A stretch of 64,000 nucleotides of DNA from Candidatus Poribacteria bacterium (GCA_965205025.1 CBDBFU010000013.1:32001-96000), one strand, 5' to 3'. Shown: positions 1 to 64,000, counted from the first letter of the stretch. Notes: generated by a model not told the origin, from the letters alone. A program made the numbers and translations.

Positions 1-187
1 AATATAAATTAAAGTCCTATGATAACAGAGATTTAAGCGTTAAAAGATCATAATAACGACTTTTTAAAGTCCAATTTACCTTTGTCTGCTCAATTTGCGT
101 AAGTCCTAATTGTGTTATTATCAATTAAATGATTCTAAAGTTTAGACTACAATACGATATGGGTCTCTATATAGATTTTCTTTGATG

Positions 188-784
188 CTATAGGGATTTA
201 ACCTTTATATTCCTACACCACAATCTACCACCGTGATCTTGAATTCCGATATGACCTTTCCTTGGAAAATCCTTTAAAGCAACACCGAATTTGTTCCTAC
301 TCCCATCAGGATTCTCGTGAGGTGTATCCCATAAATCTAAATCAGCATCAACAATCTCTTCTCCATTCATCTCTACTTTTACTTGACTCCCATCACAAGT
401 AATCCGCATCTGATTCCATTCACCTGCAGGTTTACAAACATTACGTGTGGGTTCCAATGCATCATAAAGTGCACCGCAACAATGTTTTGTAGCTGGATCT
501 TTACCGTGTGTATCTAATATCTGAATTTCTAAGCCTGTCTGAACTGGATCATTCAGGTTAGCCCATCGAATGAATACACCACTATTTACATTTGGTTCTG
601 ACTTATACTCAAGATCCAAAATGAAGTCATCAAATTGTTCTTCAGTATATAGGTATTGTCCACCCTTTACAGTGCAGAGAATAGAGCCATCGTCTACAAC
701 CCAACCTTCATCACTGCCAGTTGCACCCCATCCATTTAATGTTTCACCGTCAAAAAGAGATTTCCAACCATTTTCATTTGCCAT
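188..784 (-). CDS. DUF1080 / 3-keto-disaccharide hydrolase family protein
   Basis: WKSLFDGETLNGW, NSGVF, EIQILD, GEWN and GHIGIQDHG..CRNIKVK motifs typical of DUF1080. Confidence 0.85.
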   Translation of the reverse strand: MANENGWKSLFDGETLNGWGATGSDEGWVVDDGSILCTVKGGQYLYTEEQFDDFILDLEYKSEPNVNSGVFIRWANLNDPVQTGLEIQILDTHGKDPATKHCCGALYDALEPTRNVCKPAGEWNQMRITCDGSQVKVEMNGEEIVDADLDLWDTPHENPDGSRNKFGVALKDFPRKGHIGIQDHGGRLWCRNIKVKSL

Positions 785-921
785 TTAATATTACCTCATT
801 TTTGTTAATTTATGATAATCATAAGAATAGTTTTATACTATTTCTATAAATTATTGTCTCATTAGACGGTTATTATGGTAGTCTTTTCTCTGGTCACAAA
901 CTGAATGAAGATTAAAATAAT

Positions 922-1000
922 AATTCGGTAATGTGTTAGAAATTCGGTTCGGTTAGGAAACCGAACCTACCAAGTTTGGGAAAATGGGAATTACCGAATT
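922..1000. repeat. Small MITE-like element: 11-bp terminal inverted repeats enclosing a REP-like hairpin
   Basis: AATTCGGTAAT (922-932) and ATTACCGAATT (990-1000); internal GGTTCGGTT-AGGA-AACCGAACC-TAC hairpin. Confidence 0.55.
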
Positions 1001-1062
1001 TAAAACTTAATCCTCATAAAGTTTGTGGTACAAAAAAGAGACATTTTCAATTAGAAATAGTA

Positions 1063-2172
1063 TTATTTTAGACTTTGTAAGAAAAGTCTGCCTATATCAA
1101 GGTTAAATTCGAACTCCGATTTTGAGCATGGACTATTATAGCCAATAATCGGAACATAACTTTCATGTCTTGAACCGTGTGAACGAAGAGATACGGATTC
1201 TTTTGCAACTTGTAATTCTCCAAATACCGTTTGTTGGTCAGCCAATAAGAATATATCCCCTATCCTTTCGGAGTGTAGTTGAAATTTCTGAGCTGCCTCT
1301 TCTGCTGTATACACTTCCTCAATTCCTTCTGTACTAATAAGACACTGAATCGCATCATCTAAGTCCTTTGGATCATTTAAGAATACATACGCTGCACCTC
1401 CTAAATTACCATGATGCACAACATATCTATCTTTTATGATAGGAATTGAATCTGCATGTATAGCATCTCTGTGAAGAATTCGTGCGGGGTCAAGTGCTGT
1501 CGTCTTATCCAACATTCCATGATCCGCAGTGATATATATCTCTCTTTCTGGATCTTGGTCAACAATATCCCCAATTATATTATCAAGTTCAGATAAATGT
1601 CTTTGAGAAATCTCATGCTCTGGTGGATATTTATGTTGTACCCAATCTGTGGTTGAGCAATATATCAACTCTGGATCATACTTCTGAATAGAATATAAGA
1701 CTGATCGTAACAACCACCAGTTTATTTCAATAGAGTAAATCGGTTCAGTCGGACCCACGGAATCGATAAATTCTTCAGGTGGATCTTCTGCAGCAACCTT
1801 TATATCTGCACCATTCTGTAAAATCCGTAGCAACTTCTTTTTTGTTACAAACAGTGCTGTAGTATCAGCAAATTTGGTATTTTTCGCGACTTCAAATAGA
1901 GTTGGAGAAAGTAAGAAACGGTTATCCTCTATAAATTCTCCTTTTCGTGTTTTTCTATCAACATAGTAGTTTGTCGTTATCCCATGTTTATCGGGGAATG
2001 CACCAGTAGCAATACTAACATTATTGACATTCGTAACAGATGGAATTACTGCATGACCGTGTTGAAGAAAACCTGCTTCAGCTAATTTAGATATATTTGG
2101 GATTTCACTTGCTGATAAATAATCATAACTTCCAGCATCAATACAAATAATTAGTACTTTGCGTCTATTCAC
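1063..2172 (-). CDS. phnA: Phosphonoacetate hydrolase-like alkaline phosphatase superfamily protein
   Basis: ICIDA, PSVTNVNNVSIATG, STTDWVQHKY, TADHGM and LRSHG match the PhnA motif series (PSFTNPNNLSIVTG, STTDYVQHK, TADHGM, LRSHG). Confidence 0.7.
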   Translation of the reverse strand: MNRRKVLIICIDAGSYDYLSASEIPNISKLAEAGFLQHGHAVIPSVTNVNNVSIATGAFPDKHGITTNYYVDRKTRKGEFIEDNRFLLSPTLFEVAKNTKFADTTALFVTKKKLLRILQNGADIKVAAEDPPEEFIDSVGPTEPIYSIEINWWLLRSVLYSIQKYDPELIYCSTTDWVQHKYPPEHEISQRHLSELDNIIGDIVDQDPEREIYITADHGMLDKTTALDPARILHRDAIHADSIPIIKDRYVVHHGNLGGAAYVFLNDPKDLDDAIQCLISTEGIEEVYTAEEAAQKFQLHSERIGDIFLLADQQTVFGELQVAKESVSLRSHGSRHESYVPIIGYNSPCSKSEFEFNLDIGRLFLQSLK

Positions 2173-2244
2173 AATATTATAACTTTCATTTGTTCCAATA
2201 TGTTGAGATTACAACATATTTTCCTATGACATCCTAAATCTCAC

Positions 2245-3333
2245 TCATGGAGCAATAGCAATCCTAACAATTTCCTGTTTAAAGGCATGCGTGAAGGCAT
2301 CATTAATTTCTGATAATGGGTATACCTTTCCAATAAGCTCAGCAAACGGATAATTTGATTTCTGTTCATCTATAAAACTAACAATCTTATCCATTATATT
2401 TGGATGATAGTTGTGAACCCCTTTAAGTGTAATGCATTTTGTAACTAATTGATGCACATTAAATGGGATTCCATCAAGTGGGTATACATACCCAAGCGTT
2501 AAACATTTACCCCCAATAGCTAACCAGTCAATCATATCAGGTAATGCTGGTGGGGCACCACTCACTTCAACAACCAGATCAACCCCACGTCCATCAGTTA
2601 AATCATCTAATTGTGCTGATATCTCATCCTTTGAAACAGTTTCAGCGTTAAATGTATGTGTTGCACCATAACGTAATACAGTATTCAAGCGAACATCCTG
2701 TTTATCCACGACTCCAACAATTTTATATCCTTTTGATCGAAGATAACAGGCTGCATATATTCCTAACATTCCTGCTCCATGAACAACAGCGGATTCTCCC
2801 GGTTCAGTTCCGATTGATTCAATACCGTTTACAACTGTTCCCAAAGCACAATTTATTGGGACCACCTCTTCATCTGTTAGTGTATCAGGAATTTTATGTA
2901 TTGAAGTTCCTTTTTTCAACTGAATGTGGGTAGAGAATCCACCTGAAAGTGCATTTTCGCCTTTACTTTCTGCATGTCCATATTTAAACATGGATTCACA
3001 CTTTTGTGGAAGATTAATATGGGAGCAGTAATGACATTCTCCGCATGCTGTAGTTAAGCTCCATGTAATCCTATCCCCTACTTTTAAGGGTTCACCTTTA
3101 TCAGATTTTAAAGTAGTCGAAGCATCAACGACACCGATTGCCTCATGTCCTAACACACAAGGAACAACCATATCACGTCTACCAGAAACAGTGTGTAGGT
3201 CTGACCCACAAATTGTTGCGAGTGAGACTTTAGCTAATACTGTATCAGGTTTCGTTTGGATGGGAACAGAAATAATCTCAAATGGTTTTCCAACTCCATG
3301 AAATATTGCTGTCTGAGCATACTTTTGGGTCAT
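2245..3333 (-). CDS. Zn-dependent alcohol dehydrogenase, probably of the phosphonate-catabolism-associated type
   Basis: ICGSDLH, GHE, CGECHYC...C structural Zn site, GAGMLG, GVHNY; adjacent to the phnA-like gene. Confidence 0.75.
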   Translation of the reverse strand: MTQKYAQTAIFHGVGKPFEIISVPIQTKPDTVLAKVSLATICGSDLHTVSGRRDMVVPCVLGHEAIGVVDASTTLKSDKGEPLKVGDRITWSLTTACGECHYCSHINLPQKCESMFKYGHAESKGENALSGGFSTHIQLKKGTSIHKIPDTLTDEEVVPINCALGTVVNGIESIGTEPGESAVVHGAGMLGIYAACYLRSKGYKIVGVVDKQDVRLNTVLRYGATHTFNAETVSKDEISAQLDDLTDGRGVDLVVEVSGAPPALPDMIDWLAIGGKCLTLGYVYPLDGIPFNVHQLVTKCITLKGVHNYHPNIMDKIVSFIDEQKSNYPFAELIGKVYPLSEINDAFTHAFKQEIVRIAIAP

Positions 3334-3423
3334 ATCTATTTGTTCATAATCCTTCTAAAATTTAATTAACCTGTTTCTGAATATTCAGTTCATAAACCCA
3401 CTGTTATTATTGCTAAAATATAC

Positions 3424-3452
3424 TTGCCACGTCAACTATTATTTCGTATAAT
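3424..3452 (+). promoter_or_regulatory. Putative sigma70 promoter of argB
   Basis: TTGCCA-17 bp-TATAAT about 40 bp upstream of the ATG. Confidence 0.55.
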
Positions 3453-3493
3453 TTCACATCTTAACCGAAACTAATAGGAATTATCTATAATTC

Positions 3494-4372
3494 ATGAACC
3501 AAATTGCAGAAGTATTAATTGAAGCCTTACCCTACATACGTCGTTTCTCAAATCGGAGAATTGTAATAAAATATGGTGGGGCTGCGATGGAAGATGAGTC
3601 ACTCATTGATTCTGTCATCGAAGACATTGTATTAATGAAATTTGTTGGGATGCGACCTATTGTAGTCCATGGGGGTGGACCCAAAATTAGTGCTTGGATG
3701 GATAGAATTGGAAAAGAAGCAGAATTTATACAAGGATTACGGGTCACTGATGCTGAGACTGTAGAAATAGCAGAAATGGTTCTCGCAGGTACAATTAATA
3801 AAGGGATCGTCTCAAGGATAAATCAACAAGGTGGACAAGCGATAGGACTTTGTGGGAAAGATGCGAATTTAATTGTTGCTGAAAAATATACACCTCATGT
3901 AACTGATAAAGAAGGGAAAGAAACCGCGATAGATCTCGGTTTTGTTGGAAGTGTCATAGGTGTAAATGCTCAACCCATTATCACGCTTGATGAAGCAGAT
4001 TATATACCTGTGATAGCCCCTAATGGTATTGGAGTAGATGGACAAACATACAATATAAATGCTGATACAATGGCAGGAGAAATTGCCTCTGCACTCCATG
4101 CAGAAAAACTAATTCTACTTACCGATACACGCGGAATATGTAGTGATATGAATGATGAATCAACCTTAATTTCAACGATCAAAATGAATGAAATCAACAA
4201 ACTTATTGATGCTCAAGTAATATCCGGTGGAATGATACCAAAAATTGAAGCATGTGCTACAGCACTTCTTGGTGGAGTTTCAAAAGCACATATAATTGAT
4301 GGCAGAATAGAACACTCACTATTGCTTGAAGTATTAACAGAAGGTGGTATAGGAACAGAAATCATTCGGTAA
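3494..4372 (+). CDS. argB: Acetylglutamate kinase
   Basis: EALPYI, VIKYGGAAM, VHGGGP, GLRVTD, NINADT, GGMIPK, GIGT. Confidence 0.95.
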   Translation: MNQIAEVLIEALPYIRRFSNRRIVIKYGGAAMEDESLIDSVIEDIVLMKFVGMRPIVVHGGGPKISAWMDRIGKEAEFIQGLRVTDAETVEIAEMVLAGTINKGIVSRINQQGGQAIGLCGKDANLIVAEKYTPHVTDKEGKETAIDLGFVGSVIGVNAQPIITLDEADYIPVIAPNGIGVDGQTYNINADTMAGEIASALHAEKLILLTDTRGICSDMNDESTLISTIKMNEINKLIDAQVISGGMIPKIEACATALLGGVSKAHIIDGRIEHSLLLEVLTEGGIGTEIIR

Positions 4373-5559
4373 TGAAAGGTGGACACATGGAAACTATGAA
4401 AAAAGTTGCAGCGATTCTCACGACCTATTTTCCTAACTCACATGCTGATGTCATAGCAACAAAATATATGAAGGGTTATCCAACAGATGAAGATCTTAAA
4501 CCCCCACGCGTGGAATTGGTCTCAATTTATCTTGATCAAATTGACCCGCGAGATATTGGGGTCGGATTAGCAGAAGAGCATAATGTACCAATCTACCAAA
4601 GTATTCGTCAGGCATTAACACTGGGTGAGAGTGAACTTGCTGTAGATGGTGTATTACTAATTGGTGAGCACGGTGATTATCCACATAATGAATTTGAACA
4701 GCACATGTATCCTCGACGATATATGTTTGAGCAAATTTGTGGGGTATTCGCTTCTTCAGGTCGTTCTGTGCCAGTTTTCAACGATAAACACCTTGCATAT
4801 AATTGGGATGATGCAATTTGGATGTATGAACGTGCTAAGGAGCTTGATGTACCATTCATGGCAGGTTCATCTTTACCTTTGGGATGGCGACAACCATTCT
4901 TAGAACACGATCTTGATACACCACTGGATTCTGCTGTTGGTATTGGCTATGGGGGTGTCGAATCTTATGGATTTCATGCTCTTGAAACACTCCAGTGTAT
5001 GATTGAACGTCGAAAAGGTGGAGAATCTGGGGTTGTTTCAGTTCAATGCTTAGAAGGGGATGCGGTATGGGATGCAGCAGAAAAAGGAGAATGGTCTATG
5101 ACATTAGCCGAAGCTGCTTGTAGCCAGATTAAGAACAGACCTGATACCTCTATTGTTGAAGGGTGTCCAAGTCCGACTGCTTTCTTAATTGAACATACTG
5201 ACGGGTTTAAATCCACTGTCTTAATGTTAAATGGTTATGTTACCGATTTTGCTTATGCCGGATTAATTGGTGATGAGATTCAAGCAACAGAATTTTATCT
5301 TCAAAATGGTGTTCCATTTTCACATTTTAGTTATCTGAGTCTTAATATTGAAGAGATGTTTCTTACAGGTGTACCTCAATATCCAGCGGAACGAACATTG
5401 CTAACAACGGGTATTCTTGATGCGGTTATGCATTCTCGACATCAGGGACATATTCGTCTTGAAACACCCCATTTAGGGAATATCAAATATCAATCTTTTG
5501 ATAAACCCCTAATCCGTCCTACAGCCCCACGGCCTGAAGGAGCGACTCTGCAGAATTAA
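4372..5559 (+). CDS. Conserved hypothetical protein, distantly oxidoreductase-like (start possibly 4387)
   Basis: Long ORF with SHADVI, VDGVLLIGEHGDYP, FNDKHL, YGFHALE and ERRKGGE motifs; function not assignable. Confidence 0.6.
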   Translation: MKGGHMETMKKVAAILTTYFPNSHADVIATKYMKGYPTDEDLKPPRVELVSIYLDQIDPRDIGVGLAEEHNVPIYQSIRQALTLGESELAVDGVLLIGEHGDYPHNEFEQHMYPRRYMFEQICGVFASSGRSVPVFNDKHLAYNWDDAIWMYERAKELDVPFMAGSSLPLGWRQPFLEHDLDTPLDSAVGIGYGGVESYGFHALETLQCMIERRKGGESGVVSVQCLEGDAVWDAAEKGEWSMTLAEAACSQIKNRPDTSIVEGCPSPTAFLIEHTDGFKSTVLMLNGYVTDFAYAGLIGDEIQATEFYLQNGVPFSHFSYLSLNIEEMFLTGVPQYPAERTLLTTGILDAVMHSRHQGHIRLETPHLGNIKYQSFDKPLIRPTAPRPEGATLQN

Positions 5560-5583
5560 TCCTTATCCTGTTCTGAGAATTAT

Positions 5584-6081
5584 CTATACTTCATTAAATT
5601 TCTGAAACAGGTTTCGTAGGTTTTCTTGCGTAACAATTGGGTCTTCTATAATAATCCGCGCCCCACCGATTACATCCATAAATCCTAATTCCCGTTGGTA
5701 ACGTGGTACAACATGTAAATGTAAATGGGGTATACTGGCTCCTGATGTTTCACCCATATTAAATCCTATATTGAACCCGCGTGGTTGGTATGCCTCTGAC
5801 AATACCTCGAAACTTAAACACTGTAATTCATGCAGACCGAATACTTCATCAGAATTCAATTCACGTAAATCTACGACATGTCTTTGTGGGAATATCAATA
5901 GATGTCCGGGACTATAGGGGTATAAGTTAAGCGATATTGTGAATAACTCTGTGCGATGTACCTCTAACCTTTCAACCTTATCATCTTTTTCAACAATAGC
6001 ACATAATATACATTCAACCTTCGGTCGATTCTTTCCTTTTGCATAGGGTAATTTGTTTGGTACAAACAGATTTTGACGCAT
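5584..6081 (-). CDS. HIT family hydrolase
   Basis: CILC, NLYPYSPGHLLI and the histidine triad HLHLHVVPR. Confidence 0.9.
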   Translation of the reverse strand: MRQNLFVPNKLPYAKGKNRPKVECILCAIVEKDDKVERLEVHRTELFTISLNLYPYSPGHLLIFPQRHVVDLRELNSDEVFGLHELQCLSFEVLSEAYQPRGFNIGFNMGETSGASIPHLHLHVVPRYQRELGFMDVIGGARIIIEDPIVTQENLRNLFQKFNEV

Positions 6082-6253
6082 TATACTATCCTTATCTCAT
6101 AGTGTTATACTGGGACTGTTCCATAATAAACCATGTAAGATATAGATGCAAGTATAACGTGCGTGTGGGTTGTGTAAAGTTTTTGACACTATAGGCGTCA
6201 ATTTAAGCGTAATATTCTTCTATAGGGGAACTCCGATTCACTAATGTTGAATT

Positions 6254-7309
6254 TTAACTTATCGAAAAAACGCTCACTCCACCCGACTCGTCACCAACAG
6301 CAATATACTGGTCATTCGGTGCCCAAACGATGCTTGTGACCCCCGCTGTCAGAGTGGCTTCATGAACCGCACGGGAACTGAGTCTTCCTTTCAATTCCCA
6401 GACGTAGACCAGACCGTCGGCACCGCCTGAGGCCAGCAGTTTACCACTATGTTGAAAACGCACAACGCTGATAAAATTCCGATGGCCGGAAAGCGAAATA
6501 GGTTTGGTATCGGCCGGTCCGCTACCGGAACAATCCCACACCGTAACATCCAGACCGCCTCCCGTAGCTAAGAATCGACTTGTGGCATCCCATGAAAGTT
6601 CTTGCACTTTCGTCGGATAACCATACATTTGCAAGTCCTCTCCGGTAGACATAATCCAGAAATGTACGGTCGAATCTTGATCTCCGGTGGCGATGTATTT
6701 GCCGTCAGGGCTCCACGTAATCACCAATGATGAACCTTTCCAGACCAATCGGCGGACGGCTTCCGACTGTTCCGGGACCCACAGCGTGACACCGCCGTAG
6801 GTAATTGAGGCAAGTTGCCTTACACTCGGTTTCCATTGAATACCAGAAATCGTGCTCTGATGGTCGGGATATTCTTGAATAAGATCGCCGACAGCGTTCC
6901 AGACTTTCAGCTTACGTCCAGCGGCAGAGGCGAGTATCGGTTTTTCGCCGCCACTCCAAGCCAGGTGCTCAACCCATGCTGCGCCCCCGTCAAGCGAATG
7001 TGTCGCTTCGCCACTTGTGATATCCCACAACCGAATTTTCCCATCTTGTCCTGCGCTTGCAAGCACTTTGCTGTTTGGATGCCAAGCGATTGACATTGTG
7101 CCGAATTCATGCCCTTCGAAGGTATGGATAACCGTTCGTTGACGACCTTCAAAAATTGTCACCGGACCGAGAACCGACGCTGCAGCGATGTATCTCCCAT
7201 CAGGCGACCACGCCAGATCAATGACGTAGTCGCTGATGGTTGCGCTCCAATTTTCGCGTAGTTGAGAGGGCTGTACAAAGCGGTTGCTCAGTCTGTTCAA
7301 GCGAGACAT
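6254..7309 (-). CDS. WD40 repeat protein downstream of the COG0523 GTPase
   Basis: About 7 WSPDG/LASAG...W repeats; overlaps the end of the GTPase gene. Confidence 0.85.
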
Positions 7310-8649
7310 GCTTCAAACCCTTCAGTCAATTCGGTACGGTTGAGGTTGCGTCCGATGAAGATGAGGCTATTGTAGCGCTCTTCATCACCCCATGGACGGT
7401 CGGGACGACCATCGAAGAGCATATGAACACCTTGGAAGACGAATCGGTTTGGCTGCCCCTTGATGCTCAGAATTCCTTTCATGCGGAAGATGTCAATACC
7501 TTTTGTCCGAAGCAGATCGCCAATCCAATCGTCCAACCGGTCGGGATTGAGGTCACCTGGGGTTGTGATGCCAACCGATGTAACTTCGTCATCATGTTCG
7601 TGGTCTGGCTTAAATTCGCGTTCAACAACTGGGTTGACAAGGGCACCGCTGCCGAAGAGTTGTGCTTGAAATTCGTCGGGGTGATGCTCGGTAAATAGTG
7701 CGTAAGCACCGGCGCGGTCGATCTGCACGTCAAAGCGTAATTCGTCCGCTGTGAGATTCAACTCAATGAGTTGTCCACTTGGTTGAAGGGTGCCACCCGT
7801 TGAAAGCTCATGCTCATCATCTGAGAAAACCATAACGACTGGCTCAACAGCGAGCTCCAAAGCTTCATCATTTGACTCATTTACGGGTACCAACGCGAGT
7901 TTCATCGACGGGTCAGGACCTTCTTGAAGAAGTAGTTCATGCGTACCAGCCGAAAGGTTATAAACACCTGCCCATTCAAAGGGGTATTCCGGTTCCATAA
8001 ACTGAGGGTCAACCTCCATCGCCCGGTCCAGATCGAATCCGCCGACATTGAGAATCTTGTCCATTTCAACCACGGCGTCTTTCGTTCGATAAATCTTCGC
8101 TGCACTGTTCATGCTGCGAATTCTGGCTTCCAGTTGATCTAACTCTTCCTCGGTCACAAGGTCAATCTTGTTCAACAAAATGACATCGGCAAAGGCAATC
8201 TGTTCACGAGCCTCGTCGCTGTCATCAATGTGCTGCCAAATGTGTTTGGCATCAACCACCGTCGTGACGGAATCCAGTTGCAGTTTCTCCTGCATTTCGG
8301 TGTCCATGAAGAACGTCTGAGCAACTGGTCCGGGGTCCGCAAGTCCTGTAGTTTCGACCATGATGTAGTCAAACTTATCACGACGCTTCATCAGATTACC
8401 TAAAATACGGATTAGATCACCACGCACTGTGCAGCAAATACAACCATTGTTCATCTCGAAAATCTCTTCTTCGGCACCGATGACCAAATCATTATCAACA
8501 CCGATCTCACCAAACTCGTTTTCGATGACGGCGATACGTTTGCCATGGTTTTCGGTGAGAATACGGTTGAGAAGCGTGGTTTTACCAGACCCTAAAAAGC
8601 CTGTCAACACGGTGACGGGGACTTGATCGTTTAGTATGGTTTCGTTCAT
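7297..8649 (-). CDS. COG0523/CobW family metal-binding GTPase (putative zinc metallochaperone) with an internal insertion
   Basis: [31 protein letters not shown], and C-terminal FRMKG...QGVH...FIGRNL. Confidence 0.92.
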
Positions 8650-8668
8650 CTTTCTCTCCTTGTTGAAT

Positions 8669-8977
8669 TTAGCCAGCGGTTAAGCTAACGATGTCCGTCT
8701 GCTTCACCTCCGCCAGCGGTTTGTGAATTTTGTATTGTCGGGGCTTTCCCGGCGTCTCCATGATTGCAATGACCGTTTCAATAGGCGGACAGCCTTCTTC
8801 GGTGCATTCCAACTGAGAAATCATCACGGTGATATCCTCTGATAAGTCAAAGGCTTGGGAAACCCACGATTTGACTTGGACGATTTGCTGTGGGTCGCTC
8901 TCTTTTTTTGAATTGAAAAATTTCATCTGCATCTGTAAGACTCCGTTGTATAAGAGGTTAGGATCCTCTATTCTCAT
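8669..8977 (-). CDS. Small conserved hypothetical protein in the metal-uptake cluster
   Basis: ORF with [15 protein letters not shown] motif; same strand as and close to the COG0523 gene; true start may be a later Met. Confidence 0.65.
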
Positions 8978-9066
8978 GTAGAAACGGTTACTAACTCCAA
9001 TTTCCCAATCAAAGCATGTACAATCGTATTAGTATTATACATGTCATACCATAAGTAAAATTGAGA

Positions 9067-9099
9067 ACGGGGACAGATGATAGAAATTATCGTCCCCGT
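9067..9099. terminator. Hairpin just downstream of the TonB receptor (terminator or processing stem)
   Basis: ACGGGGAC (9067-9074) and GTCCCCGT (9092-9099) inverted repeat, about 10 bp after the stop codon. Confidence 0.4.
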
Positions 9100-9109
9100 C
9101 CTGCAGTCT

Positions 9110-11377
9110 TTAAAAATTGAGTTTATACAGTAATTTCATATTTCGTCCGGGTTCCGGCATTGACGCTTTGATGCGGGACAGATGTTCACGATAAGTTGTA
9201 TCAAAGAGGTTTTCAATCTCAAAAACGATCATGTTCTCAAGCTGCAACCACGATAAATTGAGAAAACCACCAATATCATAGACGAGATAGCCGTCTGTCG
9301 GTTCCTCAAATTCGCCGAGTCGGGTCTGGCTGCCTGAAAAACGGGATGCAACATGCAAATGCAACGGTGTCGGCGTGTAACTGATGACGAATTTACCGTT
9401 GAGGGGTGGGATACGCTCCAGTGGTCGTCCACTGGTTTGAATAGTTCCGTGGATGTAACTCATATTCAACTGTAAATGGACCTGTGAGGCGACCTCACCA
9501 CCTATCTGAATTTCAGCTCCATCCATCACAACATCGTGTCCCATATATTGATAAATCCACAACCATCCGGCTGCCCCGCTGCCCCACTCCTTTTCACCAC
9601 TGTTCGTCGGAATGAGGTAGTTCTGTATCTGATTCCTGAAAAGTGCCAGATTGAGTCTGAACCTGTCATTAGTGTATTTGACAAAGAGTTCAGTGCCATA
9701 TCCATTCTCAGATTCCAGGTCTGCATTGCCGATTTCGTAGGAAAAGACAGCCAAGTGGGGGCCATCGCTGAAAAGTTCCTCAATACCGGGTGCGCGAAAC
9801 GTTTTCATGAGGGTCGCTCCAGTGCTCAACCCATCCGTCCAATGGTAAATTCCAGAGGCGGCACCGGAAACACCGCCGAAATCACGGCGTTTGACGGCTC
9901 CAGCTCGGACAACTGCACCGGGTCTAAACGGTTCGGCCCGTCTAACGTCGTAGCGGATAGCTCCTTGTAAAGTGAGGTTGTCAAAGTTACGCTGGTTTAG
10001 AAAAAATCCTGCCAACGCTAATTCACGGGTATGTGGTGTCCAGTAAAACCCGCCTGTGGCATGGTCTCTGTACTCACCCCAAATACCCGCAACGGCATTG
10101 TCAAACACGTGAGCCATTGCTGAGACATTGTAGGTTAGCACCCCGAATTCCACACCAAGTGTCCCGTTTGACTCCAGCTCTTGATGCTCATAACGCGTAT
10201 AGGCGCCCTGGAGTTTTACCTTTTCAAGCATTGTTGTATTGAATCGGTATTCCATCTGTCCTTCATAGCGTTGCTTGTCAAGTGAAATGTTAACTCCGCT
10301 GATATGTCCTTCTGGAGAACCAGGAACGCCGTAATCTGAACGATAACTGCTTCCAGATGTACCGATGTAGCCCCACGGCTTAATCATGGAGGCACCGCCT
10401 GAAAAATTGACGTTTGAAAGGGCAGTGTTTTCAAGGACACCCACCGGCGTTTGTATGTCGGATGCGCGACGCCGATTCCATTCTACATTCCCCGCAAAAT
10501 CACCAATGGGGATAGTAAAACCTGTCGTTCCAGTTAATCCTGAGTTTACAGATTCAGCCTGGAACGTTAGATGTGTATCAAGCCGTCTCGGTAGAATTTG
10601 AGGGATGTGATTGCTTTTGACGTTGATAACGCCACCCAGGGTACTTGAACCGTAAATGAGCGATGCGGGACCTCGTGTAATTTCAACGCCCTCAGCAGTC
10701 GTCGGATCAATGGATACGGCGTGGTCGGCACTGGAGGCGGATTTATCGCCTGTCCGTTCGCCGTTTTCCAAAATGAGTAGCCTGTCACCACCCAATCCAC
10801 GAATAACTGGACGGGCGATCGCACGTCCCATCGTCCGTTGTGAAACACCGATCTCATTTGCCAATGTGTTCGCCAAGGTCATGCCTAACCGTCTTTGGAG
10901 ATCTACCTCATCCAATGCTAAATCGGTTGTTTCCTCAAACTGTGAAAGAGTTCTATTTGAACCGAATACCCTGATGGTTTGCAGTTGAAACAACAGTGTC
11001 TCCAGTTCAATCTTGAGATAAGGCGTTGAGACATTGACATTAACGACCCGTTCAAACTGCTGATAACCAACCTTCATGAATTGAAGCGTCTGCTGTCCTT
11101 CCGGCACTGCGTCAAACTTAAACTGACCATTCACATCGGTTCTTACGTTCCTCTTAAGTCCTTTAATACGGACCGTAACCCCATCAAGTCGAGTACTGCT
11201 TTGTGTTTCAATGACCTCGCCTTCCAGGCACCGCCTTGTGTCCGGAGCACTTTGGACATCTTTGAGATAGCAGAACAGGCATCCTACTATTCCAAATACG
11301 AACACGAATAGGTGAGGACACGTTCTAAGCGTCCTCACCGTGGGAGACCTGTGCGAACAAGCACAAGTGCGTAACAT
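9110..11377 (-). CDS. TonB-dependent receptor, probably a zinc/metal importer (ZnuD-like)
   Basis: N-terminal carboxypeptidase-regulatory-like domain, plug RPVIRGL...RGPASLIYGS, EELFSDGPH, NLFD..Y..HLSR and terminal Phe. Confidence 0.88.
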   Translation of the reverse strand: MLRTCACSHRSPTVRTLRTCPHLFVFVFGIVGCLFCYLKDVQSAPDTRRCLEGEVIETQSSTRLDGVTVRIKGLKRNVRTDVNGQFKFDAVPEGQQTLQFMKVGYQQFERVVNVNVSTPYLKIELETLLFQLQTIRVFGSNRTLSQFEETTDLALDEVDLQRRLGMTLANTLANEIGVSQRTMGRAIARPVIRGLGGDRLLILENGERTGDKSASSADHAVSIDPTTAEGVEITRGPASLIYGSSTLGGVINVKSNHIPQILPRRLDTHLTFQAESVNSGLTGTTGFTIPIGDFAGNVEWNRRRASDIQTPVGVLENTALSNVNFSGGASMIKPWGYIGTSGSSYRSDYGVPGSPEGHISGVNISLDKQRYEGQMEYRFNTTMLEKVKLQGAYTRYEHQELESNGTLGVEFGVLTYNVSAMAHVFDNAVAGIWGEYRDHATGGFYWTPHTRELALAGFFLNQRNFDNLTLQGAIRYDVRRAEPFRPGAVVRAGAVKRRDFGGVSGAASGIYHWTDGLSTGATLMKTFRAPGIEELFSDGPHLAVFSYEIGNADLESENGYGTELFVKYTNDRFRLNLALFRNQIQNYLIPTNSGEKEWGSGAAGWLWIYQYMGHDVVMDGAEIQIGGEVASQVHLQLNMSYIHGTIQTSGRPLERIPPLNGKFVISYTPTPLHLHVASRFSGSQTRLGEFEEPTDGYLVYDIGGFLNLSWLQLENMIVFEIENLFDTTYREHLSRIKASMPEPGRNMKLLYKLNF

Positions 11378-11387
11378 GATGTCCCCC

Positions 11388-12029
11388 TTATTCTACTGTT
11401 ACCGGTATCAGAAGTGCCGCTGTGAAGTCCGGATGATCTCCGTGAAGAAGTTGCAGTTTAATTTCCGTTTTTCCTGCTTTCAGTCCCTCGAGTCCAAACG
11501 GTAACGCGTCAGCGTGGTCTTCACCATCATGGTCGTCATCTTCTTCACCTTCATGGTCTTCTTCACCTTCATGGTCATGTTCATCCAGATGGATCTTAAT
11601 AATAGTGGCATCGTAACCCGTCAGACCCAAACTGAAGGATTCCAACCCATCATGGTCATGGTCATCTTCACCTGCATGGTCATCTTCACCTGGCGGGGGT
11701 GCTACTTCAGCGAGACTGAGTTCGTTTTCATCCGCGTCAAGAAAATGTACATGTACCTCAATTTCTTCACCAACGGGAACGGTGAGACCGCCTTCATGGT
11801 GGCCTTGATGTTGATGATAGACCACTTTTCCATCGACTTCCAGGTTAAAGCCGTCGGCATCGGCGTGAAGGGGTGCATCCATGTGGTCGTCGTCGTGATC
11901 ATGATCATCATCATGGATAGGGTTGTCTTCACCACAACCTCCCATGAAGGGAAGTACAGCAATAAGGGTTATTAACATTACTCGTGAAATGATGTCAGAA
12001 AAATCGCGTTCAAATAAATTTGTAAACAT
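11388..12029 (-). CDS. His/Asp-rich putative lipoprotein (metal binding)
   Basis: GGAG RBS before the ATG at 12029; hydrophobic segment and MGGC lipobox; several HDDDHDH/HEGEEDH tracts; LLHGDHPDF. Confidence 0.75.
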   Translation of the reverse strand: MFTNLFERDFSDIISRVMLITLIAVLPFMGGCGEDNPIHDDDHDHDDDHMDAPLHADADGFNLEVDGKVVYHQHQGHHEGGLTVPVGEEIEVHVHFLDADENELSLAEVAPPPGEDDHAGEDDHDHDGLESFSLGLTGYDATIIKIHLDEHDHEGEEDHEGEEDDDHDGEDHADALPFGLEGLKAGKTEIKLQLLHGDHPDFTAALLIPVTVE

Positions 12030-12064
12030 TGTATTCTCCAATTTTGTTTTACAGCACAAATAAG

Positions 12065-12129
12065 TGCTAATAAGATTTGAGTTTACTTGCTAATAAGATT
12101 TGAGTTTACTTGCTAATAAGATATGAGTT
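12065..12129. repeat. 23-bp tandem repeat, about 2.8 copies
   Basis: TGCTAATAAGATTTGAGTTTACT at 12065 and 12088; third partial copy at 12111. Confidence 0.9.
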
Positions 12130-12294
12130 GCAGAAGATAAATATAATAGCGTACAAAACTATGTAAAACACTATACCCATTGTTATGTTCACAATGGTAA
12201 TTGTAGATGTTTCTACCCTCTAATAGAATGATATAGAATTAAATGATAGAGTGATGCAGAATTAAATGCTATTTTAACAATGGAAATTATAGAA

Positions 12295-12654
12295 TTAGAT
12301 TGAATTGGAAAATGTAGGAGGGGCGCGACTCTGGATGGTTGTTATAGGACTGGCAGTCCAAATATAAACTTCTTTTAGGGGAAGTGTTCTACGGTGAATC
12401 GTAGGGGATATGATTACATTTGGTTGGATTCCAACTTGGATATGTATGTTGATAAATACACACGCAGCACAACCTTCTTCTGTATGTGACTGTTCTGAAC
12501 GTTCATTTTCATTTTCATGACATGGTAAATGTTCATAACATGAAACCTGTCCATAACATGCATCATGCAGCAGTGGTGCGAAACTGAGTGTCACTACATA
12601 ACAGATTATAGCACTCAAAATTAGTAATTTTGTATTGAAATTGTGCTTTTTCAA
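12295..12654 (-). CDS. DUF2946-like small protein
   Basis: N-terminal TM segment, His-rich stretch, CAAC and C-terminal SRAPP, the pattern typical upstream of metal TonB receptors. Confidence 0.7.
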   Translation of the reverse strand: MKKHNFNTKLLILSAIICYVVTLSFAPLLHDACYGQVSCYEHLPCHENENERSEQSHTEEGCAACVFINIHIQVGIQPNVIISPTIHRRTLPLKEVYIWTASPITTIQSRAPPTFSNSI

Positions 12655-12738
12655 GAATCCAAACCTATATGCTTACTGCGTATTTTGTGTAATAGTATAA
12701 TGTACACAGTTTACGAATGCAAATATTTTTTGTGACAA

Positions 12739-13040
12739 TTAGGACTTATGAGTCCCGTAGGAACGAAATGTCTATTGAAAATGTGTATATCTAATATCTT
12801 GAGTCCAGGGGAATGCCTTATGGCATTCATACCGTTGATTCGCCGAACCTTAGGCGTCAATTTAGTGAGATTGGTATATTTTTATGCTTGTTTGAGTTGT
12901 CTGAATCACAGATTACACGGATTACGCAGAATACACGGAAAAGAGAGGTTATTATCAGTAAGATTTTCTTTCAATTAAGATACTAAGGTAGGGGAATCAA
13001 GGAATCAACGTTATGAACGCCTTATTATCAAACTCACGTT
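12739..13040. repeat. Cluster of dispersed repeat/MITE remnants
   Basis: GAATGCCTTATGGCATTC hairpin (12811-12828), TAGGCGTCAATTTA (12851), TCTGAATCACAGATTACACGGATTACG (about 12900), TTATCAAACTCACGTT (13025-13040); each recurs elsewhere in the window. Confidence 0.7.
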
Positions 13041-13776
13041 AAATAAGTAAAATTGGTATTATATAGAACTAAGGACAATAATTATGTAAATTTACTGTTT
13101 TTTAGTTGTTCACATTTGTTATATTTATATTATCAATATGTTGAAATAGTTACACTTTTTGTCACATGGTGTGACATTTGGAAAACCTTTATCCCGTCAG
13201 TACTACACTAAGTTTACAGCCACTTTTTTAAGGTAACAAGAATTTGCAATAATTATGAAATATGTGTCTTTTACTTTTCTTTTAATCCACTGATTTGGAG
13301 TCGTCTGAATTGGAATTATCCTAACCATCCCTACAAAGAGAATTATATCTGTATAGACGATTCGTATTAATGAGATACACTGTAGTTTTTTGATGTATAT
13401 GATAGAGTGTATTGTTTGAAACAGGTCTATTTTCAAGTTTTTTGATAAAAGTCCATTGTAGCGTAAACTTTCCAGTTTGCGCACAAAGACCACCAACTGG
13501 AAAGTTTGTGGTATAAGAACAGTAAGGTATGCCTTCCAAGAAAGGACATGTTTTGAACTGATGCCATTTATTATCAAACTGGCGTTATGAATAAGGATCT
13601 TCTAACTCCCAAACTTTCGTGCCAGGTGTTAGTTTTAGTTTACAATTATTGAACGATATAGTATTGTACCATTTTATTTTCATTTTGACAAATGATTAAT
13701 TTATTTTATATTATTGTGATATATGTAGGTTAGATGTTTATGTTTTCTTCAATTTATATTAAGTCTTTTTGCTTTC

Positions 13777-13805
13777 TTGACGATATACCCCTCCTATGTT
13801 ATAAT
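13777..13805 (+). promoter_or_regulatory. Putative sigma70 promoter upstream of the R-M gene
   Basis: TTGACG-17 bp-TATAAT with extended -10 TG. Confidence 0.55.
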
Positions 13806-13841
13806 CCTCTTACCCAATCCAGATATACGCTGAGGGGATAT

Positions 13842-13940
13842 ATGTCAGAAACAGAACAATTATACCTTCCTTTAGAAACCGAAAGTAGCCATACTGATAA
13901 CGGTTTTTACGATTCACTAAATTTCATCTCGGATTATTAA
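13842..13940 (+). CDS. Putative 32-aa leader ORF (MSETEQLYLPLE...) or gene remnant
   Basis: GAGGGG RBS, then ATG, just downstream of the promoter. Confidence 0.3.
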   Translation: MSETEQLYLPLETESSHTDNGFYDSLNFISDY

Positions 13941-13984
13941 CTCCTATAACCATCAGAAACAAGATAACACTTAATGGAAAACTT

Positions 13985-16900
13985 ATGGAAACACTAAATC
14001 TTAAACCCACACATAAGTCAATAATAGACTACTACAAGGCATTGGAACAATATGACCAGCATGACTTCACACATGAAGGTGCAGTGAGTAATCCTTTTGC
14101 AATCTTACTTGACATCTGTGCAAAAAAAGTGAATGCCACCTTTGTTCCACAATATCGAATGCGTACCGCAGCAGGAAACAATATCTTCATTGATGGCGCG
14201 GTTATAGACGAATATGGACTCCCGATCGTTTACTGGGAAGCGAAGGATATTGATGACGATCTCACGACAGCAATTCAGGAGAAACGTGAAAACGGTTATC
14301 CATTTAATAATATCCTATTTCAAACCCCTGATCGCGCCATATTGTTTCAGGACGAGCAAGAAGTACTAAACATAGATATCACAGATTCCAAAAATCTTAT
14401 TGAGACACTTCAACGTCTCTTTTCATATTCAGATACTACTTTCAGCGATTGGAACGAAGCAGTTGATAAATTCAGTAATCGGATTCCAGCACTTGCTGAC
14501 AAGTTGAAAGAACTTATTTCGGAACAGAAACAAACAAATGCAGCGTACAAAACAGCATTTACTACTTTCTACCAAGCTTGCCGCAACTCAATTGACCCGA
14601 ATCTTTCGCAAGATACTGTTGAAGAAATGCTCATCCAGCATATCCTCACCGAACGTATTTTCCTCAAGGTTTTTGAAAGATCGGATTTCACAGACCGAAA
14701 TATAATTGCTCGTGAGATTGAAAAGGTCAGTGCAGTATTGATGCAGCGCTCAATGAGTCGAGATGAGTTTCTCAAACCCTTGAACCCGTTCTACGTTGCC
14801 ATTGAGAAGGCGGCAACAGTTTGTAAAGACTTCTCAGAAAAACAACACTTCCTCAATACCGTTTATGAGAAATTTTTTCAGGAGTATTGTGATAAAGTCG
14901 CAGATACACACGGAATCGTTTACACACCGCAACCGATCGTAGATTTTATGGTAAACAGCGTTGAATACCTTTTGCAAAACGAGTTTAACCGTTCGCTCTC
15001 GGACTACAATGTTCATATCATTGATCCGTTCGTTGGTACAGGCAATTTTATTGTTCGAATTATGCAGGACATACGGAAGACAGCATTAGAGGAAAAGTAT
15101 CAGCACGAATTGCATTGCAACGAAGTACTGTTATTGCCTTATTACATCGCCAATCTAAACATTCAACAAGAATATTTTTATCTCACAGGAACATCTCTAC
15201 CGTTTGAAGGGATAGCTTTCGCTGATACCTTTGAATTGTATGATAAAACTCAGATGGATCTTTTTACTGAAGAAAACACGAAACGGGTTGAACAGCAAAA
15301 AGAAAATGACATGTTTGTTGTTATTGGCAATCCACCCTATAATGCGGGGCAAGACGATGAAAACCAGAATAACAAAAACCGTCAATACCCACCGCTTGAT
15401 AAACAGATTCAAAATACATATTCAAAAGATTCCAAAGCACAACTCAATAATAAATTGTATGACCATTATGTCAGAGCGTTTTTCTGGGCATCAGATCGAA
15501 TTGGGGAATCTGGTATCGTGGCTTTTGTAACAAACAATAGTTTTATTACTGAACGGACTTTTGATGGAATGCGTAAACATCTGGGTGAAGGATTTAATGC
15601 AGTTTATGTGTGTAATTTAGGTGGAGACATCCGTAAAGGGCAACCTGTAGACTCTAATGTGTTCGGCATTACTGTCGGAGTAAGTATCTCCCTGCTTGTG
15701 AAAACAGGTGAACCTATTGACACTCCATGTATTTATTTCAACAATGAAACAGAGATACAGAGCAAGGCTCAGACCTTTGATTTCCTTAACAGACATCAAA
15801 ATGTAGGTAATGTTTCATGGCAACAGATTCAACCCGATGCAGGAAACAAATGGCTGACTGAAGGACTTCAAGAAGATTTTTTCGATCTTATTCCTTTGGG
15901 AACAAAAAAGGTAAAAGAAAATGAAAAGATTACTGTAGAAACTGCAGAAGGTGTAATTTTCAAAGACTTTAGTCTTGGTGTGTCAACTAATCGAGATTAT
16001 TGGGTTTACAACTTCAATCAAGACTCACTTTGTGATAACGTACAGCGAATGATAGATAATTACAACGTAGAAGTGGATCGCTATAATCGCCAAAGACCAC
16101 CAAAACCTAAAGTTAATGACTTTGTTATAAACGATGCTACGAAAATAAAATGGAGTCGTGACTTAAAGAAAAAGTTAAAACGAGGTGTAAGTACTGAATA
16201 TGTTCCTCATAAAATAAGGAACTCTCTATATCGTCCCTTCACTAAAACAACCTTGTTTTTTGACAAAATTCTGATAGACAGTCCGGGACAGTTTCCTTCT
16301 ATATTTCCCACTTCAGAAGTAGAAAACGAAAATCAAGTGATTTGTGTTGGCGGTTATGGAAGGAAAGAATTTGCCGTTATGATGAGCAAGTTGATTCCTA
16401 ACTTAAATCTCTATGGTGACCCACAGCAATCCTTCCCTTTCTACACCTACGATGAAGATGGGGCAAAACGCTGTGAAAATATCACCGACTGGGCATTAGC
16501 AGAATTTCAAAACCAGTACGACGATGACGGTATAACAAAATGGGATATCTTCCACTATATCTATGGGCTACTTCATCACAAGAGATATCGTGAAAAGTAT
16601 ACAGAGGACCTTAAAGATAATCTTCCTCATATCCCTTTTGCCGATGACTTTTGGGAATGCTCAAATGCTGGAAGAGAGTTGGCGTACCTCCATGTCAACT
16701 ATGAGTCCGTTCCAAAATACGAAGGATTGACGCTCAAGGAAAACCCCGACATCCCACTAAACTGGGGTGTTGAGAAAATGAAATTGTCTGAAGAAAAAAG
16801 ACAGATCCAATATAATGATTTCCTAACGATTGAAAATATACCTGCTGAGGCGTTTGATTATAAGCTGGGAGGTTGGTCCGCATTAAAGTGGATAGAGAAT

Positions 16901-17086
16901 CAATACCAAATTAAGGTGGATAAGGACACAAGAAATCGTAAAGGAAGTTATATCGTAAGGAATCCAAATAGGGAGGATGAACCGCAATACATTGTAGACT
17001 TAATCGCACGTGTTATTACCGTCAGTCTTGAGACGGTAAAGTTAATTAACGATTTACCCGCATTATATCCTGAAGGAGAAAACTAA
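13985..17086 (+). CDS. Single-chain restriction-modification enzyme (type IIG / helicase-less type ISP-like; N6-adenine MTase)
   Basis: N-terminal IDG...WEAKD PD-(D/E)xK-like motif; HGIVYTP, DPFVGTG, GNPPY; LlaBIII-like C-terminus (YRPF, IFHYIYGLLH..YR, ARVITVSLET); no helicase motifs. Confidence 0.88.
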   Translation: METLNLKPTHKSIIDYYKALEQYDQHDFTHEGAVSNPFAILLDICAKKVNATFVPQYRMRTAAGNNIFIDGAVIDEYGLPIVYWEAKDIDDDLTTAIQEKRENGYPFNNILFQTPDRAILFQDEQEVLNIDITDSKNLIETLQRLFSYSDTTFSDWNEAVDKFSNRIPALADKLKELISEQKQTNAAYKTAFTTFYQACRNSIDPNLSQDTVEEMLIQHILTERIFLKVFERSDFTDRNIIAREIEKVSAVLMQRSMSRDEFLKPLNPFYVAIEKAATVCKDFSEKQHFLNTVYEKFFQEYCDKVADTHGIVYTPQPIVDFMVNSVEYLLQNEFNRSLSDYNVHIIDPFVGTGNFIVRIMQDIRKTALEEKYQHELHCNEVLLLPYYIANLNIQQEYFYLTGTSLPFEGIAFADTFELYDKTQMDLFTEENTKRVEQQKENDMFVVIGNPPYNAGQDDENQNNKNRQYPPLDKQIQNTYSKDSKAQLNNKLYDHYVRAFFWASDRIGESGIVAFVTNNSFITERTFDGMRKHLGEGFNAVYVCNLGGDIRKGQPVDSNVFGITVGVSISLLVKTGEPIDTPCIYFNNETEIQSKAQTFDFLNRHQNVGNVSWQQIQPDAGNKWLTEGLQEDFFDLIPLGTKKVKENEKITVETAEGVIFKDFSLGVSTNRDYWVYNFNQDSLCDNVQRMIDNYNVEVDRYNRQRPPKPKVNDFVINDATKIKWSRDLKKKLKRGVSTEYVPHKIRNSLYRPFTKTTLFFDKILIDSPGQFPSIFPTSEVENENQVICVGGYGRKEFAVMMSKLIPNLNLYGDPQQSFPFYTYDEDGAKRCENITDWALAEFQNQYDDDGITKWDIFHYIYGLLHHKRYREKYTEDLKDNLPHIPFADDFWECSNAGRELAYLHVNYESVPKYEGLTLKENPDIPLNWGVEKMKLSEEKRQIQYNDFLTIENIPAEAFDYKLGGWSALKWIENQYQIKVDKDTRNRKGSYIVRNPNREDEPQYIVDLIARVITVSLETVKLINDLPALYPEGEN

Positions 17087-17484
17087 TTAACACTTGAACA
17101 TACTGCCAGCTATAAGGAGAACAACTGTGAACCTAAACGAAGTGAATCTTGGTGATAAAGGCACAATAAGCGATATAGCAATAAAACTCCGGGATATTTT
17201 CAAAAATTTCAAAGGATAACTTGGATTATTAAAGACTGGTAGACGAACACTTAGGGTGAATGACGCGATTACAGCTATTGTGTTTCTCTTGAATACCTAA
17301 TTAATGTAGAAGAGTAAATTATCCCACCAGTAACGAATCCACCTGTATCATCCCTTACCTACTAAGGGGTACTCTATTTACAAGTTTTTAATTATCAAAC
17401 TCACGTTTATGTAGACTTGATAGTTATGTATCTGCACCTTTTTTAAATCATTAAAACAGGCAGATTTAATCAAAAATACTTAAC

Positions 17485-17677
17485 TACGTGAGTTTGATAA
17501 TTAACAAGATGTGCGCAAATTAAACAGAGAACAGGCATATTTGCTGAAAAAATCGTCATTTTGGTGTTTTTAACCCCTAAAGAATCAACGGTATGAATGC
17601 CTTATGGCATTCCCCGCCCTTATCAGGGGACTTTAAGAGGAAATGTGGAAGACCTAACTATTTATCAAACTCACGTT
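17485..17677. mobile_element. MITE-like non-autonomous element with ACGTGAGTTTGATAA / TTATCAAACTCACGT termini
   Basis: Inverted termini at 17486-17500 and 17662-17676; extra terminus at 17392-17407; internal GAATGCC-TTAT-GGCATTC hairpin; near-identical inverted copy at 27649-27797. Confidence 0.7.
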
Positions 17678-17678
17678 A

Positions 17679-17945
17679 ACTGGTATATTGAATTCTAAAC
17701 TTATCTCTTTTGGTTAAAGTATAAAGGTGAATTGCAAGGGACAAATTATCAAATAGATAAACAACCTTTATTACCAATACTCCTAATTTCACCACATACT
17801 GAAGAACAGATGATCAGATACTTGATGCTAAACAAGCCGCCCCGATGTGGACACTTCCGACCTTGAAAATGAGATTGATAAGCTGGTGTGCGAATTGTAT
17901 AATTTAACGGTAGATGAGATTGCGATTTTGGAAGGAAAAGAATGA
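17679..17945 (+). pseudogene. Remnant C-terminus of a type IIG (Eco57I/TaqI_C-like) R-M enzyme
   Basis: Manual translation across frameshifts gives GILNSKLISFWLKYKGELQGTNYQIDKQPL...DTSDLENEIDKLVCELYNLTVDEIAILEGKE*; the stop overlaps the ATG of the TIR gene. Confidence 0.75.
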
Positions 17946-20581
17946 GCAAACCGCTAAAAGGATTCATCACTTATTCACATAAAGACGCTGCAGCAAAGGA
18001 CGAATTGCGAGAACGCCTTGCTGTCATGGAGCAGAAAAATGAACTCACCACTTGGCACGATGGTGAAATTACTGCGGGTGACGAGTGGTATGAAGATATT
18101 TCCAAAAATCTTGCAGGGTCGGATATGCTTCTCTACCTCGTATCAGCAGCAAGTCTTGCCTCTAAAAACTGCAACAAAGAATTAGCAGAAGCCTTAACCG
18201 CAGACATAAAAGTCATTCCGATCATTCTTGAGTATTGCGATTGGCAGCAGCATCAACTCAGCGACTTTGAGGTTCTACCTTCCAAAGGTAAACCGATTTC
18301 CAACTGGGAGGAACCGAGCGAAGGTTGGCAAAATGTAGTGGATGGAATCCGAAAAGTCGTTGAAATGCAGTCTGAGAATTGTTTTTCTGAAACTATTGAG
18401 AAAAAACTTCGAGCTGAATCAGAATTCCACCGTGGGAATGTTCAGCAGCTGCTTGGGCAGATAGATACGGCAATAGAAGCCTACTCACAGTCCATTGACC
18501 TTAAACCTCGTGTTGCTTGTTCTTATAACAATCGCGGGGCTGCTTACCAGAAAAAAGGAAACTTTGATCGCGCCATTGAAGATTTTAACACGGCAATTGA
18601 ACTAAAAAATGACTACAGCCAAGCTTATTATAATCGTGGGTTCACTTATTACGAAAACGGTAAAATTGAAAAAGCACTTGAAAACTATAATAAAGCAATA
18701 AAACTCAAACCTGATTATGCTGAAGCATATAGCAATCGAGGCAATATTTATAAAAAAGATAGCAATCTTGATAAAGCTGTCGCAGACTATAACATAGCGA
18801 TAAAACTCAAACCAGACCTTGCTGAAGTTCATTACAATCGCAGTGTAGTTTACGAAAATGAAGGCGATTATGATAGGGCTATCCAAGATTGTAACACAGC
18901 AATAAAACTCAAACCTGATTTTCCCGAGGCATACAATAATCGCGGTAACGCTTACATAGGAAAAGGTGAATTTGACAGTGCTATCAACGATTATGATATG
19001 ACGATAAAACTCAAACCCGATTATGCCGAGGCGTATTACAGCCGTGGTACTATTTATGGTAGAATTGGCAATTCTGATAGTGCAATTAAAGACTTTGATA
19101 AAGCGATAGAACTCAAACCTGATTTTCCAGAGGCATACAGTAATCGCGGTAACACTTACGTCTTTGAAGGCAAGTTGGAAAACGCTCTCAAAGACTACAC
19201 CGAAGCAATACAACTTAAACACGACTATGTTGATGCTTACTATAATCGTGGGGCAGTTTATGGCATAACAGGCAATTATGATAGGGCAATCAAAGATTAT
19301 ACCGAAGCGATAAAACTCAATCCACAACATGCCAACGCATATAATAATCGTGGAGTGGCTTGGTTACACCTGCAAGAATGGGATAAAGCCAAAACCGATT
19401 TCACAACTGCCAAACGGTTAGGTGTGGACATAATTGCAATATTCCATAATTCCTACAAAAATGTTGAGAGTTATGAGAAGCGACATCGTGTCAAATTACC
19501 AGAAGACATCGCATTGCTTTTGACAGAACGCCGTCGTACCCGCTACCCCAAAACGCGTAACTTTTTGGATGCCGATGGCAACCCGTTTGAATCGCCGGAC
19601 GTGGTGAATTTACGCGAGCAGTTGCGCAACGTTGGACCACCTTTAAGCGAGTACATCAATGCAAAGTCCGCCTTCGGTATTAACACTGCACCCACTGAGG
19701 TGTTTGTGGTAAACAAAGCAACACGAAATAAACTCATTGCAGCTCATCCTTCCTCTGCTGATATTTTAAAACCGTTTTTACACGGACAGGAGCTCAGACG
19801 TTGGTACGTTGATACACCGCACCAGTGGTTAATCTTTACCCACCGAGGTATAACAATAGACGACTATCCAGCAATCCTGGAGTATTTAGAAAAACATAAA
19901 GAACCTTTGAGGAAAAGAAAAGGAAAACAGGAATGGTATGAGTTGCCAGCACCTCTTAAAGATGTGGAGCGTTTTGCACAACCGAAACTGGTCTGTCCAA
20001 ATACCTATAACCATCAGACTTTCGCGGTGGATACTGCCGGTTATTATTATGGGAATACGTCCTATCTCATCCCAACTGAAGAAACGTGGCTTTGTGGTCT
20101 CCTCAATTCCCGTACTGTGGAGTGGTTTTATTCACAGGTGTCAAAACAATTGACGATTGATCCGCTTCGGGCGCGCAGCGGGTATATCCAGCAGATTCCG
20201 ATTCCCAACATCACGCCAGTACACAAAGCACTTATAGCTAAAGTCGTTGATTATCTGATCTGTCTACAGCAGCAACCGGAGATAAACAGCAAGGATTTGG
20301 CACATGCCCGTGACCGCATAATGCTCGGATATTTTGAGCGAGTTATTGATGGATTGGTTTATGAGGCTTACCTACCTGCTGAACTTCAGAAGAGCGATAA
20401 AGTTTTCTTGCAACCGTTATTAGACGAGGGGTTGCCGTCACTTGAAGAGATTCAGGGTGATAAAATGTCTGCTCTCCGGGACATCTTTGAGCTGTTATAT
20501 GACAGGATGCATCTTGTCCGACGCCACCTTTATTATCTGGATGTTATAAAACCTATCCGCATCATTCAAGGAAAACTGTGA
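17942..20581 (+). CDS. TIR domain - 10 TPR - TaqI_C-like (type IIG R-M specificity domain) fusion protein
   Basis: TIR: FITYSHKD, WHDGEI.AG, SKNCNKEL; ten 34-aa AYxNRG TPRs; C-terminal ILKPFLHG.ELRRW, YPAILEYL, WYEL, PKLV, LCGLLNS, QIPIP, IDGLVYE. Confidence 0.88.
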   Translation: MSKPLKGFITYSHKDAAAKDELRERLAVMEQKNELTTWHDGEITAGDEWYEDISKNLAGSDMLLYLVSAASLASKNCNKELAEALTADIKVIPIILEYCDWQQHQLSDFEVLPSKGKPISNWEEPSEGWQNVVDGIRKVVEMQSENCFSETIEKKLRAESEFHRGNVQQLLGQIDTAIEAYSQSIDLKPRVACSYNNRGAAYQKKGNFDRAIEDFNTAIELKNDYSQAYYNRGFTYYENGKIEKALENYNKAIKLKPDYAEAYSNRGNIYKKDSNLDKAVADYNIAIKLKPDLAEVHYNRSVVYENEGDYDRAIQDCNTAIKLKPDFPEAYNNRGNAYIGKGEFDSAINDYDMTIKLKPDYAEAYYSRGTIYGRIGNSDSAIKDFDKAIELKPDFPEAYSNRGNTYVFEGKLENALKDYTEAIQLKHDYVDAYYNRGAVYGITGNYDRAIKDYTEAIKLNPQHANAYNNRGVAWLHLQEWDKAKTDFTTAKRLGVDIIAIFHNSYKNVESYEKRHRVKLPEDIALLLTERRRTRYPKTRNFLDADGNPFESPDVVNLREQLRNVGPPLSEYINAKSAFGINTAPTEVFVVNKATRNKLIAAHPSSADILKPFLHGQELRRWYVDTPHQWLIFTHRGITIDDYPAILEYLEKHKEPLRKRKGKQEWYELPAPLKDVERFAQPKLVCPNTYNHQTFAVDTAGYYYGNTSYLIPTEETWLCGLLNSRTVEWFYSQVSKQLTIDPLRARSGYIQQIPIPNITPVHKALIAKVVDYLICLQQQPEINSKDLAHARDRIMLGYFERVIDGLVYEAYLPAELQKSDKVFLQPLLDEGLPSLEEIQGDKMSALRDIFELLYDRMHLVRRHLYYLDVIKPIRIIQGKL

Positions 20582-22006
20582 AAATAACCGACATTGAGAT
20601 AAAAAACTTCAGAGCTTTTCCCAAACCCTACCAAATCAAGCTGGATAATGCAGGAAAGAATTTATTAGTTTATGGAGAAAACGGGAGTGGAAAATCATCG
20701 TTGTATCTCGCGTTAAAATATTTCTTCAAATCAGGTTTGGATACCAACGACGAGAGTGACAAAAGTAATGATTTTGAAAGTCATCAGAACATCTTTGTCA
20801 ATGATCCTGGTCATGTCAAACTCTCTTTCGGTAAAGATTCCTATGAGTGGTCAAAATCCATTACAGAAACGACTGATGAACTGATTAAGGAGACAGCAAA
20901 AGCGAGCGGATTTCTTGACTATAAAGACCTTTTGGGAGTACACTATCTGCAACCCGAAGGCGAAGCAGTGAATGTGTTTGATTTGCTGGTTGAGACGCTT
21001 TTAGCATATACTATCAACCCTGTGACGGACAGAACCCTCGTAGACGATTGGGATGAGATCCAAGGAACCTTATCCCCGTAGAAGTGCAAAAAATAAAATT
21101 GCAGACCTTGAAAATCGGATAGACATCTTCAACATTGAACTTGCTAACAGATTAGATGAATTGCGTCCAAAAGTGAGCGAGATTCTTGGTAAGTTCGGAT
21201 ATAAAGTTGATCTTGATTTAGATTTTCAAGGTGTAACCTATAATCACACGAATAAAACGCTTGATAACCAGCAGATTCTATTGAATGTCAAATTCTTTGA
21301 CAAAGATGTCTCTAAAGAATACCTTTTGTTAAATGAAGCAAAATTGTCAGCAATTGCAATTTCCATTTATCTTTCATCGATTCTACTTCTACCAGATCCA
21401 GAAAGTGGATTGAGAATTCTTGCCCTTGATGATGTTCTAATCGGTTTGGACATGTCTAACCGCTTTCCAGTCCTTGATATACTTGAGGAGTACTTCAAAG
21501 ATTACCAAATCTTTTTGATGACTTACGATAAAGCCTGGTATGAGATTGCTAAACAACGGTTGGATGAGCAGAATTGGAAATACACTGAATTTTATTTCAA
21601 AGCAACCGACGAATACGAAATACCTGTGTGTAAGGAAGATAGACCATATTTGGAAAAAGCAAAAGAATATCTTGATGAGAATGACTATAAGGCTTGTGCT
21701 ATTTATGTTCGCACTGCATTTGAAGCGGCAATCAAGAAATATTGTGAGGAAAAAGACCTTGCTGTAAAATACCGTGAAAACCCAAAAGACTTGAAAAGTG
21801 AAGATTTCTGGGTGCCGATTAAAACAAAAATGAACGATGCTGGCAATCTTCTTTTGAATGTAAAAGTTGTTGACAAGATTGAATCGACTCGAAAATTTAC
21901 TTTAAACGAACTTTCTCATGTATCTGTTGCGAACATCTACATAAAAGAACTTGAGGATGCCATTGCAGCCGTGGAGGAGCTTGAAACTGCGTTAACATCA
22001 GTCTAA
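20578..22006 (+). CDS. ABC-type (SMC/RloC/PrrC-like) ATPase with C-terminal HEPN-like domain; one frameshift at about 21074-21081
   Basis: Walker A GENGSGKSS, LNEAKLSAIAIS signature, Walker B ILALDD..GLD, MTYD; C-terminal YVRTAFE and RKFTLNELSH; ORFs 20578-21081 and 21053-22006 join to about 475 aa if one base is removed. Confidence 0.8.
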
Positions 22007-22124
22007 GTTTTACTAAGTCATTCACAACGATACAGACCAGATCAGTGAACTGCTAACACCCCCACAACCATAGCAGCAAAACAAAAACACTCACCTTAGC
22101 GGATAACCTGATGTTACAGACTGC

Positions 22125-22170
22125 CAATCCGTGAAATCCGTGTAATCTGTGTAATCCGTGATTCAGACAA
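22125..22170. repeat. 9-bp-periodic CCGTGTAAT/GATTCAGA dispersed repeat
   Basis: ATCCGTGAAATCCGTGTAATCTGTGTAATCCGTGATTCAGACAA; relatives at about 12900, 25790, 25880, 57660, 57760, 57815 and 58545. Confidence 0.75.
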
Positions 22171-22234
22171 CAAAGAATCCCGAACAGACAAGACAACCCT
22201 CACACCACAGCACAAACCAATGCAAAGGCTTACA

Positions 22235-22318
22235 CTTGAAAACGGTCTTGCTAAGCTGGGGTCTGAACTGTCCAATTTAAGGGAAAAAGAAATTGCGATT
22301 GTGGAGAGGGCTGTCTGA
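22235..22318 (+). pseudogene. Second eroded type IIG R-M C-terminal tail
   Basis: Translates as LENGLAKLGSELSNLREKEIAIVERAV*, colinear with LENEIDKLVCELYNLTVDEIAILEGKE* at about 17862-17945. Confidence 0.55.
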
Positions 22319-22410
22319 TTAGTAGAAGGCACTGAGTTTGAGAGGGTAATAGGGATTTTGGTTGATATGTGGGGGTTGGTTGCGTTATCATTACCCTCAA
22401 GTAATACGAA

Positions 22411-23094
22411 TTGTGCGGGAGAAAAGATATGCAAGAACTAAATCAAAGGTTTGTTAATGCCTCTTACGACCTCAATTTTATTTATGCTGATAACACACTT
22501 TTTCGCAAACAGAATAGTGTTGAGGCACACAATAACCAAGGCATTAATCATGCCGAAAATGGACATTATGATCTTGCCATCACCTCCTTCAACAAAGCCA
22601 TAGAACTGAAACCTGATTTTGCAACAGCCTATAATAATCGAGGTCTAACTTATCTGCTCAACGACGAAGTTGATAAGGCAATAAGAGATTATACGAAAGT
22701 AATAGAACTTAACCCAGATAATGCGGAAGTCTATAACATTCGTGGATGTATTTATTTCAGCAAAAATGTGGTTGACCGTGCCATTAAAGACTTTAATAAA
22801 GCAATAGAGCTTAACCCAGATAATGCCGTTGTCTATAACAACCGCGGTTTAGCTTATGCGAAAAAAAGTATGGTGGAACTCGCTATTGCTGACTATTCTA
22901 AAGCGATAGCACTCAATCCCGATTATACTGAGGTATATTATTATCGCGGAGGTGCATTGTTACGACTCGAAAAGCGAGAGAGGGCTAAATTAGACATCGC
23001 GATTGCCAGAAGCATGGAATATGACGCTCTCATTGCCTTAGACAAAATTCTGAAAGAATACGATCGCGGATGGAAAACCCTTGCCGACTTATGA
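22411..23094 (+). CDS. TPR repeat protein (start possibly 22429)
   Basis: Five AYNNRG-type TPRs similar to those of the TIR fusion. Confidence 0.8.
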   Translation: MCGRKDMQELNQRFVNASYDLNFIYADNTLFRKQNSVEAHNNQGINHAENGHYDLAITSFNKAIELKPDFATAYNNRGLTYLLNDEVDKAIRDYTKVIELNPDNAEVYNIRGCIYFSKNVVDRAIKDFNKAIELNPDNAVVYNNRGLAYAKKSMVELAIADYSKAIALNPDYTEVYYYRGGALLRLEKRERAKLDIAIARSMEYDALIALDKILKEYDRGWKTLADL

Positions 23095-23233
23095 AATATT
23101 TAGATGATTGCAGACAATAAAATCCGCGTCCTTCGCGCACAAACTGCCGATTAGCATTCCCCGCTAAAACAATTGATGATCAACGAAAGTTGTGATATAC
23201 TCTTTTCAACTGTTTCACGAAGAGGTGGATATC

Positions 23234-23460
23234 ATGAAAACGCTCCCATTAGAAATAGACCATAAAATCAAGTTGCCCCGTGACTGGGTCAGAGAATTAG
23301 GATTGGAATCGGGTATTATACTTGAACTGACAGACGAGGGATCCTCATCCGTCCCTACTCAGCACAGACGTGGGACGAAATCTATGCCGAGAAACTCAAA
23401 ATGGGAATTCCTTCGGTATTAGACCTGTCCGAGGTAAGTGGTGATGACCTTATCTTCTGA
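23234..23460 (+). pseudogene. AbrB/MazE-like antitoxin, frameshifted at about 23340
   Basis: MKTLPLEIDHKIKLPRDWVRELGL...TDEG continues in another frame as ILIRPYSAQTWDEIYAEKL...DDLIF*. Confidence 0.6.
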
Positions 23461-23521
23461 ACAATTCGCCGGTCGCGGATTAGACGCAATGCTGATCGTC
23501 TATTCTTTGCTCAATGACCAT
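23438..23521 (+). pseudogene. N-terminal fragment of a PIN/VapC-like toxin
   Basis: GLDAMLIVYSLLNDH resembles a PIN start motif; overlaps the antitoxin stop; similarity ends at the convergent gene. Confidence 0.45.
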
Positions 23522-23742
23522 CAATTGTTTATTTCTTGTTGTCTCATAGCAAGGTGTTTGTTAATCAGTTCAAGCACTGCGGGTACCAATTCGGTAGGAA
23601 TCGTCATCAATGTGTTAGACTCATCCTGAAATGCAGCCTCATCTTCAGCAACAGCTTCACCCTCTGTTTGGTCTTCATAATGTGTAATAACACTTTGTAC
23701 GCTTGCTTCATCCCACCCAGGTGGAAATTTAATCTGCGTCAT
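23521..23742 (-). CDS. Small conserved protein of TA-associated type
   Basis: FPPGWDE..V..VI.HYE.QTE.EAVAEDEAAF motif; AAGGAG RBS. Confidence 0.65.
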   Translation of the reverse strand: MTQIKFPPGWDEASVQSVITHYEDQTEGEAVAEDEAAFQDESNTLMTIPTELVPAVLELINKHLAMRQQEINN

Positions 23743-24024
23743 CGTCTGTTTCTCCTTAGAACATCTTCTACCTCATCCTCGTTGACATTATTGAGTGTAC
23801 TTAATAGTCTCTGATAAGGGACGGGGAATGCCTTAAGGTATTCATACTGTTGATTTTGTAGGTGAGTTCTCCAATCAGAGATGAGTAATTAACATTTAGA
23901 AATGGTATCATTTACCCGGTTTGCATAGTGAAAGCGTGTTTGAAGAGGGTAAGGAGTGATACCACAAACTAACAGTATGTGGTACAAAGAGGAACAGTGA
24001 ACAATAGTTGTATATGGACAGGGA

Positions 24025-24285
24025 TCATCCGACTGCGATAGCGTAATTGGTCAATGCTGGACTCCGTTTTTTTGCACGTTTTGCAGTCTCTATTAACTCT
24101 TTGACAGTGTCAATTAGGGCATCCATCGTTTCCGGTGTGAAGGAGGGATCTCCATCTTCTGGACACACCCATGCCCAGACATTTTCTATCCGAACAGATA
24201 TATCATCTTCGGTATATTCAAAGACAGTTTGACTCCATACTTTTTCTTTTTTGTGCTGTGTACAGATTGGTATAGGGTTATTCAT
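24025..24285 (-). CDS. YgiT-type zinc-finger-like antitoxin
   Basis: CTQH...IENVWAWVCPEDG; directly downstream of the DUF4258 gene. Confidence 0.65.
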   Translation of the reverse strand: MNNPIPICTQHKKEKVWSQTVFEYTEDDISVRIENVWAWVCPEDGDPSFTPETMDALIDTVKELIETAKRAKKRSPALTNYAIAVG

Positions 24286-24288
24286 AGA

Positions 24289-24624
24289 TTACCTCTCTTT
24301 GCGTTTCCTATGCTGAAAAGTTGGTGGTTCCCATTGAAGTTCATCAGGAATATAAGCGGTTATGAACTCAATTAGGACTGGATGAGCATGTTCACAGACG
24401 ACATGTAGGTAAACGGGTACGCCGTCTTGGAGCGTTGTCCTACCACTAATTAAGACTCGTTCTTCCTCTAAATATTCCTCTATGATCTCCCCATTCAAAA
24501 TTACGTCAATAATATGTTTACGTTCAAAACCTTCTTTTAATGCGTGCTGCACAGCATGTGGTTTCGTCAGATAGTGTCCATCGCGGATTCTATTTTGTAT
24601 AGTTTGTATATTCAAAGTTTCCAT
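24289..24624 (-). CDS. DUF4258 family putative toxin
   Basis: HAVQH, ILNGEIIEEY, LHVVC, ITAYIPD..W. Confidence 0.8.
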   Translation of the reverse strand: METLNIQTIQNRIRDGHYLTKPHAVQHALKEGFERKHIIDVILNGEIIEEYLEEERVLISGRTTLQDGVPVYLHVVCEHAHPVLIEFITAYIPDELQWEPPTFQHRKRKER

Positions 24625-24877
24625 TACACTGGTATATAAAGCGTTCTACCAGCATATAATTAAAGAATATATTATTCTTGTTGTAATGTCAAATGGTAAT
24701 TGAACAAGGGGTGCATAAATAATTTGTCCCTATGGGTCAACTTAAAAAATTTGCTGATCTCCATGTAAGACTGGTTGGTTTTATTCCAAATAATGGTATA
24801 AGTTGACTATATGCAAAATATACCATATACTTTAATTCAACGAATATATGAAAAGTATTATAAAGAGGATCAAATAC

Positions 24878-25198
24878 ATGGCAATTGCAAAAATCCGAGA
24901 ACATGGACAGATAACCATTCCTAAACCAATCAGAGAAAGTTTAGGACTTAAAAAGGGTGATATCGTTGATGCACGACTTGAAGGAGATTGTGTAGTAATC
25001 ACTCCCAGAAAAATGGTTTCATCGGAGGACTGGGAAAAACTCTTGCAAGTCATGAATAGTGTGCATGAACAGAACAAAGGTATAAGTGAAGAACAAGTCT
25101 ATCAAGATGTAGAACGTGCAGTTGCTGAACTTCGACAAGAAGAATATGGTAAACAGAATATTGCCCACAATATTAGGATGGACTGTCCACTATTGTAG
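24878..25198 (+). CDS. AbrB/MazE/SpoVT family antitoxin or regulator (orphan)
   Basis: GQITIPKPIRESLGLKKGDIV; GAGGA RBS before the ATG at 24878. Confidence 0.8.
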   Translation: MAIAKIREHGQITIPKPIRESLGLKKGDIVDARLEGDCVVITPRKMVSSEDWEKLLQVMNSVHEQNKGISEEQVYQDVERAVAELRQEEYGKQNIAHNIRMDCPLL

Positions 25199-25231
25199 AA
25201 TGTCGAATTAATACTAAAATCTATCATAGCC

Positions 25232-25327
25232 ATGTTTCACAGTCAAACCGAACTTATTGAAAAAATCATGTTGGGAGAAGAGTCAACGATAGAATTCAAA
25301 AGAGAGATGCCACACAGATATTCGTGA
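25232..25327 (+). pseudogene. N-terminal fragment of a Schlafen/AlbA_2 ATP-binding protein
   Basis: MFHSQTELIEKIMLGEESTIEFKRE, then stop. Confidence 0.55.
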
Positions 25328-25334
25328 AATAATA

Positions 25335-25583
25335 ATGGAGGCTATCATGCAAGAGTCATCAGTTATTCAACATTTCCTTCAACAAGGCATTGATCAAGGC
25401 GTGCGAGAAAGTCTCATTGAGGGCATCCTTGAAAACTTGGAGGTACGTTTCCATGCTCACAACTTGCAAGAAGTAAAGACAGCATTGGAACGTATTGAAA
25501 CGCTGCAACGTCTTAGACAATTGCGCCGTACATCCTTACAGGCACAGAGTCTGGAAGCTTTCCAGCAAACGTTAAATGAATAG
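25335..25583 (+). pseudogene. C-terminal fragment of an Rpn/DUF4351-like protein
   Basis: MQESSVIQHF.QQGI.QG...LEVRF...LRQL...SLEAF. Confidence 0.6.
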
Positions 25584-25626
25584 ACACAGAAGTTTGCTGA
25601 CAATGTTTTTCGAAGATGTGAATATC

Positions 25627-25690
25627 ATGAACGACTATAGAGACATTATTACCATTGAACCGAGTAAACATAGCGACAACCATGTATTCG
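25627..25690 (+). pseudogene. N-terminal fragment of a DUF433 antitoxin
   Basis: MNDYRDIITIEPSK resembles DUF433 starts; similarity is lost afterwards. Confidence 0.45.
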
Positions 25691-25779
25691 TGGAACGCGA
25701 CTCAACATCTTTATTCAATTCGTTTATTATAGAGGTAAAGATAAAGATGCAAATCATAGTAAGAGAATTCTGATAGGAA

Positions 25780-25950
25780 AACATCCTCTCCGTGTAATCC
25801 GCGATTCAGAAAATACACATCTTTGTACCACAAACTTTTAGTTTGTAAGATTACTCCTTATCCTCTACAAACCCTCTCCTCCGCGTAATCCGTGATACAG
25901 AAACGAGAACCATCCACACACAAAAACCCTCTTCTCCGTGAAATCCGTAC
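25780..25950. repeat. Composite repeat module (CCGCGTAATCCG..TTCAGA units plus CACAAACT/AGTTTGTG REP-like hairpin)
   Basis: Homologous, in inverted orientation and with shuffled order, to 57700-57850. Confidence 0.75.
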
Positions 25951-26291
25951 TGTTTATACCGATCTTACAATAATATCAAATAAATTGAAGAAAAATATAA
26001 AACCAGCAACAAATAAACAACAGATAAAAAGCACCGTAAAATCCATAAATTCACAGAACGCCAGACAAAAGACAAATGGAATTCACTTGCATACAATATT
26101 CACATACGTTATAATATATGTAATACAGAGTATAGTATGAACCCAAAAACCGTTTTCATTACTTTTATAATAACTTTGGATTTCCAAAATATTTTGGAAA
26201 TCCAACAAACCTATGCCAATACAGGATTTATGACACACCCATCAAAATACAGAAATGCCATATTTAATAACAGATTAAAAATGTCCGATTT

Positions 26292-26541
26292 ACATAACAG
26301 CCTGAAAACCCTTTCTGGTATGGGCGTTAGAGCAATTTTGAGTAAGCAATTTAAAAATTGTGTTATAAAAATCAAAATTACAGTTTTGGATATCATAAAT
26401 AAACTAAAGAAAAGGCAAAATTCAAATTTTTATAATTTCTATTTCAATTTGGTATAAACCCAGACTATGACAGGGGTTACAAGGGTAATTTACACCAATT
26501 TCAATGTTACACGATGTAACGAAAAGTGTAACTTTTTTCAT
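26292..26541 (+). repeat. ~250-bp conserved non-coding element, copy 1
   Basis: Aligns by eye with the reverse complement of 56730-56978. Confidence 0.8.
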
Positions 26542-26814
26542 TTTTTTAACGCATAAAGAAATGCAACAACAAGAACTACTGTCTGAGTATTTAGGATTGT
26601 GATCCAAGAGTGTATACCATCTACAATCCAATTAAGTAAAATATAATATAACATATGTGATTCACGGAGAATTGGGGTTATTAAATCTATAAACCTTTAT
26701 AGAATAAGGGTTCGCAAAATTGCTCCGTGAAGGTTTCCGTGAATGAAGGTGTGGATTTCTCAATCGGATGTTAACAGAATCTTAACCATGAGATCAGATA
26801 TCGTCCAATGTTCA

Positions 26815-26843
26815 TTGACAAGAACCATAGTATAATATAGAAT
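26815..26843 (+). promoter_or_regulatory. Putative sigma70 promoter of the LamG gene
   Basis: TTGACA-17 bp-TAGAAT; AGGAGGA RBS follows. Confidence 0.55.
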
Positions 26844-26878
26844 ATCCCTATTAAACTCTTGTTAGGAGGAAGCAAACT

Positions 26879-27634
26879 ATGAGAAACCCTATATGTATTT
26901 TGCTTATAACGACAATTCTTTGTATTCTAACAATACCTTATACTGTAGATGCAGCGGATGATCTTATTTTCCATTTCCCTTTTGATGAAGGGAATGGAGA
27001 TAAAACTAAAGACAAATCGGATAACAGTTTTGAAGGTACAATAAAGAATGCGAATTGGGTTGAAGGAGTGGTTGGTGAAGCACTTGAATTTAATAGTGGA
27101 TTTGTAAATGTCGAACCTTTGGGTGTTGACGTGCCTGATGAGATGACGATCGAAATGTGGTTTAAACCAGCCGAGAAAATTGCCGGTGGTGGCAGAATTG
27201 ATTTACTATATAGACTTACTGGAGGCGGAAGACCACATCTCACATTTAACCGGGGTGGACTTCTCTTTGGATGTTATGTAGCAACGAATGCTGTTGAGTT
27301 TGAAGTAATCTCAACCTATACCGCGTTTGAACCACAATGGTATTACCTTGTTTTGACACAAGATCAAGATACAGCCATTATGTATATTGATGGTAAGAAA
27401 GATGCTGAAGCAAATGCAGGTGGCCCTGTCAGAATGGATTTCTCTGCAAATGGAATGTGTATTGCAGCAAATCAAGGCAATAGTAATTTCTTCAATGGTA
27501 CAATAGATGAAGTTAAAATGCGGGATGTTGCTCTGTCTGCTGATGATGTAAAAAAGAATATGGATCAAGTCTTAGCAGTTGATGCTGATGATAAGTTAAC
27601 AACCACCTGGGGAGATATAAAGTCAAGACTCTAA
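26879..27634 (+). CDS. Secreted LamG-like jellyroll protein with C-terminal AV...KLTTTWGDIK motif
   Basis: Signal peptide, FDEGNG..KDKS, TIEMWFKP, MYIDG, FNGTIDEV. Confidence 0.85.
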   Translation: MRNPICILLITTILCILTIPYTVDAADDLIFHFPFDEGNGDKTKDKSDNSFEGTIKNANWVEGVVGEALEFNSGFVNVEPLGVDVPDEMTIEMWFKPAEKIAGGGRIDLLYRLTGGGRPHLTFNRGGLLFGCYVATNAVEFEVISTYTAFEPQWYYLVLTQDQDTAIMYIDGKKDAEANAGGPVRMDFSANGMCIAANQGNSNFFNGTIDEVKMRDVALSADDVKKNMDQVLAVDADDKLTTTWGDIKSRL

Positions 27635-27648
27635 TTGTACCTAACAAT

Positions 27649-27797
27649 AACGTGAGTTTGATAAATAGTTAGACTTCCACATTTCCTCTTAAAGTCCCCC
27701 TGATAAGGGCGGGGAATGCCATAAGGCATTCATACCGTTGATTCTTTAGGGGGTTAAAAACACCAAAATGACGATTTTTTCAGCAATATGTCCGTTC
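27649..27797. mobile_element. Partial MITE copy, inverted relative to 17530-17677
   Basis: Starts AACGTGAGTTTGATAA; near-identical reverse complement of the 17.6-kb copy. Confidence 0.75.
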
Positions 27798-27830
27798 ATG
27801 GAATATCCAAAATAAAGAGAATAGTAAATA

Positions 27831-28691
27831 ATGCGAAAAATAACTGACGGCGAAATACAGTTTTTTATTGATAACGGTTACCTGATTTTAAAAAATATAA
27901 TACAATCAGATGAACTTGATGTCATACAAGGAGAAAGCCAACGATTAATAGATGAGATTTTAAATGAAGGTCCAGCAGATCCATGGTGTATGCGTGGACC
28001 TGAAGGTATCCCTTATTATCTGACATACCTTCACTCACATCCAAATGAATTCTCACTTAAGCTTCTTGGGCATCCATTCATTGGAGATTTACTTCATCGT
28101 ATCATCGGTCCAGACTTTATTCCATGTTATGAATCATTAGTCTTTAAACTTCCAAAAAATGGTTCATCTGTAAGATGGCATCGGGATGGCAATGCAATTC
28201 GAGAAAACCTTCCTATATTTAATGTTGATATTTATATAGATCATTCTACAGTTGAAAATGGTTGTGTTTGGGTGATACCTGGTAGTCATCTATGGGGAAT
28301 TGAAGAAGCACAAGAAATTATTGATCAAGGAGAAGTAAATTTTGATCGCTCCGATGCTGTACCTGCTGAAGTTGAACCTGGAGACATTCTCCTACACCAT
28401 ACCAAAGTCTTACATGGTAGTAAGATAAATACAAGTGATTCACTTCGTAGAGTAATTTATTTTGACCAACGAACACCAAAATGGAATGAAAGATATAAGT
28501 GGTGGCAGAACGAATTTCTCACACAACGATGTAAAATGTATCAACGTGCTCTTCATGAACGTAGCTCAAATCCCTACACTTCTGATACTGAACAATTTCA
28601 ATATGAAGTTCCTTCAGATATGCCGAAATGGGAAACTGAAGATGACTTTGACTTACGTATAAAACATGGTGATTATCGGTATGAAGATTAA
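27831..28691 (+). CDS. Phytanoyl-CoA dioxygenase (PhyH) family protein
   Basis: WHRD, ENGC..VIPGSH, GDILLH...HGS..N...RR. Confidence 0.88.
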   Translation: MRKITDGEIQFFIDNGYLILKNIIQSDELDVIQGESQRLIDEILNEGPADPWCMRGPEGIPYYLTYLHSHPNEFSLKLLGHPFIGDLLHRIIGPDFIPCYESLVFKLPKNGSSVRWHRDGNAIRENLPIFNVDIYIDHSTVENGCVWVIPGSHLWGIEEAQEIIDQGEVNFDRSDAVPAEVEPGDILLHHTKVLHGSKINTSDSLRRVIYFDQRTPKWNERYKWWQNEFLTQRCKMYQRALHERSSNPYTSDTEQFQYEVPSDMPKWETEDDFDLRIKHGDYRYED

Positions 28692-28770
28692 TCTGTTAGG
28701 TTTATCACTCAATTTATTTGATACATAGTCTAATACTGATTATTCTATTTCTATTTAATGGTGAATAAAG

Positions 28771-29508
28771 ATGAACGTACTCCTTATCGGCGGTTCAGGA
28801 CATGTTGGTACAATGACACTTCCTTATATGAAAGACCATCACAATTTTCGTATACTTGACCTTTCTCCACCTAAAGACAATTCTGTAGATTTTATTCAAG
28901 GTTCAGTTACAGATGTGGATATTGTTCAGGAAGCTTTGAAGGGAATGGATACATTTGTGTATATGGTGATGTTACGTCCAACAAGTGATCGTTCATCCGT
29001 TGCAGATTTCCCTGACATAATTGCAAACTACGATGTAAATGCCAAGGGTCTACATATCGTTTTGCATGCAGCCAAAGAGATAGGGATACAACGTGGTGTC
29101 TATACCAGTACTTTTACTGTTCATGAACGGACACGAAATAGTTACCCTTATGAAGATCTTGTTCCACGGGATAATCCTGGTGTATACGGATTAACAAAAG
29201 GTTTTGGAGAACAGGTTTGTGAATACTTTTGTCGAGAACACAATATGTCATTGAGTGCATTACGAATCACAGGTCCGTCGACACGCGAACAGTGGTTAGA
29301 ACGACGAGAACAACCAAAGGATTCATCTGTACATATCTGGTGGACAGATGAAGAGGATTTGGCAAGTGCCTACCTCGCAGCTATTTCTGCAGAACACGAA
29401 GGTTTTGAAGCATTCTTTATTGCCGGAGACTATGAACAGAATGAAATTAATCTCTCAAAAGCAAAACGACTTCTCGGATGGGAACCATTAACACACACAA
29501 AAATATAA
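28771..29508 (+). CDS. NAD-dependent epimerase/dehydratase family protein
   Basis: GGSGHVG, YGLTK, AKRLLGWEP. Confidence 0.85.
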   Translation: MNVLLIGGSGHVGTMTLPYMKDHHNFRILDLSPPKDNSVDFIQGSVTDVDIVQEALKGMDTFVYMVMLRPTSDRSSVADFPDIIANYDVNAKGLHIVLHAAKEIGIQRGVYTSTFTVHERTRNSYPYEDLVPRDNPGVYGLTKGFGEQVCEYFCREHNMSLSALRITGPSTREQWLERREQPKDSSVHIWWTDEEDLASAYLAAISAEHEGFEAFFIAGDYEQNEINLSKAKRLLGWEPLTHTKI

Positions 29509-29548
29509 ATGAAAACTGTCTTAAACAATGACTACCTAAAATCATCCA

Positions 29549-31423
29549 ATGAAAAAGAAATTTGCTATAACCTTCCTTAATCTTCTAATTTTCCTACCAC
29601 TTTGTAACTCTCTCGCAGAAAAATATATCGAAATGAACCTACCTGAAGGTGCAATTGCACGTTTTGGAAAGGGTGGGATACAAATGATTAAATATTCACA
29701 AGATGGTTCATTAATGGGAGTAGCAAGTGGAATTGGGGTATGGATCTATGATACATCAACATATCAAGAGATAGACCTACTCACTGGACATACTGAACTT
29801 GTTAAAGCGTTTGCTTTTCATCCTGATGGAAATACAATCGCAACAAGTAGTTGGGATGGTACCATCAGAGTATGGAATAGGATTACTGGTAAACACAAGA
29901 AAAGACTCATTGGACAAAGTTACCATACAAATACAATCACATACAGTCCGGATGGATTATTACTTGCTACAGGAAGTGATGATGGCAACATTCGATTGTG
30001 GTCTACAGATAAGATGGAATTACAGAAAACACTCACAGGTCATACAGATTGGGTTTGGAGAGTCGCCTTTAGTCCAGATGGGAGTATCCTTGCAAGTGGA
30101 AGTGCAGATGGATCAATTCGTTTGTGGAATGTAAGAACCGGTAAAAACCTTCACACAAATTCAATTGATAAAGGAGCAATAATAGATATAGCATTTAGTC
30201 CTGATGGAGAAAACCTTGCTACTGCTGGATGGGAAGAAAATATCCATATATTGAATACCAAGAATGGTGATGAAAAGATGATACTATCTGGCGCAGAAGA
30301 TGGTTTTCGTTGTGTTACATTTAGTCCGGATGGAAAAAAACTTATAGGTGGAAATTATGATGGTTCTGTACAATTGTGGAACTTAGAAACAGGAAAACTA
30401 ATTAAGATCATTTCAAAATCTCATACAAAAGTCGAGAGTGTCTCATTTAGTCCGGATGGTAAAATATTGGCAACTGGTAGAAGAGATGGAAGTTTTGATT
30501 TATGGAACGTAAAAACATGGGAAATCCATAAGAGAATTAATGGATACTTATCTTGGGTAAATTGTGTTGCATATAGTCCAAATGGAAAAATGATTGCTAA
30601 TGGATGTTATGATGGTAACATTTATCTTTGGGATCCACATACCAAGTCTCATAAAAAAACACTATCAGGTAATCTTTCTTGGGTTAAAAGTATTGCTTTT
30701 AGTCCAGATAGCCAAAAACTTGTGAGTGGGACAAGTGACAGACTAATTCGATTCTGGGAGTTGACAACTGGAAAGTATGAAATTGGTAAAAAAGAACATT
30801 CTGATAGTGTAAATTCCATAGCTTTTCATCCAAAAAGTAATAAATTTGTTAGTGGAAGTGAAATGGGTGACATTTATCTTTGGAATACAATAACAGGCAA
30901 ATTCAAAAGTAGCTTTTCCAGTCCAGATAATGATGTGCTTTCGTTTGAAAAAGGTATCAATAGTCTTGCCTTCAGTCCAGATGGAAAAACACTTGTTAGT
31001 GGAAGTACGGACACAACACTCCGATTGTGGGATATAGATACAGCATCGTATAAGGTGGCATTTTTTGGACATAATGACTCCGTGAAGTGTGTTGCCTATA
31101 GTCCTGATGGAAACACAATCGTGAGCGGTGGTGAAGATGGAGAAATTCGCTTGTGGGAAGCGACAACTGGGATACTTAAAAATACCCTTACTGGACATAC
31201 TTTATGGGTGAATAGTGTGGCATTTAGTCCAGATAACAGTACTCTTGCAAGTGGTGGATGGGAAGGTAATATATTTATATGGGATTATAAAACCGGTACA
31301 TTCAAGAAAAAATTAGCAGGACATGTATCCTGGGTAAATAGTCTCGCATTCAGTCCAGATGGTAAAACACTTGTGAGTGGAAGCCGTGATTGTTCTGTGC
31401 TTGTGTGGGAGATAGCACAATAA
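29549..31423 (+). CDS. Secreted WD40 repeat protein (about 14 repeats)
   Basis: Signal peptide, LPEGAIARFGKG, many GH...FSPDG..LASGS.D.W repeats. Confidence 0.9.
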   Translation: MKKKFAITFLNLLIFLPLCNSLAEKYIEMNLPEGAIARFGKGGIQMIKYSQDGSLMGVASGIGVWIYDTSTYQEIDLLTGHTELVKAFAFHPDGNTIATSSWDGTIRVWNRITGKHKKRLIGQSYHTNTITYSPDGLLLATGSDDGNIRLWSTDKMELQKTLTGHTDWVWRVAFSPDGSILASGSADGSIRLWNVRTGKNLHTNSIDKGAIIDIAFSPDGENLATAGWEENIHILNTKNGDEKMILSGAEDGFRCVTFSPDGKKLIGGNYDGSVQLWNLETGKLIKIISKSHTKVESVSFSPDGKILATGRRDGSFDLWNVKTWEIHKRINGYLSWVNCVAYSPNGKMIANGCYDGNIYLWDPHTKSHKKTLSGNLSWVKSIAFSPDSQKLVSGTSDRLIRFWELTTGKYEIGKKEHSDSVNSIAFHPKSNKFVSGSEMGDIYLWNTITGKFKSSFSSPDNDVLSFEKGINSLAFSPDGKTLVSGSTDTTLRLWDIDTASYKVAFFGHNDSVKCVAYSPDGNTIVSGGEDGEIRLWEATTGILKNTLTGHTLWVNSVAFSPDNSTLASGGWEGNIFIWDYKTGTFKKKLAGHVSWVNSLAFSPDGKTLVSGSRDCSVLVWEIAQ

Positions 31424-31437
31424 ATATAACATTACAA

Positions 31438-33300
31438 ATGAGAGCTATCAGCATTTTATCTTTTCTTATAATTTTTGTCCAATCTACATATTTTCCTACT
31501 AAAATATATGCTGATGGACAATTCCATCGAGAACTACCAGAAGGTGCAATTGCACAATTTGGTAAAGGTTTTATCAACGATATACACTTTTCTCCAGATG
31601 GAGAATTACTTGCTGTAGCCAGTAGCATCGGAATTTGGATCTACGATACAGCAACACTACAAGAAGCAACTTTATTATCTGAACATAAAGATCATGTTCT
31701 ATGTGTTGCATTCAGTCCAAATGGAGATATACTCGTAAGTGGTAATATAGATGGTATTATTAACATCTGGAATCGACAGACTGGTACCCTAAGACGAGAG
31801 ATAACCGAATATAAAATTGGTATTAATAGTATTGCATTTAGTCCTGATGGAACTACATTCGCAAGTGGGAGTGGTGATGGTAAAATTCGATTTTGGGATA
31901 CAGCAACAGGTAAAATAAGGAAGACAGTATCCGGATTACCAGGACGAATCATGAGTCTTTCTTATAGAAATGATGGAAAAATGCTTGCCAGTGGAAGCGA
32001 TAATGGGTCAATACGTGTATGGGATATCAGTACTTTTATTAATACATTCAATTTTGGACAATCTTCAGTAGAGTGTGTTGCTTATAATCCAGTTAAAGAC
32101 ATGCTTGTAAGTAGTGATAATAATGGTCTAATACATGTATGGGATACAGAAAAAGGTATTCTAAGTTCAAAACTTCAAGCACATACTGATGGTGTTTATG
32201 ACATCACCTTTAGTCCGGATGGGAATTCACTATACAGTAGTGGTATGGAAGAGTCTATCCGAGTTTGGGATGTAAATACTGGTGAACAAAAGATGACATT
32301 AACAGAACATGATGATTATGTTGAGTGTTTAGCTGTTAGTCCGGATGGAGGTGTAATTGCTTCTGGGAGTACAGATGGTCGTATTCAACTTTGGGATGTA
32401 AATACGGGTAAGATATTGAGGAAAACTACAGGACATATGGTAGAGGTGCGATGTGTTACCTTCAGTCCTGATGGAAAATTAATCGCTAATGGAAGTTACG
32501 ATGGGATTATACGATTATGGGATGTAAACACAGGAAAACTGAAGGAAACTTTGGTAGGACATGAATGGAATTCAGAGAGTTTAGTTTTTAGTTCCGATGG
32601 TAGTAAACTTTACTGTGGTAGTGGAGACACAACTATATCACAATGGGATTTAGTTAAGGGTGGTAAGTCAACAGGGATATTAAAAGGACATACCAGTAGG
32701 ATCTGGGGTATTGATATAAGTCCTGATGAAAATATGATTGCTTCTGTGAGTTATGATGATACTATACGACTATGGGACATCAATAAGAAGGAATGTGCAA
32801 CTACCTTCATAATAAAAGATGAATATAATCTCACTGTCGTATTCAACCCACAAGGTGATACCTTAGCAACTGGGAGTGATAAGGGGCACATACGACTATG
32901 GGATATTAATGAACGTAAATTTAAAATCGAAGTAAAAACCCCCGCAGAATGGGTCTTGGGACTATCCTATAGTCCAGATGGAAAAACGATCGCATCTGGT
33001 GGTGATGATAATTGTATACATCTATGGAATGCAGATAACCTAAAGCATGAGTTATCTATTACAGGACATATAGAATGGGTTAGTAGTCTAACATTTAGTC
33101 CAGATGGAAATAATATAGCCTCCGGTGGGTATGATGACAATATACATCTATGGAATGCACAGACGGGAGAACACATTAGATCTTATATAGGTCATAAGGG
33201 TAGAGTTAATAGTGTTTCATTCAATGCCGATGGTACATTATTGTGTAGTGGCAGTGGGGACGGTACAGTAATGATATGGGAAATACCTGAGACGGATTGA
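31438..33300 (+). CDS. Secreted WD40 repeat protein (about 14 repeats), tandem paralog
   Basis: Signal peptide, LPEGAIAQFGKG, repeated FSPDG...WD units. Confidence 0.9.
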   Translation: MRAISILSFLIIFVQSTYFPTKIYADGQFHRELPEGAIAQFGKGFINDIHFSPDGELLAVASSIGIWIYDTATLQEATLLSEHKDHVLCVAFSPNGDILVSGNIDGIINIWNRQTGTLRREITEYKIGINSIAFSPDGTTFASGSGDGKIRFWDTATGKIRKTVSGLPGRIMSLSYRNDGKMLASGSDNGSIRVWDISTFINTFNFGQSSVECVAYNPVKDMLVSSDNNGLIHVWDTEKGILSSKLQAHTDGVYDITFSPDGNSLYSSGMEESIRVWDVNTGEQKMTLTEHDDYVECLAVSPDGGVIASGSTDGRIQLWDVNTGKILRKTTGHMVEVRCVTFSPDGKLIANGSYDGIIRLWDVNTGKLKETLVGHEWNSESLVFSSDGSKLYCGSGDTTISQWDLVKGGKSTGILKGHTSRIWGIDISPDENMIASVSYDDTIRLWDINKKECATTFIIKDEYNLTVVFNPQGDTLATGSDKGHIRLWDINERKFKIEVKTPAEWVLGLSYSPDGKTIASGGDDNCIHLWNADNLKHELSITGHIEWVSSLTFSPDGNNIASGGYDDNIHLWNAQTGEHIRSYIGHKGRVNSVSFNADGTLLCSGSGDGTVMIWEIPETD

Positions 33301-33382
33301 GACAGAGGATCTGATGTGTTAATTGTAGAAAATCTGTTAAATTGATCGGATAAACTGGACAATTAAATGCTTCTGGTGTAAT

Positions 33383-33412
33383 TTGACAAAAATATCATTA
33401 TTATGATACTAT
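33383..33412 (+). promoter_or_regulatory. Putative promoter of the sdh operon
   Basis: TTGACA-18 bp-TACTAT with extended -10 TG. Confidence 0.4.
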
Positions 33413-33578
33413 ATAATACGATTAATCGAATAAAATACTATTTCATATAGATTTCATCCAACCTTGCATATTCCAAAGATATTATATCTCATTAGATCAC
33501 TGAAATATCGTAGAACACTCTCATTACTAAATTTATAAATTCAGGAATTTTCTAATCTCATTTTAAGTTAAGGAAAAC

Positions 33579-34391
33579 TTGCCTATGGCTCATCCAGAAC
33601 TAACATTAACAGACCAACGTCCCTTTCAAACCCAACGACAAGATACATGGTGGCTACAACCTGTTGCGGTACTATTAGGTTTGGGTTTATTCAGTATCTA
33701 CGCTACATACCGTGTCTTTGAGGGGAATCATTTCATCCACGGACCATATTTATCTCCTTTCTATTCTCCTCTATTATTTGGCTTGACAGATGTAGTTCAT
33801 AGTACCGAACATAGTTGGTTCGGTGTAATGCCTTCTTGGATTCCCGTAACCCCTGCAGTGCTCATCTTGTGGGCACCACTCGGTTTTCGATTTACTTGTT
33901 ATTACTATAGAGGAGCTTATTATAAGGCATTCTGGGCAGATCCACCATCATGTACAGTATCTGAACCACGTAAAGGTTATCGTGGAGAACATTCATTCCC
34001 ACTGATTATACAAAATATACACAGGTATTTCTTATATCTTGCCATAGTATTTGTAGGAATTCTTGCTTATGATTTTTGGAAAGCACTATGGTTTGACGAT
34101 GGTAACGGAGGAAAAACCTTTGGAATCGGTATTGGGTCCATCATCTTAGGTGTAAATGTAATCTTATTAGGTGGTTACACATTCGGATGTCATTCATTAC
34201 GACATCTTGTGGGTGGTATAGTTGATCTCTTATCAAAAGCTCCTGTTCGTCGAAACATATATAACTGTGTAAGTTGTCTTAATCGCAAACACATGCTTTG
34301 GGCATGGATGAGTCTAATTTGGGTAGGCTTTACTGATATATATGTACGAACAGTAGCAACAACAGGTTGGCAGGATTATATTACATTCTAA
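33579..34391 (+). CDS. Succinate dehydrogenase membrane anchor, Sdh1/Rv0249c type
   Basis: YLSPFYSP, FRFTCYYYR, NIHRYF, GCHSLRH; several TM helices; first gene of the sdh operon. Confidence 0.85.
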   Translation: MPMAHPELTLTDQRPFQTQRQDTWWLQPVAVLLGLGLFSIYATYRVFEGNHFIHGPYLSPFYSPLLFGLTDVVHSTEHSWFGVMPSWIPVTPAVLILWAPLGFRFTCYYYRGAYYKAFWADPPSCTVSEPRKGYRGEHSFPLIIQNIHRYFLYLAIVFVGILAYDFWKALWFDDGNGGKTFGIGIGSIILGVNVILLGGYTFGCHSLRHLVGGIVDLLSKAPVRRNIYNCVSCLNRKHMLWAWMSLIWVGFTDIYVRTVATTGWQDYITF

Positions 34392-34456
34392 TGCTAACAT
34401 TAACAATAGAACAGTATACAATGAAGAAATGATCGGAAAAGTGAGGAAATCATAGT

Positions 34457-36274
34457 TTGTCATCTTATGAATCTTTTGATTACGATGTATTAATTATCGG
34501 TGCTGGTGGTGCTGGATTACGTGCTGCCATAGAAGCAGCTAATGGTGACTTAAAAGTCGGTCTGATTTGTAAATCTCTACTCGGAAAAGCACATACTGTT
34601 ATGGCTGAAGGCGGTGTTGCAGCAGCATTAGCGAATGTTGATGAAAGAGATAGTTGGCGAGTCCATTTTGCTGATACGATGAAGGGTGGACAATACCTAT
34701 CTAACTCACGAATGGCTGAACTGCACGCAAAAGAATCACCAGACCGTGTACGTGAGCTTGAAGCATGGGGTGCTCTCTTTGACCGTACAGAAGAGGGTAG
34801 TATCCTTCAGAGAAACTTTGGTGGACATCAGTATCCGCGGCTTGCTCATGTTGGGGATAGAACTGGTTTAGAGATGATTCGTGCACTTCAAGACCATGGC
34901 ATACACCAAGGTATTGAAGTACATATGGAAAATACAATCACCTCATTACTGAAAACAGATGGTAGGGTTACAGGAGCATTTGGATATGAACGTGAAAAAG
35001 GACGTTTTAAAGTATTTTCAGCAAAAGCAGTCGTATTAGCAACTGGCGGGGTAGGAAAAGCGTATAAGATTACAAGTAATAGTTGGGAATATACGGGTGA
35101 TGGACATTCTCTTGCTTACCATGCAGGTGCAGAACTGATTGATATGGAATTCGTTCAATTTCATCCAACGGGTATGGTATGGCCCCCAAGTGTGAGAGGT
35201 ATTTTGGTAACTGAAGGAGTTAGGGGAGAAGGTGGTATCCTGAAGAATAGTGAAGGGAACCGTTTTATGTTTGACGATATACCTGATCTATATGTAAATC
35301 AGACAGCAGATAACCCTGAAGAAGGATGGAATTATACACAAGGTGATCGTGATGCCCGAAGACCCCCAGAACTATTAACCCGAGACCATATAGCACGTTG
35401 TATCGTTAGAGAAGTGCAGGAAGGCAGAGGAAGTCCTCACGGTGGTGTATATTTAGATATTGCATGGATAAAAGAAAAACTACCAAACGCACAGGAACAT
35501 ATACGACGAAAACTTCCAAGTATGTACCACCAATTTAAAGAACTTGCTGATATTGATATAACACAAGAACCCATGGAGGTAGGTCCTACAACACATTATA
35601 TTATGGGTGGGATACGTGTTGATGCAGATACACAGATGACTTGTGTTCCTGGTTTATTCGCTGCAGGGGAATGTGCTGCAGGATTGCACGGTGCCAATCG
35701 TCTTGGTGGTAATTCCCTATCAGATTTACTTGTTTTTGGTAAACGGGCAGGGGAATACGCTGCAAAATTTGCAGAAGAAAATGCACTTATTCCTGTTGAT
35801 GAGGGTATGATAGATACGATTGCTAATGAAGTATTAAAACCATTTGAGAATCCTGAGGATGGTGGTAATCCGTATGACATTCAGGCAGATCTTCAAGATA
35901 AAATGCAAGAATTAGTGGGCATAGCACGGAGTCAACAGAGTTTAACTCAAGCATTAGAAGAAATACAGCAGTTACGCGATAAATCAGAGAATATACATAC
36001 TATAGGAAACCGTGAATATAATTCGGGTTGGCACACTGCTCTGGATCTGGATTGCTTACTTACGATTTCAGAGGCAATTGCTCTTGCTGCACTTGAGAGA
36101 AAGGCAAGTATAGGTGCACATTCTCGTGACGATTTTCCTGAAAAAGAAGAAGATGGCGCAGGTAAATATAATACTATCGTTAATAAGAATAGTGAAGGAT
36201 TCATGGATATACGACGTGAATCTGTACCTGAATTAACAGAAGAACAACAACAAATCATTGAGGAAATGGGATAA
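34457..36274 (+). CDS. sdhA: Succinate dehydrogenase/fumarate reductase flavoprotein subunit
   Basis: GAGGAG, AHTVMAEGG, QFHPT, TEGVRGEGG, HYIMGG, HGANRLGGNSL. Confidence 0.93.
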   Translation: MSSYESFDYDVLIIGAGGAGLRAAIEAANGDLKVGLICKSLLGKAHTVMAEGGVAAALANVDERDSWRVHFADTMKGGQYLSNSRMAELHAKESPDRVRELEAWGALFDRTEEGSILQRNFGGHQYPRLAHVGDRTGLEMIRALQDHGIHQGIEVHMENTITSLLKTDGRVTGAFGYEREKGRFKVFSAKAVVLATGGVGKAYKITSNSWEYTGDGHSLAYHAGAELIDMEFVQFHPTGMVWPPSVRGILVTEGVRGEGGILKNSEGNRFMFDDIPDLYVNQTADNPEEGWNYTQGDRDARRPPELLTRDHIARCIVREVQEGRGSPHGGVYLDIAWIKEKLPNAQEHIRRKLPSMYHQFKELADIDITQEPMEVGPTTHYIMGGIRVDADTQMTCVPGLFAAGECAAGLHGANRLGGNSLSDLLVFGKRAGEYAAKFAEENALIPVDEGMIDTIANEVLKPFENPEDGGNPYDIQADLQDKMQELVGIARSQQSLTQALEEIQQLRDKSENIHTIGNREYNSGWHTALDLDCLLTISEAIALAALERKASIGAHSRDDFPEKEEDGAGKYNTIVNKNSEGFMDIRRESVPELTEEQQQIIEEMG

Positions 36275-36299
36275 CTACCAAATACTGGAAGGGAATCTT

Positions 36300-37040
36300 A
36301 TGGCAAAAGCAACATTTCGAATCTGGCGTGGGGATGCGGAAAAAGCAGATTTCGTTGATTATGAAACAGATGTATCTGATGGGATGGTTGTATTAGATGC
36401 TGTCCACCGTATTCAAGCAGAACAAGCAAATGACCTTGCGGTTAGATGGAACTGTAAAGCAGGAAAATGTGGTTCATGTTCTGCTGAGGTAAATGGTAAT
36501 CCGAAATTAATGTGTATGACACGACTCAATGATATTCCTTTGGATAAACCGGTAACCGTTGAACCCATGCGTGCATTTCCAATAATTAAAGATCTTGTAA
36601 CTGATGTATCCTGGAACTATAAAGTTAAGGAAAAAATGAGACCCTTTAATCCAAGACCTGCCGATGCGAAGGATGGTACATGGCGGATGGAACAGGTTGA
36701 TATTGACCATGTTCAGGAGTTTAGAAAATGTATTGAATGTTTTTTGTGTCAGGATGTCTGCCACGTATTAAGGGATCATCATTTACACGATGAATTCATT
36801 GGACCACGTTTCTTCGTCTATGCAGCCTCATTGGAAATGCATCCTATTGATACTGATAATAGATTAGAAGAATTGAAGAATTCTGATGGGATAGGTTATT
36901 GTAATATTACCAAATGCTGTACGAAAGTATGTCCTGAACATATTACGATAACAGACAATGCCATTATACCATTGAAAGAACGGGTTGTTGACGAGTTTTA
37001 TGATCCACTCAGAAGACTTTTCAAGGTAATCACTGGATAA
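36300..37040 (+). CDS. sdhB: Succinate dehydrogenase/fumarate reductase Fe-S subunit
   Basis: CKAGKCGSC, CIECFLCQDVC, CNITKCCTKVCP. Confidence 0.93.
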   Translation: MAKATFRIWRGDAEKADFVDYETDVSDGMVVLDAVHRIQAEQANDLAVRWNCKAGKCGSCSAEVNGNPKLMCMTRLNDIPLDKPVTVEPMRAFPIIKDLVTDVSWNYKVKEKMRPFNPRPADAKDGTWRMEQVDIDHVQEFRKCIECFLCQDVCHVLRDHHLHDEFIGPRFFVYAASLEMHPIDTDNRLEELKNSDGIGYCNITKCCTKVCPEHITITDNAIIPLKERVVDEFYDPLRRLFKVITG

Positions 37041-37116
37041 ATATAAAAGTAGTAATGAACAACCGACTGAAAATTAATTGTTCAACCAATGTATATAATT
37101 TTGGAGATAAATATCT

Positions 37117-38250
37117 ATGGCAAGTAAAAATGGCAAATTAAGAGTTGGTGTGATTGGTCCTGGTGGAGCGGGACGTGGGAATACACTCGGTTTTGCAACC
37201 CGTGATGATGCTGATGTTGTTGCAGCCGCAGATTCTCATGAAGGTAGTTTAGATGCGTTAGAAAACGCATTGCAGGAACGCGTTGAAGATTATAAACCAA
37301 ACAGTCTAAAGAGATATCTCGGTGATCATGAATTTATCGAGATGTTAAACCACGAAGACCTTGATATTGTTGGTGTATTTTCGCCTCATTCACTTCATGA
37401 TATTCATGTGAAGTATGCATTACGTGCGGGGTGTAGTGTTATTGTAGAAAAACCTATGGCTAATGTTGTTGGAGATGCAATCGCAATCACGAAGATAGCT
37501 ATTGGTAGCGATCTTCACTTGGTCGGTGGTTATCAAAGACACTACGAAGACACCTATATCTCAGGACGACGAGGAATTCAAGAAGGACTAATTGGTAATT
37601 TGAAAAAGTTTGAAGTCTATATGGCACAACGGTGGGGTGCAGGTGGATGGAGAGGTGATCCCCGTTTTTCAGGTGGTGGACAACCAAACGACTCTGGTAG
37701 CCACCTTCAGGATATTTTTCTCTGGATGACTGAAACTTTACCTGCTGAAGTGTATGGTACAACAGATATGAAATTTGAAGACGATGATGGTAAACTTGTA
37801 CCAAAATTCGTTGAGATAAATTCCTACTCTGATGTAAAACTGGATAATGGTGCAGAAGGAACAATCACAATCCTCGGAAATACCCGCGTAGGTTTTGAAG
37901 AATGGGTCATCCTTGAAGGAGATGAAGGTACAATAGAGATTAAGAATGGTATCCGATATATCCCAAAAGGTGGTGAAGCTGAACCGCTTTCATATCCCAG
38001 ACCAGAAGGATATCCGAAAAGTAAAGTCGATCAACTTGTCGGGTTAGTAAAAGGTGAATATGAAGCAAATTATACTTCTGGTATAAATGGTGTCCGAACA
38101 AGCTGGCTGACAAATTCAATTCTTCAAGCTGGTAAAGGTCCAGATGAAAAGAATAGTGTGGATTGTAACGAACTGATTGAAAAAGAGGGGTATAGTAAGC
38201 AAGAAGTAAACGACCTAATTAATCTCTGTAAGACAAGGCAGATGTATTAG
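37117..38250 (+). CDS. Gfo/Idh/MocA family oxidoreductase
   Basis: VGVIGPG, VEKPM, WR.DP..SGGG...DSGSH. Confidence 0.88.
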   Translation: MASKNGKLRVGVIGPGGAGRGNTLGFATRDDADVVAAADSHEGSLDALENALQERVEDYKPNSLKRYLGDHEFIEMLNHEDLDIVGVFSPHSLHDIHVKYALRAGCSVIVEKPMANVVGDAIAITKIAIGSDLHLVGGYQRHYEDTYISGRRGIQEGLIGNLKKFEVYMAQRWGAGGWRGDPRFSGGGQPNDSGSHLQDIFLWMTETLPAEVYGTTDMKFEDDDGKLVPKFVEINSYSDVKLDNGAEGTITILGNTRVGFEEWVILEGDEGTIEIKNGIRYIPKGGEAEPLSYPRPEGYPKSKVDQLVGLVKGEYEANYTSGINGVRTSWLTNSILQAGKGPDEKNSVDCNELIEKEGYSKQEVNDLINLCKTRQMY

Positions 38251-38347
38251 AATCGTTTTCACACAAACTCTATTGAAGTAATTTTATTCCAAACTTTTGA
38301 GATATTAGTGCAATATTAAGTAAATTTTGAATAGTAAGGAGAAAATC

Positions 38348-40309
38348 ATGAAGTATATCAACTACTTTCTAATTACAGCTTTCTTGATAGTTGTATTATC
38401 ACAAGTCGGTTGTTTATCCACTAATGAAATGGATACAGCAGAAGAATTAGTTGAGATGAAAGACTACCGGGGTGCCATTGAAGTATACCAAGGTATCGTT
38501 GAAGCGAAACCGGGTACAGCCAAAGCACGTGAGGCACAACTTGCAATTGGTAAAATATATCTTGAACGTATGGATCAACCCGCTCAAGGGATTATATCTT
38601 ATGAGACCATCATAGCAGATGCACCTGAGAGTGATGATGCAGCAGAGGCACATTATCGACTTGGAATGCACTATTATCGACAAAAAGATTATGATAAAGC
38701 ACAAACTCAATTTGATACTATTGTTAATCAGTATGCACATTTGGAAATCAGTCATGATGCACAACTGATGTTGGCTACGAGTTATAAAGATGCACAAGAT
38801 TACGAAAGTGCGGTTGAAGTATTTGATAATTTTGCTAATCGTAATCCTCAAAGTCCGAGAGCTACACAGGCTTTAGTAAATAAAGCACGGATACAACGCC
38901 AGTTTCTCAAGAATGAAAACGAAGCAAAACGAACTCTTCAATCTGTGGTAAAAAGATACGGGAAAGTTGAAGGAGCAGAATCACACATTGAAAAAGCAAA
39001 AGAAGAACTAACTGAACTAAATGCTGAGATACCCAAGCCTGATGATCCGAAACAGACACAATTTGGAAGGGCAATAGCAAGGCAAGAAGCACGACGGGAA
39101 CGCGATAGACCTCGGAATGTAGAAAAGAGTCCTATAGTTAAGAAGAATATTGCTATTGCGGATTCAGGATTTGGGGTTAGTGCTGATGAAGTCATGCGTG
39201 ATTTTGGTGGTTCTGTACAGATTGCCGGAGATGAACAAGGTAGTTTTTATGATGCAGAATTAATGATAGCTGGTTTTTTATATGGGGGACGAAAATTATC
39301 TACATGCTGGTGCATTATTGTTTGATGCAATTGCCCGTGCTGAAGCAGAGAAAGCAAACTCGAGCCAATCTACTACCTAACGACTATCCATATGCTATCG
39401 AAAAGTTGGAATGCATAAAAGAGCCATGGAGGTATTGAAAAAGCTGCATCACGTGATAGCAAGGTAATTGATACCGTCAGAGACACAGGAAAGAATCAAT
39501 ATACCAACGAAGAATACGAGAAAGCATTGGAGACATTTCAATCCATCATAGGTATCAATAGAAATAAAGATCCTGAGATATATTGGTTGATTGGTAAGAC
39601 ATATAATAAACTCGGTGATTATCAAAAAGAAAGAGATAGTTTTGAACAGTCTGTTGCCTTAAATCCTGAAGATGTTGACACCTTACAAAGTCTTGCAGAG
39701 GTGTTGAACTATCGATTAAAAGACCGAAAAACAGCAGGTATTTTCCAAGATCTCGCTGATCAGAAAAGGGATTCGTTCATAGCTATGAAGACACTTGGAG
39801 ATGTATGTGATAAATATGGTCAACACAACAAAGCACAGATAAAGTATAAAGCAGCAGCAAGAAATGCAAAACGTCTTTTAGATAAGGCAGAAAGTCCTGC
39901 TGATAAACGTTTGTTAACTCATCAATATGGGTATGGTACAATACTTGCAGGATTGTCAATTTATAAACAGGGTAGAGATGAAGATGCACAGAAACAAATA
40001 GATATCTTCCTCAATGCATATCCTGATCATGCCTTAGTTCCCTATGCTAACGCTGAAATTGCACTTCTAAATGATGAAGAGGATCAAGCAATTACATTAT
40101 TTAAAGTAGCAATTGATAAAGATCCTGTTTCTGACATACCTGTGATTGCACTCGGTGACTTTTATGTTTCTAAAGGATATAATGATGAAGCGATAGTATT
40201 ATGGGAAGGTTTCTTAGAGAAAAATAAGTATAATTCTGATGTACGGCGTCGACTTCAAACTTTGAAAGGGACAGTTGAGAAGGCTGAAGAAAAGATTGAG
40301 GAGAAATAG
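38348..40309 (+). CDS. TPR-rich lipoprotein (frameshifted at about 39280-39450)
   Basis: Lipobox SQVGC; BamD/YbgF-like TPRs in ORFs 38327-39325 and 39527-40309; coding-like sequence continues between them. Confidence 0.7.
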
Positions 40310-40446
40310 CTGAATTCTATAGTAATTTTGTATTGAATCATAACTAATCTGTATAGGATCAATGAAAATCCTATACAGATTAGCATAAAAAACACCAAAT
40401 TTCATATAAATTTAGTTGATATTCAGAATTTACCTTAAAAAATTCC

Positions 40447-40475
40447 TTGACATTAATTTGTACATATTGTATAAT
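40447..40475 (+). promoter_or_regulatory. Consensus sigma70 promoter of rho
   Basis: Perfect TTGACA-17 bp-TATAAT. Confidence 0.75.
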
Positions 40476-40893
40476 TAGTGATGGTATGGTTCATAGAATG
40501 GATCAATCATTCGATTCCAACACTAAAAGGATGTTTAACTCCTACCAAACACTATCATACGGACCCCATATTCAATCCAAAATTTTCGTTTGCCACTCTG
40601 GATGCAATTCAATCTATCAATTACGATTATTGGCAAAGTATAGTTCAAGGGTTATCTAATTTTACCCTATTATGTAAAACATTCCAATACTACCTTTCAA
40701 TTCAATTCAATATTCACTCTGGTGTCAGTACCGGAGTATTATATGTTCATAAGAGAGAGTTCTGCAATTTCTTGCGGATTTCTGTCAAATCATAAGTATG
40801 TACCTGTTCTTTCTTGTCCATTTTAACCTTATATATAAACATGTAGATACAATGGCAATTCGGAACAGGATTTACTGAGGAGTACGATAAACT

Positions 40894-42219
40894 ATGGAGA
40901 GCTTGGAAATAGGCAAGCTCCAAGAAATGGAGATTTCGACCTTAAATACCATGGCACAATCCTATGGTATTGGTGAAAGCAACGGGTTACGAAAGGAAGA
41001 ACTAATAACTCGTATTCTTGAAGAGGTCGCTGAAAAAAATGTCCCCCTTTCAGGTAAAGGGGTATTACAGATACTAAATGACCGTGATCAGAATTACGGA
41101 TTTCTTAGATCCCCGCGTTCTAACTATTTACAAAGCAACGAGGATATTTATGTTTCATCCTCACAGATACGTTTGTTTGGTTTACAGACAGGACATGTGG
41201 TTGAAGGCTTGGTTCGTCCACCTAAAAAGTCTGAAAACAAAGCTGAACGGTATTTTGCCTTATTACAAATAGAAAAGGTCAATGGTGAACCTCCTCAATC
41301 TGTTAAATCAAGAACACAATTTGACAATCTCAGGCCAATCTTTCCTTATGAAAAATTGCAACTTGAACATAAACACTCCGAATTTGGCACACGCATCATT
41401 GATCTTATGTCTCCAATAGGAAAGGGACAGCGTGGATTAATCGTTGCCCCTCCTTATAGCGGAAAGACAACATTGCTAAAAAACATCGCTTGTGGAATTG
41501 AAGCCAACCATCCAGAAGTAGAACTTATTTTCTTACTGATTGATGAACGTCCGGAAGAGGTTACAGATGTTGTCCGAACAGTAAAAGGAGAAGTGATTAG
41601 TTCAACTTTTGATGAACACCCTGAACGACACGTTCAAGTATCAGAAATGGCAATAGAAAAAGCCAAACGTATGGTTGAATGTGGGAAAGATGTGTGATCT
41701 TACTTGATAGTATGACACGACTTGCCCGGGCACATAATATGATAGCTCCACAAACAGGTAAAACACTTACTGGTGGTTTAGATCCCATGGCCTTCGTCAA
41801 ACCTCGTCAGTTTTGTGGTGCTGCAAGAAAGTTTGAGGAAGGTGGTAGTTTAACCATAATTGCATCCGTTCTCGTCGATACTGAAAGCCGTTCAGATACT
41901 TATATTTATGAAGAGTTTAAAGGGACTGCGAACATGGAACTACACATGGATCGTTCCCTATTGGAATTGCGAATATTCCCTGCAATCAATATAGAAAAAT
42001 CAAAAACTCGACGTGAGGAATTGTTACTTAAACCTGAAGTACTCAATAAGGTATGGGCTTTACGGAAGTTTACAAGCCAAATGAGTCCTGCCGAAACAAT
42101 GGAATTGTTGATTAAACAGTTTAGTAAAACAAGACAATGAAGTATTTCTTGAAAGTATGGTAGATGATGGTGGTAAAACAAACCCACAACCTTCACAACC
42201 AACAAGAAATGGAAAATAG
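40894..42219 (+). CDS. rho: Transcription termination factor Rho (frameshifts at about 41695 and 42135)
   Basis: YGFLR, DIYVS.SQIR, PIGKGQRGLIVAPP.SGKT, LIDERPEEV, LLDS.TRLARA, EEFKGT.NMEL, TRREE. Confidence 0.93.
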
Positions 42220-42284
42220 TCAATACTAAAATCAGTGTTTATGATATAATGACAATTGACTGAACAATTATAAGGAGTAATGAA

Positions 42285-42503
42285 ATGAAACCTGAAATCC
42301 ATCCACAAACAACAGAATGCACTATCAATTGTGTTTGCGGTGCATCCTATGTAACAAAAACCATACAGTCTGAAATGCGTGTAGATGTATGCTCTAAATG
42401 TCATCCATTTTACACAGGACAACAAGCACGTTTTATTGATACTGCAGGTCGAGTTGAAAGTTTCCGCCGGCGTTATGGCATTACAGAAGAAAAATCTGAA
42501 TAG
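42285..42503 (+). CDS. rpmE: 50S ribosomal protein L31 (Zn-binding type)
   Basis: MKPEIHP, CVCG, CSKCHPFYTG, GRVE.F.RRYG. Confidence 0.95.
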   Translation: MKPEIHPQTTECTINCVCGASYVTKTIQSEMRVDVCSKCHPFYTGQQARFIDTAGRVESFRRRYGITEEKSE

Positions 42504-42631
42504 TTTAAAATCCTATTACAGGATAGTCATAAAATCTTTGTGAACTAACTATGAACTCATTGAACTACACCAACCATAAACTTCTATTGCTGTACCTTCA
42601 GCAATAATTTCATTATATAAAGATTATATTA

Positions 42632-43706
42632 ATGTTGGAAAAATTAAAAGACATCCAAAATAGGTTCTTGGATGTTGAGAAATCTCTAAGCGATCCTGAT
42701 GAAATCTCCAATCCTCAGCGGTTACAGGAATTATCGAAGTTACACGCAGAGCTTTCGCCAATTGTGTCTGCATTCAAGGATTATCAACAATTGGAATCTG
42801 CAATTGAAGAAACAGGACTATTATTGTCTGAAGAAAGTGACGCGGATATGAATGAATTAGCTCAAGAAGAATTGGATGATTTAAAGAATCAGATGACAGA
42901 CCTTAATCAATCCATTAAACTTCTTCTAATTCCAAAAGATCCAAATGACGAAAAGAATGTGATTATAGAGATTCGCGCTGGTACCGGTGGAGAAGAAGCG
43001 AGTTTATTTTCTGCAGAAATCTTCCGTATGTATACTCGATACGCAGAAAGAAAAAATTGGAAAGTGGAAATGCTCAGTGCTAATGCCACTGGATTAAAAG
43101 GGTTCAAAGAGGTGGTATTTTCTATTGAAGGAAAAGATGCATTTAGTCTACTTAAATATGAAGGTGGAATTCACCGGGTCCAACGTATTCCTACTACTGA
43201 AACAAGTGGACGTATCCATACATCTGCAGTGACAGTTGCTGTACTACCTGAAGCAGAAGAACTTGATCTTGAAATAGATGAAGCAACTGAATTACGTATT
43301 GATACCTATCGATCATCAGGTCCGGGAGGACAAAGTGTTAATACAACAGATTCAGCAATTCGTATAAACACATCTACCAACAGGTCTGATTGTAACTTGT
43401 CAAGATGAGAAATCACAACATAAGAACAGATCAAAAGCCATGAAAATACTCCGAGCACGTTTACAAGAATTAAAACAAGCAGAACTCGACAGTGAACGGT
43501 CAGAAACACGACGTTCTATGGTTGGTAGTGGTGATAGAAGTGAAAAAATACGAACCTATTAATTTTCCACAATCACGGGTAACAGATCATAGGATTCAAT
43601 TTAGTAGTTATCAACTTGAATCTGTATTGGATGGAGATTTAGAGGAATTTATCGAACGTTAACAACTGCAGACCAAGCTGAAAAGTTAAAAAACGAGAGT
43701 ATTTAA
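42632..43706 (+). CDS. prfA: Peptide chain release factor 1 (several frameshifts after about 43365)
   Basis: [27 protein letters not shown] (PxT), GPGGQSVN; downstream frames give SQHKN and [10 protein letters not shown]. Confidence 0.93.
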
Positions 43707-43828
43707 TCAAGAATCTATATTTGAATATCGGTTGAATAGAATGTATTACAGTATCATACATCCCTACCTACAATTTTCTATCCGTTTGATTCTTTTCAAT
43801 CCTCATATCGCTACAAAATCATTATAGT

Positions 43829-44696
43829 ATGGCAACCAAAATTTGGAACGTGCTTGAATTGCTTGAATGGACAACAGAATATTTTGAAAAGCACAACATA
43901 CCAAAATCCACGTTTAGATGCAGAAGTATTACTCGGTCATATCATCGAAAAAAGTCGGTTACAACTCTATCTGCATTTTGACATGCCAGTTTATCAAGAA
44001 CATCTGAGTGTTTACAGAGAACTAATTAAAAGACGCATTGCTCTTACACCGATTAGTTATCTGATTAACCGTAAAGAGTTCATGTCCTTAGATTTTTATG
44101 TTGATGAAAGGGTATTAATTCCCCGTCCAGAAACAGAATTTATCGTAGAGACTATCCTCAATACTAATCCTGACAAACCTCAACGTATTCTTGAAATTGG
44201 TACTGGTAGTGGCGTTATAGCGACAACTTTAGCAGTAAATGAGCCTGAATGGGAAATAATCGCAACCGACATTTGTCAGGATGCCTTAGATGTAGCAAAA
44301 AAAAATAGAGATACTCACGAGTGTACAGACCGGATTTCACTGTTACATGGAGATCTCTTTGATCCTATCCAAAATCTGGATACATCCCATTTTAATTGGA
44401 TTGTATCTAACCCTCCTTATGTAATGTCTTGTGAAAATAATGATTTGAGTCCTGATGTAAAAGAGCATGACCACATATTGCTCTATTTGCAGGTGAAGAT
44501 GGGTTGTCAATTATCAGACGACTCATTTCTGAAGCACCGTCCTACCTGAATCCCGGTGGAAAACTAATCTTTGAAATCGGAGATACACAAAGCAACTCTG
44601 TACAAGAATTGATAAATAATCAACCCTCTACGATGACAGTCAGATTATAAAGGATTATGCTGGAAAGATAGGGTTGTTGTCGCTTCTTTAGCATAA
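43829..44696 (+). CDS. prmC: Release factor glutamine methyltransferase (frameshifted)
   Basis: PRLDAE.LL, VLIPRPETE, GTGSG, SNPPY; follows prfA. Confidence 0.9.
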
Positions 44697-44764
44697 ACCT
44701 GTCAATCATAATACAGATTATGCACTTTTAATGAGAATTTAATTACCAGTAATGGTATTATATA

Positions 44765-45068
44765 TTAGAATTCCATATCATACATTTGACGAATACGTTC
44801 AGCTTCTTTTTCGCTAATTACCCATCCCCTTTCTTTACCACTGATTTTATAGACCTTATCTTCATATTCTAATCGACTTAATATAGTGGATACAATCAGG
44901 ATGGGAATATCTAAGGGTATATCCCGTTTGAATAGTAGAAGTCTACTTGTAATTTCCGCTGTTAGTAGTGGTGGTTCATCTTGTGCGGAAAAAAAGAACT
45001 TCTAATATAGCCTCTTTCATAAAATGAAGACCCATTTCTGCTAACTTTCCACTATTTTCAAAATTCAT
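44765..45068 (-). CDS. Small hypothetical protein, possibly winged-helix (frameshift in a T-run at about 44995)
   Basis: Manual translation: MNFENSGKLAEMGLHFMKEAILEVLF / SAQDEPPLLTAEITSRL...STILSRLEYEDKV...GWVI; GGAGG RBS; not in the ORF track. Confidence 0.45.
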
Positions 45069-45409
45069 AGTTACCCTCCCTATTATAATAGGTTGTAGAA
45101 TTAAATTTATGTGATTAATTAGTAAAACAATAACAAGTGTGTCTCTATAATTAATGACACATTATCAGGAATGCATAAGGTGCAAAAAATGAATTATTAA
45201 TTGGTTTATTATTTTTTAGTCATTTTCAATTTTTCATTTTCGACAATTATGTTCCATGTAAATTCAATACATTGGGATTCTATTACTTACTATATTATAG
45301 TGTACTATTGTATTATTTTAGACTTGTCAGATCACGTAATCTTTGCTACTATTAGAAGACAATTCTTATAGACAATCTATAATGCTTATGAAATTAATTG
45401 AGACTAACT

Positions 45410-46531
45410 ATGGCAAAATTTGAAAAAGGATCTGTATTTCCCTCCGAACTTAGTGAGTTTAATGATTCCAAAACTGGTACTCATATCTATCAAATAACAA
45501 GTGATGAGACTATTAATCACAACCTATATTTCTTAACACCCTCCTTCACGCCAGATCAAAAACACCTTATATTTACCTCCTATCGATCAGGTAAAGCGAA
45601 TTTCTATATGATTGAATATCAAACGGAGATATCGTCCAATTAACCAATGGTGCTGAGGTACATGGATTTCAGGTGTGATTTCTAAAGAGGGAAAAGAACT
45701 GTTTTACACTGAAGGGGATATGATAAAGCAATTCATATTGATCTTTAGAGGAGAGAATACTGGCGGTATTTCCTAAAGGTAGTCTTGGTGAATGTAGTGT
45801 GAGTGCAGATGAAAAATATATTGTTACGGCTATGAAATTGGATGGAAAATCACATATTACTGTTACTGCTACAGATGGTAGTGGTGGAGAAAAAATTTAT
45901 ACCTCACCTAATCAGACAATTATCCACCCGCAATTTCATCCCAAAAACGCTGAACTCATTGCATACTCTGGTGATCCCGCACCTCGCATGTGGACAATCA
46001 AACGGGATGGAACAGAAAATCGTAAGCTATATGAACATGAAAATAGTGAATTCCTTGTACATGAGACATTCCTCGGATCACAAGACGATCTGATAGTAAC
46101 ACATTGGCCTTATCTCTACGACGTATTTCTTTGAACACTCCAGATGGAAACGATTTCTGATTTCAATGCATGGCATATTGGCCAGTAACCGATCAGGAAC
46201 TAAAGTCTTATGTGATACAGTCCATCCTGATATTGGATTACGTTTGGTTGATGTAGAGTCAGGAAAACATGATCCAATCTGTTACCCTGAAAGTTCATCA
46301 AGTGGTAGTCAATGGAAAAAGGATAGGTATGCAGTTGCTGAGGATTGGGCTGCAGCACAACAGGAAGGGGATAGAGAGAAATCCTTGAGTTGGATGGAAA
46401 TGAAGGTAGATACGGTATATGGACCACAATGGACACATCCACATCCTTCTTTTAGTCCGGATGAATCAGCAGTTGTATATACTTCGGATGTTTCTGGTTA
46501 TCCGCAAGTGTATGTCGCTGCAATACCGTAA
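45410..46531 (+). CDS. Oligogalacturonate lyase-like beta-propeller protein (frameshifted)
   Basis: DSKTG..I.QIT, NLYF.TPSFTPD, HPQFHP, HETF, THPHPSFSPD...YTSD. Confidence 0.75.
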
Positions 46532-46555
46532 ATGCCACAATAGATAGAAGTAAGA

Positions 46556-47239
46556 TTACTCTGAGAGTTGGGTTATAATACCTTTGAGTGCATCTTCATT
46601 TTGAGCGTATTCTTGTAGGTCAGGATTAAGATCTAATGCCTGAATAAGAGATTTCTTAGATTCTATCGGTTCATTGGTGAGTGCATAAGCACAAGATAGG
46701 TTATAATGTAGCAAGGCAGCGTTTGGGAATGATTGAAGGGCATGTTTGCATATTTCCCTTGCGTTTACAGGTTCATCTTGCCTTAGATATACAGTTGCTA
46801 AATTTACATATCCCTCTGGAATATCTGGTGCAATCTCAATTACCTTCTTGAATGTTGTAATTGCTTTATCATATTGATCTGCAAACATATATGCTTGTCC
46901 AAGGTTATTAATATGCCGATGGAGCATTTTTAAAGAAAATAGTCCGTTTCTTATTCTGTATTGCCTTTTGATAGGCTATTATTGCTTGTTCTGAATCACC
47001 ATTACGCATAAGAAATGATGCTTTTCGGTAGTTATCATTAAACTGTATTTGATGGTGATAAACCCATATAAACCAGAACAAATGCTGCAAGGCAGAATGT
47101 CCAAACATCCAATTCGAATAGTTTTATTGGTAGGAGTTTGCTCTTCAACAGTTTCCTCTTGAGATACATTCTGTTGATGAGAAGTATCATCAGATTCAGG
47201 TTTATTGATTAAGTTATCTTCTTGATTTAGATTGTCCAT
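46556..47239 (-). CDS. TPR protein (frameshifted)
   Basis: TPR units AYNNLG..., YVNLA, HYNLSCAYA spread over three overlapping ORFs. Confidence 0.65.
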
Positions 47240-47305
47240 TGTTCATTTTATTATAAAATATCAGTTATACCAGTTTAGAAATGACTATGAAGGAATAAAC
47301 ATCCT

Positions 47306-48365
47306 ATGAAAAAGTACGGTTTTGGAATTATTGGTTGTGGTAGTATATCAGATTTTCACTCCGCTGCAATATCAGAGTTAGAACATGGTCAGTTAGTTGC
47401 CGTAAGTTCTCGTAATGCTGAGAATTCGAAACGACTCGCGGATAGATACAATGTTGATACATATTCAGATTACAACGAGATGCTCAAACGAGATGACGTA
47501 GATATTGTATGTATATGCACACCAAGTGGCGCCCATTTAAATCCTGCTGTTGCTGCTGCAAATGCTGGTAAGCATGTTATTGTTGAAAAACCGTTGGAAA
47601 TCACATTACAACGTTGTGATGAAATAATTCAAGCATGCGATGCAGCAGATGTTCGATTATGTGCTATTTTTAATTCACGATTTACAAATGGATCACAACT
47701 TGTTTAAAGAAACAATTGATAGTGGTCGATTCGGTAAATTGACGTTAGGGAGTTCCTACATCAAATGGTTCAGATCTCAAGAATATTACGATAGTGGTGG
47801 TTGGAGAGGAACATGGGATCTTGATGGTGGTGGTGCCCTTATGAAACCAATCTATCCATGCTATTCGATCTTCTCCAGTATTTTATGGGGACCTGTAAAA
47901 TCCAGTTCAGGCGTTTACAGATACTTTAGCTCACCAAAGAATTGAAGTTGAAGATGTAGCAGCTGCTGCACTTCGTTTTGAAAGTGGAGCATTAGGTGTA
48001 ATTGAAGGAACAACTGCTGCATTTCCTGGTATGTTCAAGAAAACCGAAATCTGTGGTACACAAGGAACTGCTATACTCGAAGAAGAAGATATTACCAAAT
48101 GGGAGTTTGATCCTGAATTACCTGATGATGCTAAAATCCGTGATGAATTCGCTCAACAGACCAATTACTGGTGGTGGAGCTTCGGATCCAAGAGCAATTA
48201 ATCATGCAAATCACCGTCGACAAATGGAGAACTTGATTAATGGAATTGAATCTGATTCAACCCATTTAGTTGACGGTCGTGAGGGTCGAAAATCGGTTGA
48301 GGATTATCCTTGCTATCTATCAATCAAGTCGTGAAGGGCGGATTGTGGAATTACCCTTAACTTAG
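47306..48365 (+). CDS. Gfo/Idh/MocA family oxidoreductase (frameshifted)
   Basis: GIIGCG, CTPSGAH, VEKP, WRGTW.LDGGGALM, IEVED, GGASDP across ORFs. Confidence 0.82.
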
Positions 48366-48390
48366 ATTACAAACCGATACACACAAACTG

Positions 48391-49362
48391 TTACTCTGGA
48401 TAATCAAAGACAATCTTGATTGCCTCATTCTTCTTGTGAAGTGCCATCTCAAAACCTTTTTGTGCTTCTGTAAAGGGAAGATGATGTGTTATTATTGGGG
48501 ACACATCTATTCTACCTTGTGCGATTATGTCTATAGCTAACGGAAAATCATTTTGTATATCTGGACCAACAGATCCAATAAAACGTAAATTTCTTCCTGA
48601 AAAAATTCTGAGAAACCAAAATCGTAGAATTCATCATCTGGAACACCAAACGCGAGTAATGTTCCCTCACGTTTTAGTAGTTTAAGACAAGTATTGATTG
48701 TTTCAGTTTGATGTCCTACAACTTCTACGACAAGATCAGCCATCTCTCCATCAGTTATATCAGTGACAAACTCAATTAAATCTTCAGTCGATGCATTGAC
48801 AGTGTGTGTTGCCCGCATCTTTTTAGATACTTCTAACCTGAAATCAACTAAATCAGTCGTTATGATCCTCTTTGCCCCAAGATTACTCAACATATGGGTT
48901 ATGAGTAATCCCATAGGACCTTGACCTATTACAACAACATCCTGATCCAGAATATTACCCAATTTCCTACATGCCCAGATTACCGTACCAAGAGGTTGAG
49001 ACATTAGGATACAATCTTTTTGTGGATAATCTACTAAAGGAACGGTAGCACTTTCATCAGATAGGAAGTATTCCGCGCAACCGCCAACATGTCGCGGCAA
49101 TGCAAGTACTTCATCACCGATTTTATATTCTTTAGATTTGCTTTCTGTAACAACACCGATTGCCTCATGGATAGACAATCCTGGACCAAACGGGTATCGA
49201 TCAGCTGGATGCTCAAGAACAAAACTTGGCATATCACTCCCACATACGGCACTATGGATAGTCTTTATCATCACAGTAACCATCAGGATAGTCATCCATA
49301 TTGGGTTTATCTATATCAATTATTTCGATTTGATGTGGTGCAACGATTTGCCCCGCTTTCAT
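48391..49362 (-). CDS. Zn-binding dehydrogenase (frameshifted)
   Basis: VCGSD, HEAIG, GQGPMGL, VEVVG; start MKAGQIVAP at 49362. Confidence 0.8.
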
Positions 49363-49464
49363 AGTGTCTCCTTCAGGATATTATGATAATAACTGTATCC
49401 TATAGCATAAATATAAATGTACGTGAATTATTCAGAAAACATTATACCTGTGTTTGGGATCTAT

Positions 49465-50476
49465 CTACACAGAGTATTCTGATAGAATAGTCAACACTTT
49501 CGAATGCAATGTTTTAGTAGTAGCAATAATACCTCGATTATTGGTCATTCGTCTACCTGTCAAGAAACTTAATGGTTTTCCATGTGCATCTGTAACTATA
49601 CCTCCAGCTTCTTCAACCACCAGCATTCCAGCGGCATGATCCCAAATACATTCGCGATAGTCCGGATAAGCAGGATTGGGTAATCGTATGTATAATGATG
49701 CCTTCTCCTCGTGCAACAATCCCATATTTCGCTTGACTGTCTATTTGGACTGGTGGTGCATTAATGACCGAGTTTATCGGCTATTTTAGCATGGGGTATC
49801 ACTATCTCCATGAGTGGATTCAAATTTTCTGCTAAACATGGTATACTATTAGATATATCTATTTTCTTGACGAAATCACCATTTAATGTGTGAAGTGATG
49901 TTCCTTCTCCTCTAACTGCTACAAACAGAGATCCATTGTCTGATGAATTACCATTAAATTGATGTGGTAAATTTGGACAACCTAATACTCCAAGTTCAAC
50001 TATACCTTCTACAATCCAGGCTAAAGCGATAGCATACTGATCTTTTCTAAGAAATCCTTTCGTACCATTCTATAGGATTCAAGTGTCCAATAACTTTCAG
50101 CTATATCACCACTCCCCCTATCAATCCATTTACAGACTTGTTCCTTGTTTATTTCATCAGATTCATCCTTCAGTGCTTTTCCTGTATTGTTTATATTTAC
50201 AGTAATAGTTCTTTGAATATTATCTACTACACGAGCAAGTAGTTCTGTATTTGTCCTTAGTGAATTGGCATCTTCTTCACCTACAACGATATCCTCAGGA
50301 TAAGTGATCCCAATGGCTTTACAAATTATGGCTTGTGATCCAAAGTCTGCTACAGTCACAGGACTTCTATCTTTCTTTTGTATTGTATCTGAAGATACCA
50401 TATCGGATTGGACCTGTTGACATAATTCCGCTGCCTTAATTACTGCATCAATTGCAATTTGTTTTCTTGTTGTCAT
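49465..50476 (-). CDS. 3'(2'),5'-bisphosphate nucleotidase, HAL2/SAL1-like (frameshifted)
   Basis: KKDRSPVTVADFGSQA, VGEED, YWTL, GVLGCPNL, YRECIWDHAAG..VVEEAGG.VTD. Confidence 0.8.
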
Positions 50477-50493
50477 TATTCTCTCTGTCTGTG

Positions 50494-51138
50494 TTAAAAA
50501 AGAGTGTAGTTCTTTCATATTCGTTTGCTTCAGCTAATTTCTTTTTCGCTTTACCAATGTCTTCAATGATTGTTGATCTTAATGTCATAAAGTCATCACC
50601 TTCATGGCGCAAAACATAAGCAGGATTATATGTCGCAATAGCAAACGGTGAGTAACGTGTTTCGGTAAACAGATACCCCGTTCTTCAGTAATTTTAAAAC
50701 CTGATTGAATGAGCGTTTTTGCAGCGGGTGATCCGAGACATAGAATGACAAAAGGTTGTATGGTAGTAAGCTCATTATCTAACCATTTTGAACATGCCTT
50801 AATTTCGGTTATCTTTGGTGGTCGATTTTTCACCCATTCTGATGTTGATCCGCGGCACGACATTTTATGATATTGGTCAACCAGATATCTGCCCTTGTGA
50901 GTTCATTGGCAGCGAGTACTTCGTCTAACATATTTCCAGCAGGACCTGAAAAAGGAAATGATGTGTGATTATCGGCTGCAGACGGACCTTCCGCTATAAC
51001 TGCTAATTTTTGAATTCGGGTTTCCACTTCCAAATACTACATTTTCACGGATTAGATAAATTACAGTCTAAACATTCTGCTGCACGTTTTCTAATGTGCC
51101 AATAGTTTTTCGTTATTTGATAAATGGTCTAACATCAT
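50494..51138 (-). CDS. Uracil-DNA glycosylase, family 4-like (frameshifted; end approximate)
   Basis: CLDC, AEGP, PFSGPAG..LD, WLTNIIKCR, NRPP...EI.AC, LG..AA. Confidence 0.8.
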
Positions 51139-51190
51139 AAAAAACAACCCAAGTTTCTACCTTTTACATGAAATCGAACCTATTAATTTC

Positions 51191-53825
51191 CTAACTTTTT
51201 TCATACCCTCCAGTGGTTTTAGAAAACTGTATACTTGTATGAATCAGCGTATCTGTAGGATCAAATGTTAACTCATAAACAGGTTTTTCCCCATTTATAT
51301 CGATATTTACTTCCGTATGTAGAAACACCGATTGGAATGAACTCTTCTGGAACATGAATATAGAATGTACCATCCGATTCTCTTGGTGGTTTACAAACAA
51401 GCATATAGCTATGGCTGTGTTCATCCCAACCAGCAGATATAATTTCGACTGCACCTTGTGTATAGTGTAGATCTGTAGATAGAAGCTGAGGTACGTGTTG
51501 TTGTTCGCGTAGACAGAACAATTTCGCTGAACGGGGTGGAATATTCATCAAACTAACTTTCTTGGAAACTATACCTAAATATTGACGCATCCAGAAATCA
51601 TGGATAAGAAAATCCTTATTCACATCTATACTTGTATCTGCTAAATCAAAAAGGATATCTTCTTGATAGTCACTCCAATTAAATATTCCAATCAGATCCC
51701 AGGATTCCCGTGACGTAGATATGGGTAAGTGCCAAATTTGAGGAAAAGGTTTATCAAAACGATCAGTTGAATATGCTGCCTTTTGCAATATAGGTAGTAT
51801 CTTAGCTAATAATTCAGCACGATGTGGAGAGAAGGATGTTGGATCATTCACACAATATACTAACCCACCACTTAATGCTGCAGCAGTTAATTCAACGATA
51901 ACCTCATTTGCAGGTCGTGGTGAATCCACAGACAGTTCGCCATACGCATGACTCCACAGAAGGTTATGTACTGACAAATAACCTGTGTATCGGCTAAGTT
52001 TATGTTTTATTCCATTCTGCTGGTGCCAAGAATCGGTGTTATGGACATACTTATGTCGTAGGAGTGGAAAATTAATTGGCACACTCCCAACACTTACACT
52101 ATCAATAACGTTATATCCAGATAGGATAGGCTTATTCTGTGTAGAATCAATAGATTCCTTAACTGAATTAACAGCCAGATGATACAATTCGGTTGATGTT
52201 AGAGATGAGTCATGCCAAGAGACATTCTGTATAACAGACATCATGCCGCTTGTATAACTCGACATGTCAGTCTTAATTAAGTCAAAACCCCAATCATCAC
52301 TGATCTTTTTTATCCACTTTTTTACATGTTTCTGAGTTTCAGGATGTGAAACATCTAATATGGCAAGTGCTTTCTTTCTCCCTGGAAGGTATACCTCAAC
52401 AGGTTCATTTGTAGGTTCGGAGTTGTTTTCTTTATTTTCTTTTGATGGGTTATTATGTTCTGTTGTTCGCAGACATATATCAGGCCACTTTGAAATTAAT
52501 TTGGAATTACTCTCTATGACATAAGGGTCAATACAGATACTTGCCTTAAAACCAAGATTGTGTATTTTTTCAACAACTGAAGACATACCATCAGGAAAAT
52601 CATCAGTATTTAAATCTATCTCACCAGGATTCATTTGCCATCCGGATTCTATATGTATGTAATCAATTCCTCCAGAATGTATGGATTTGAATAGTGGATT
52701 ATCTGCAATTGATTGTGTATGTTCATTTATAATTTTGGCAGATAATGTTCCATCCTTCTTTTCAGATGTAATACTCCATCCTGAGATAGTCTTATTTAGC
52801 AATACATTCTCAACTGTAATATTATTGGTTTCTTGAGTTACACCATTTGAAATCAGAGCTTCATTGTCTTTTCCAAGTCTTTCTGTATATTGCTTGTAAG
52901 AAGTAGTAGCCTCTTCCACAAAATCGATGTAGCCAATTTCAGTAGTTATTTCGTTTCCTGGTTCACATTCCGTGGTTTCACAATCATGATATAAACCCCA
53001 TGTTGTGATCCCTTGTTGAGACTTACGTTTAGATGCTTGATAACCTACTTGAATACCTGGCCACCATTTGTCAGCTGTTAGGAAACCAAAGAGGAGAGAT
53101 TTTTTGGTTTCTGTGTCATAGAGCATACCATCTTGACAAGGTTGGGATGAATTGTCCTTAGTCAGATTGAATCCATCGTAGATTTTTTTATGTGTACCTG
53201 AATTTGGAGAAATAGGGGGTAATTTTAGATATAGATGGTATTGGGATGGATGTCCCCCTAATTGTATTAAACCGTGCTGTGTTGATATGTCTATTAGGGA
53301 GATGTCTTTTAAGAATAGTGAAGACGAATTAAGATTCTCTACACCAATTTTGAGTAAAACATAGGGTTGGTCAGTATAGCAAGTTAGGTAGGTGTTTATT
53401 TGAATATCGGGTTGATTTGAATCATCAACCTGATTTATTTGCACATTTGATTCTGTGTCGGTTGTCTCAGATGTAGGATCAGAATCGTCAGAACTCTCTG
53501 GGTGATAAGATTCACCATTGTCATCATCTGTTGACTGGGGTGTGTTCTTCTCTGGTTTATATGAAAAACGTAAAAGTTGATATGTTCCATAAGAATCAGT
53601 TTCTATAGCTTCGGTCGTAAATTCTCTAAACCCAGCATCAGATGTCTTATGTGTTGTGCCATCAGTAAGACTTACTTGGGTTAAACCGTTCTTGATAATG
53701 GTCTTTCCTGATTGGTCGTTATAGTTCCAAGTTCCTTTAGATAGGTTATATTCAATTTGGTATTTCTGATGGTCAATTACGACGAGTTTTCCTCGTCGCG
53801 AAACGGAGAGGTCCTCTATATTCAT
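51191..53825 (-). CDS. GH36/alpha-galactosidase-like glycoside hydrolase (C-terminal frameshift at about 51290)
   Basis: SGWS, HIESGWQ, FPDGM, LDVSHPE, WGFDLIKTD, FNW, HDFW, LLSTD.H.TQG. Confidence 0.7.
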
Positions 53826-54447
53826 GTACTCGTTCCTTATGTTCCTTTACAGACGATATTCTTCAACGTTTGCACCATCAAAGAGTATACTATCTACAGT
53901 TATGTTTCTGTGGAGTACATGAGAAGGGATATTCATGAATTCAATAGCAAAGTACGAATATATCTGAATTAATTAGATATATTCCACAGTATATCTTGCT
54001 AACGGAACATATAAATCTGAACAACAGTTGATGTATTGTTTAGAATGGGTATGAATTGAATAATGTCGTGCTTTTATTCACTACTATAAACAACACATAC
54101 TAAGAATGAGATGAAATGAAGACTATGTTAGCTCAGAAATTGAAGTAGATAATCTACCCATTTAGTTTAGTGTAAAACTGTTCCCCTTTGAAGAATATCT
54201 TATGTTATATAAACTTATGCTTTTAAAATATGATCAATAATCTGAGTTATTATAATATATGTGCTTAGATAGATTGTCTTTCAGAAAACAAATAGTTATT
54301 TTTTAGTCTTAGAATCTAAATTAACACAAGATTAATCAGAATTAGAGTTCCTTCTTACCCAATATGACTTACCATAAAAAGAATGTGGGTTTTACAGATG
54401 TTAATCTCATCTAATTTTATCTATGAATCGAACTCAGAATTTCATAC

Positions 54448-55011
54448 TTATTCAATAAAGCGGAATAAACTAACACAGGTATCTCCATACTGTCTTTGCT
54501 CTTCATGGCTAAGTAAACCAATTTCTGTCGGTAATACGGTTTTCTTATTATGTTCAACTAAGAGTATTCCCGCTTTATTAAGTAGTTTTGTTTCAGATAT
54601 TTGTGTGAGACATTGATTGTACAGATCAGCATCATACGGTGGATCAAAATAGATCAACTCAAATGTCTCTAATTGATTGTGTAATGTCTTAATGCCTTTG
54701 TAAGCATCTTTAGCAATCACTTTAACCTGTGGATCTGATATTTCAATACCGCAGATATGAAGATTTTGTCTTATTAGTTTCAGACTCCCAGGATTGCGTT
54801 CTAAGAAAGTTACCTGCTTGGCTCCTCGGCTAAAAGCCTCTATTCCAATATTGCCAGTTCCCGAACATAGGTCAAGAAAATTAGCATTTACTACGTTGTT
54901 TTGTATAATACTAAAAACTGACTCTTTTACTCTATCAGACGTAGGTCTGATATTCATGTTTTTTGGTGTATTTAGTCGTCTTCCTTTATATTTCCCAGCG
55001 ATAATTCGCAT
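54448..55011 (-). CDS. rsmD: 16S rRNA (guanine966-N2)-methyltransferase
   Basis: MRIIAGKYKGRRL, RPTSDRVKES.F, LDLCSGTG.IGIEA.SRGA, DPPY. Confidence 0.93.
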   Translation of the reverse strand: MRIIAGKYKGRRLNTPKNMNIRPTSDRVKESVFSIIQNNVVNANFLDLCSGTGNIGIEAFSRGAKQVTFLERNPGSLKLIRQNLHICGIEISDPQVKVIAKDAYKGIKTLHNQLETFELIYFDPPYDADLYNQCLTQISETKLLNKAGILLVEHNKKTVLPTEIGLLSHEEQRQYGDTCVSLFRFIE

Positions 55012-55072
55012 CTATAGTTATTTGATGGGTTGTAATATGGGTACTATCCTACAGAGAAATCCGCTCATGGGT

Positions 55073-56377
55073 TTATACAAACAATTCTTCAATGACAGTT
55101 CCATCATCCACAACCCTAATAGGTCGACCGGAACGTGACATATTCTCTTCATCATAATTGATACCGAGTGCAAAACATAGTGAAGCGAATAGATCCTGTA
55201 CACCTGTAGCTCCTGCTACGACTTCTGTACCGTCTTCGTTTGTACTGCCAATTACCTGTCCTCCACGCGTGCCACCACCTGCAATTACAGCAGACCATCC
55301 ATTAGGGTGATGATCTCGTCCATCATTCTGGTTAATCTTAGGTGTACGTCCGAATTCACCTAACCATAAAACGATTGTTTCATCAAGTAGGTCTCTCTCA
55401 CTAAGCTCTTTTATGAGCATTGCATAGGCTGGATCCACAACTTCAAGAAGTTCTTTTGTTCTTTCGAAGTTATTTTCATGGGTATCCCACCCATCAAGCG
55501 TAATTTCAACGAATTTAACACCTGATTCAACAAGTCGTCTTGCCATTAGACATCCTTGTCCAAATCTATTCATTCCGTAAGCCTGTTTTATTTCTGTGGG
55601 TTCTTCATTCAGATCGAACGCTTTTATCTTCGGTGAATTAATCAATTCATCAGCCTTTTTGTATATAGCTTCATGGGCTTCTGTTCCTAAACCAGAACGT
55701 TTTGTAATAAAATCCTTTTCGAGATTATTCAACATCTTTAGCCGTTGTCGAAATCGGTTTGTATCCATCAATTCAGGATATTCCAGATCATCAATTTTTT
55801 CCATTGGGTTGTTAACAACAAAAGGATCGTGTGTCGCGCCGAGAAATCCGCCTGAGTAGGTTGGTGAATTGATGTTTACACAACTCGGTAACTTCGTTTC
55901 ACTATCTTCAAGATAATATGAAGTGAGAGAACCAAAAGTAGGGTGTCTTACAGCACCCCCAGGAGCATAACCTGTATGGAGTAGATAGCGTGCACGTTCA
56001 TGGTTACCTTCCCGAGTCACCATGGATCGAATAATGGATAGATGATGTGCCTGTTCTGCAACCTGTGGTAAATGCTCTGATACTTCAATACCTTTTACAC
56101 TTGTGGGAATTGGTACAAAGGGACCGCTGTTTTCAACGGATGGTTGTTTTGGGTCGAAGGTGTCTAATTGGCTCGGTCCACCACTCATAAACATGACGAT
56201 ACAGTGTTTGGCTCGTGGAATTACTTGATCAAGTTGTGATGCAGAAGTTCCAAAATGTTGCATAGCAACAAGACCCAAGAAACTGCCTATACCGTATTTA
56301 AAGAAGCCTCTACGAGATATTTCTTTATGCCATAATTCAGGAGTGTCATATTCAGGTACCCATATTTCTGATCTCAT
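55073..56377 (-). CDS. DUF1501 domain protein (Tat-like N-terminus)
   Basis: SRRGFF, GGPSQLDTFDPK, ARRLVE.GV.FV, WDTH, EFGRTP, GRDH. Confidence 0.9.
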   Translation of the reverse strand: MRSEIWVPEYDTPELWHKEISRRGFFKYGIGSFLGLVAMQHFGTSASQLDQVIPRAKHCIVMFMSGGPSQLDTFDPKQPSVENSGPFVPIPTSVKGIEVSEHLPQVAEQAHHLSIIRSMVTREGNHERARYLLHTGYAPGGAVRHPTFGSLTSYYLEDSETKLPSCVNINSPTYSGGFLGATHDPFVVNNPMEKIDDLEYPELMDTNRFRQRLKMLNNLEKDFITKRSGLGTEAHEAIYKKADELINSPKIKAFDLNEEPTEIKQAYGMNRFGQGCLMARRLVESGVKFVEITLDGWDTHENNFERTKELLEVVDPAYAMLIKELSERDLLDETIVLWLGEFGRTPKINQNDGRDHHPNGWSAVIAGGGTRGGQVIGSTNEDGTEVVAGATGVQDLFASLCFALGINYDEENMSRSGRPIRVVDDGTVIEELFV

Positions 56378-56729
56378 AATCTGTATTTACATTCCAAAAG
56401 AATGCTTCTCCTAAATAACCCGCACAACCTATTTTATTTACATATTGATCTCTGCGGGGTAGATGTCATTGATAGATGCTAATTATCTGATGTATCTTTA
56501 ATTGCTAATGATATACCAATAGGATATATCTTCCAGAACTGAGGTAATTATGAAAAAAATTTCTCTGTTTTCTGGTATTCCATTATCTATTTCAACATAA
56601 TACCATACATAGGTCTGAATTGCAAGGAAAACCCGTTTTATCGTTTGGGTGTTTTTTCGTTTATATTCCAATCAAAAATTCTTAATGATGTTAAAAATAA
56701 CATTATCGTTTACCTGTTTTATCTATTAA

Positions 56730-56978
56730 ACATGAAAAGTTACACTTTTTGTCACATCGTGTGACATTAAAATTGGTGTCTAAACACCTTCTAAACCCTT
56801 TCACAGAGTGGGTTTACACCAAATTGAAATAGAAATTATAAAAATTCGATTTTTGTCTTTTCTTTACTTTATTTTGAAATCCAAAATGGGAATTTTAATT
56901 TTCATAACACAATTTTTTAATTGCTTTCTCAAAACTACTCTCATGCCAACGCCAGAGAGGGTTTTCAGGTTGTCATGT
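56730..56978 (-). repeat. ~250-bp conserved non-coding element, copy 2
   Basis: Inverted homolog of 26292-26541; a 31-bp core also occurs at 13148-13178. Confidence 0.8.
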
Positions 56979-56997
56979 TTCTCTCTTTATTTGTGAT

Positions 56998-57184
56998 AAG
57001 TTACGAAATCGTAACTTTTTTCTTAAATTATCCATTTAACTAATTTTGACTACGAGTTCAGTGTTTATCTATCTTCGTAGGTGTTGTGTTAGTAGAACAC
57101 TTAGGAAAAAACTTAATAATTTGGTCGAATTTGTCCATTTTTCGATGTAAAAAGTTACAAAAAGTTACGAAATCGTAACTTTTT
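56998..57184. promoter_or_regulatory. Duplicated palindrome AAGTTACGA-AA-TCGTAACTT (putative protein-binding sites)
   Basis: Copies at 56998-57017 and 57159-57184. Confidence 0.5.
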
Positions 57185-57657
57185 ACGGTTTTTCATATTA
57201 AGGTAAATTGGTGATAACGCTTGTCTTAGACTGTGTTCTCGGACGAATTTGCAAAAGGACATTTTTCTGTGAAAAAAGTTATTTAACATTTTTCTTGTTG
57301 GTTTTCTTCGGTTATGATAGTGCTTGAAATTTTCAAATTTTGCGGATAGCATTTGTCCCCGCTTTGATACAAAATAGACATCTGATCTTTTTGGTAAATT
57401 CATAGGTATATTCTTAATTTTGGTAAACAGTATATGTAATTCTCTGATTCTCTCATCTTGTATATTTAATCTATAGCAATTACCAATCTAACATTTATAT
57501 ATTTATATGTCATATAGATTGCTTATATTATTTATTTGTAATTGTTTAAGTGGTTCAAAGATTTGATGTATGCTATTTTGTTTTTCTTCATTATTTTTAT
57601 AGTTTGATGGTTTCTTTGTGATTAAAGGGGTGTGTGGAATAATTTGGATATATCTTA

Positions 57658-57850
57658 CTTGTCTGAATCACAGAATACGTGGATTACACGGATAAGAGTG
57701 ATTGGGAGGATTAGGAGTAAGATCACAAACTAAAAGTTTGTGGTACAAAAAGCTGTTTTTTCTGAACCGCGGATTACGCGGAGAGGAGGGTTTTGGATGC
57801 GGATGTTTCTCTTTTCTGAATCGCAGATTAAGCGGAGGAGAGGATTTCGG
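57658..57850. repeat. Composite repeat module (TCTGAA..CGGATTAC units plus CACAAACT-AAA-AGTTTGTG hairpin)
   Basis: Homologous to 25780-25950; hairpin at 57724-57742. Confidence 0.75.
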
Positions 57851-57882
57851 GGTATGGAATGTTTACCGTTTGCGTCAACGGA

Positions 57883-58374
57883 TCAAGGATCTTTGGTTGC
57901 CGTAGATGTGATATGCCATAGCAGTACTGTGCCGTCCGAACTACCACTTGCGAGTGTCTGTCCATCCGGACTGAAGGCTACACTTAAGACAAACCATGTA
58001 TGTCCTTGTAGTGTTTGCTTGTGTTCACCTGTTGCCACATCCCATAGACGGATGGTCTTGTCCTTACTGCCACTTGCGAGTGTCTGTCCATCAGGACTGA
58101 AGGCTACGCTTATGACAGACCATTTATGACCTGTGAGTAGTGATAATTCTTGATAGGTCTGTGCGTCATAGAGCCAAATACCAATATGGGTCGCAACTGC
58201 AATGAAGTTTCCATCTGGAGAATACGCAACATTTGTAACCTCCCCTTTCCCAAGACGCACTTTCGCACCTTCAGGTAAGTGCCACGTTGTATAATCTTGA
58301 GCAAAACTGTTGCATAAAAATAGTGTTGCAATGAATAGGTGTGTCAAAAAGAGATAAAATAACTTGGTATTCAT
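57883..58374 (-). CDS. Short secreted WD40 protein (internally deleted paralog)
   Basis: Signal peptide, LPEGAKVRLGKG, only about 3 WD repeats, native C-terminal DGTVLLW. Confidence 0.75.
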   Translation of the reverse strand: MNTKLFYLFLTHLFIATLFLCNSFAQDYTTWHLPEGAKVRLGKGEVTNVAYSPDGNFIAVATHIGIWLYDAQTYQELSLLTGHKWSVISVAFSPDGQTLASGSKDKTIRLWDVATGEHKQTLQGHTWFVLSVAFSPDGQTLASGSSDGTVLLWHITSTATKDP

Positions 58375-58585
58375 AGAAAAACCTTTCCTTTGATTCTAAT
58401 TAGGACAGAGACATTTCCTCTTAGAGTACTCTTGATAAGGGAGAATGTGTAAGTCCTGATAGAATCAGGCGTCAATTTAAGCATCAAGATCTTCTGTAGG
58501 AGGGGATTCCGATCCTCGATTCTTCAAGTTCCTGTTCCTACTCCATGGCGTAATCCGTGAAATCCGTGATTCAGAAAGCATAAAT

Positions 58586-59356
58586 CTATATATTAGAACG
58601 GGTTTGGCATCCATCAACATTAATACACGCCCCCGTGATAAGACTTGCTTTATCTGAAGCGAGGAACACTGCGACATTAGCAATCTCTTCTGGTTTACCA
58701 AAACGTCCAAGGGGCATTTCACTATCCACAAATGCTTTCATTGCATCAGGGTCTGCTTTCATGCGTCTATCCCATCCCCCACCTGGAAATAGAATGGAAC
58801 CGGGTGCTATACTATTAACACGTATATTATCAGGTGCAAGTTCTTTAGCCAAAGACTTTGTCATACTGATCTCTGCAGCTTTTGCAGCGTTGTATGTAAT
58901 GTGTCCTCCACCCTCTCTACCATAAATTGATGTAATCATAATAATAGCACCACTTCCCTGTTTCTTCATCACAGGAATTACCAATCGGTTGACTCGTGTA
59001 GCAGAAACTAAATTTAGATCGAGTATCTCGTGCCATTCGTCATCGGTAATTTCTTCTAACGGTGTCCACCGACTACCACCAACATTATTGACAACGACAT
59101 CAATTCGTCCATAATGATCAAGCGTTTCTGATATAAAAGCATCTACCTGTTCATTATCTGTTACATCCGTCGGTTTTGAGAAAACACCTCTCTTGAAAGG
59201 TTTTAGTTCATTTGTAACTGCTTGTAATGTATCTGGGTCTCTACCGCAAATACTCAGTTTGGCTTCCTCTTCAGCAAATGCGAATGCAATAGATCTCCCT
59301 ATTCCTCGACTTGCTCCTGTTATCACAACAACTTTGTCTGTAAGGCCTAATATCAT
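58586..59356 (-). CDS. SDR family oxidoreductase
   Basis: TGASRGIG, NNVG, YNAAK, RVNSIAPG, GACINVDG. Confidence 0.92.
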   Translation of the reverse strand: MILGLTDKVVVITGASRGIGRSIAFAFAEEEAKLSICGRDPDTLQAVTNELKPFKRGVFSKPTDVTDNEQVDAFISETLDHYGRIDVVVNNVGGSRWTPLEEITDDEWHEILDLNLVSATRVNRLVIPVMKKQGSGAIIMITSIYGREGGGHITYNAAKAAEISMTKSLAKELAPDNIRVNSIAPGSILFPGGGWDRRMKADPDAMKAFVDSEMPLGRFGKPEEIANVAVFLASDKASLITGACINVDGCQTRSNI

Positions 59357-59460
59357 AAAATTTCTCCGTTCTATTGATAGTAAACTTTAAATATGTCATG
59401 CTTAAGGTGGACTTCACTCGGTGTGTCTACCACTACTAAATTCCACTCATTTCTTCTCTG

Positions 59461-60153
59461 TTATTTCTCTTCCTTGAGTCGATATCCAACACCGTATACA
59501 GTCTCAATATGTTTGCCTAATTTCCCTAATTTTCTTCTGAGTCTACTCACGTGTGTGTCAACAGTTCTGTCTATTCCGTAGTATTCCTGCTCCCAGATAA
59601 CATCCATCAGTATATCTCGATTGAAGACGCGTCCGGGTGATTTGGCAAAAAGTGTTATAAGTTTGAATTCTGTAGCAGTTAGATCAATTGCTTCGTCATC
59701 TGTCAACACCTGATGTCGATTAAGGTCTATGACGACCCCGTGTGTTTCAATCTTATTTTCATCCTCATCATCGTTACCAGCATTCAATCTACGTAGGACA
59801 GCATTGATACGGAGGACAACTTCCCGTGGGCTAAAAGGTTTTGTAATATAATCATCTGCTCCCAATTCAAGACCTGTAACACGGTCTTGTTCATCTGTCT
59901 TGGCAGTTAACATGACAATTGGAATTTTCTTAGTTCGTGGGTCATTTTTCAGCAGACGGCAAACAATCAATCCGTCAACTTCGGGAAGCATAAGATCTAA
60001 CAGTATGAGATCTGGTGGGTTATCAACAGCCCGTGGTAGGACGTCAGCACCGTTACGTACAACATCTACTTCGAAATTCTCTTGTTTTAGGTTATACCTT
60101 AATAGGTCGACGATATCGCGTTCGTCTTCCACAATTAGTATTTTTGCATCCAT
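59461..60153 (-). CDS. OmpR/PhoB family response regulator
   Basis: ILIVED, LDLMLP, GADDYITKPF, LTATEF, RTVDTHV.RLR.KL, GVGYR. Confidence 0.93.
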   Translation of the reverse strand: MDAKILIVEDERDIVDLLRYNLKQENFEVDVVRNGADVLPRAVDNPPDLILLDLMLPEVDGLIVCRLLKNDPRTKKIPIVMLTAKTDEQDRVTGLELGADDYITKPFSPREVVLRINAVLRRLNAGNDDEDENKIETHGVVIDLNRHQVLTDDEAIDLTATEFKLITLFAKSPGRVFNRDILMDVIWEQEYYGIDRTVDTHVSRLRRKLGKLGKHIETVYGVGYRLKEEK

Positions 60154-60389
60154 TTGAATTACCTAATCTATATAATTCCTTCTACATATTCAAAACAATT
60201 GAACATTTTGCTTAATTTTTTATCAGAGTCAGGGGTTGGATTACTCTTGTATTAGGAAAGAATATGCATTAATGTATAAGTGCATTATTTGTATAATATT
60301 ACCACATTCTGCTGTGAATTGTAATGTAAATAATCAACACCTATGGTATTATTTTGTAAAACAAAATAAGGTAGTAATTATAATCAGTA

Positions 60390-60716
60390 ATGAAAATTAA
60401 ACGTACATATCATATATAATAATCATAAACACCCTATTACTTCTTTTGATTAGATTCCCTTACGGATATTCTGATTCAAATATCCGAGGGTTTACACCAG
60501 AAAACGCATCCCAACAACAGGAAACAGAAACTGCATTCAAAAAATTAGTATCAATAGATTCTTGTATGAAGAATTTACGCAGATTGACTGAAGAACCACA
60601 TCTTGCGGGAACTGAGAATAGTCTGAAGGTGGCAGAATATTTAAAAGATCAATATGAGAGTTATGGATTGCAAGTTAAGATATATGAATATCAAGTATAT
60701 TTACCACACCCTATTA
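60390..60716 (+). pseudogene. N-terminal fragment of an M28 (glutamate carboxypeptidase II-like) peptidase
   Basis: IRGFT...QQ..E, LRRLTEEPHLAGT, YGL, YEYQVYLPHP, then truncation; 5' part interrupted by stops. Confidence 0.65.
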
Positions 60717-61757
60717 CTTTGTATCTTCAATTACTACTACATAAATAGGTTTTAATGAGACAGTATCTCCCACTTGAAATTGACTCTGATAGTCAGTTTG
60801 GACAAAGTAAATGTCTCCATCTATCTCAACTTGATAAGTAAAATCATGCCCTTTAAACTCACGGGTTGAAATGTGACCTTGTATATTATTCTTTAATTCT
60901 GTATCAGTCTTATTGATATTTATATGTTCTGGACGAATGGATAGTATTACCTGTGGTGAGTCTGGATAATTCATTTTAATTGTACCAAGAGGAGTTTCAG
61001 CAAGACCATTTTCAATACTTGTCTCAATAATGTTTGTCTTCCCTAAAAAATTCGCCACATAGACAGTTTTTGGTTGCTTGTATACTTCTTCAGGTATACC
61101 AATTTGCTCGATCGTACCATCATTCATCACTGCAACCCGTTCTGCAAAACTTAAGGCTTCTTCCTGATCATGTGTAACCAATATAACACTTATATTGAAG
61201 GTCTTTAATAATTCTCTAACTTCCTCTCTTGTTGATTGTCTTAGACCGGTATCAAGGTTTGAAAATGGTTCATCTAATAGGAGCATCTTAGGTTGTGTGA
61301 CTAATGATCTTGCTAATGCCACTCGTTGTTGTTCGCCACCTGAGAGATGATGAGGCATACGTGATTGTAGATGTGCCATTCCAACCCGTTCCAGTATATC
61401 TAAAGCAATCTCATATCTTTTATTTTTCTTGAGTTTTCTTCTTAAACCAAAAGCGGCATTATCAATTACTGTTTTATCGGGAAACAGAGCGTAATCCTGA
61501 AACACAAAACCTATTTCACGTGATTCTGGTGGGACAAAGACACGTTTGTCATCAAGAACGCGTTCGTTTATTGTAACGCTACCGGAATCGGCTTTTTCAA
61601 ATCCTGCAATCAATCGTAATGTCGTTGTTTTTCCACATCCGCTTGCCCCTAAGAGTGCGAATATTTCCCCTGGGTATACTTCAAAACTGACATTTTTTAC
61701 CACAGGTGTAGTCTGATATTGCTTTGATATTGAATCAACTGTAAGAAGTGGTTTCAT
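60714..61757 (-). CDS. ABC transporter ATP-binding protein (FbpC/PotA-like)
   Basis: GASGCGKTT, FVFQDYALFP, LSGGEQQRVALAR, LLLDEPFSNLD, THDQEEA. Confidence 0.92.
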   Translation of the reverse strand: MKPLLTVDSISKQYQTTPVVKNVSFEVYPGEIFALLGASGCGKTTTLRLIAGFEKADSGSVTINERVLDDKRVFVPPESREIGFVFQDYALFPDKTVIDNAAFGLRRKLKKNKRYEIALDILERVGMAHLQSRMPHHLSGGEQQRVALARSLVTQPKMLLLDEPFSNLDTGLRQSTREEVRELLKTFNISVILVTHDQEEALSFAERVAVMNDGTIEQIGIPEEVYKQPKTVYVANFLGKTNIIETSIENGLAETPLGTIKMNYPDSPQVILSIRPEHININKTDTELKNNIQGHISTREFKGHDFTYQVEIDGDIYFVQTDYQSQFQVGDTVSLKPIYVVVIEDTK

Positions 61758-61822
61758 AACGGTTTAATACATCTAAATTATATCAGGATTTACTCTTAAT
61801 TCATCATGATATAATTAACTTA

Positions 61823-63757
61823 CTATAGTGAATGTCCTGCTCCAGAAGAAGGCATATATAGGTTCATAACAAAACTGATTATGCTCAATACACTTCTTGG
61901 TACAAAATCTCCTAATACTAACCCGAGGAAAAAAGGTATTGCTCTCCTATAGGCTTGCCATCCAGAGAATTTGAGAATCATGAATTTAATTAACCAACTC
62001 ACCATCACAGGAAACCAGAAATATATGAGTCCACCCCACGATGCTCCTGAGAGGACATATCCAGATGGATGTAATGTCCACCACATTAGGTGTGTCCGTA
62101 AAAAATGTAATAGGAAAACAAAAAGGAAACCACCACCCATAAATGTGATTGCTGGATAATTAACTTCTTTTGGATATTGTAACCAACTTTGAAGTGGATT
62201 AAAACTCTCCCACCCAAAGTGTCCTACATGTCCTTCACATCTTGCTAATACTCCGTACTGGTAACCTACCTGAAGGTATGTCCAAAATGTAGCAACCGCA
62301 CCAATACCGATAGCGAAAGCCATACAAAGGAGTAAAGTCTTTCCCGGTATACTTCCTCTATCTCCTATGCGTAGAGATTCAACTTGATTTGGCATTGGGT
62401 GTGAACGATTACATCGATTAAATGCATATAGGAATGTCATTATAGTTAGATTTGATGCACCTAAATTCCGTGTACCGAACATATTTACCATCATCCCTCG
62501 AGGATTAATACCGATTACTTCATGGTAAGGTGGACCTAATTCTGCACGCACTCTTCCAATTGCAATTGCAAATGCAACAAACAGAAGATAGAATACAGCG
62601 ATCACCCAGAGAGACATTCCTGCCAAATAGCAAAAACCGAATACACCAACAATACTCAATACTGTTAGTATGGCAGTCGTTCTATATGAGAACGGTTCAT
62701 TAATATCATCCCCTTGTTCAATACCAAGGAGATGCTTAAAAAATCGTATGAAATGTCTACGTCCTATCCATATAGTTAATACTGCAATACCAACCCATGC
62801 CCCCGAAGCACGTTCATTCAAATATAACTTACCAATGTTTGTTAGACCTAAAGCACTTGCAATCACTCTTTCTGCCCGTGTTAACCAGAAGAAAAACCAT
62901 GTTGAAAATGCAAGATCAAGTGGCATGAAATAGGTCAATCCAACAATGGCTAAGTTGAATGACATGGATACATACCCCACAGCGTTCCACGGTCTTTCTG
63001 TAATATATCTATCAAGTCGAAAACTTGTAGGGAATGTTGGGATCACTGGGAATAGATCGTGTAATCCACCCATTACTCGAAGCAGTGCTGCAATCCCAAA
63101 CCCAATCCAAAGTGCCCGTGAAAGGAAGAATTTGCGGTTTGTCACCATTTGAAGGGGTAATTGTGTTAATGGGAAGCTTAATTTCTCTCGTTCCATCCAC
63201 TGTTTTCGGAGCAGTAGTCCCAAACATAGTAATGAACCGTAGAGAAGAAAGATGAAACTTGACCAGATCAGTATCGGTTTGATCCATATCCTTAGATGTT
63301 CTTGGTAATAGATACTTGATTCACCTTCATAATATCCTGCTAACCATTCTGATTCATGAACTGTTAACCATTCAGGTATATGATGCAAGAATAGTTGTGC
63401 CCATTCATTTTCAGGTGTTGCGAACCAGAAAGGATGTGCCAAAGTACCCATTAGGATAGCCATCATGGCGTGCCCTGAAATGGTAGAAACCATCGTAACC
63501 ATGATGTATATTAGTAATAATTCTGCCGGAGTAAAAGCAATACGTGGAGAGAATTTCCGTAAGGCAACATTCAGTACAATCAACACTACCAAAGTGAAGA
63601 CTGCATTTGAAAATGGGGACACAAGTGTATAAACTGCATACCAGAGTTCACTTGCAATACCAACCCAATATGCGTTTACGACAACAAGTATTAAACCAAC
63701 AATTATTGCTTTTTTGGAAATTACCTCAGTGGTGCTTGAGGATTGCTGATTCATCAA
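61823..63757 (-). CDS. Polytopic membrane protein (DUF6785/DUF6784-like putative transporter)
   Basis: Many TM segments; ELLLIY, ATPENEW, RKQW..E.L.FPL, RVRAELG, WW.LHP.GY, PFFLGL.LG. Confidence 0.75.
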   Translation of the reverse strand: MMNQQSSSTTEVISKKAIIVGLILVVVNAYWVGIASELWYAVYTLVSPFSNAVFTLVVLIVLNVALRKFSPRIAFTPAELLLIYIMVTMVSTISGHAMMAILMGTLAHPFWFATPENEWAQLFLHHIPEWLTVHESEWLAGYYEGESSIYYQEHLRIWIKPILIWSSFIFLLYGSLLCLGLLLRKQWMEREKLSFPLTQLPLQMVTNRKFFLSRALWIGFGIAALLRVMGGLHDLFPVIPTFPTSFRLDRYITERPWNAVGYVSMSFNLAIVGLTYFMPLDLAFSTWFFFWLTRAERVIASALGLTNIGKLYLNERASGAWVGIAVLTIWIGRRHFIRFFKHLLGIEQGDDINEPFSYRTTAILTVLSIVGVFGFCYLAGMSLWVIAVFYLLFVAFAIAIGRVRAELGPPYHEVIGINPRGMMVNMFGTRNLGASNLTIMTFLYAFNRCNRSHPMPNQVESLRIGDRGSIPGKTLLLCMAFAIGIGAVATFWTYLQVGYQYGVLARCEGHVGHFGWESFNPLQSWLQYPKEVNYPAITFMGGGFLFVFLLHFLRTHLMWWTLHPSGYVLSGASWGGLIYFWFPVMVSWLIKFMILKFSGWQAYRRAIPFFLGLVLGDFVPRSVLSIISFVMNLYMPSSGAGHSL

Positions 63758-64000
63758 AGTTGTTTGAATTAATCTGTCAACAAAGGTGTTGTGGTTAGGA
63801 TATAGAAGTGAGGATTTTTAAGGAATTTGTAAAGTATCTGGTGCGGTTAGGAACAGAACCACTGGGTCTATGAAAAATTAAGTGTTAGTGTTACATGAGA
63901 ATATTCAAAAGCAAAATACCCATAGGATCTTATACTTCTATCATATAGAATTTGAAACCAATGTTTGCATTTCTTTACCAAGGTTGAGTAGTACGTAATC

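Follow-up and report, generated by a model that had tools for sequence, protein, structure and literature searches.

What is encoded by a two-gene locus in which a TIR-TPR protein ends in the specificity domain of a restriction-modification (R-M) enzyme and runs straight into an ABC ATPase? The locus lies in a 64,000-nucleotide stretch from a Candidatus Poribacteria bacterium (GCA_965205025.1, CBDBFU010000013.1:32001-96000), which we call the window, and a first-pass annotation had proposed it as a candidate anti-phage system. With a probability of roughly 0.6, we read the pair as an ABC-HEPN module of PrrC-like kind, linked to type IIG enzymes, in which the R-M partner has been rebuilt into a TIR-TPR sensor/effector, within a conserved two-gene conflict module. 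The most likely role of such a module would be anti-phage or anti-plasmid.

Gene A joins TIR and TPR domains to a type IIG target-recognition domain

The features of gene A are as follows.

17875-17903, + strand: promoter-like site about 40 nt 5' of the gene A start (TTGATA-17-TATAAT, 11 of 12 positions; consensus match only)
17942-20581, + strand: gene A, TIR - TPR(10) - target-recognition domain (TRD) module protein, 879 aa, intact (ORF translation, Pfam, PADLOC)
17963-18382, + strand: TIR domain (Pfam TIR_2, residues 8-110, E 1.3e-14; PADLOC ThsB1, ThsB-like, residues 8-147, 7.4e-27)
18161-18184, + strand: SKNCNKEL, residues 74-81, with the Glu80 codon at 18179-18181 (motif search)
18419-19441, + strand: TPR array of about ten repeats (TPR_1, 10 stretches, E 4.3e-92)
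19553-20326, + strand: TaqI_C / type IIG-like TRD without methyltransferase (TaqI_C, residues 610-754, E 2.6e-14)
20300-20578, + strand: C-terminal helices of the TRD module, the predicted ATPase docking surface (complex prediction)

The Pfam and PADLOC matches bear out the 879-residue TIR, ten-TPR and TaqI_C architecture described in the first-pass annotation, and establish these domain identities by sequence comparison. The glutamate of the SxxCxxEL motif, said there to be retained, is Glu80; it is invariant in 14/14 aligned TIR domains and lines up with the glutamate that Cat1 and TLR TIR domains have in their 'C..EL' motif. Type IIG profiles in PADLOC match gene A via their C-terminal parts only (in one case, residues 551-771 match positions 864-1101 of a profile 1148 long), and the TRD family profile matches residues 333-571 of M.BseCI, its C-terminal domain (E 1.4e-16). 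The TIR stands at the position of the N-terminal endonuclease of type IIG enzymes. As had also been claimed, methyltransferase motifs are lacking: a search of the whole protein found no [DNS]PP[YFWH], and no methyltransferase or nuclease family is among the matches listed (25 of 33 Pfam families). Because of these E-values and the 43 related loci described below, a chance origin of the gene A/B observation is excluded.

Gene B encodes an ABC ATPase with a HEPN-like domain and carries a recent frameshift

The gene B features follow directly.

20578-21081, + strand: gene B first fragment (167 aa), ABC ATPase N-terminal lobe with Walker A (GENGSGKSS) at 20674-20700 (AAA_15 7.3e-12, AAA_23 1e-11, SMC_N)
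21053-22006, + strand: gene B second fragment (317 aa), in another frame, orthologous reading from about 21065 (ORF, motif search)
21060-21066, + strand: frameshift caused by a single base that intact orthologues lack (alignment to orthologues; contig comparison)
21329-21352, + strand: ABC signature-like LNEAKLSA, within the second fragment
21416-21436, + strand: Walker B, ILALDDV (motif search)
21623-22003, + strand: HEPN-like C-terminal domain (fold match of orthologue residues 358-478)
21710-21724 and 21905-21919, + strand: RTAFE and NELSH, inside the HEPN-like domain (motif search)

The GTG start at 20578 overlaps the gene A TGA stop (20579-20581) in the GTGA that had been reported. A break in the ATPase had been implied earlier by the words 'repaired pair'; its nature, which was not stated, is seen in the alignment to intact orthologues as a single surplus base near 21062. 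Contigs of X1, X2 and X3, from two studies, show 0 differences from the window, and a relative of about 95% identity from a third study (X4) has one base fewer at 21062. The frameshift is real and recent, because the base is found in contigs of two studies and is absent from the ~95% relative. Pairs that include the window copy do not exceed the others in dN/dS (0.13-0.16), which likewise points to a recent break. The ATPase gene of the window copy is a pseudogene.

We think it unlikely that the window locus is a decaying remnant without present function, of a family that may function elsewhere. The frameshift would fit such decay, as would an 18-nt in-frame deletion behind 20832 relative to X4 and the second copy in the window's genome, of whose ATPase only the first 16 and the last 90 residues are left; both copies in this genome thus have a broken or lost ATPase. 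However, gene A remains open over its 879 codons with Glu80 and all family-invariant columns kept, the dN/dS values place the break late, the protein could act alone via its TIR domain, and TPR-TRD genes are still open in 10 of the 11 related loci with a broken or lost ATPase. On the preferred reading, that of a PrrC-like module with a rebuilt partner, the window copy can work at most through gene A alone, since gene B has been inactivated by the recent frameshift.

The head of gene B resembles Rad50 by sequence (3qku, E 2.8e-5, covering 1-322) and RecF/SMC by fold (5z68, Z 8.7), and SMC_N, AAA_23 and AAA_15 are matched by 71-74 of the 74 family sequences, a set that reaches down to 31% identity. 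The best fold matches of orthologue residues 358-478 are HEPN structures, with an rmsd of 2.6-2.8 over 99-107 residues: 2hsb (Z 9.5; rmsd 2.8, 107 residues), 1ufb (9.3), 1wol (8.9), sacsin 3o10 (8.9) and 4nqf (8.6), obtained from one model of mean pLDDT 58 (73-91 in the HEPN-like domain) and lying in the Z range of 8-9.5 that helical bundles can reach through arrangement alone. Walker A, D289/D290, R383, E387 and H452 are invariant in the 74 sequences, and N448 is kept in at least 90% of them. In the HEPN-domain alignment the invariant columns R31, E35, N96 and H100 also hold in the window copy, where the RxxxE...NxxSH ending noted at first pass is present as RTAFE and NELSH. Pfam DUF4145 is matched by 3/74 members and Pfam HEPN by 2/74 (E <= 0.01). 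The sponge-symbiont proteins have the spacing R-x4-N-x3-H, with an R that varies in the wider family, and the canonical Rx4-6H spacing was not found in this domain. From the fold matches and the invariant residues, we describe the C-terminus as HEPN-like.

Complex prediction places the ATPase on the helical C-terminus of gene A

Prediction of the gene A-gene B complex, a check suggested by the first-pass annotation, gave ipSAE values of 0.84, 0.80 and 0.84, against 0.00 for the best of 3 controls. That mark is reached by 58/80 solved complexes and 2/110 mismatched pairs, counts that hold here only roughly because custom alignments were used. Partner pLDDT was at least 73 and contacts agreed to at least 67%. 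The predicted interface occupies residues 268-284, 302-303 and 339-362 of a 363-aa gene A piece, mapped from an orthologue (L026) to the window by alignment. In this prediction the ATPase docks on the helices at the end of the TRD module.

The pair is conserved while its N-terminal domain is exchanged

The fusion might have been unique to this assembly, an outcome that the first-pass annotation named as fatal to its proposal; instead, 43 related loci from sponge-symbiont genomes carry it (37 labelled Poribacteria, 2 Latescibacterota and 4 uncultured). The ATPase is intact in 28 of the 39 assessable loci and broken or lost in 11, the latter a point against the preferred reading. A start-stop overlap (ATGA, GTGA or TTGA) is found in 27/28 intact orthologues, which at sequence level establishes the operon structure and coupling. 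The family profile is matched at E <= 1e-100 by 90/176 genomes of the phylum (hand count). Median dN/dS, which had been proposed as a check across independent genomes, lies at 0.11-0.16 (TRD 0.11; ATPase halves 0.16 and 0.12; 28 pairs each), and the pair is widely conserved under purifying selection.

The N-terminus is TIR in 24/43 loci, FRG in 3/43 (E 1e-13 to 1e-15) and HNH-like in 2/43 as well as in the window genome's paralogue (E 2e-4 to 3e-6); the remaining loci are TPR-only or have an N-terminus without assignment. TRD-only forms of 385-421 aa also exist, and the gene A ORF ranges from 547 to 1315 codons among orthologues. The best-conserved part of gene A is the TRD, at 75-85% identity across species, which suits docking or service as bait better than a variable DNA specificity.

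Relatives of the ATPase follow type IIG enzymes

In metagenomes, 72/80 ATPase loci have a same-strand upstream ORF that ends at the ATPase start; this ORF matches the TRD module in 52/72 and also type IIG methyltransferase regions in 42/72, and 75/80 of the ATPases match the HEPN profile. Metagenomes of gut, soil and marine origin have the core pair next to R-M enzymes. A Nostoc conjugative plasmid encodes a TRD-only, 338-aa TaqI_C protein and a 477-aa ATPase with a 4-nt overlap, and in Prevotella a 1172-aa Eco57I/N6_Mtase/TaqI_C enzyme is followed by the ATPase and then by an HNH_5 gene. In the ATPase tree the 27 sponge-symbiont rows group as one clade (SH-aLRT 99), and an IIG-linked row is among those nearest to it. 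These observations establish the type IIG link and support the IIG-derived origin put forward in the first-pass annotation; 'IIG first' is the parsimonious reading, not a proven one, because the root of the ATPase tree was not inferred.

The window has a type IIG/ISP-like gene of its own upstream of gene A.

13985-17086, + strand: single-chain type IIG / type ISP-like R-M gene, 1033 aa, a neighbour outside the conserved module (Pfam Type_ISP_C 2.6e-97, ISP_coupler 1.6e-16, N6_Mtase 3.8e-13; PADLOC REase_MTase_IIG 1.2e-224)
17350-17370: terminator-like hairpin 3' of this R-M gene

This 1033-aa protein is no conserved partner, a relative of it being found in 0/43 related loci. A TPR protein and small toxin-antitoxin-like ORFs also neighbour gene B. 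In 6/43 loci an Eco57I-type IIG gene is found upstream in the same orientation, and the flanks of the other 37/43 contain no IIG gene.

Gene A could still be a DNA-sequence reader whose TRD binds a specific (unmethylated) site, the pair being restriction-like, with cutting by HEPN, HNH or TIR and protective methylation provided in trans by a different methyltransferase. The homology of the TRD to the domains with which TaqI-like and type IIG enzymes recognise DNA speaks for this, together with the HNH-like N-termini, the HNH_5 gene 3' of the Prevotella ATPase and the IIG-type genes upstream in the window and in the six loci. R-M specificity domains normally diversify, however, and here the TRD is conserved more strongly than the other parts; a methyltransferase does not accompany the pair constantly, as the 37 loci illustrate, and TIR, FRG and HEPN are by family no DNA cutters. 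We therefore hold this account to be improbable.

Comparison with known systems

PrrC is an anticodon nuclease held latent by the R-M complex EcoprrI. PrrC combines a Rad50/SbcC-like ABC ATPase with a C-terminal HEPN domain; gene B has such an ATPase, followed by a HEPN-like domain with a conserved R-x3-E ... H set and about 65 residues from E to H. The genomic tie of the gene B family to an R-M enzyme recalls PrrC and its type Ic partner EcoprrI. In contrast to PrrC, the partner of gene B is a type IIG single-chain enzyme or its TRD module and not hsdMSR, and gene A carries TIR and TPR; no type I hsdMSR locus was found around gene B, and its relatives follow type IIG-like genes. Against Pfam AAA_13, which we take to be the model covering PrrC and RloC, gene B scores 12.7 and 21.3 bits over N-terminal residues only and stays under the cut-off of 36; 46/74 family members match at E <= 0.01, the best (1.5e-6) again below the cut-off. 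RloC has a long coiled coil and a zinc hook, and gene B, at ~480 aa with a short helical insert, has neither. RloC and other ABC-HEPN fusions (the APECO1_4465 and ERFG_01251 groups of Anantharaman et al. 2013) share the two-part layout of gene B, whose family may be among those listed in that study. Table 1 of PMC3710099 places RloC and other ABC-HEPN fusions often in R-M neighbourhoods, and linkage of ABC-HEPN proteins with R-M in general is covered in sections of that paper and of bioRxiv 10.1101/2024.01.29.577857.

The C-terminal ~340 residues of gene A are homologous to the TRD and C-terminal part of type IIG enzymes (Eco57I / MmeI / TaqI-like TRD), full versions of which, with the TRD module, precede the gene B ATPase family; unlike these, gene A has TIR and TPR in place of methyltransferase, nuclease and NPPY-type motif. 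With Thoeris ThsB, SPARTA TIR-APAZ and Cat1 it shares a ThsB-like TIR with the conserved Glu, but its TIR is fused to TPR and TRD and paired with an ABC-HEPN protein. Among 14 neighbouring ORFs (7297-28691, mostly ORFs of at least 110 aa) there is no ThsA-type gene (SIR2, SLOG or Macro) and no Argonaute or CARF.

PARIS (AriA/AriB), Septu (PtuA/PtuB-HNH), Lamassu (LmuB with variable LmuA) and MADS (MAD3-MAD4) likewise combine an ABC ATPase with exchangeable effectors, and the HNH partner of the Prevotella ATPase recalls PtuB-HNH of Septu. PADLOC gives weak gene B matches to AriA, PtuA, LmuB and mad3 (E 1e-6 to 1e-12), mostly within the first ~60-110 residues (mad3 2-323, E 5.6e-9); the generic ATPase head alone is matched, not the whole ATPase. 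In gene B, unlike these systems, the HEPN-like effector belongs to the ATPase chain itself, a TRD-module protein serves as partner and there is no Toprim; no Toprim, PtuB or LmuA neighbour occurs among the window ORFs scanned. MAD3-MAD4 is presented in PMC13662399 as an OLD-type ATPase-nuclease. Neither PADLOC-DB 2.0.0 nor the literature searched contains a named match for the pair, in line with the first-pass annotation, and we found no name for this widespread family.

A model for the two-gene module

Gene B combines a RecF/Rad50/SMC-like ABC head with a probable HEPN-type RNase domain at its C-terminus, in the layout of the anticodon nucleases PrrC and RloC, and is predicted to dock on the short helical tail that follows the type IIG TRD of gene A. 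In most relatives gene A is a complete type IIG R-M enzyme, to which gene B would be tied as a latent back-up RNase in the way that PrrC is tied to EcoprrI. In the sponge symbionts (Poribacteria and Latescibacterota), a TPR array now stands where gene A would formerly have had its nuclease/methyltransferase half, usually with an N-terminal TIR, FRG or HNH-like effector. As trigger we infer an invader cue, for instance DNA or a phage protein such as a DNA mimic, detected by the TRD module and/or the TPR array, which the ABC ATPase would turn into activation. Two enzymatic activities may follow: HEPN would cleave RNA, and the TIR domain of TIR forms, with its Glu80 kept, would cleave NAD+. The role would be defence. 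Sensing as a decoy or guard, and tRNA cleavage as an output, both raised in the first-pass annotation, are putative features of this model.

Host association and chromosomal sites

Some pathogens have TIR proteins that mimic adaptors of their hosts. Gene A might accordingly be a 'eukaryote-like' symbiosis factor whose TIR and TPR domains interfere with host TIR signalling or phagocytosis instead of acting on phages, and the family is indeed concentrated in sponge-associated lineages (all 43 loci as labelled above), is syntenic, occurs in about half of the phylum's genomes and has 'sponge metagenome' runs among its listed holders, one of which, X4, has the ~95% relative. We regard this as very improbable. 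Gene A begins at the TIR core (MSKPLKGFITYSH) and, judged by eye, has no space ahead of it for a leader peptide; its translation is coupled to that of an ABC-HEPN gene, its TIR position is swapped for FRG, HNH-like or nothing, and the core pair also occurs on the Nostoc conjugative plasmid and, in gut, soil and marine metagenomes, beside R-M enzymes.

Against the preferred reading, three syntenic chromosomal sites host the family, amid ordinary genes (LolA-like, YceI, cupin, amidohydrolase). With this synteny and its presence in about half of the genomes, the family has a more even distribution than most mobile defence systems.

Domain architecture of the gene A protein

The candidate pair consists of the following window features:
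17942-20581 (+): gene A, an 879-codon open frame encoding a TIR-TPR-TRD protein
20578-21081 and 21053-22006: gene B, an ABC ATPase with a C-terminal HEPN-like domain, split into two frames

The first-pass annotation had assigned a TIR domain, ten TPRs and a TaqI_C-like C-terminal half to gene A, and Pfam matched all of them: TIR_2 at residues 8-110 (E 1.3e-14), TPR_1 in ten stretches (E 4.3e-92) and TaqI_C at residues 610-754 (E 2.6e-14). PADLOC scored the TIR as ThsB-like (7.4e-27) and aligned gene A with the C-terminal ends only of type IIG enzyme profiles. A profile of the C-terminal 410 residues matched the C-terminal domain of the TaqI-like methyltransferase M.BseCI (7qw5, residues 333-571; E 1.4e-16), and a motif search found no NPPY-type motif in the protein. 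Glu80 lies in the TIR motif SKNCNKEL and is invariant in all 14 aligned TIR domains. As a single sequence the TIR domain gave no match in the PDB; a profile search, used instead, aligned Glu80 with the Glu of the 'C..EL' motif in the Cat1 and TLR TIR domains.

A PDB sequence search with the whole protein returned TPR proteins only among the 60 matches listed. Absent from these 60 was 9m0n, which together with 9umd represents a solved protein of 824 aa, named 'tetratricopeptide repeat protein', that has a TIR-like stretch at its N-terminus (TIR profile E 0.0019). A structure model of the TRD module (the TaqI_C-type target-recognition domain plus C-terminal helical tail; alignment A2) had a mean pLDDT of 54.9, too poor for a fold search, and was discarded.

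The ABC ATPase ends in a HEPN-like domain

By sequence and fold, the head of the gene B ATPase groups with Rad50, RecF and SMC. The AlphaFold model of an intact orthologue (locus L026) had a mean pLDDT of 58.4, and only its C-terminal domain and a coarse head match were used. Over residues 360-478 the ten-residue block means were 73-91, with one block at 48. The best matches of residues 358-478 in a fold search of 48,161 chains were HEPN domains.

HEPN fold matches to residues 358-478 of the L026 ATPase model; in helical bundles, arrangement alone can give Z values this high
2hsb: Z 9.5, rmsd 2.8, 107 residues
1ufb: Z 9.3
1wol: Z 8.9
sacsin, 3o10: Z 8.9
4nqf: Z 8.6
Csm6, 6tug: Z 8.1

Across 74 family members, down to 31% identity, Walker A, D289/D290, R383, E387 and H452 are invariant, and N448 is conserved in 90% or more. 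The set conserved in the HEPN-like domain is R-x3-E ... N-x3-H, which departs from the canonical Rx4-6H spacing. Pfam matches to this domain were marginal at E<=0.01, with DUF4145 (a HEPN family according to PMC3710099) in 3/74 members and HEPN in 2/74. With a profile of the HEPN-like domain alone, E<=1e-3 was reached by 615 cluster representatives and E<=1e-10 by 307; ATPases of 470-700 aa make up most of the matches.

Spread, N-terminal exchange and selection

A word-index protein search with gene A gave 766 proteins at E<=1e-3. The best 120 of these were 79-89% identical over the C-terminal region and mostly combined TIR, TPR and TaqI_C, some being devoid of the TIR. Other genomes with the same fusion and partner, the search for which had been suggested on first reading, were found: the species-genome collection contains 43 loci (by label 37 Poribacteria, 4 uncultured bacterium and 2 Latescibacterota), and the arrangement is not unique to this assembly. 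A TIR stands in the same frame at 24 of them, FRG at three (Pfam E 1e-13 to 1e-15) and an HNH-like domain at two, with E values (2e-4 to 5e-4) under the Pfam cut-off. The remaining members are TPR-only, cut, or have an N-terminus that was not assigned; at L047, TIR-TPR and TPR-TRD are two neighbouring frames. TRD-only proteins also exist (385-421 aa, 56-82% identity), and rows from the ESM Atlas, used as leads only, pointed to such proteins and to one large ATPase cluster. The family profile matched 125/176 genomes of the phylum at E<=1e-30, a threshold that also lets in the TRDs of ~1200-aa IIG-like frames; the best match reached E<=1e-100 in 90/176 by hand count.

Variable TPR number and swapped N-termini are what is expected of conflict systems. 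Median pairwise dN/dS was 0.11 for the TRD, 0.16 for the N part of the ATPase and 0.12 for its C part (28 pairs each), and pairs that include the window's copy did not exceed the others. The strong conservation of the TRD argues that this part serves for docking or as bait, and not for a DNA specificity that varies.

The ATPase gene is intact at 28 of the 43 loci, cut by a contig end at four and broken or absent at 11; its start overlaps the upstream stop as NTGA in 27 of the 28 intact cases. Loss or breakage thus affects 11/39 assessable loci, besides both copies in the window genome. Such frequent loss fits a costly, toxic partner and also simple decay.

The loci fall into three syntenic chromosomal settings amid ordinary genes (LolA-like, cupin, YceI, BNR-repeat and amidohydrolase), and the window represents a fourth. 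Extra defence-type neighbours are an Eco57I-type IIG gene (6/43 loci) and, at some loci, a NERD-UvrD-like gene (cluster 28). This synteny, together with presence in about half of the phylum's genomes, argues against a classic mobile defence island. The phage collection yielded no relatives of the ATPase, and plasmids yielded three records only (one with a second query). A second, shorter TRD-like ORF of cluster 18 (305 aa) lies directly downstream of the ATPase at L045:9650-10564, and one of the same cluster and length directly downstream of the TPR-TRD gene at L046.

Relatives of the ATPase lie behind type IIG-like enzymes

All three plasmid records, found by tblastn of the ATPase, have a TRD-type gene directly upstream. 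Nostoc cf. commune pANSO36B encodes a 338-aa TaqI_C-only protein that overlaps a 477-aa ATPase by 4 nt; Thiospirochaeta pSpe has a 580-aa ATPase preceded by a 285-aa protein that matches the TRD profile at 3e-10; and in Prevotella a complete 1172-aa Eco57I/N6_Mtase/TaqI_C enzyme is followed one base on by the ATPase and then by an HNH_5 gene.

When metagenomes were scanned with the 74-sequence alignment, at least 165 relatives were recovered and 80 loci retained; the HEPN profile was matched by 75 of the 80 ATPases. At 72 of the 80 a same-strand frame ends at the ATPase start. This frame resembles the TRD-module profile in 52/72 cases. Both TRD and type IIG methyltransferase regions were matched in 42 (median 1189 codons) and the TRD only in 10, nine of which are truncated at a contig end; one frame matched methyltransferase regions only and 19 matched neither. 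The origin first envisaged for the pair, a rebuilt operon of a IIG R-M enzyme and an ATPase, is borne out by the 42/72 loci at which relatives of the ATPase stand behind IIG-like enzymes.

Jackhmmer reached five of the 19 frames matching neither, and six of the 19 make up a ~1000-aa family that lacks NPPY. ORFs of 968-1031 aa precede the ATPase at L080, L091, L092, L101, L102 and L125, and ORFs of 1226-1236 aa precede the same ATPase family at L081 and L089. Neither of these two large families (L080-type and L081-type) has an NPPY motif or a methyltransferase match, and the L091 and L081 proteins gave no PDB sequence match. Some of their members were reached by jackhmmer with TRD-only queries, and both families may be further substitutes for the R-M half.

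A quick maximum-likelihood tree of 106 ATPases (LG+G4, SH-aLRT support only, root not inferred) placed the 27 sponge-symbiont rows in one clade (SH-aLRT 99). Next to this clade stand the IIG-linked L053, the TRD-only row of Nostoc and two rows that are cut or unknown; rows linked to IIG occur on both sides of the deep branches of this unrooted tree.

Predicted complex of the TRD module and the ATPase

The TRD module (363 aa) and ATPase (478 aa) of L026 were submitted to one complex prediction with separate alignments. It scored 0.84, 0.80 and 0.84, and the best of three controls gave 0.00. The mark of this scale was reached by 58/80 solved complexes and 2/110 mismatched pairs, a calibration that is only rough for our own alignments. 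Partner pLDDT was at least 73 and contact agreement at least 67%. The model predicts contact between the last helices of A (residues 268-284, 302-303 and 339-362 of the piece) and the helical insert of the ATPase with its adjoining loops (residues 107-114, 152-157, 177-198, 221-223 and 275-280), with the HEPN domain outside the interface. It seems unlikely that the score reflects the model's memory of a solved complex, since we know of none between a TRD module and an ABC-HEPN protein of this type. Binding of A to B is thus predicted, and segments 268-284 and 339-362 of the A piece and 107-114, 177-198 and 275-280 of B offer targets for mutation.

Proposed working and relation to known systems

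The conserved core is a TRD module together with ABC-HEPN. Most relatives carry this module as the tail of what is most likely a working type IIG enzyme, an arrangement that mirrors the holding of PrrC by EcoprrI (PMC3710099; discussion in bioRxiv 10.1101/2024.01.29.577857). Since TPR repeats and an exchangeable N-terminal effector appear to have taken over from the enzymatic half in the sponge-symbiont clade, we take the pair to be a module of sensor, switch and effector. Detection of the cue would fall to the TRD and/or TPRs, the ABC ATPase would act as the switch, and a HEPN RNase and TIR NADase would provide the outputs.

As a whole, the reading of the pair as a hollowed-out, re-armed IIG enzyme guarded by ABC-HEPN has, by our estimate, about one chance in five of being correct. 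The type IIG TRD plus tail would then be a general platform, both dock and bait, for an ABC-HEPN guard of PrrC type that keeps watch on the R-M enzyme. In the sponge symbionts this enzyme would have become a pure 'integrated decoy', its TRD kept without restriction or methylation, and TPR sensors and TIR, FRG or HNH effectors would have re-armed it. Attack by phage anti-restriction proteins, for example DNA mimics, would fire the pair, with NAD+ loss and RNA cleavage, a bacterial analogue of how plant immune receptors guard decoys.

If the reading holds, PrrC would be no oddity of one type I system, and the TRD tail would tie a large ABC-HEPN family firmly to type IIG enzymes. The sponge forms would show an R-M enzyme turned into a non-enzymatic sensor or decoy bearing TIR, FRG or HNH, and guard/decoy immunity in bacteria would have a case open to direct testing; bacterial TIR domains would gain a new partner context.

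By analogy, the pair would work like the R-M-linked ABC-HEPN modules of PrrC/RloC type, and gene A like TIR effector fusions. The ATPase is not a sequence member of the PrrC model family, gene A lacks the methyltransferase and nuclease of type IIG enzymes, the ThsA that would mark Thoeris was not found among the 14 neighbouring ORFs scanned, and the pair does not belong to PARIS, Septu or Lamassu. Membership of MADS was rejected: the mad3 and mad2 matches are weak, and MAD3-MAD4 is an OLD-type ATPase-nuclease (PMC13662399). PADLOC-DB 2.0.0 contains no specific model for the pair, in line with the first-pass annotation, which had recognised no named system. Our literature search, which covered passages of PMC3710099, PMC12839542, bioRxiv 10.1101/2024.01.29.577857 and 10.64898/2025.12.03.692087 and the abstracts or listings of other papers, found neither a TIR-TPR-TaqI_C protein nor a type IIG plus ABC-HEPN operon described. 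The ABC ATPase classification of Krishnan et al. (2020, PMC7544218) may already place the ATPase clade, and the additional files of PMC3710099 may list the family.

State and surroundings of the window copy

The window copy is half dead. The stop of gene A overlaps the GTG start of the ATPase (GTGA), and near 21062 the window carries one base more than intact orthologues, whose reading at this point is ...DEIQ-EPYPRR.... Contigs from public sequencing runs were compared over 20578-22006. X1 and X3 (one study) and X2 (another) showed 0 differences from the window across the break site; one contig of X1-X3 may be the window's own source. X4, from a third study and about 95% similar, has one base fewer at 21062. 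Behind 20832 it has 18 bases more, at a point where six codons kept by orthologues are missing from the window. With the extra base in contigs of two studies and missing from the ~95% relative, the ATPase gene is a recent pseudogene in the window's strain; the broken gene lowers the practical value of this copy.

A second contig of X1 joins 21546 to 21932, with 388 other letters replacing the 385 skipped, so a co-occurring variant differs in the middle of the HEPN-side region (21546-21932). Within 19499-22003, the nearest relatives of the window's TRD part are L006/L008 (dS 0.53-0.68) and those of its ATPase are L025/L026 (dS 0.56-0.78), with L006/L008 distant from the ATPase (dS 1.1-2.1), a mosaic that suggests recombination between the two genes in the window's ancestry.

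The genome holds a second family copy, 50% identical and with an HNH-like N-terminus (E 2.9e-6):
G000:C15:381057-384041 = L049:7057-10041 (-): HNH-like - TPR - TRD paralogue, 994 aa

Of its partner ATPase the first 16 residues and the last 90 remain, joined in a single frame, and a 992-aa FGE-sulfatase-domain gene lies upstream of the paralogue.

Features flanking the pair in the window are:
13985-17086 (+): intact single-chain R-M gene, 1033 aa (Type_ISP_C, ISP_coupler, N6_Mtase)
22411-23094 (+): TPR-only ORF after the ATPase
24289-24624 (-): small ORF, DUF4258 (2e-8)
24848-25198 (+): small ORF, MazE/AbrB-type antitoxin (2e-10)

The upstream R-M gene is type IIG/ISP-like but has no long helicase part such as classic type ISP enzymes possess. 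Within the N-terminal ~150 residues of its product, a '...WEAKD' stretch resembles, by eye, a PD-(D/E)xK nuclease motif. It was dismissed as a conserved partner of the pair, as none of the 43 loci has a relative of it. G+C is 0.47-0.49 at 6001-12000 (cobW and TonB-receptor genes), falls to 0.32 at 12001-14000 and is 0.35-0.42 across the R-M and TIR-TPR region. No Rfam family was matched in window 12000-27000, and a tRNA scan found no tRNA gene in the window. The DUF4258 and MazE/AbrB ORFs just downstream of the pair have the look of toxin-antitoxin genes and give the site an island-like character. TPR-only ORFs like that at 22411-23094 also follow the ATPase at L006, L008, L022 and other loci, and could be remnants of further copies or an extra component.
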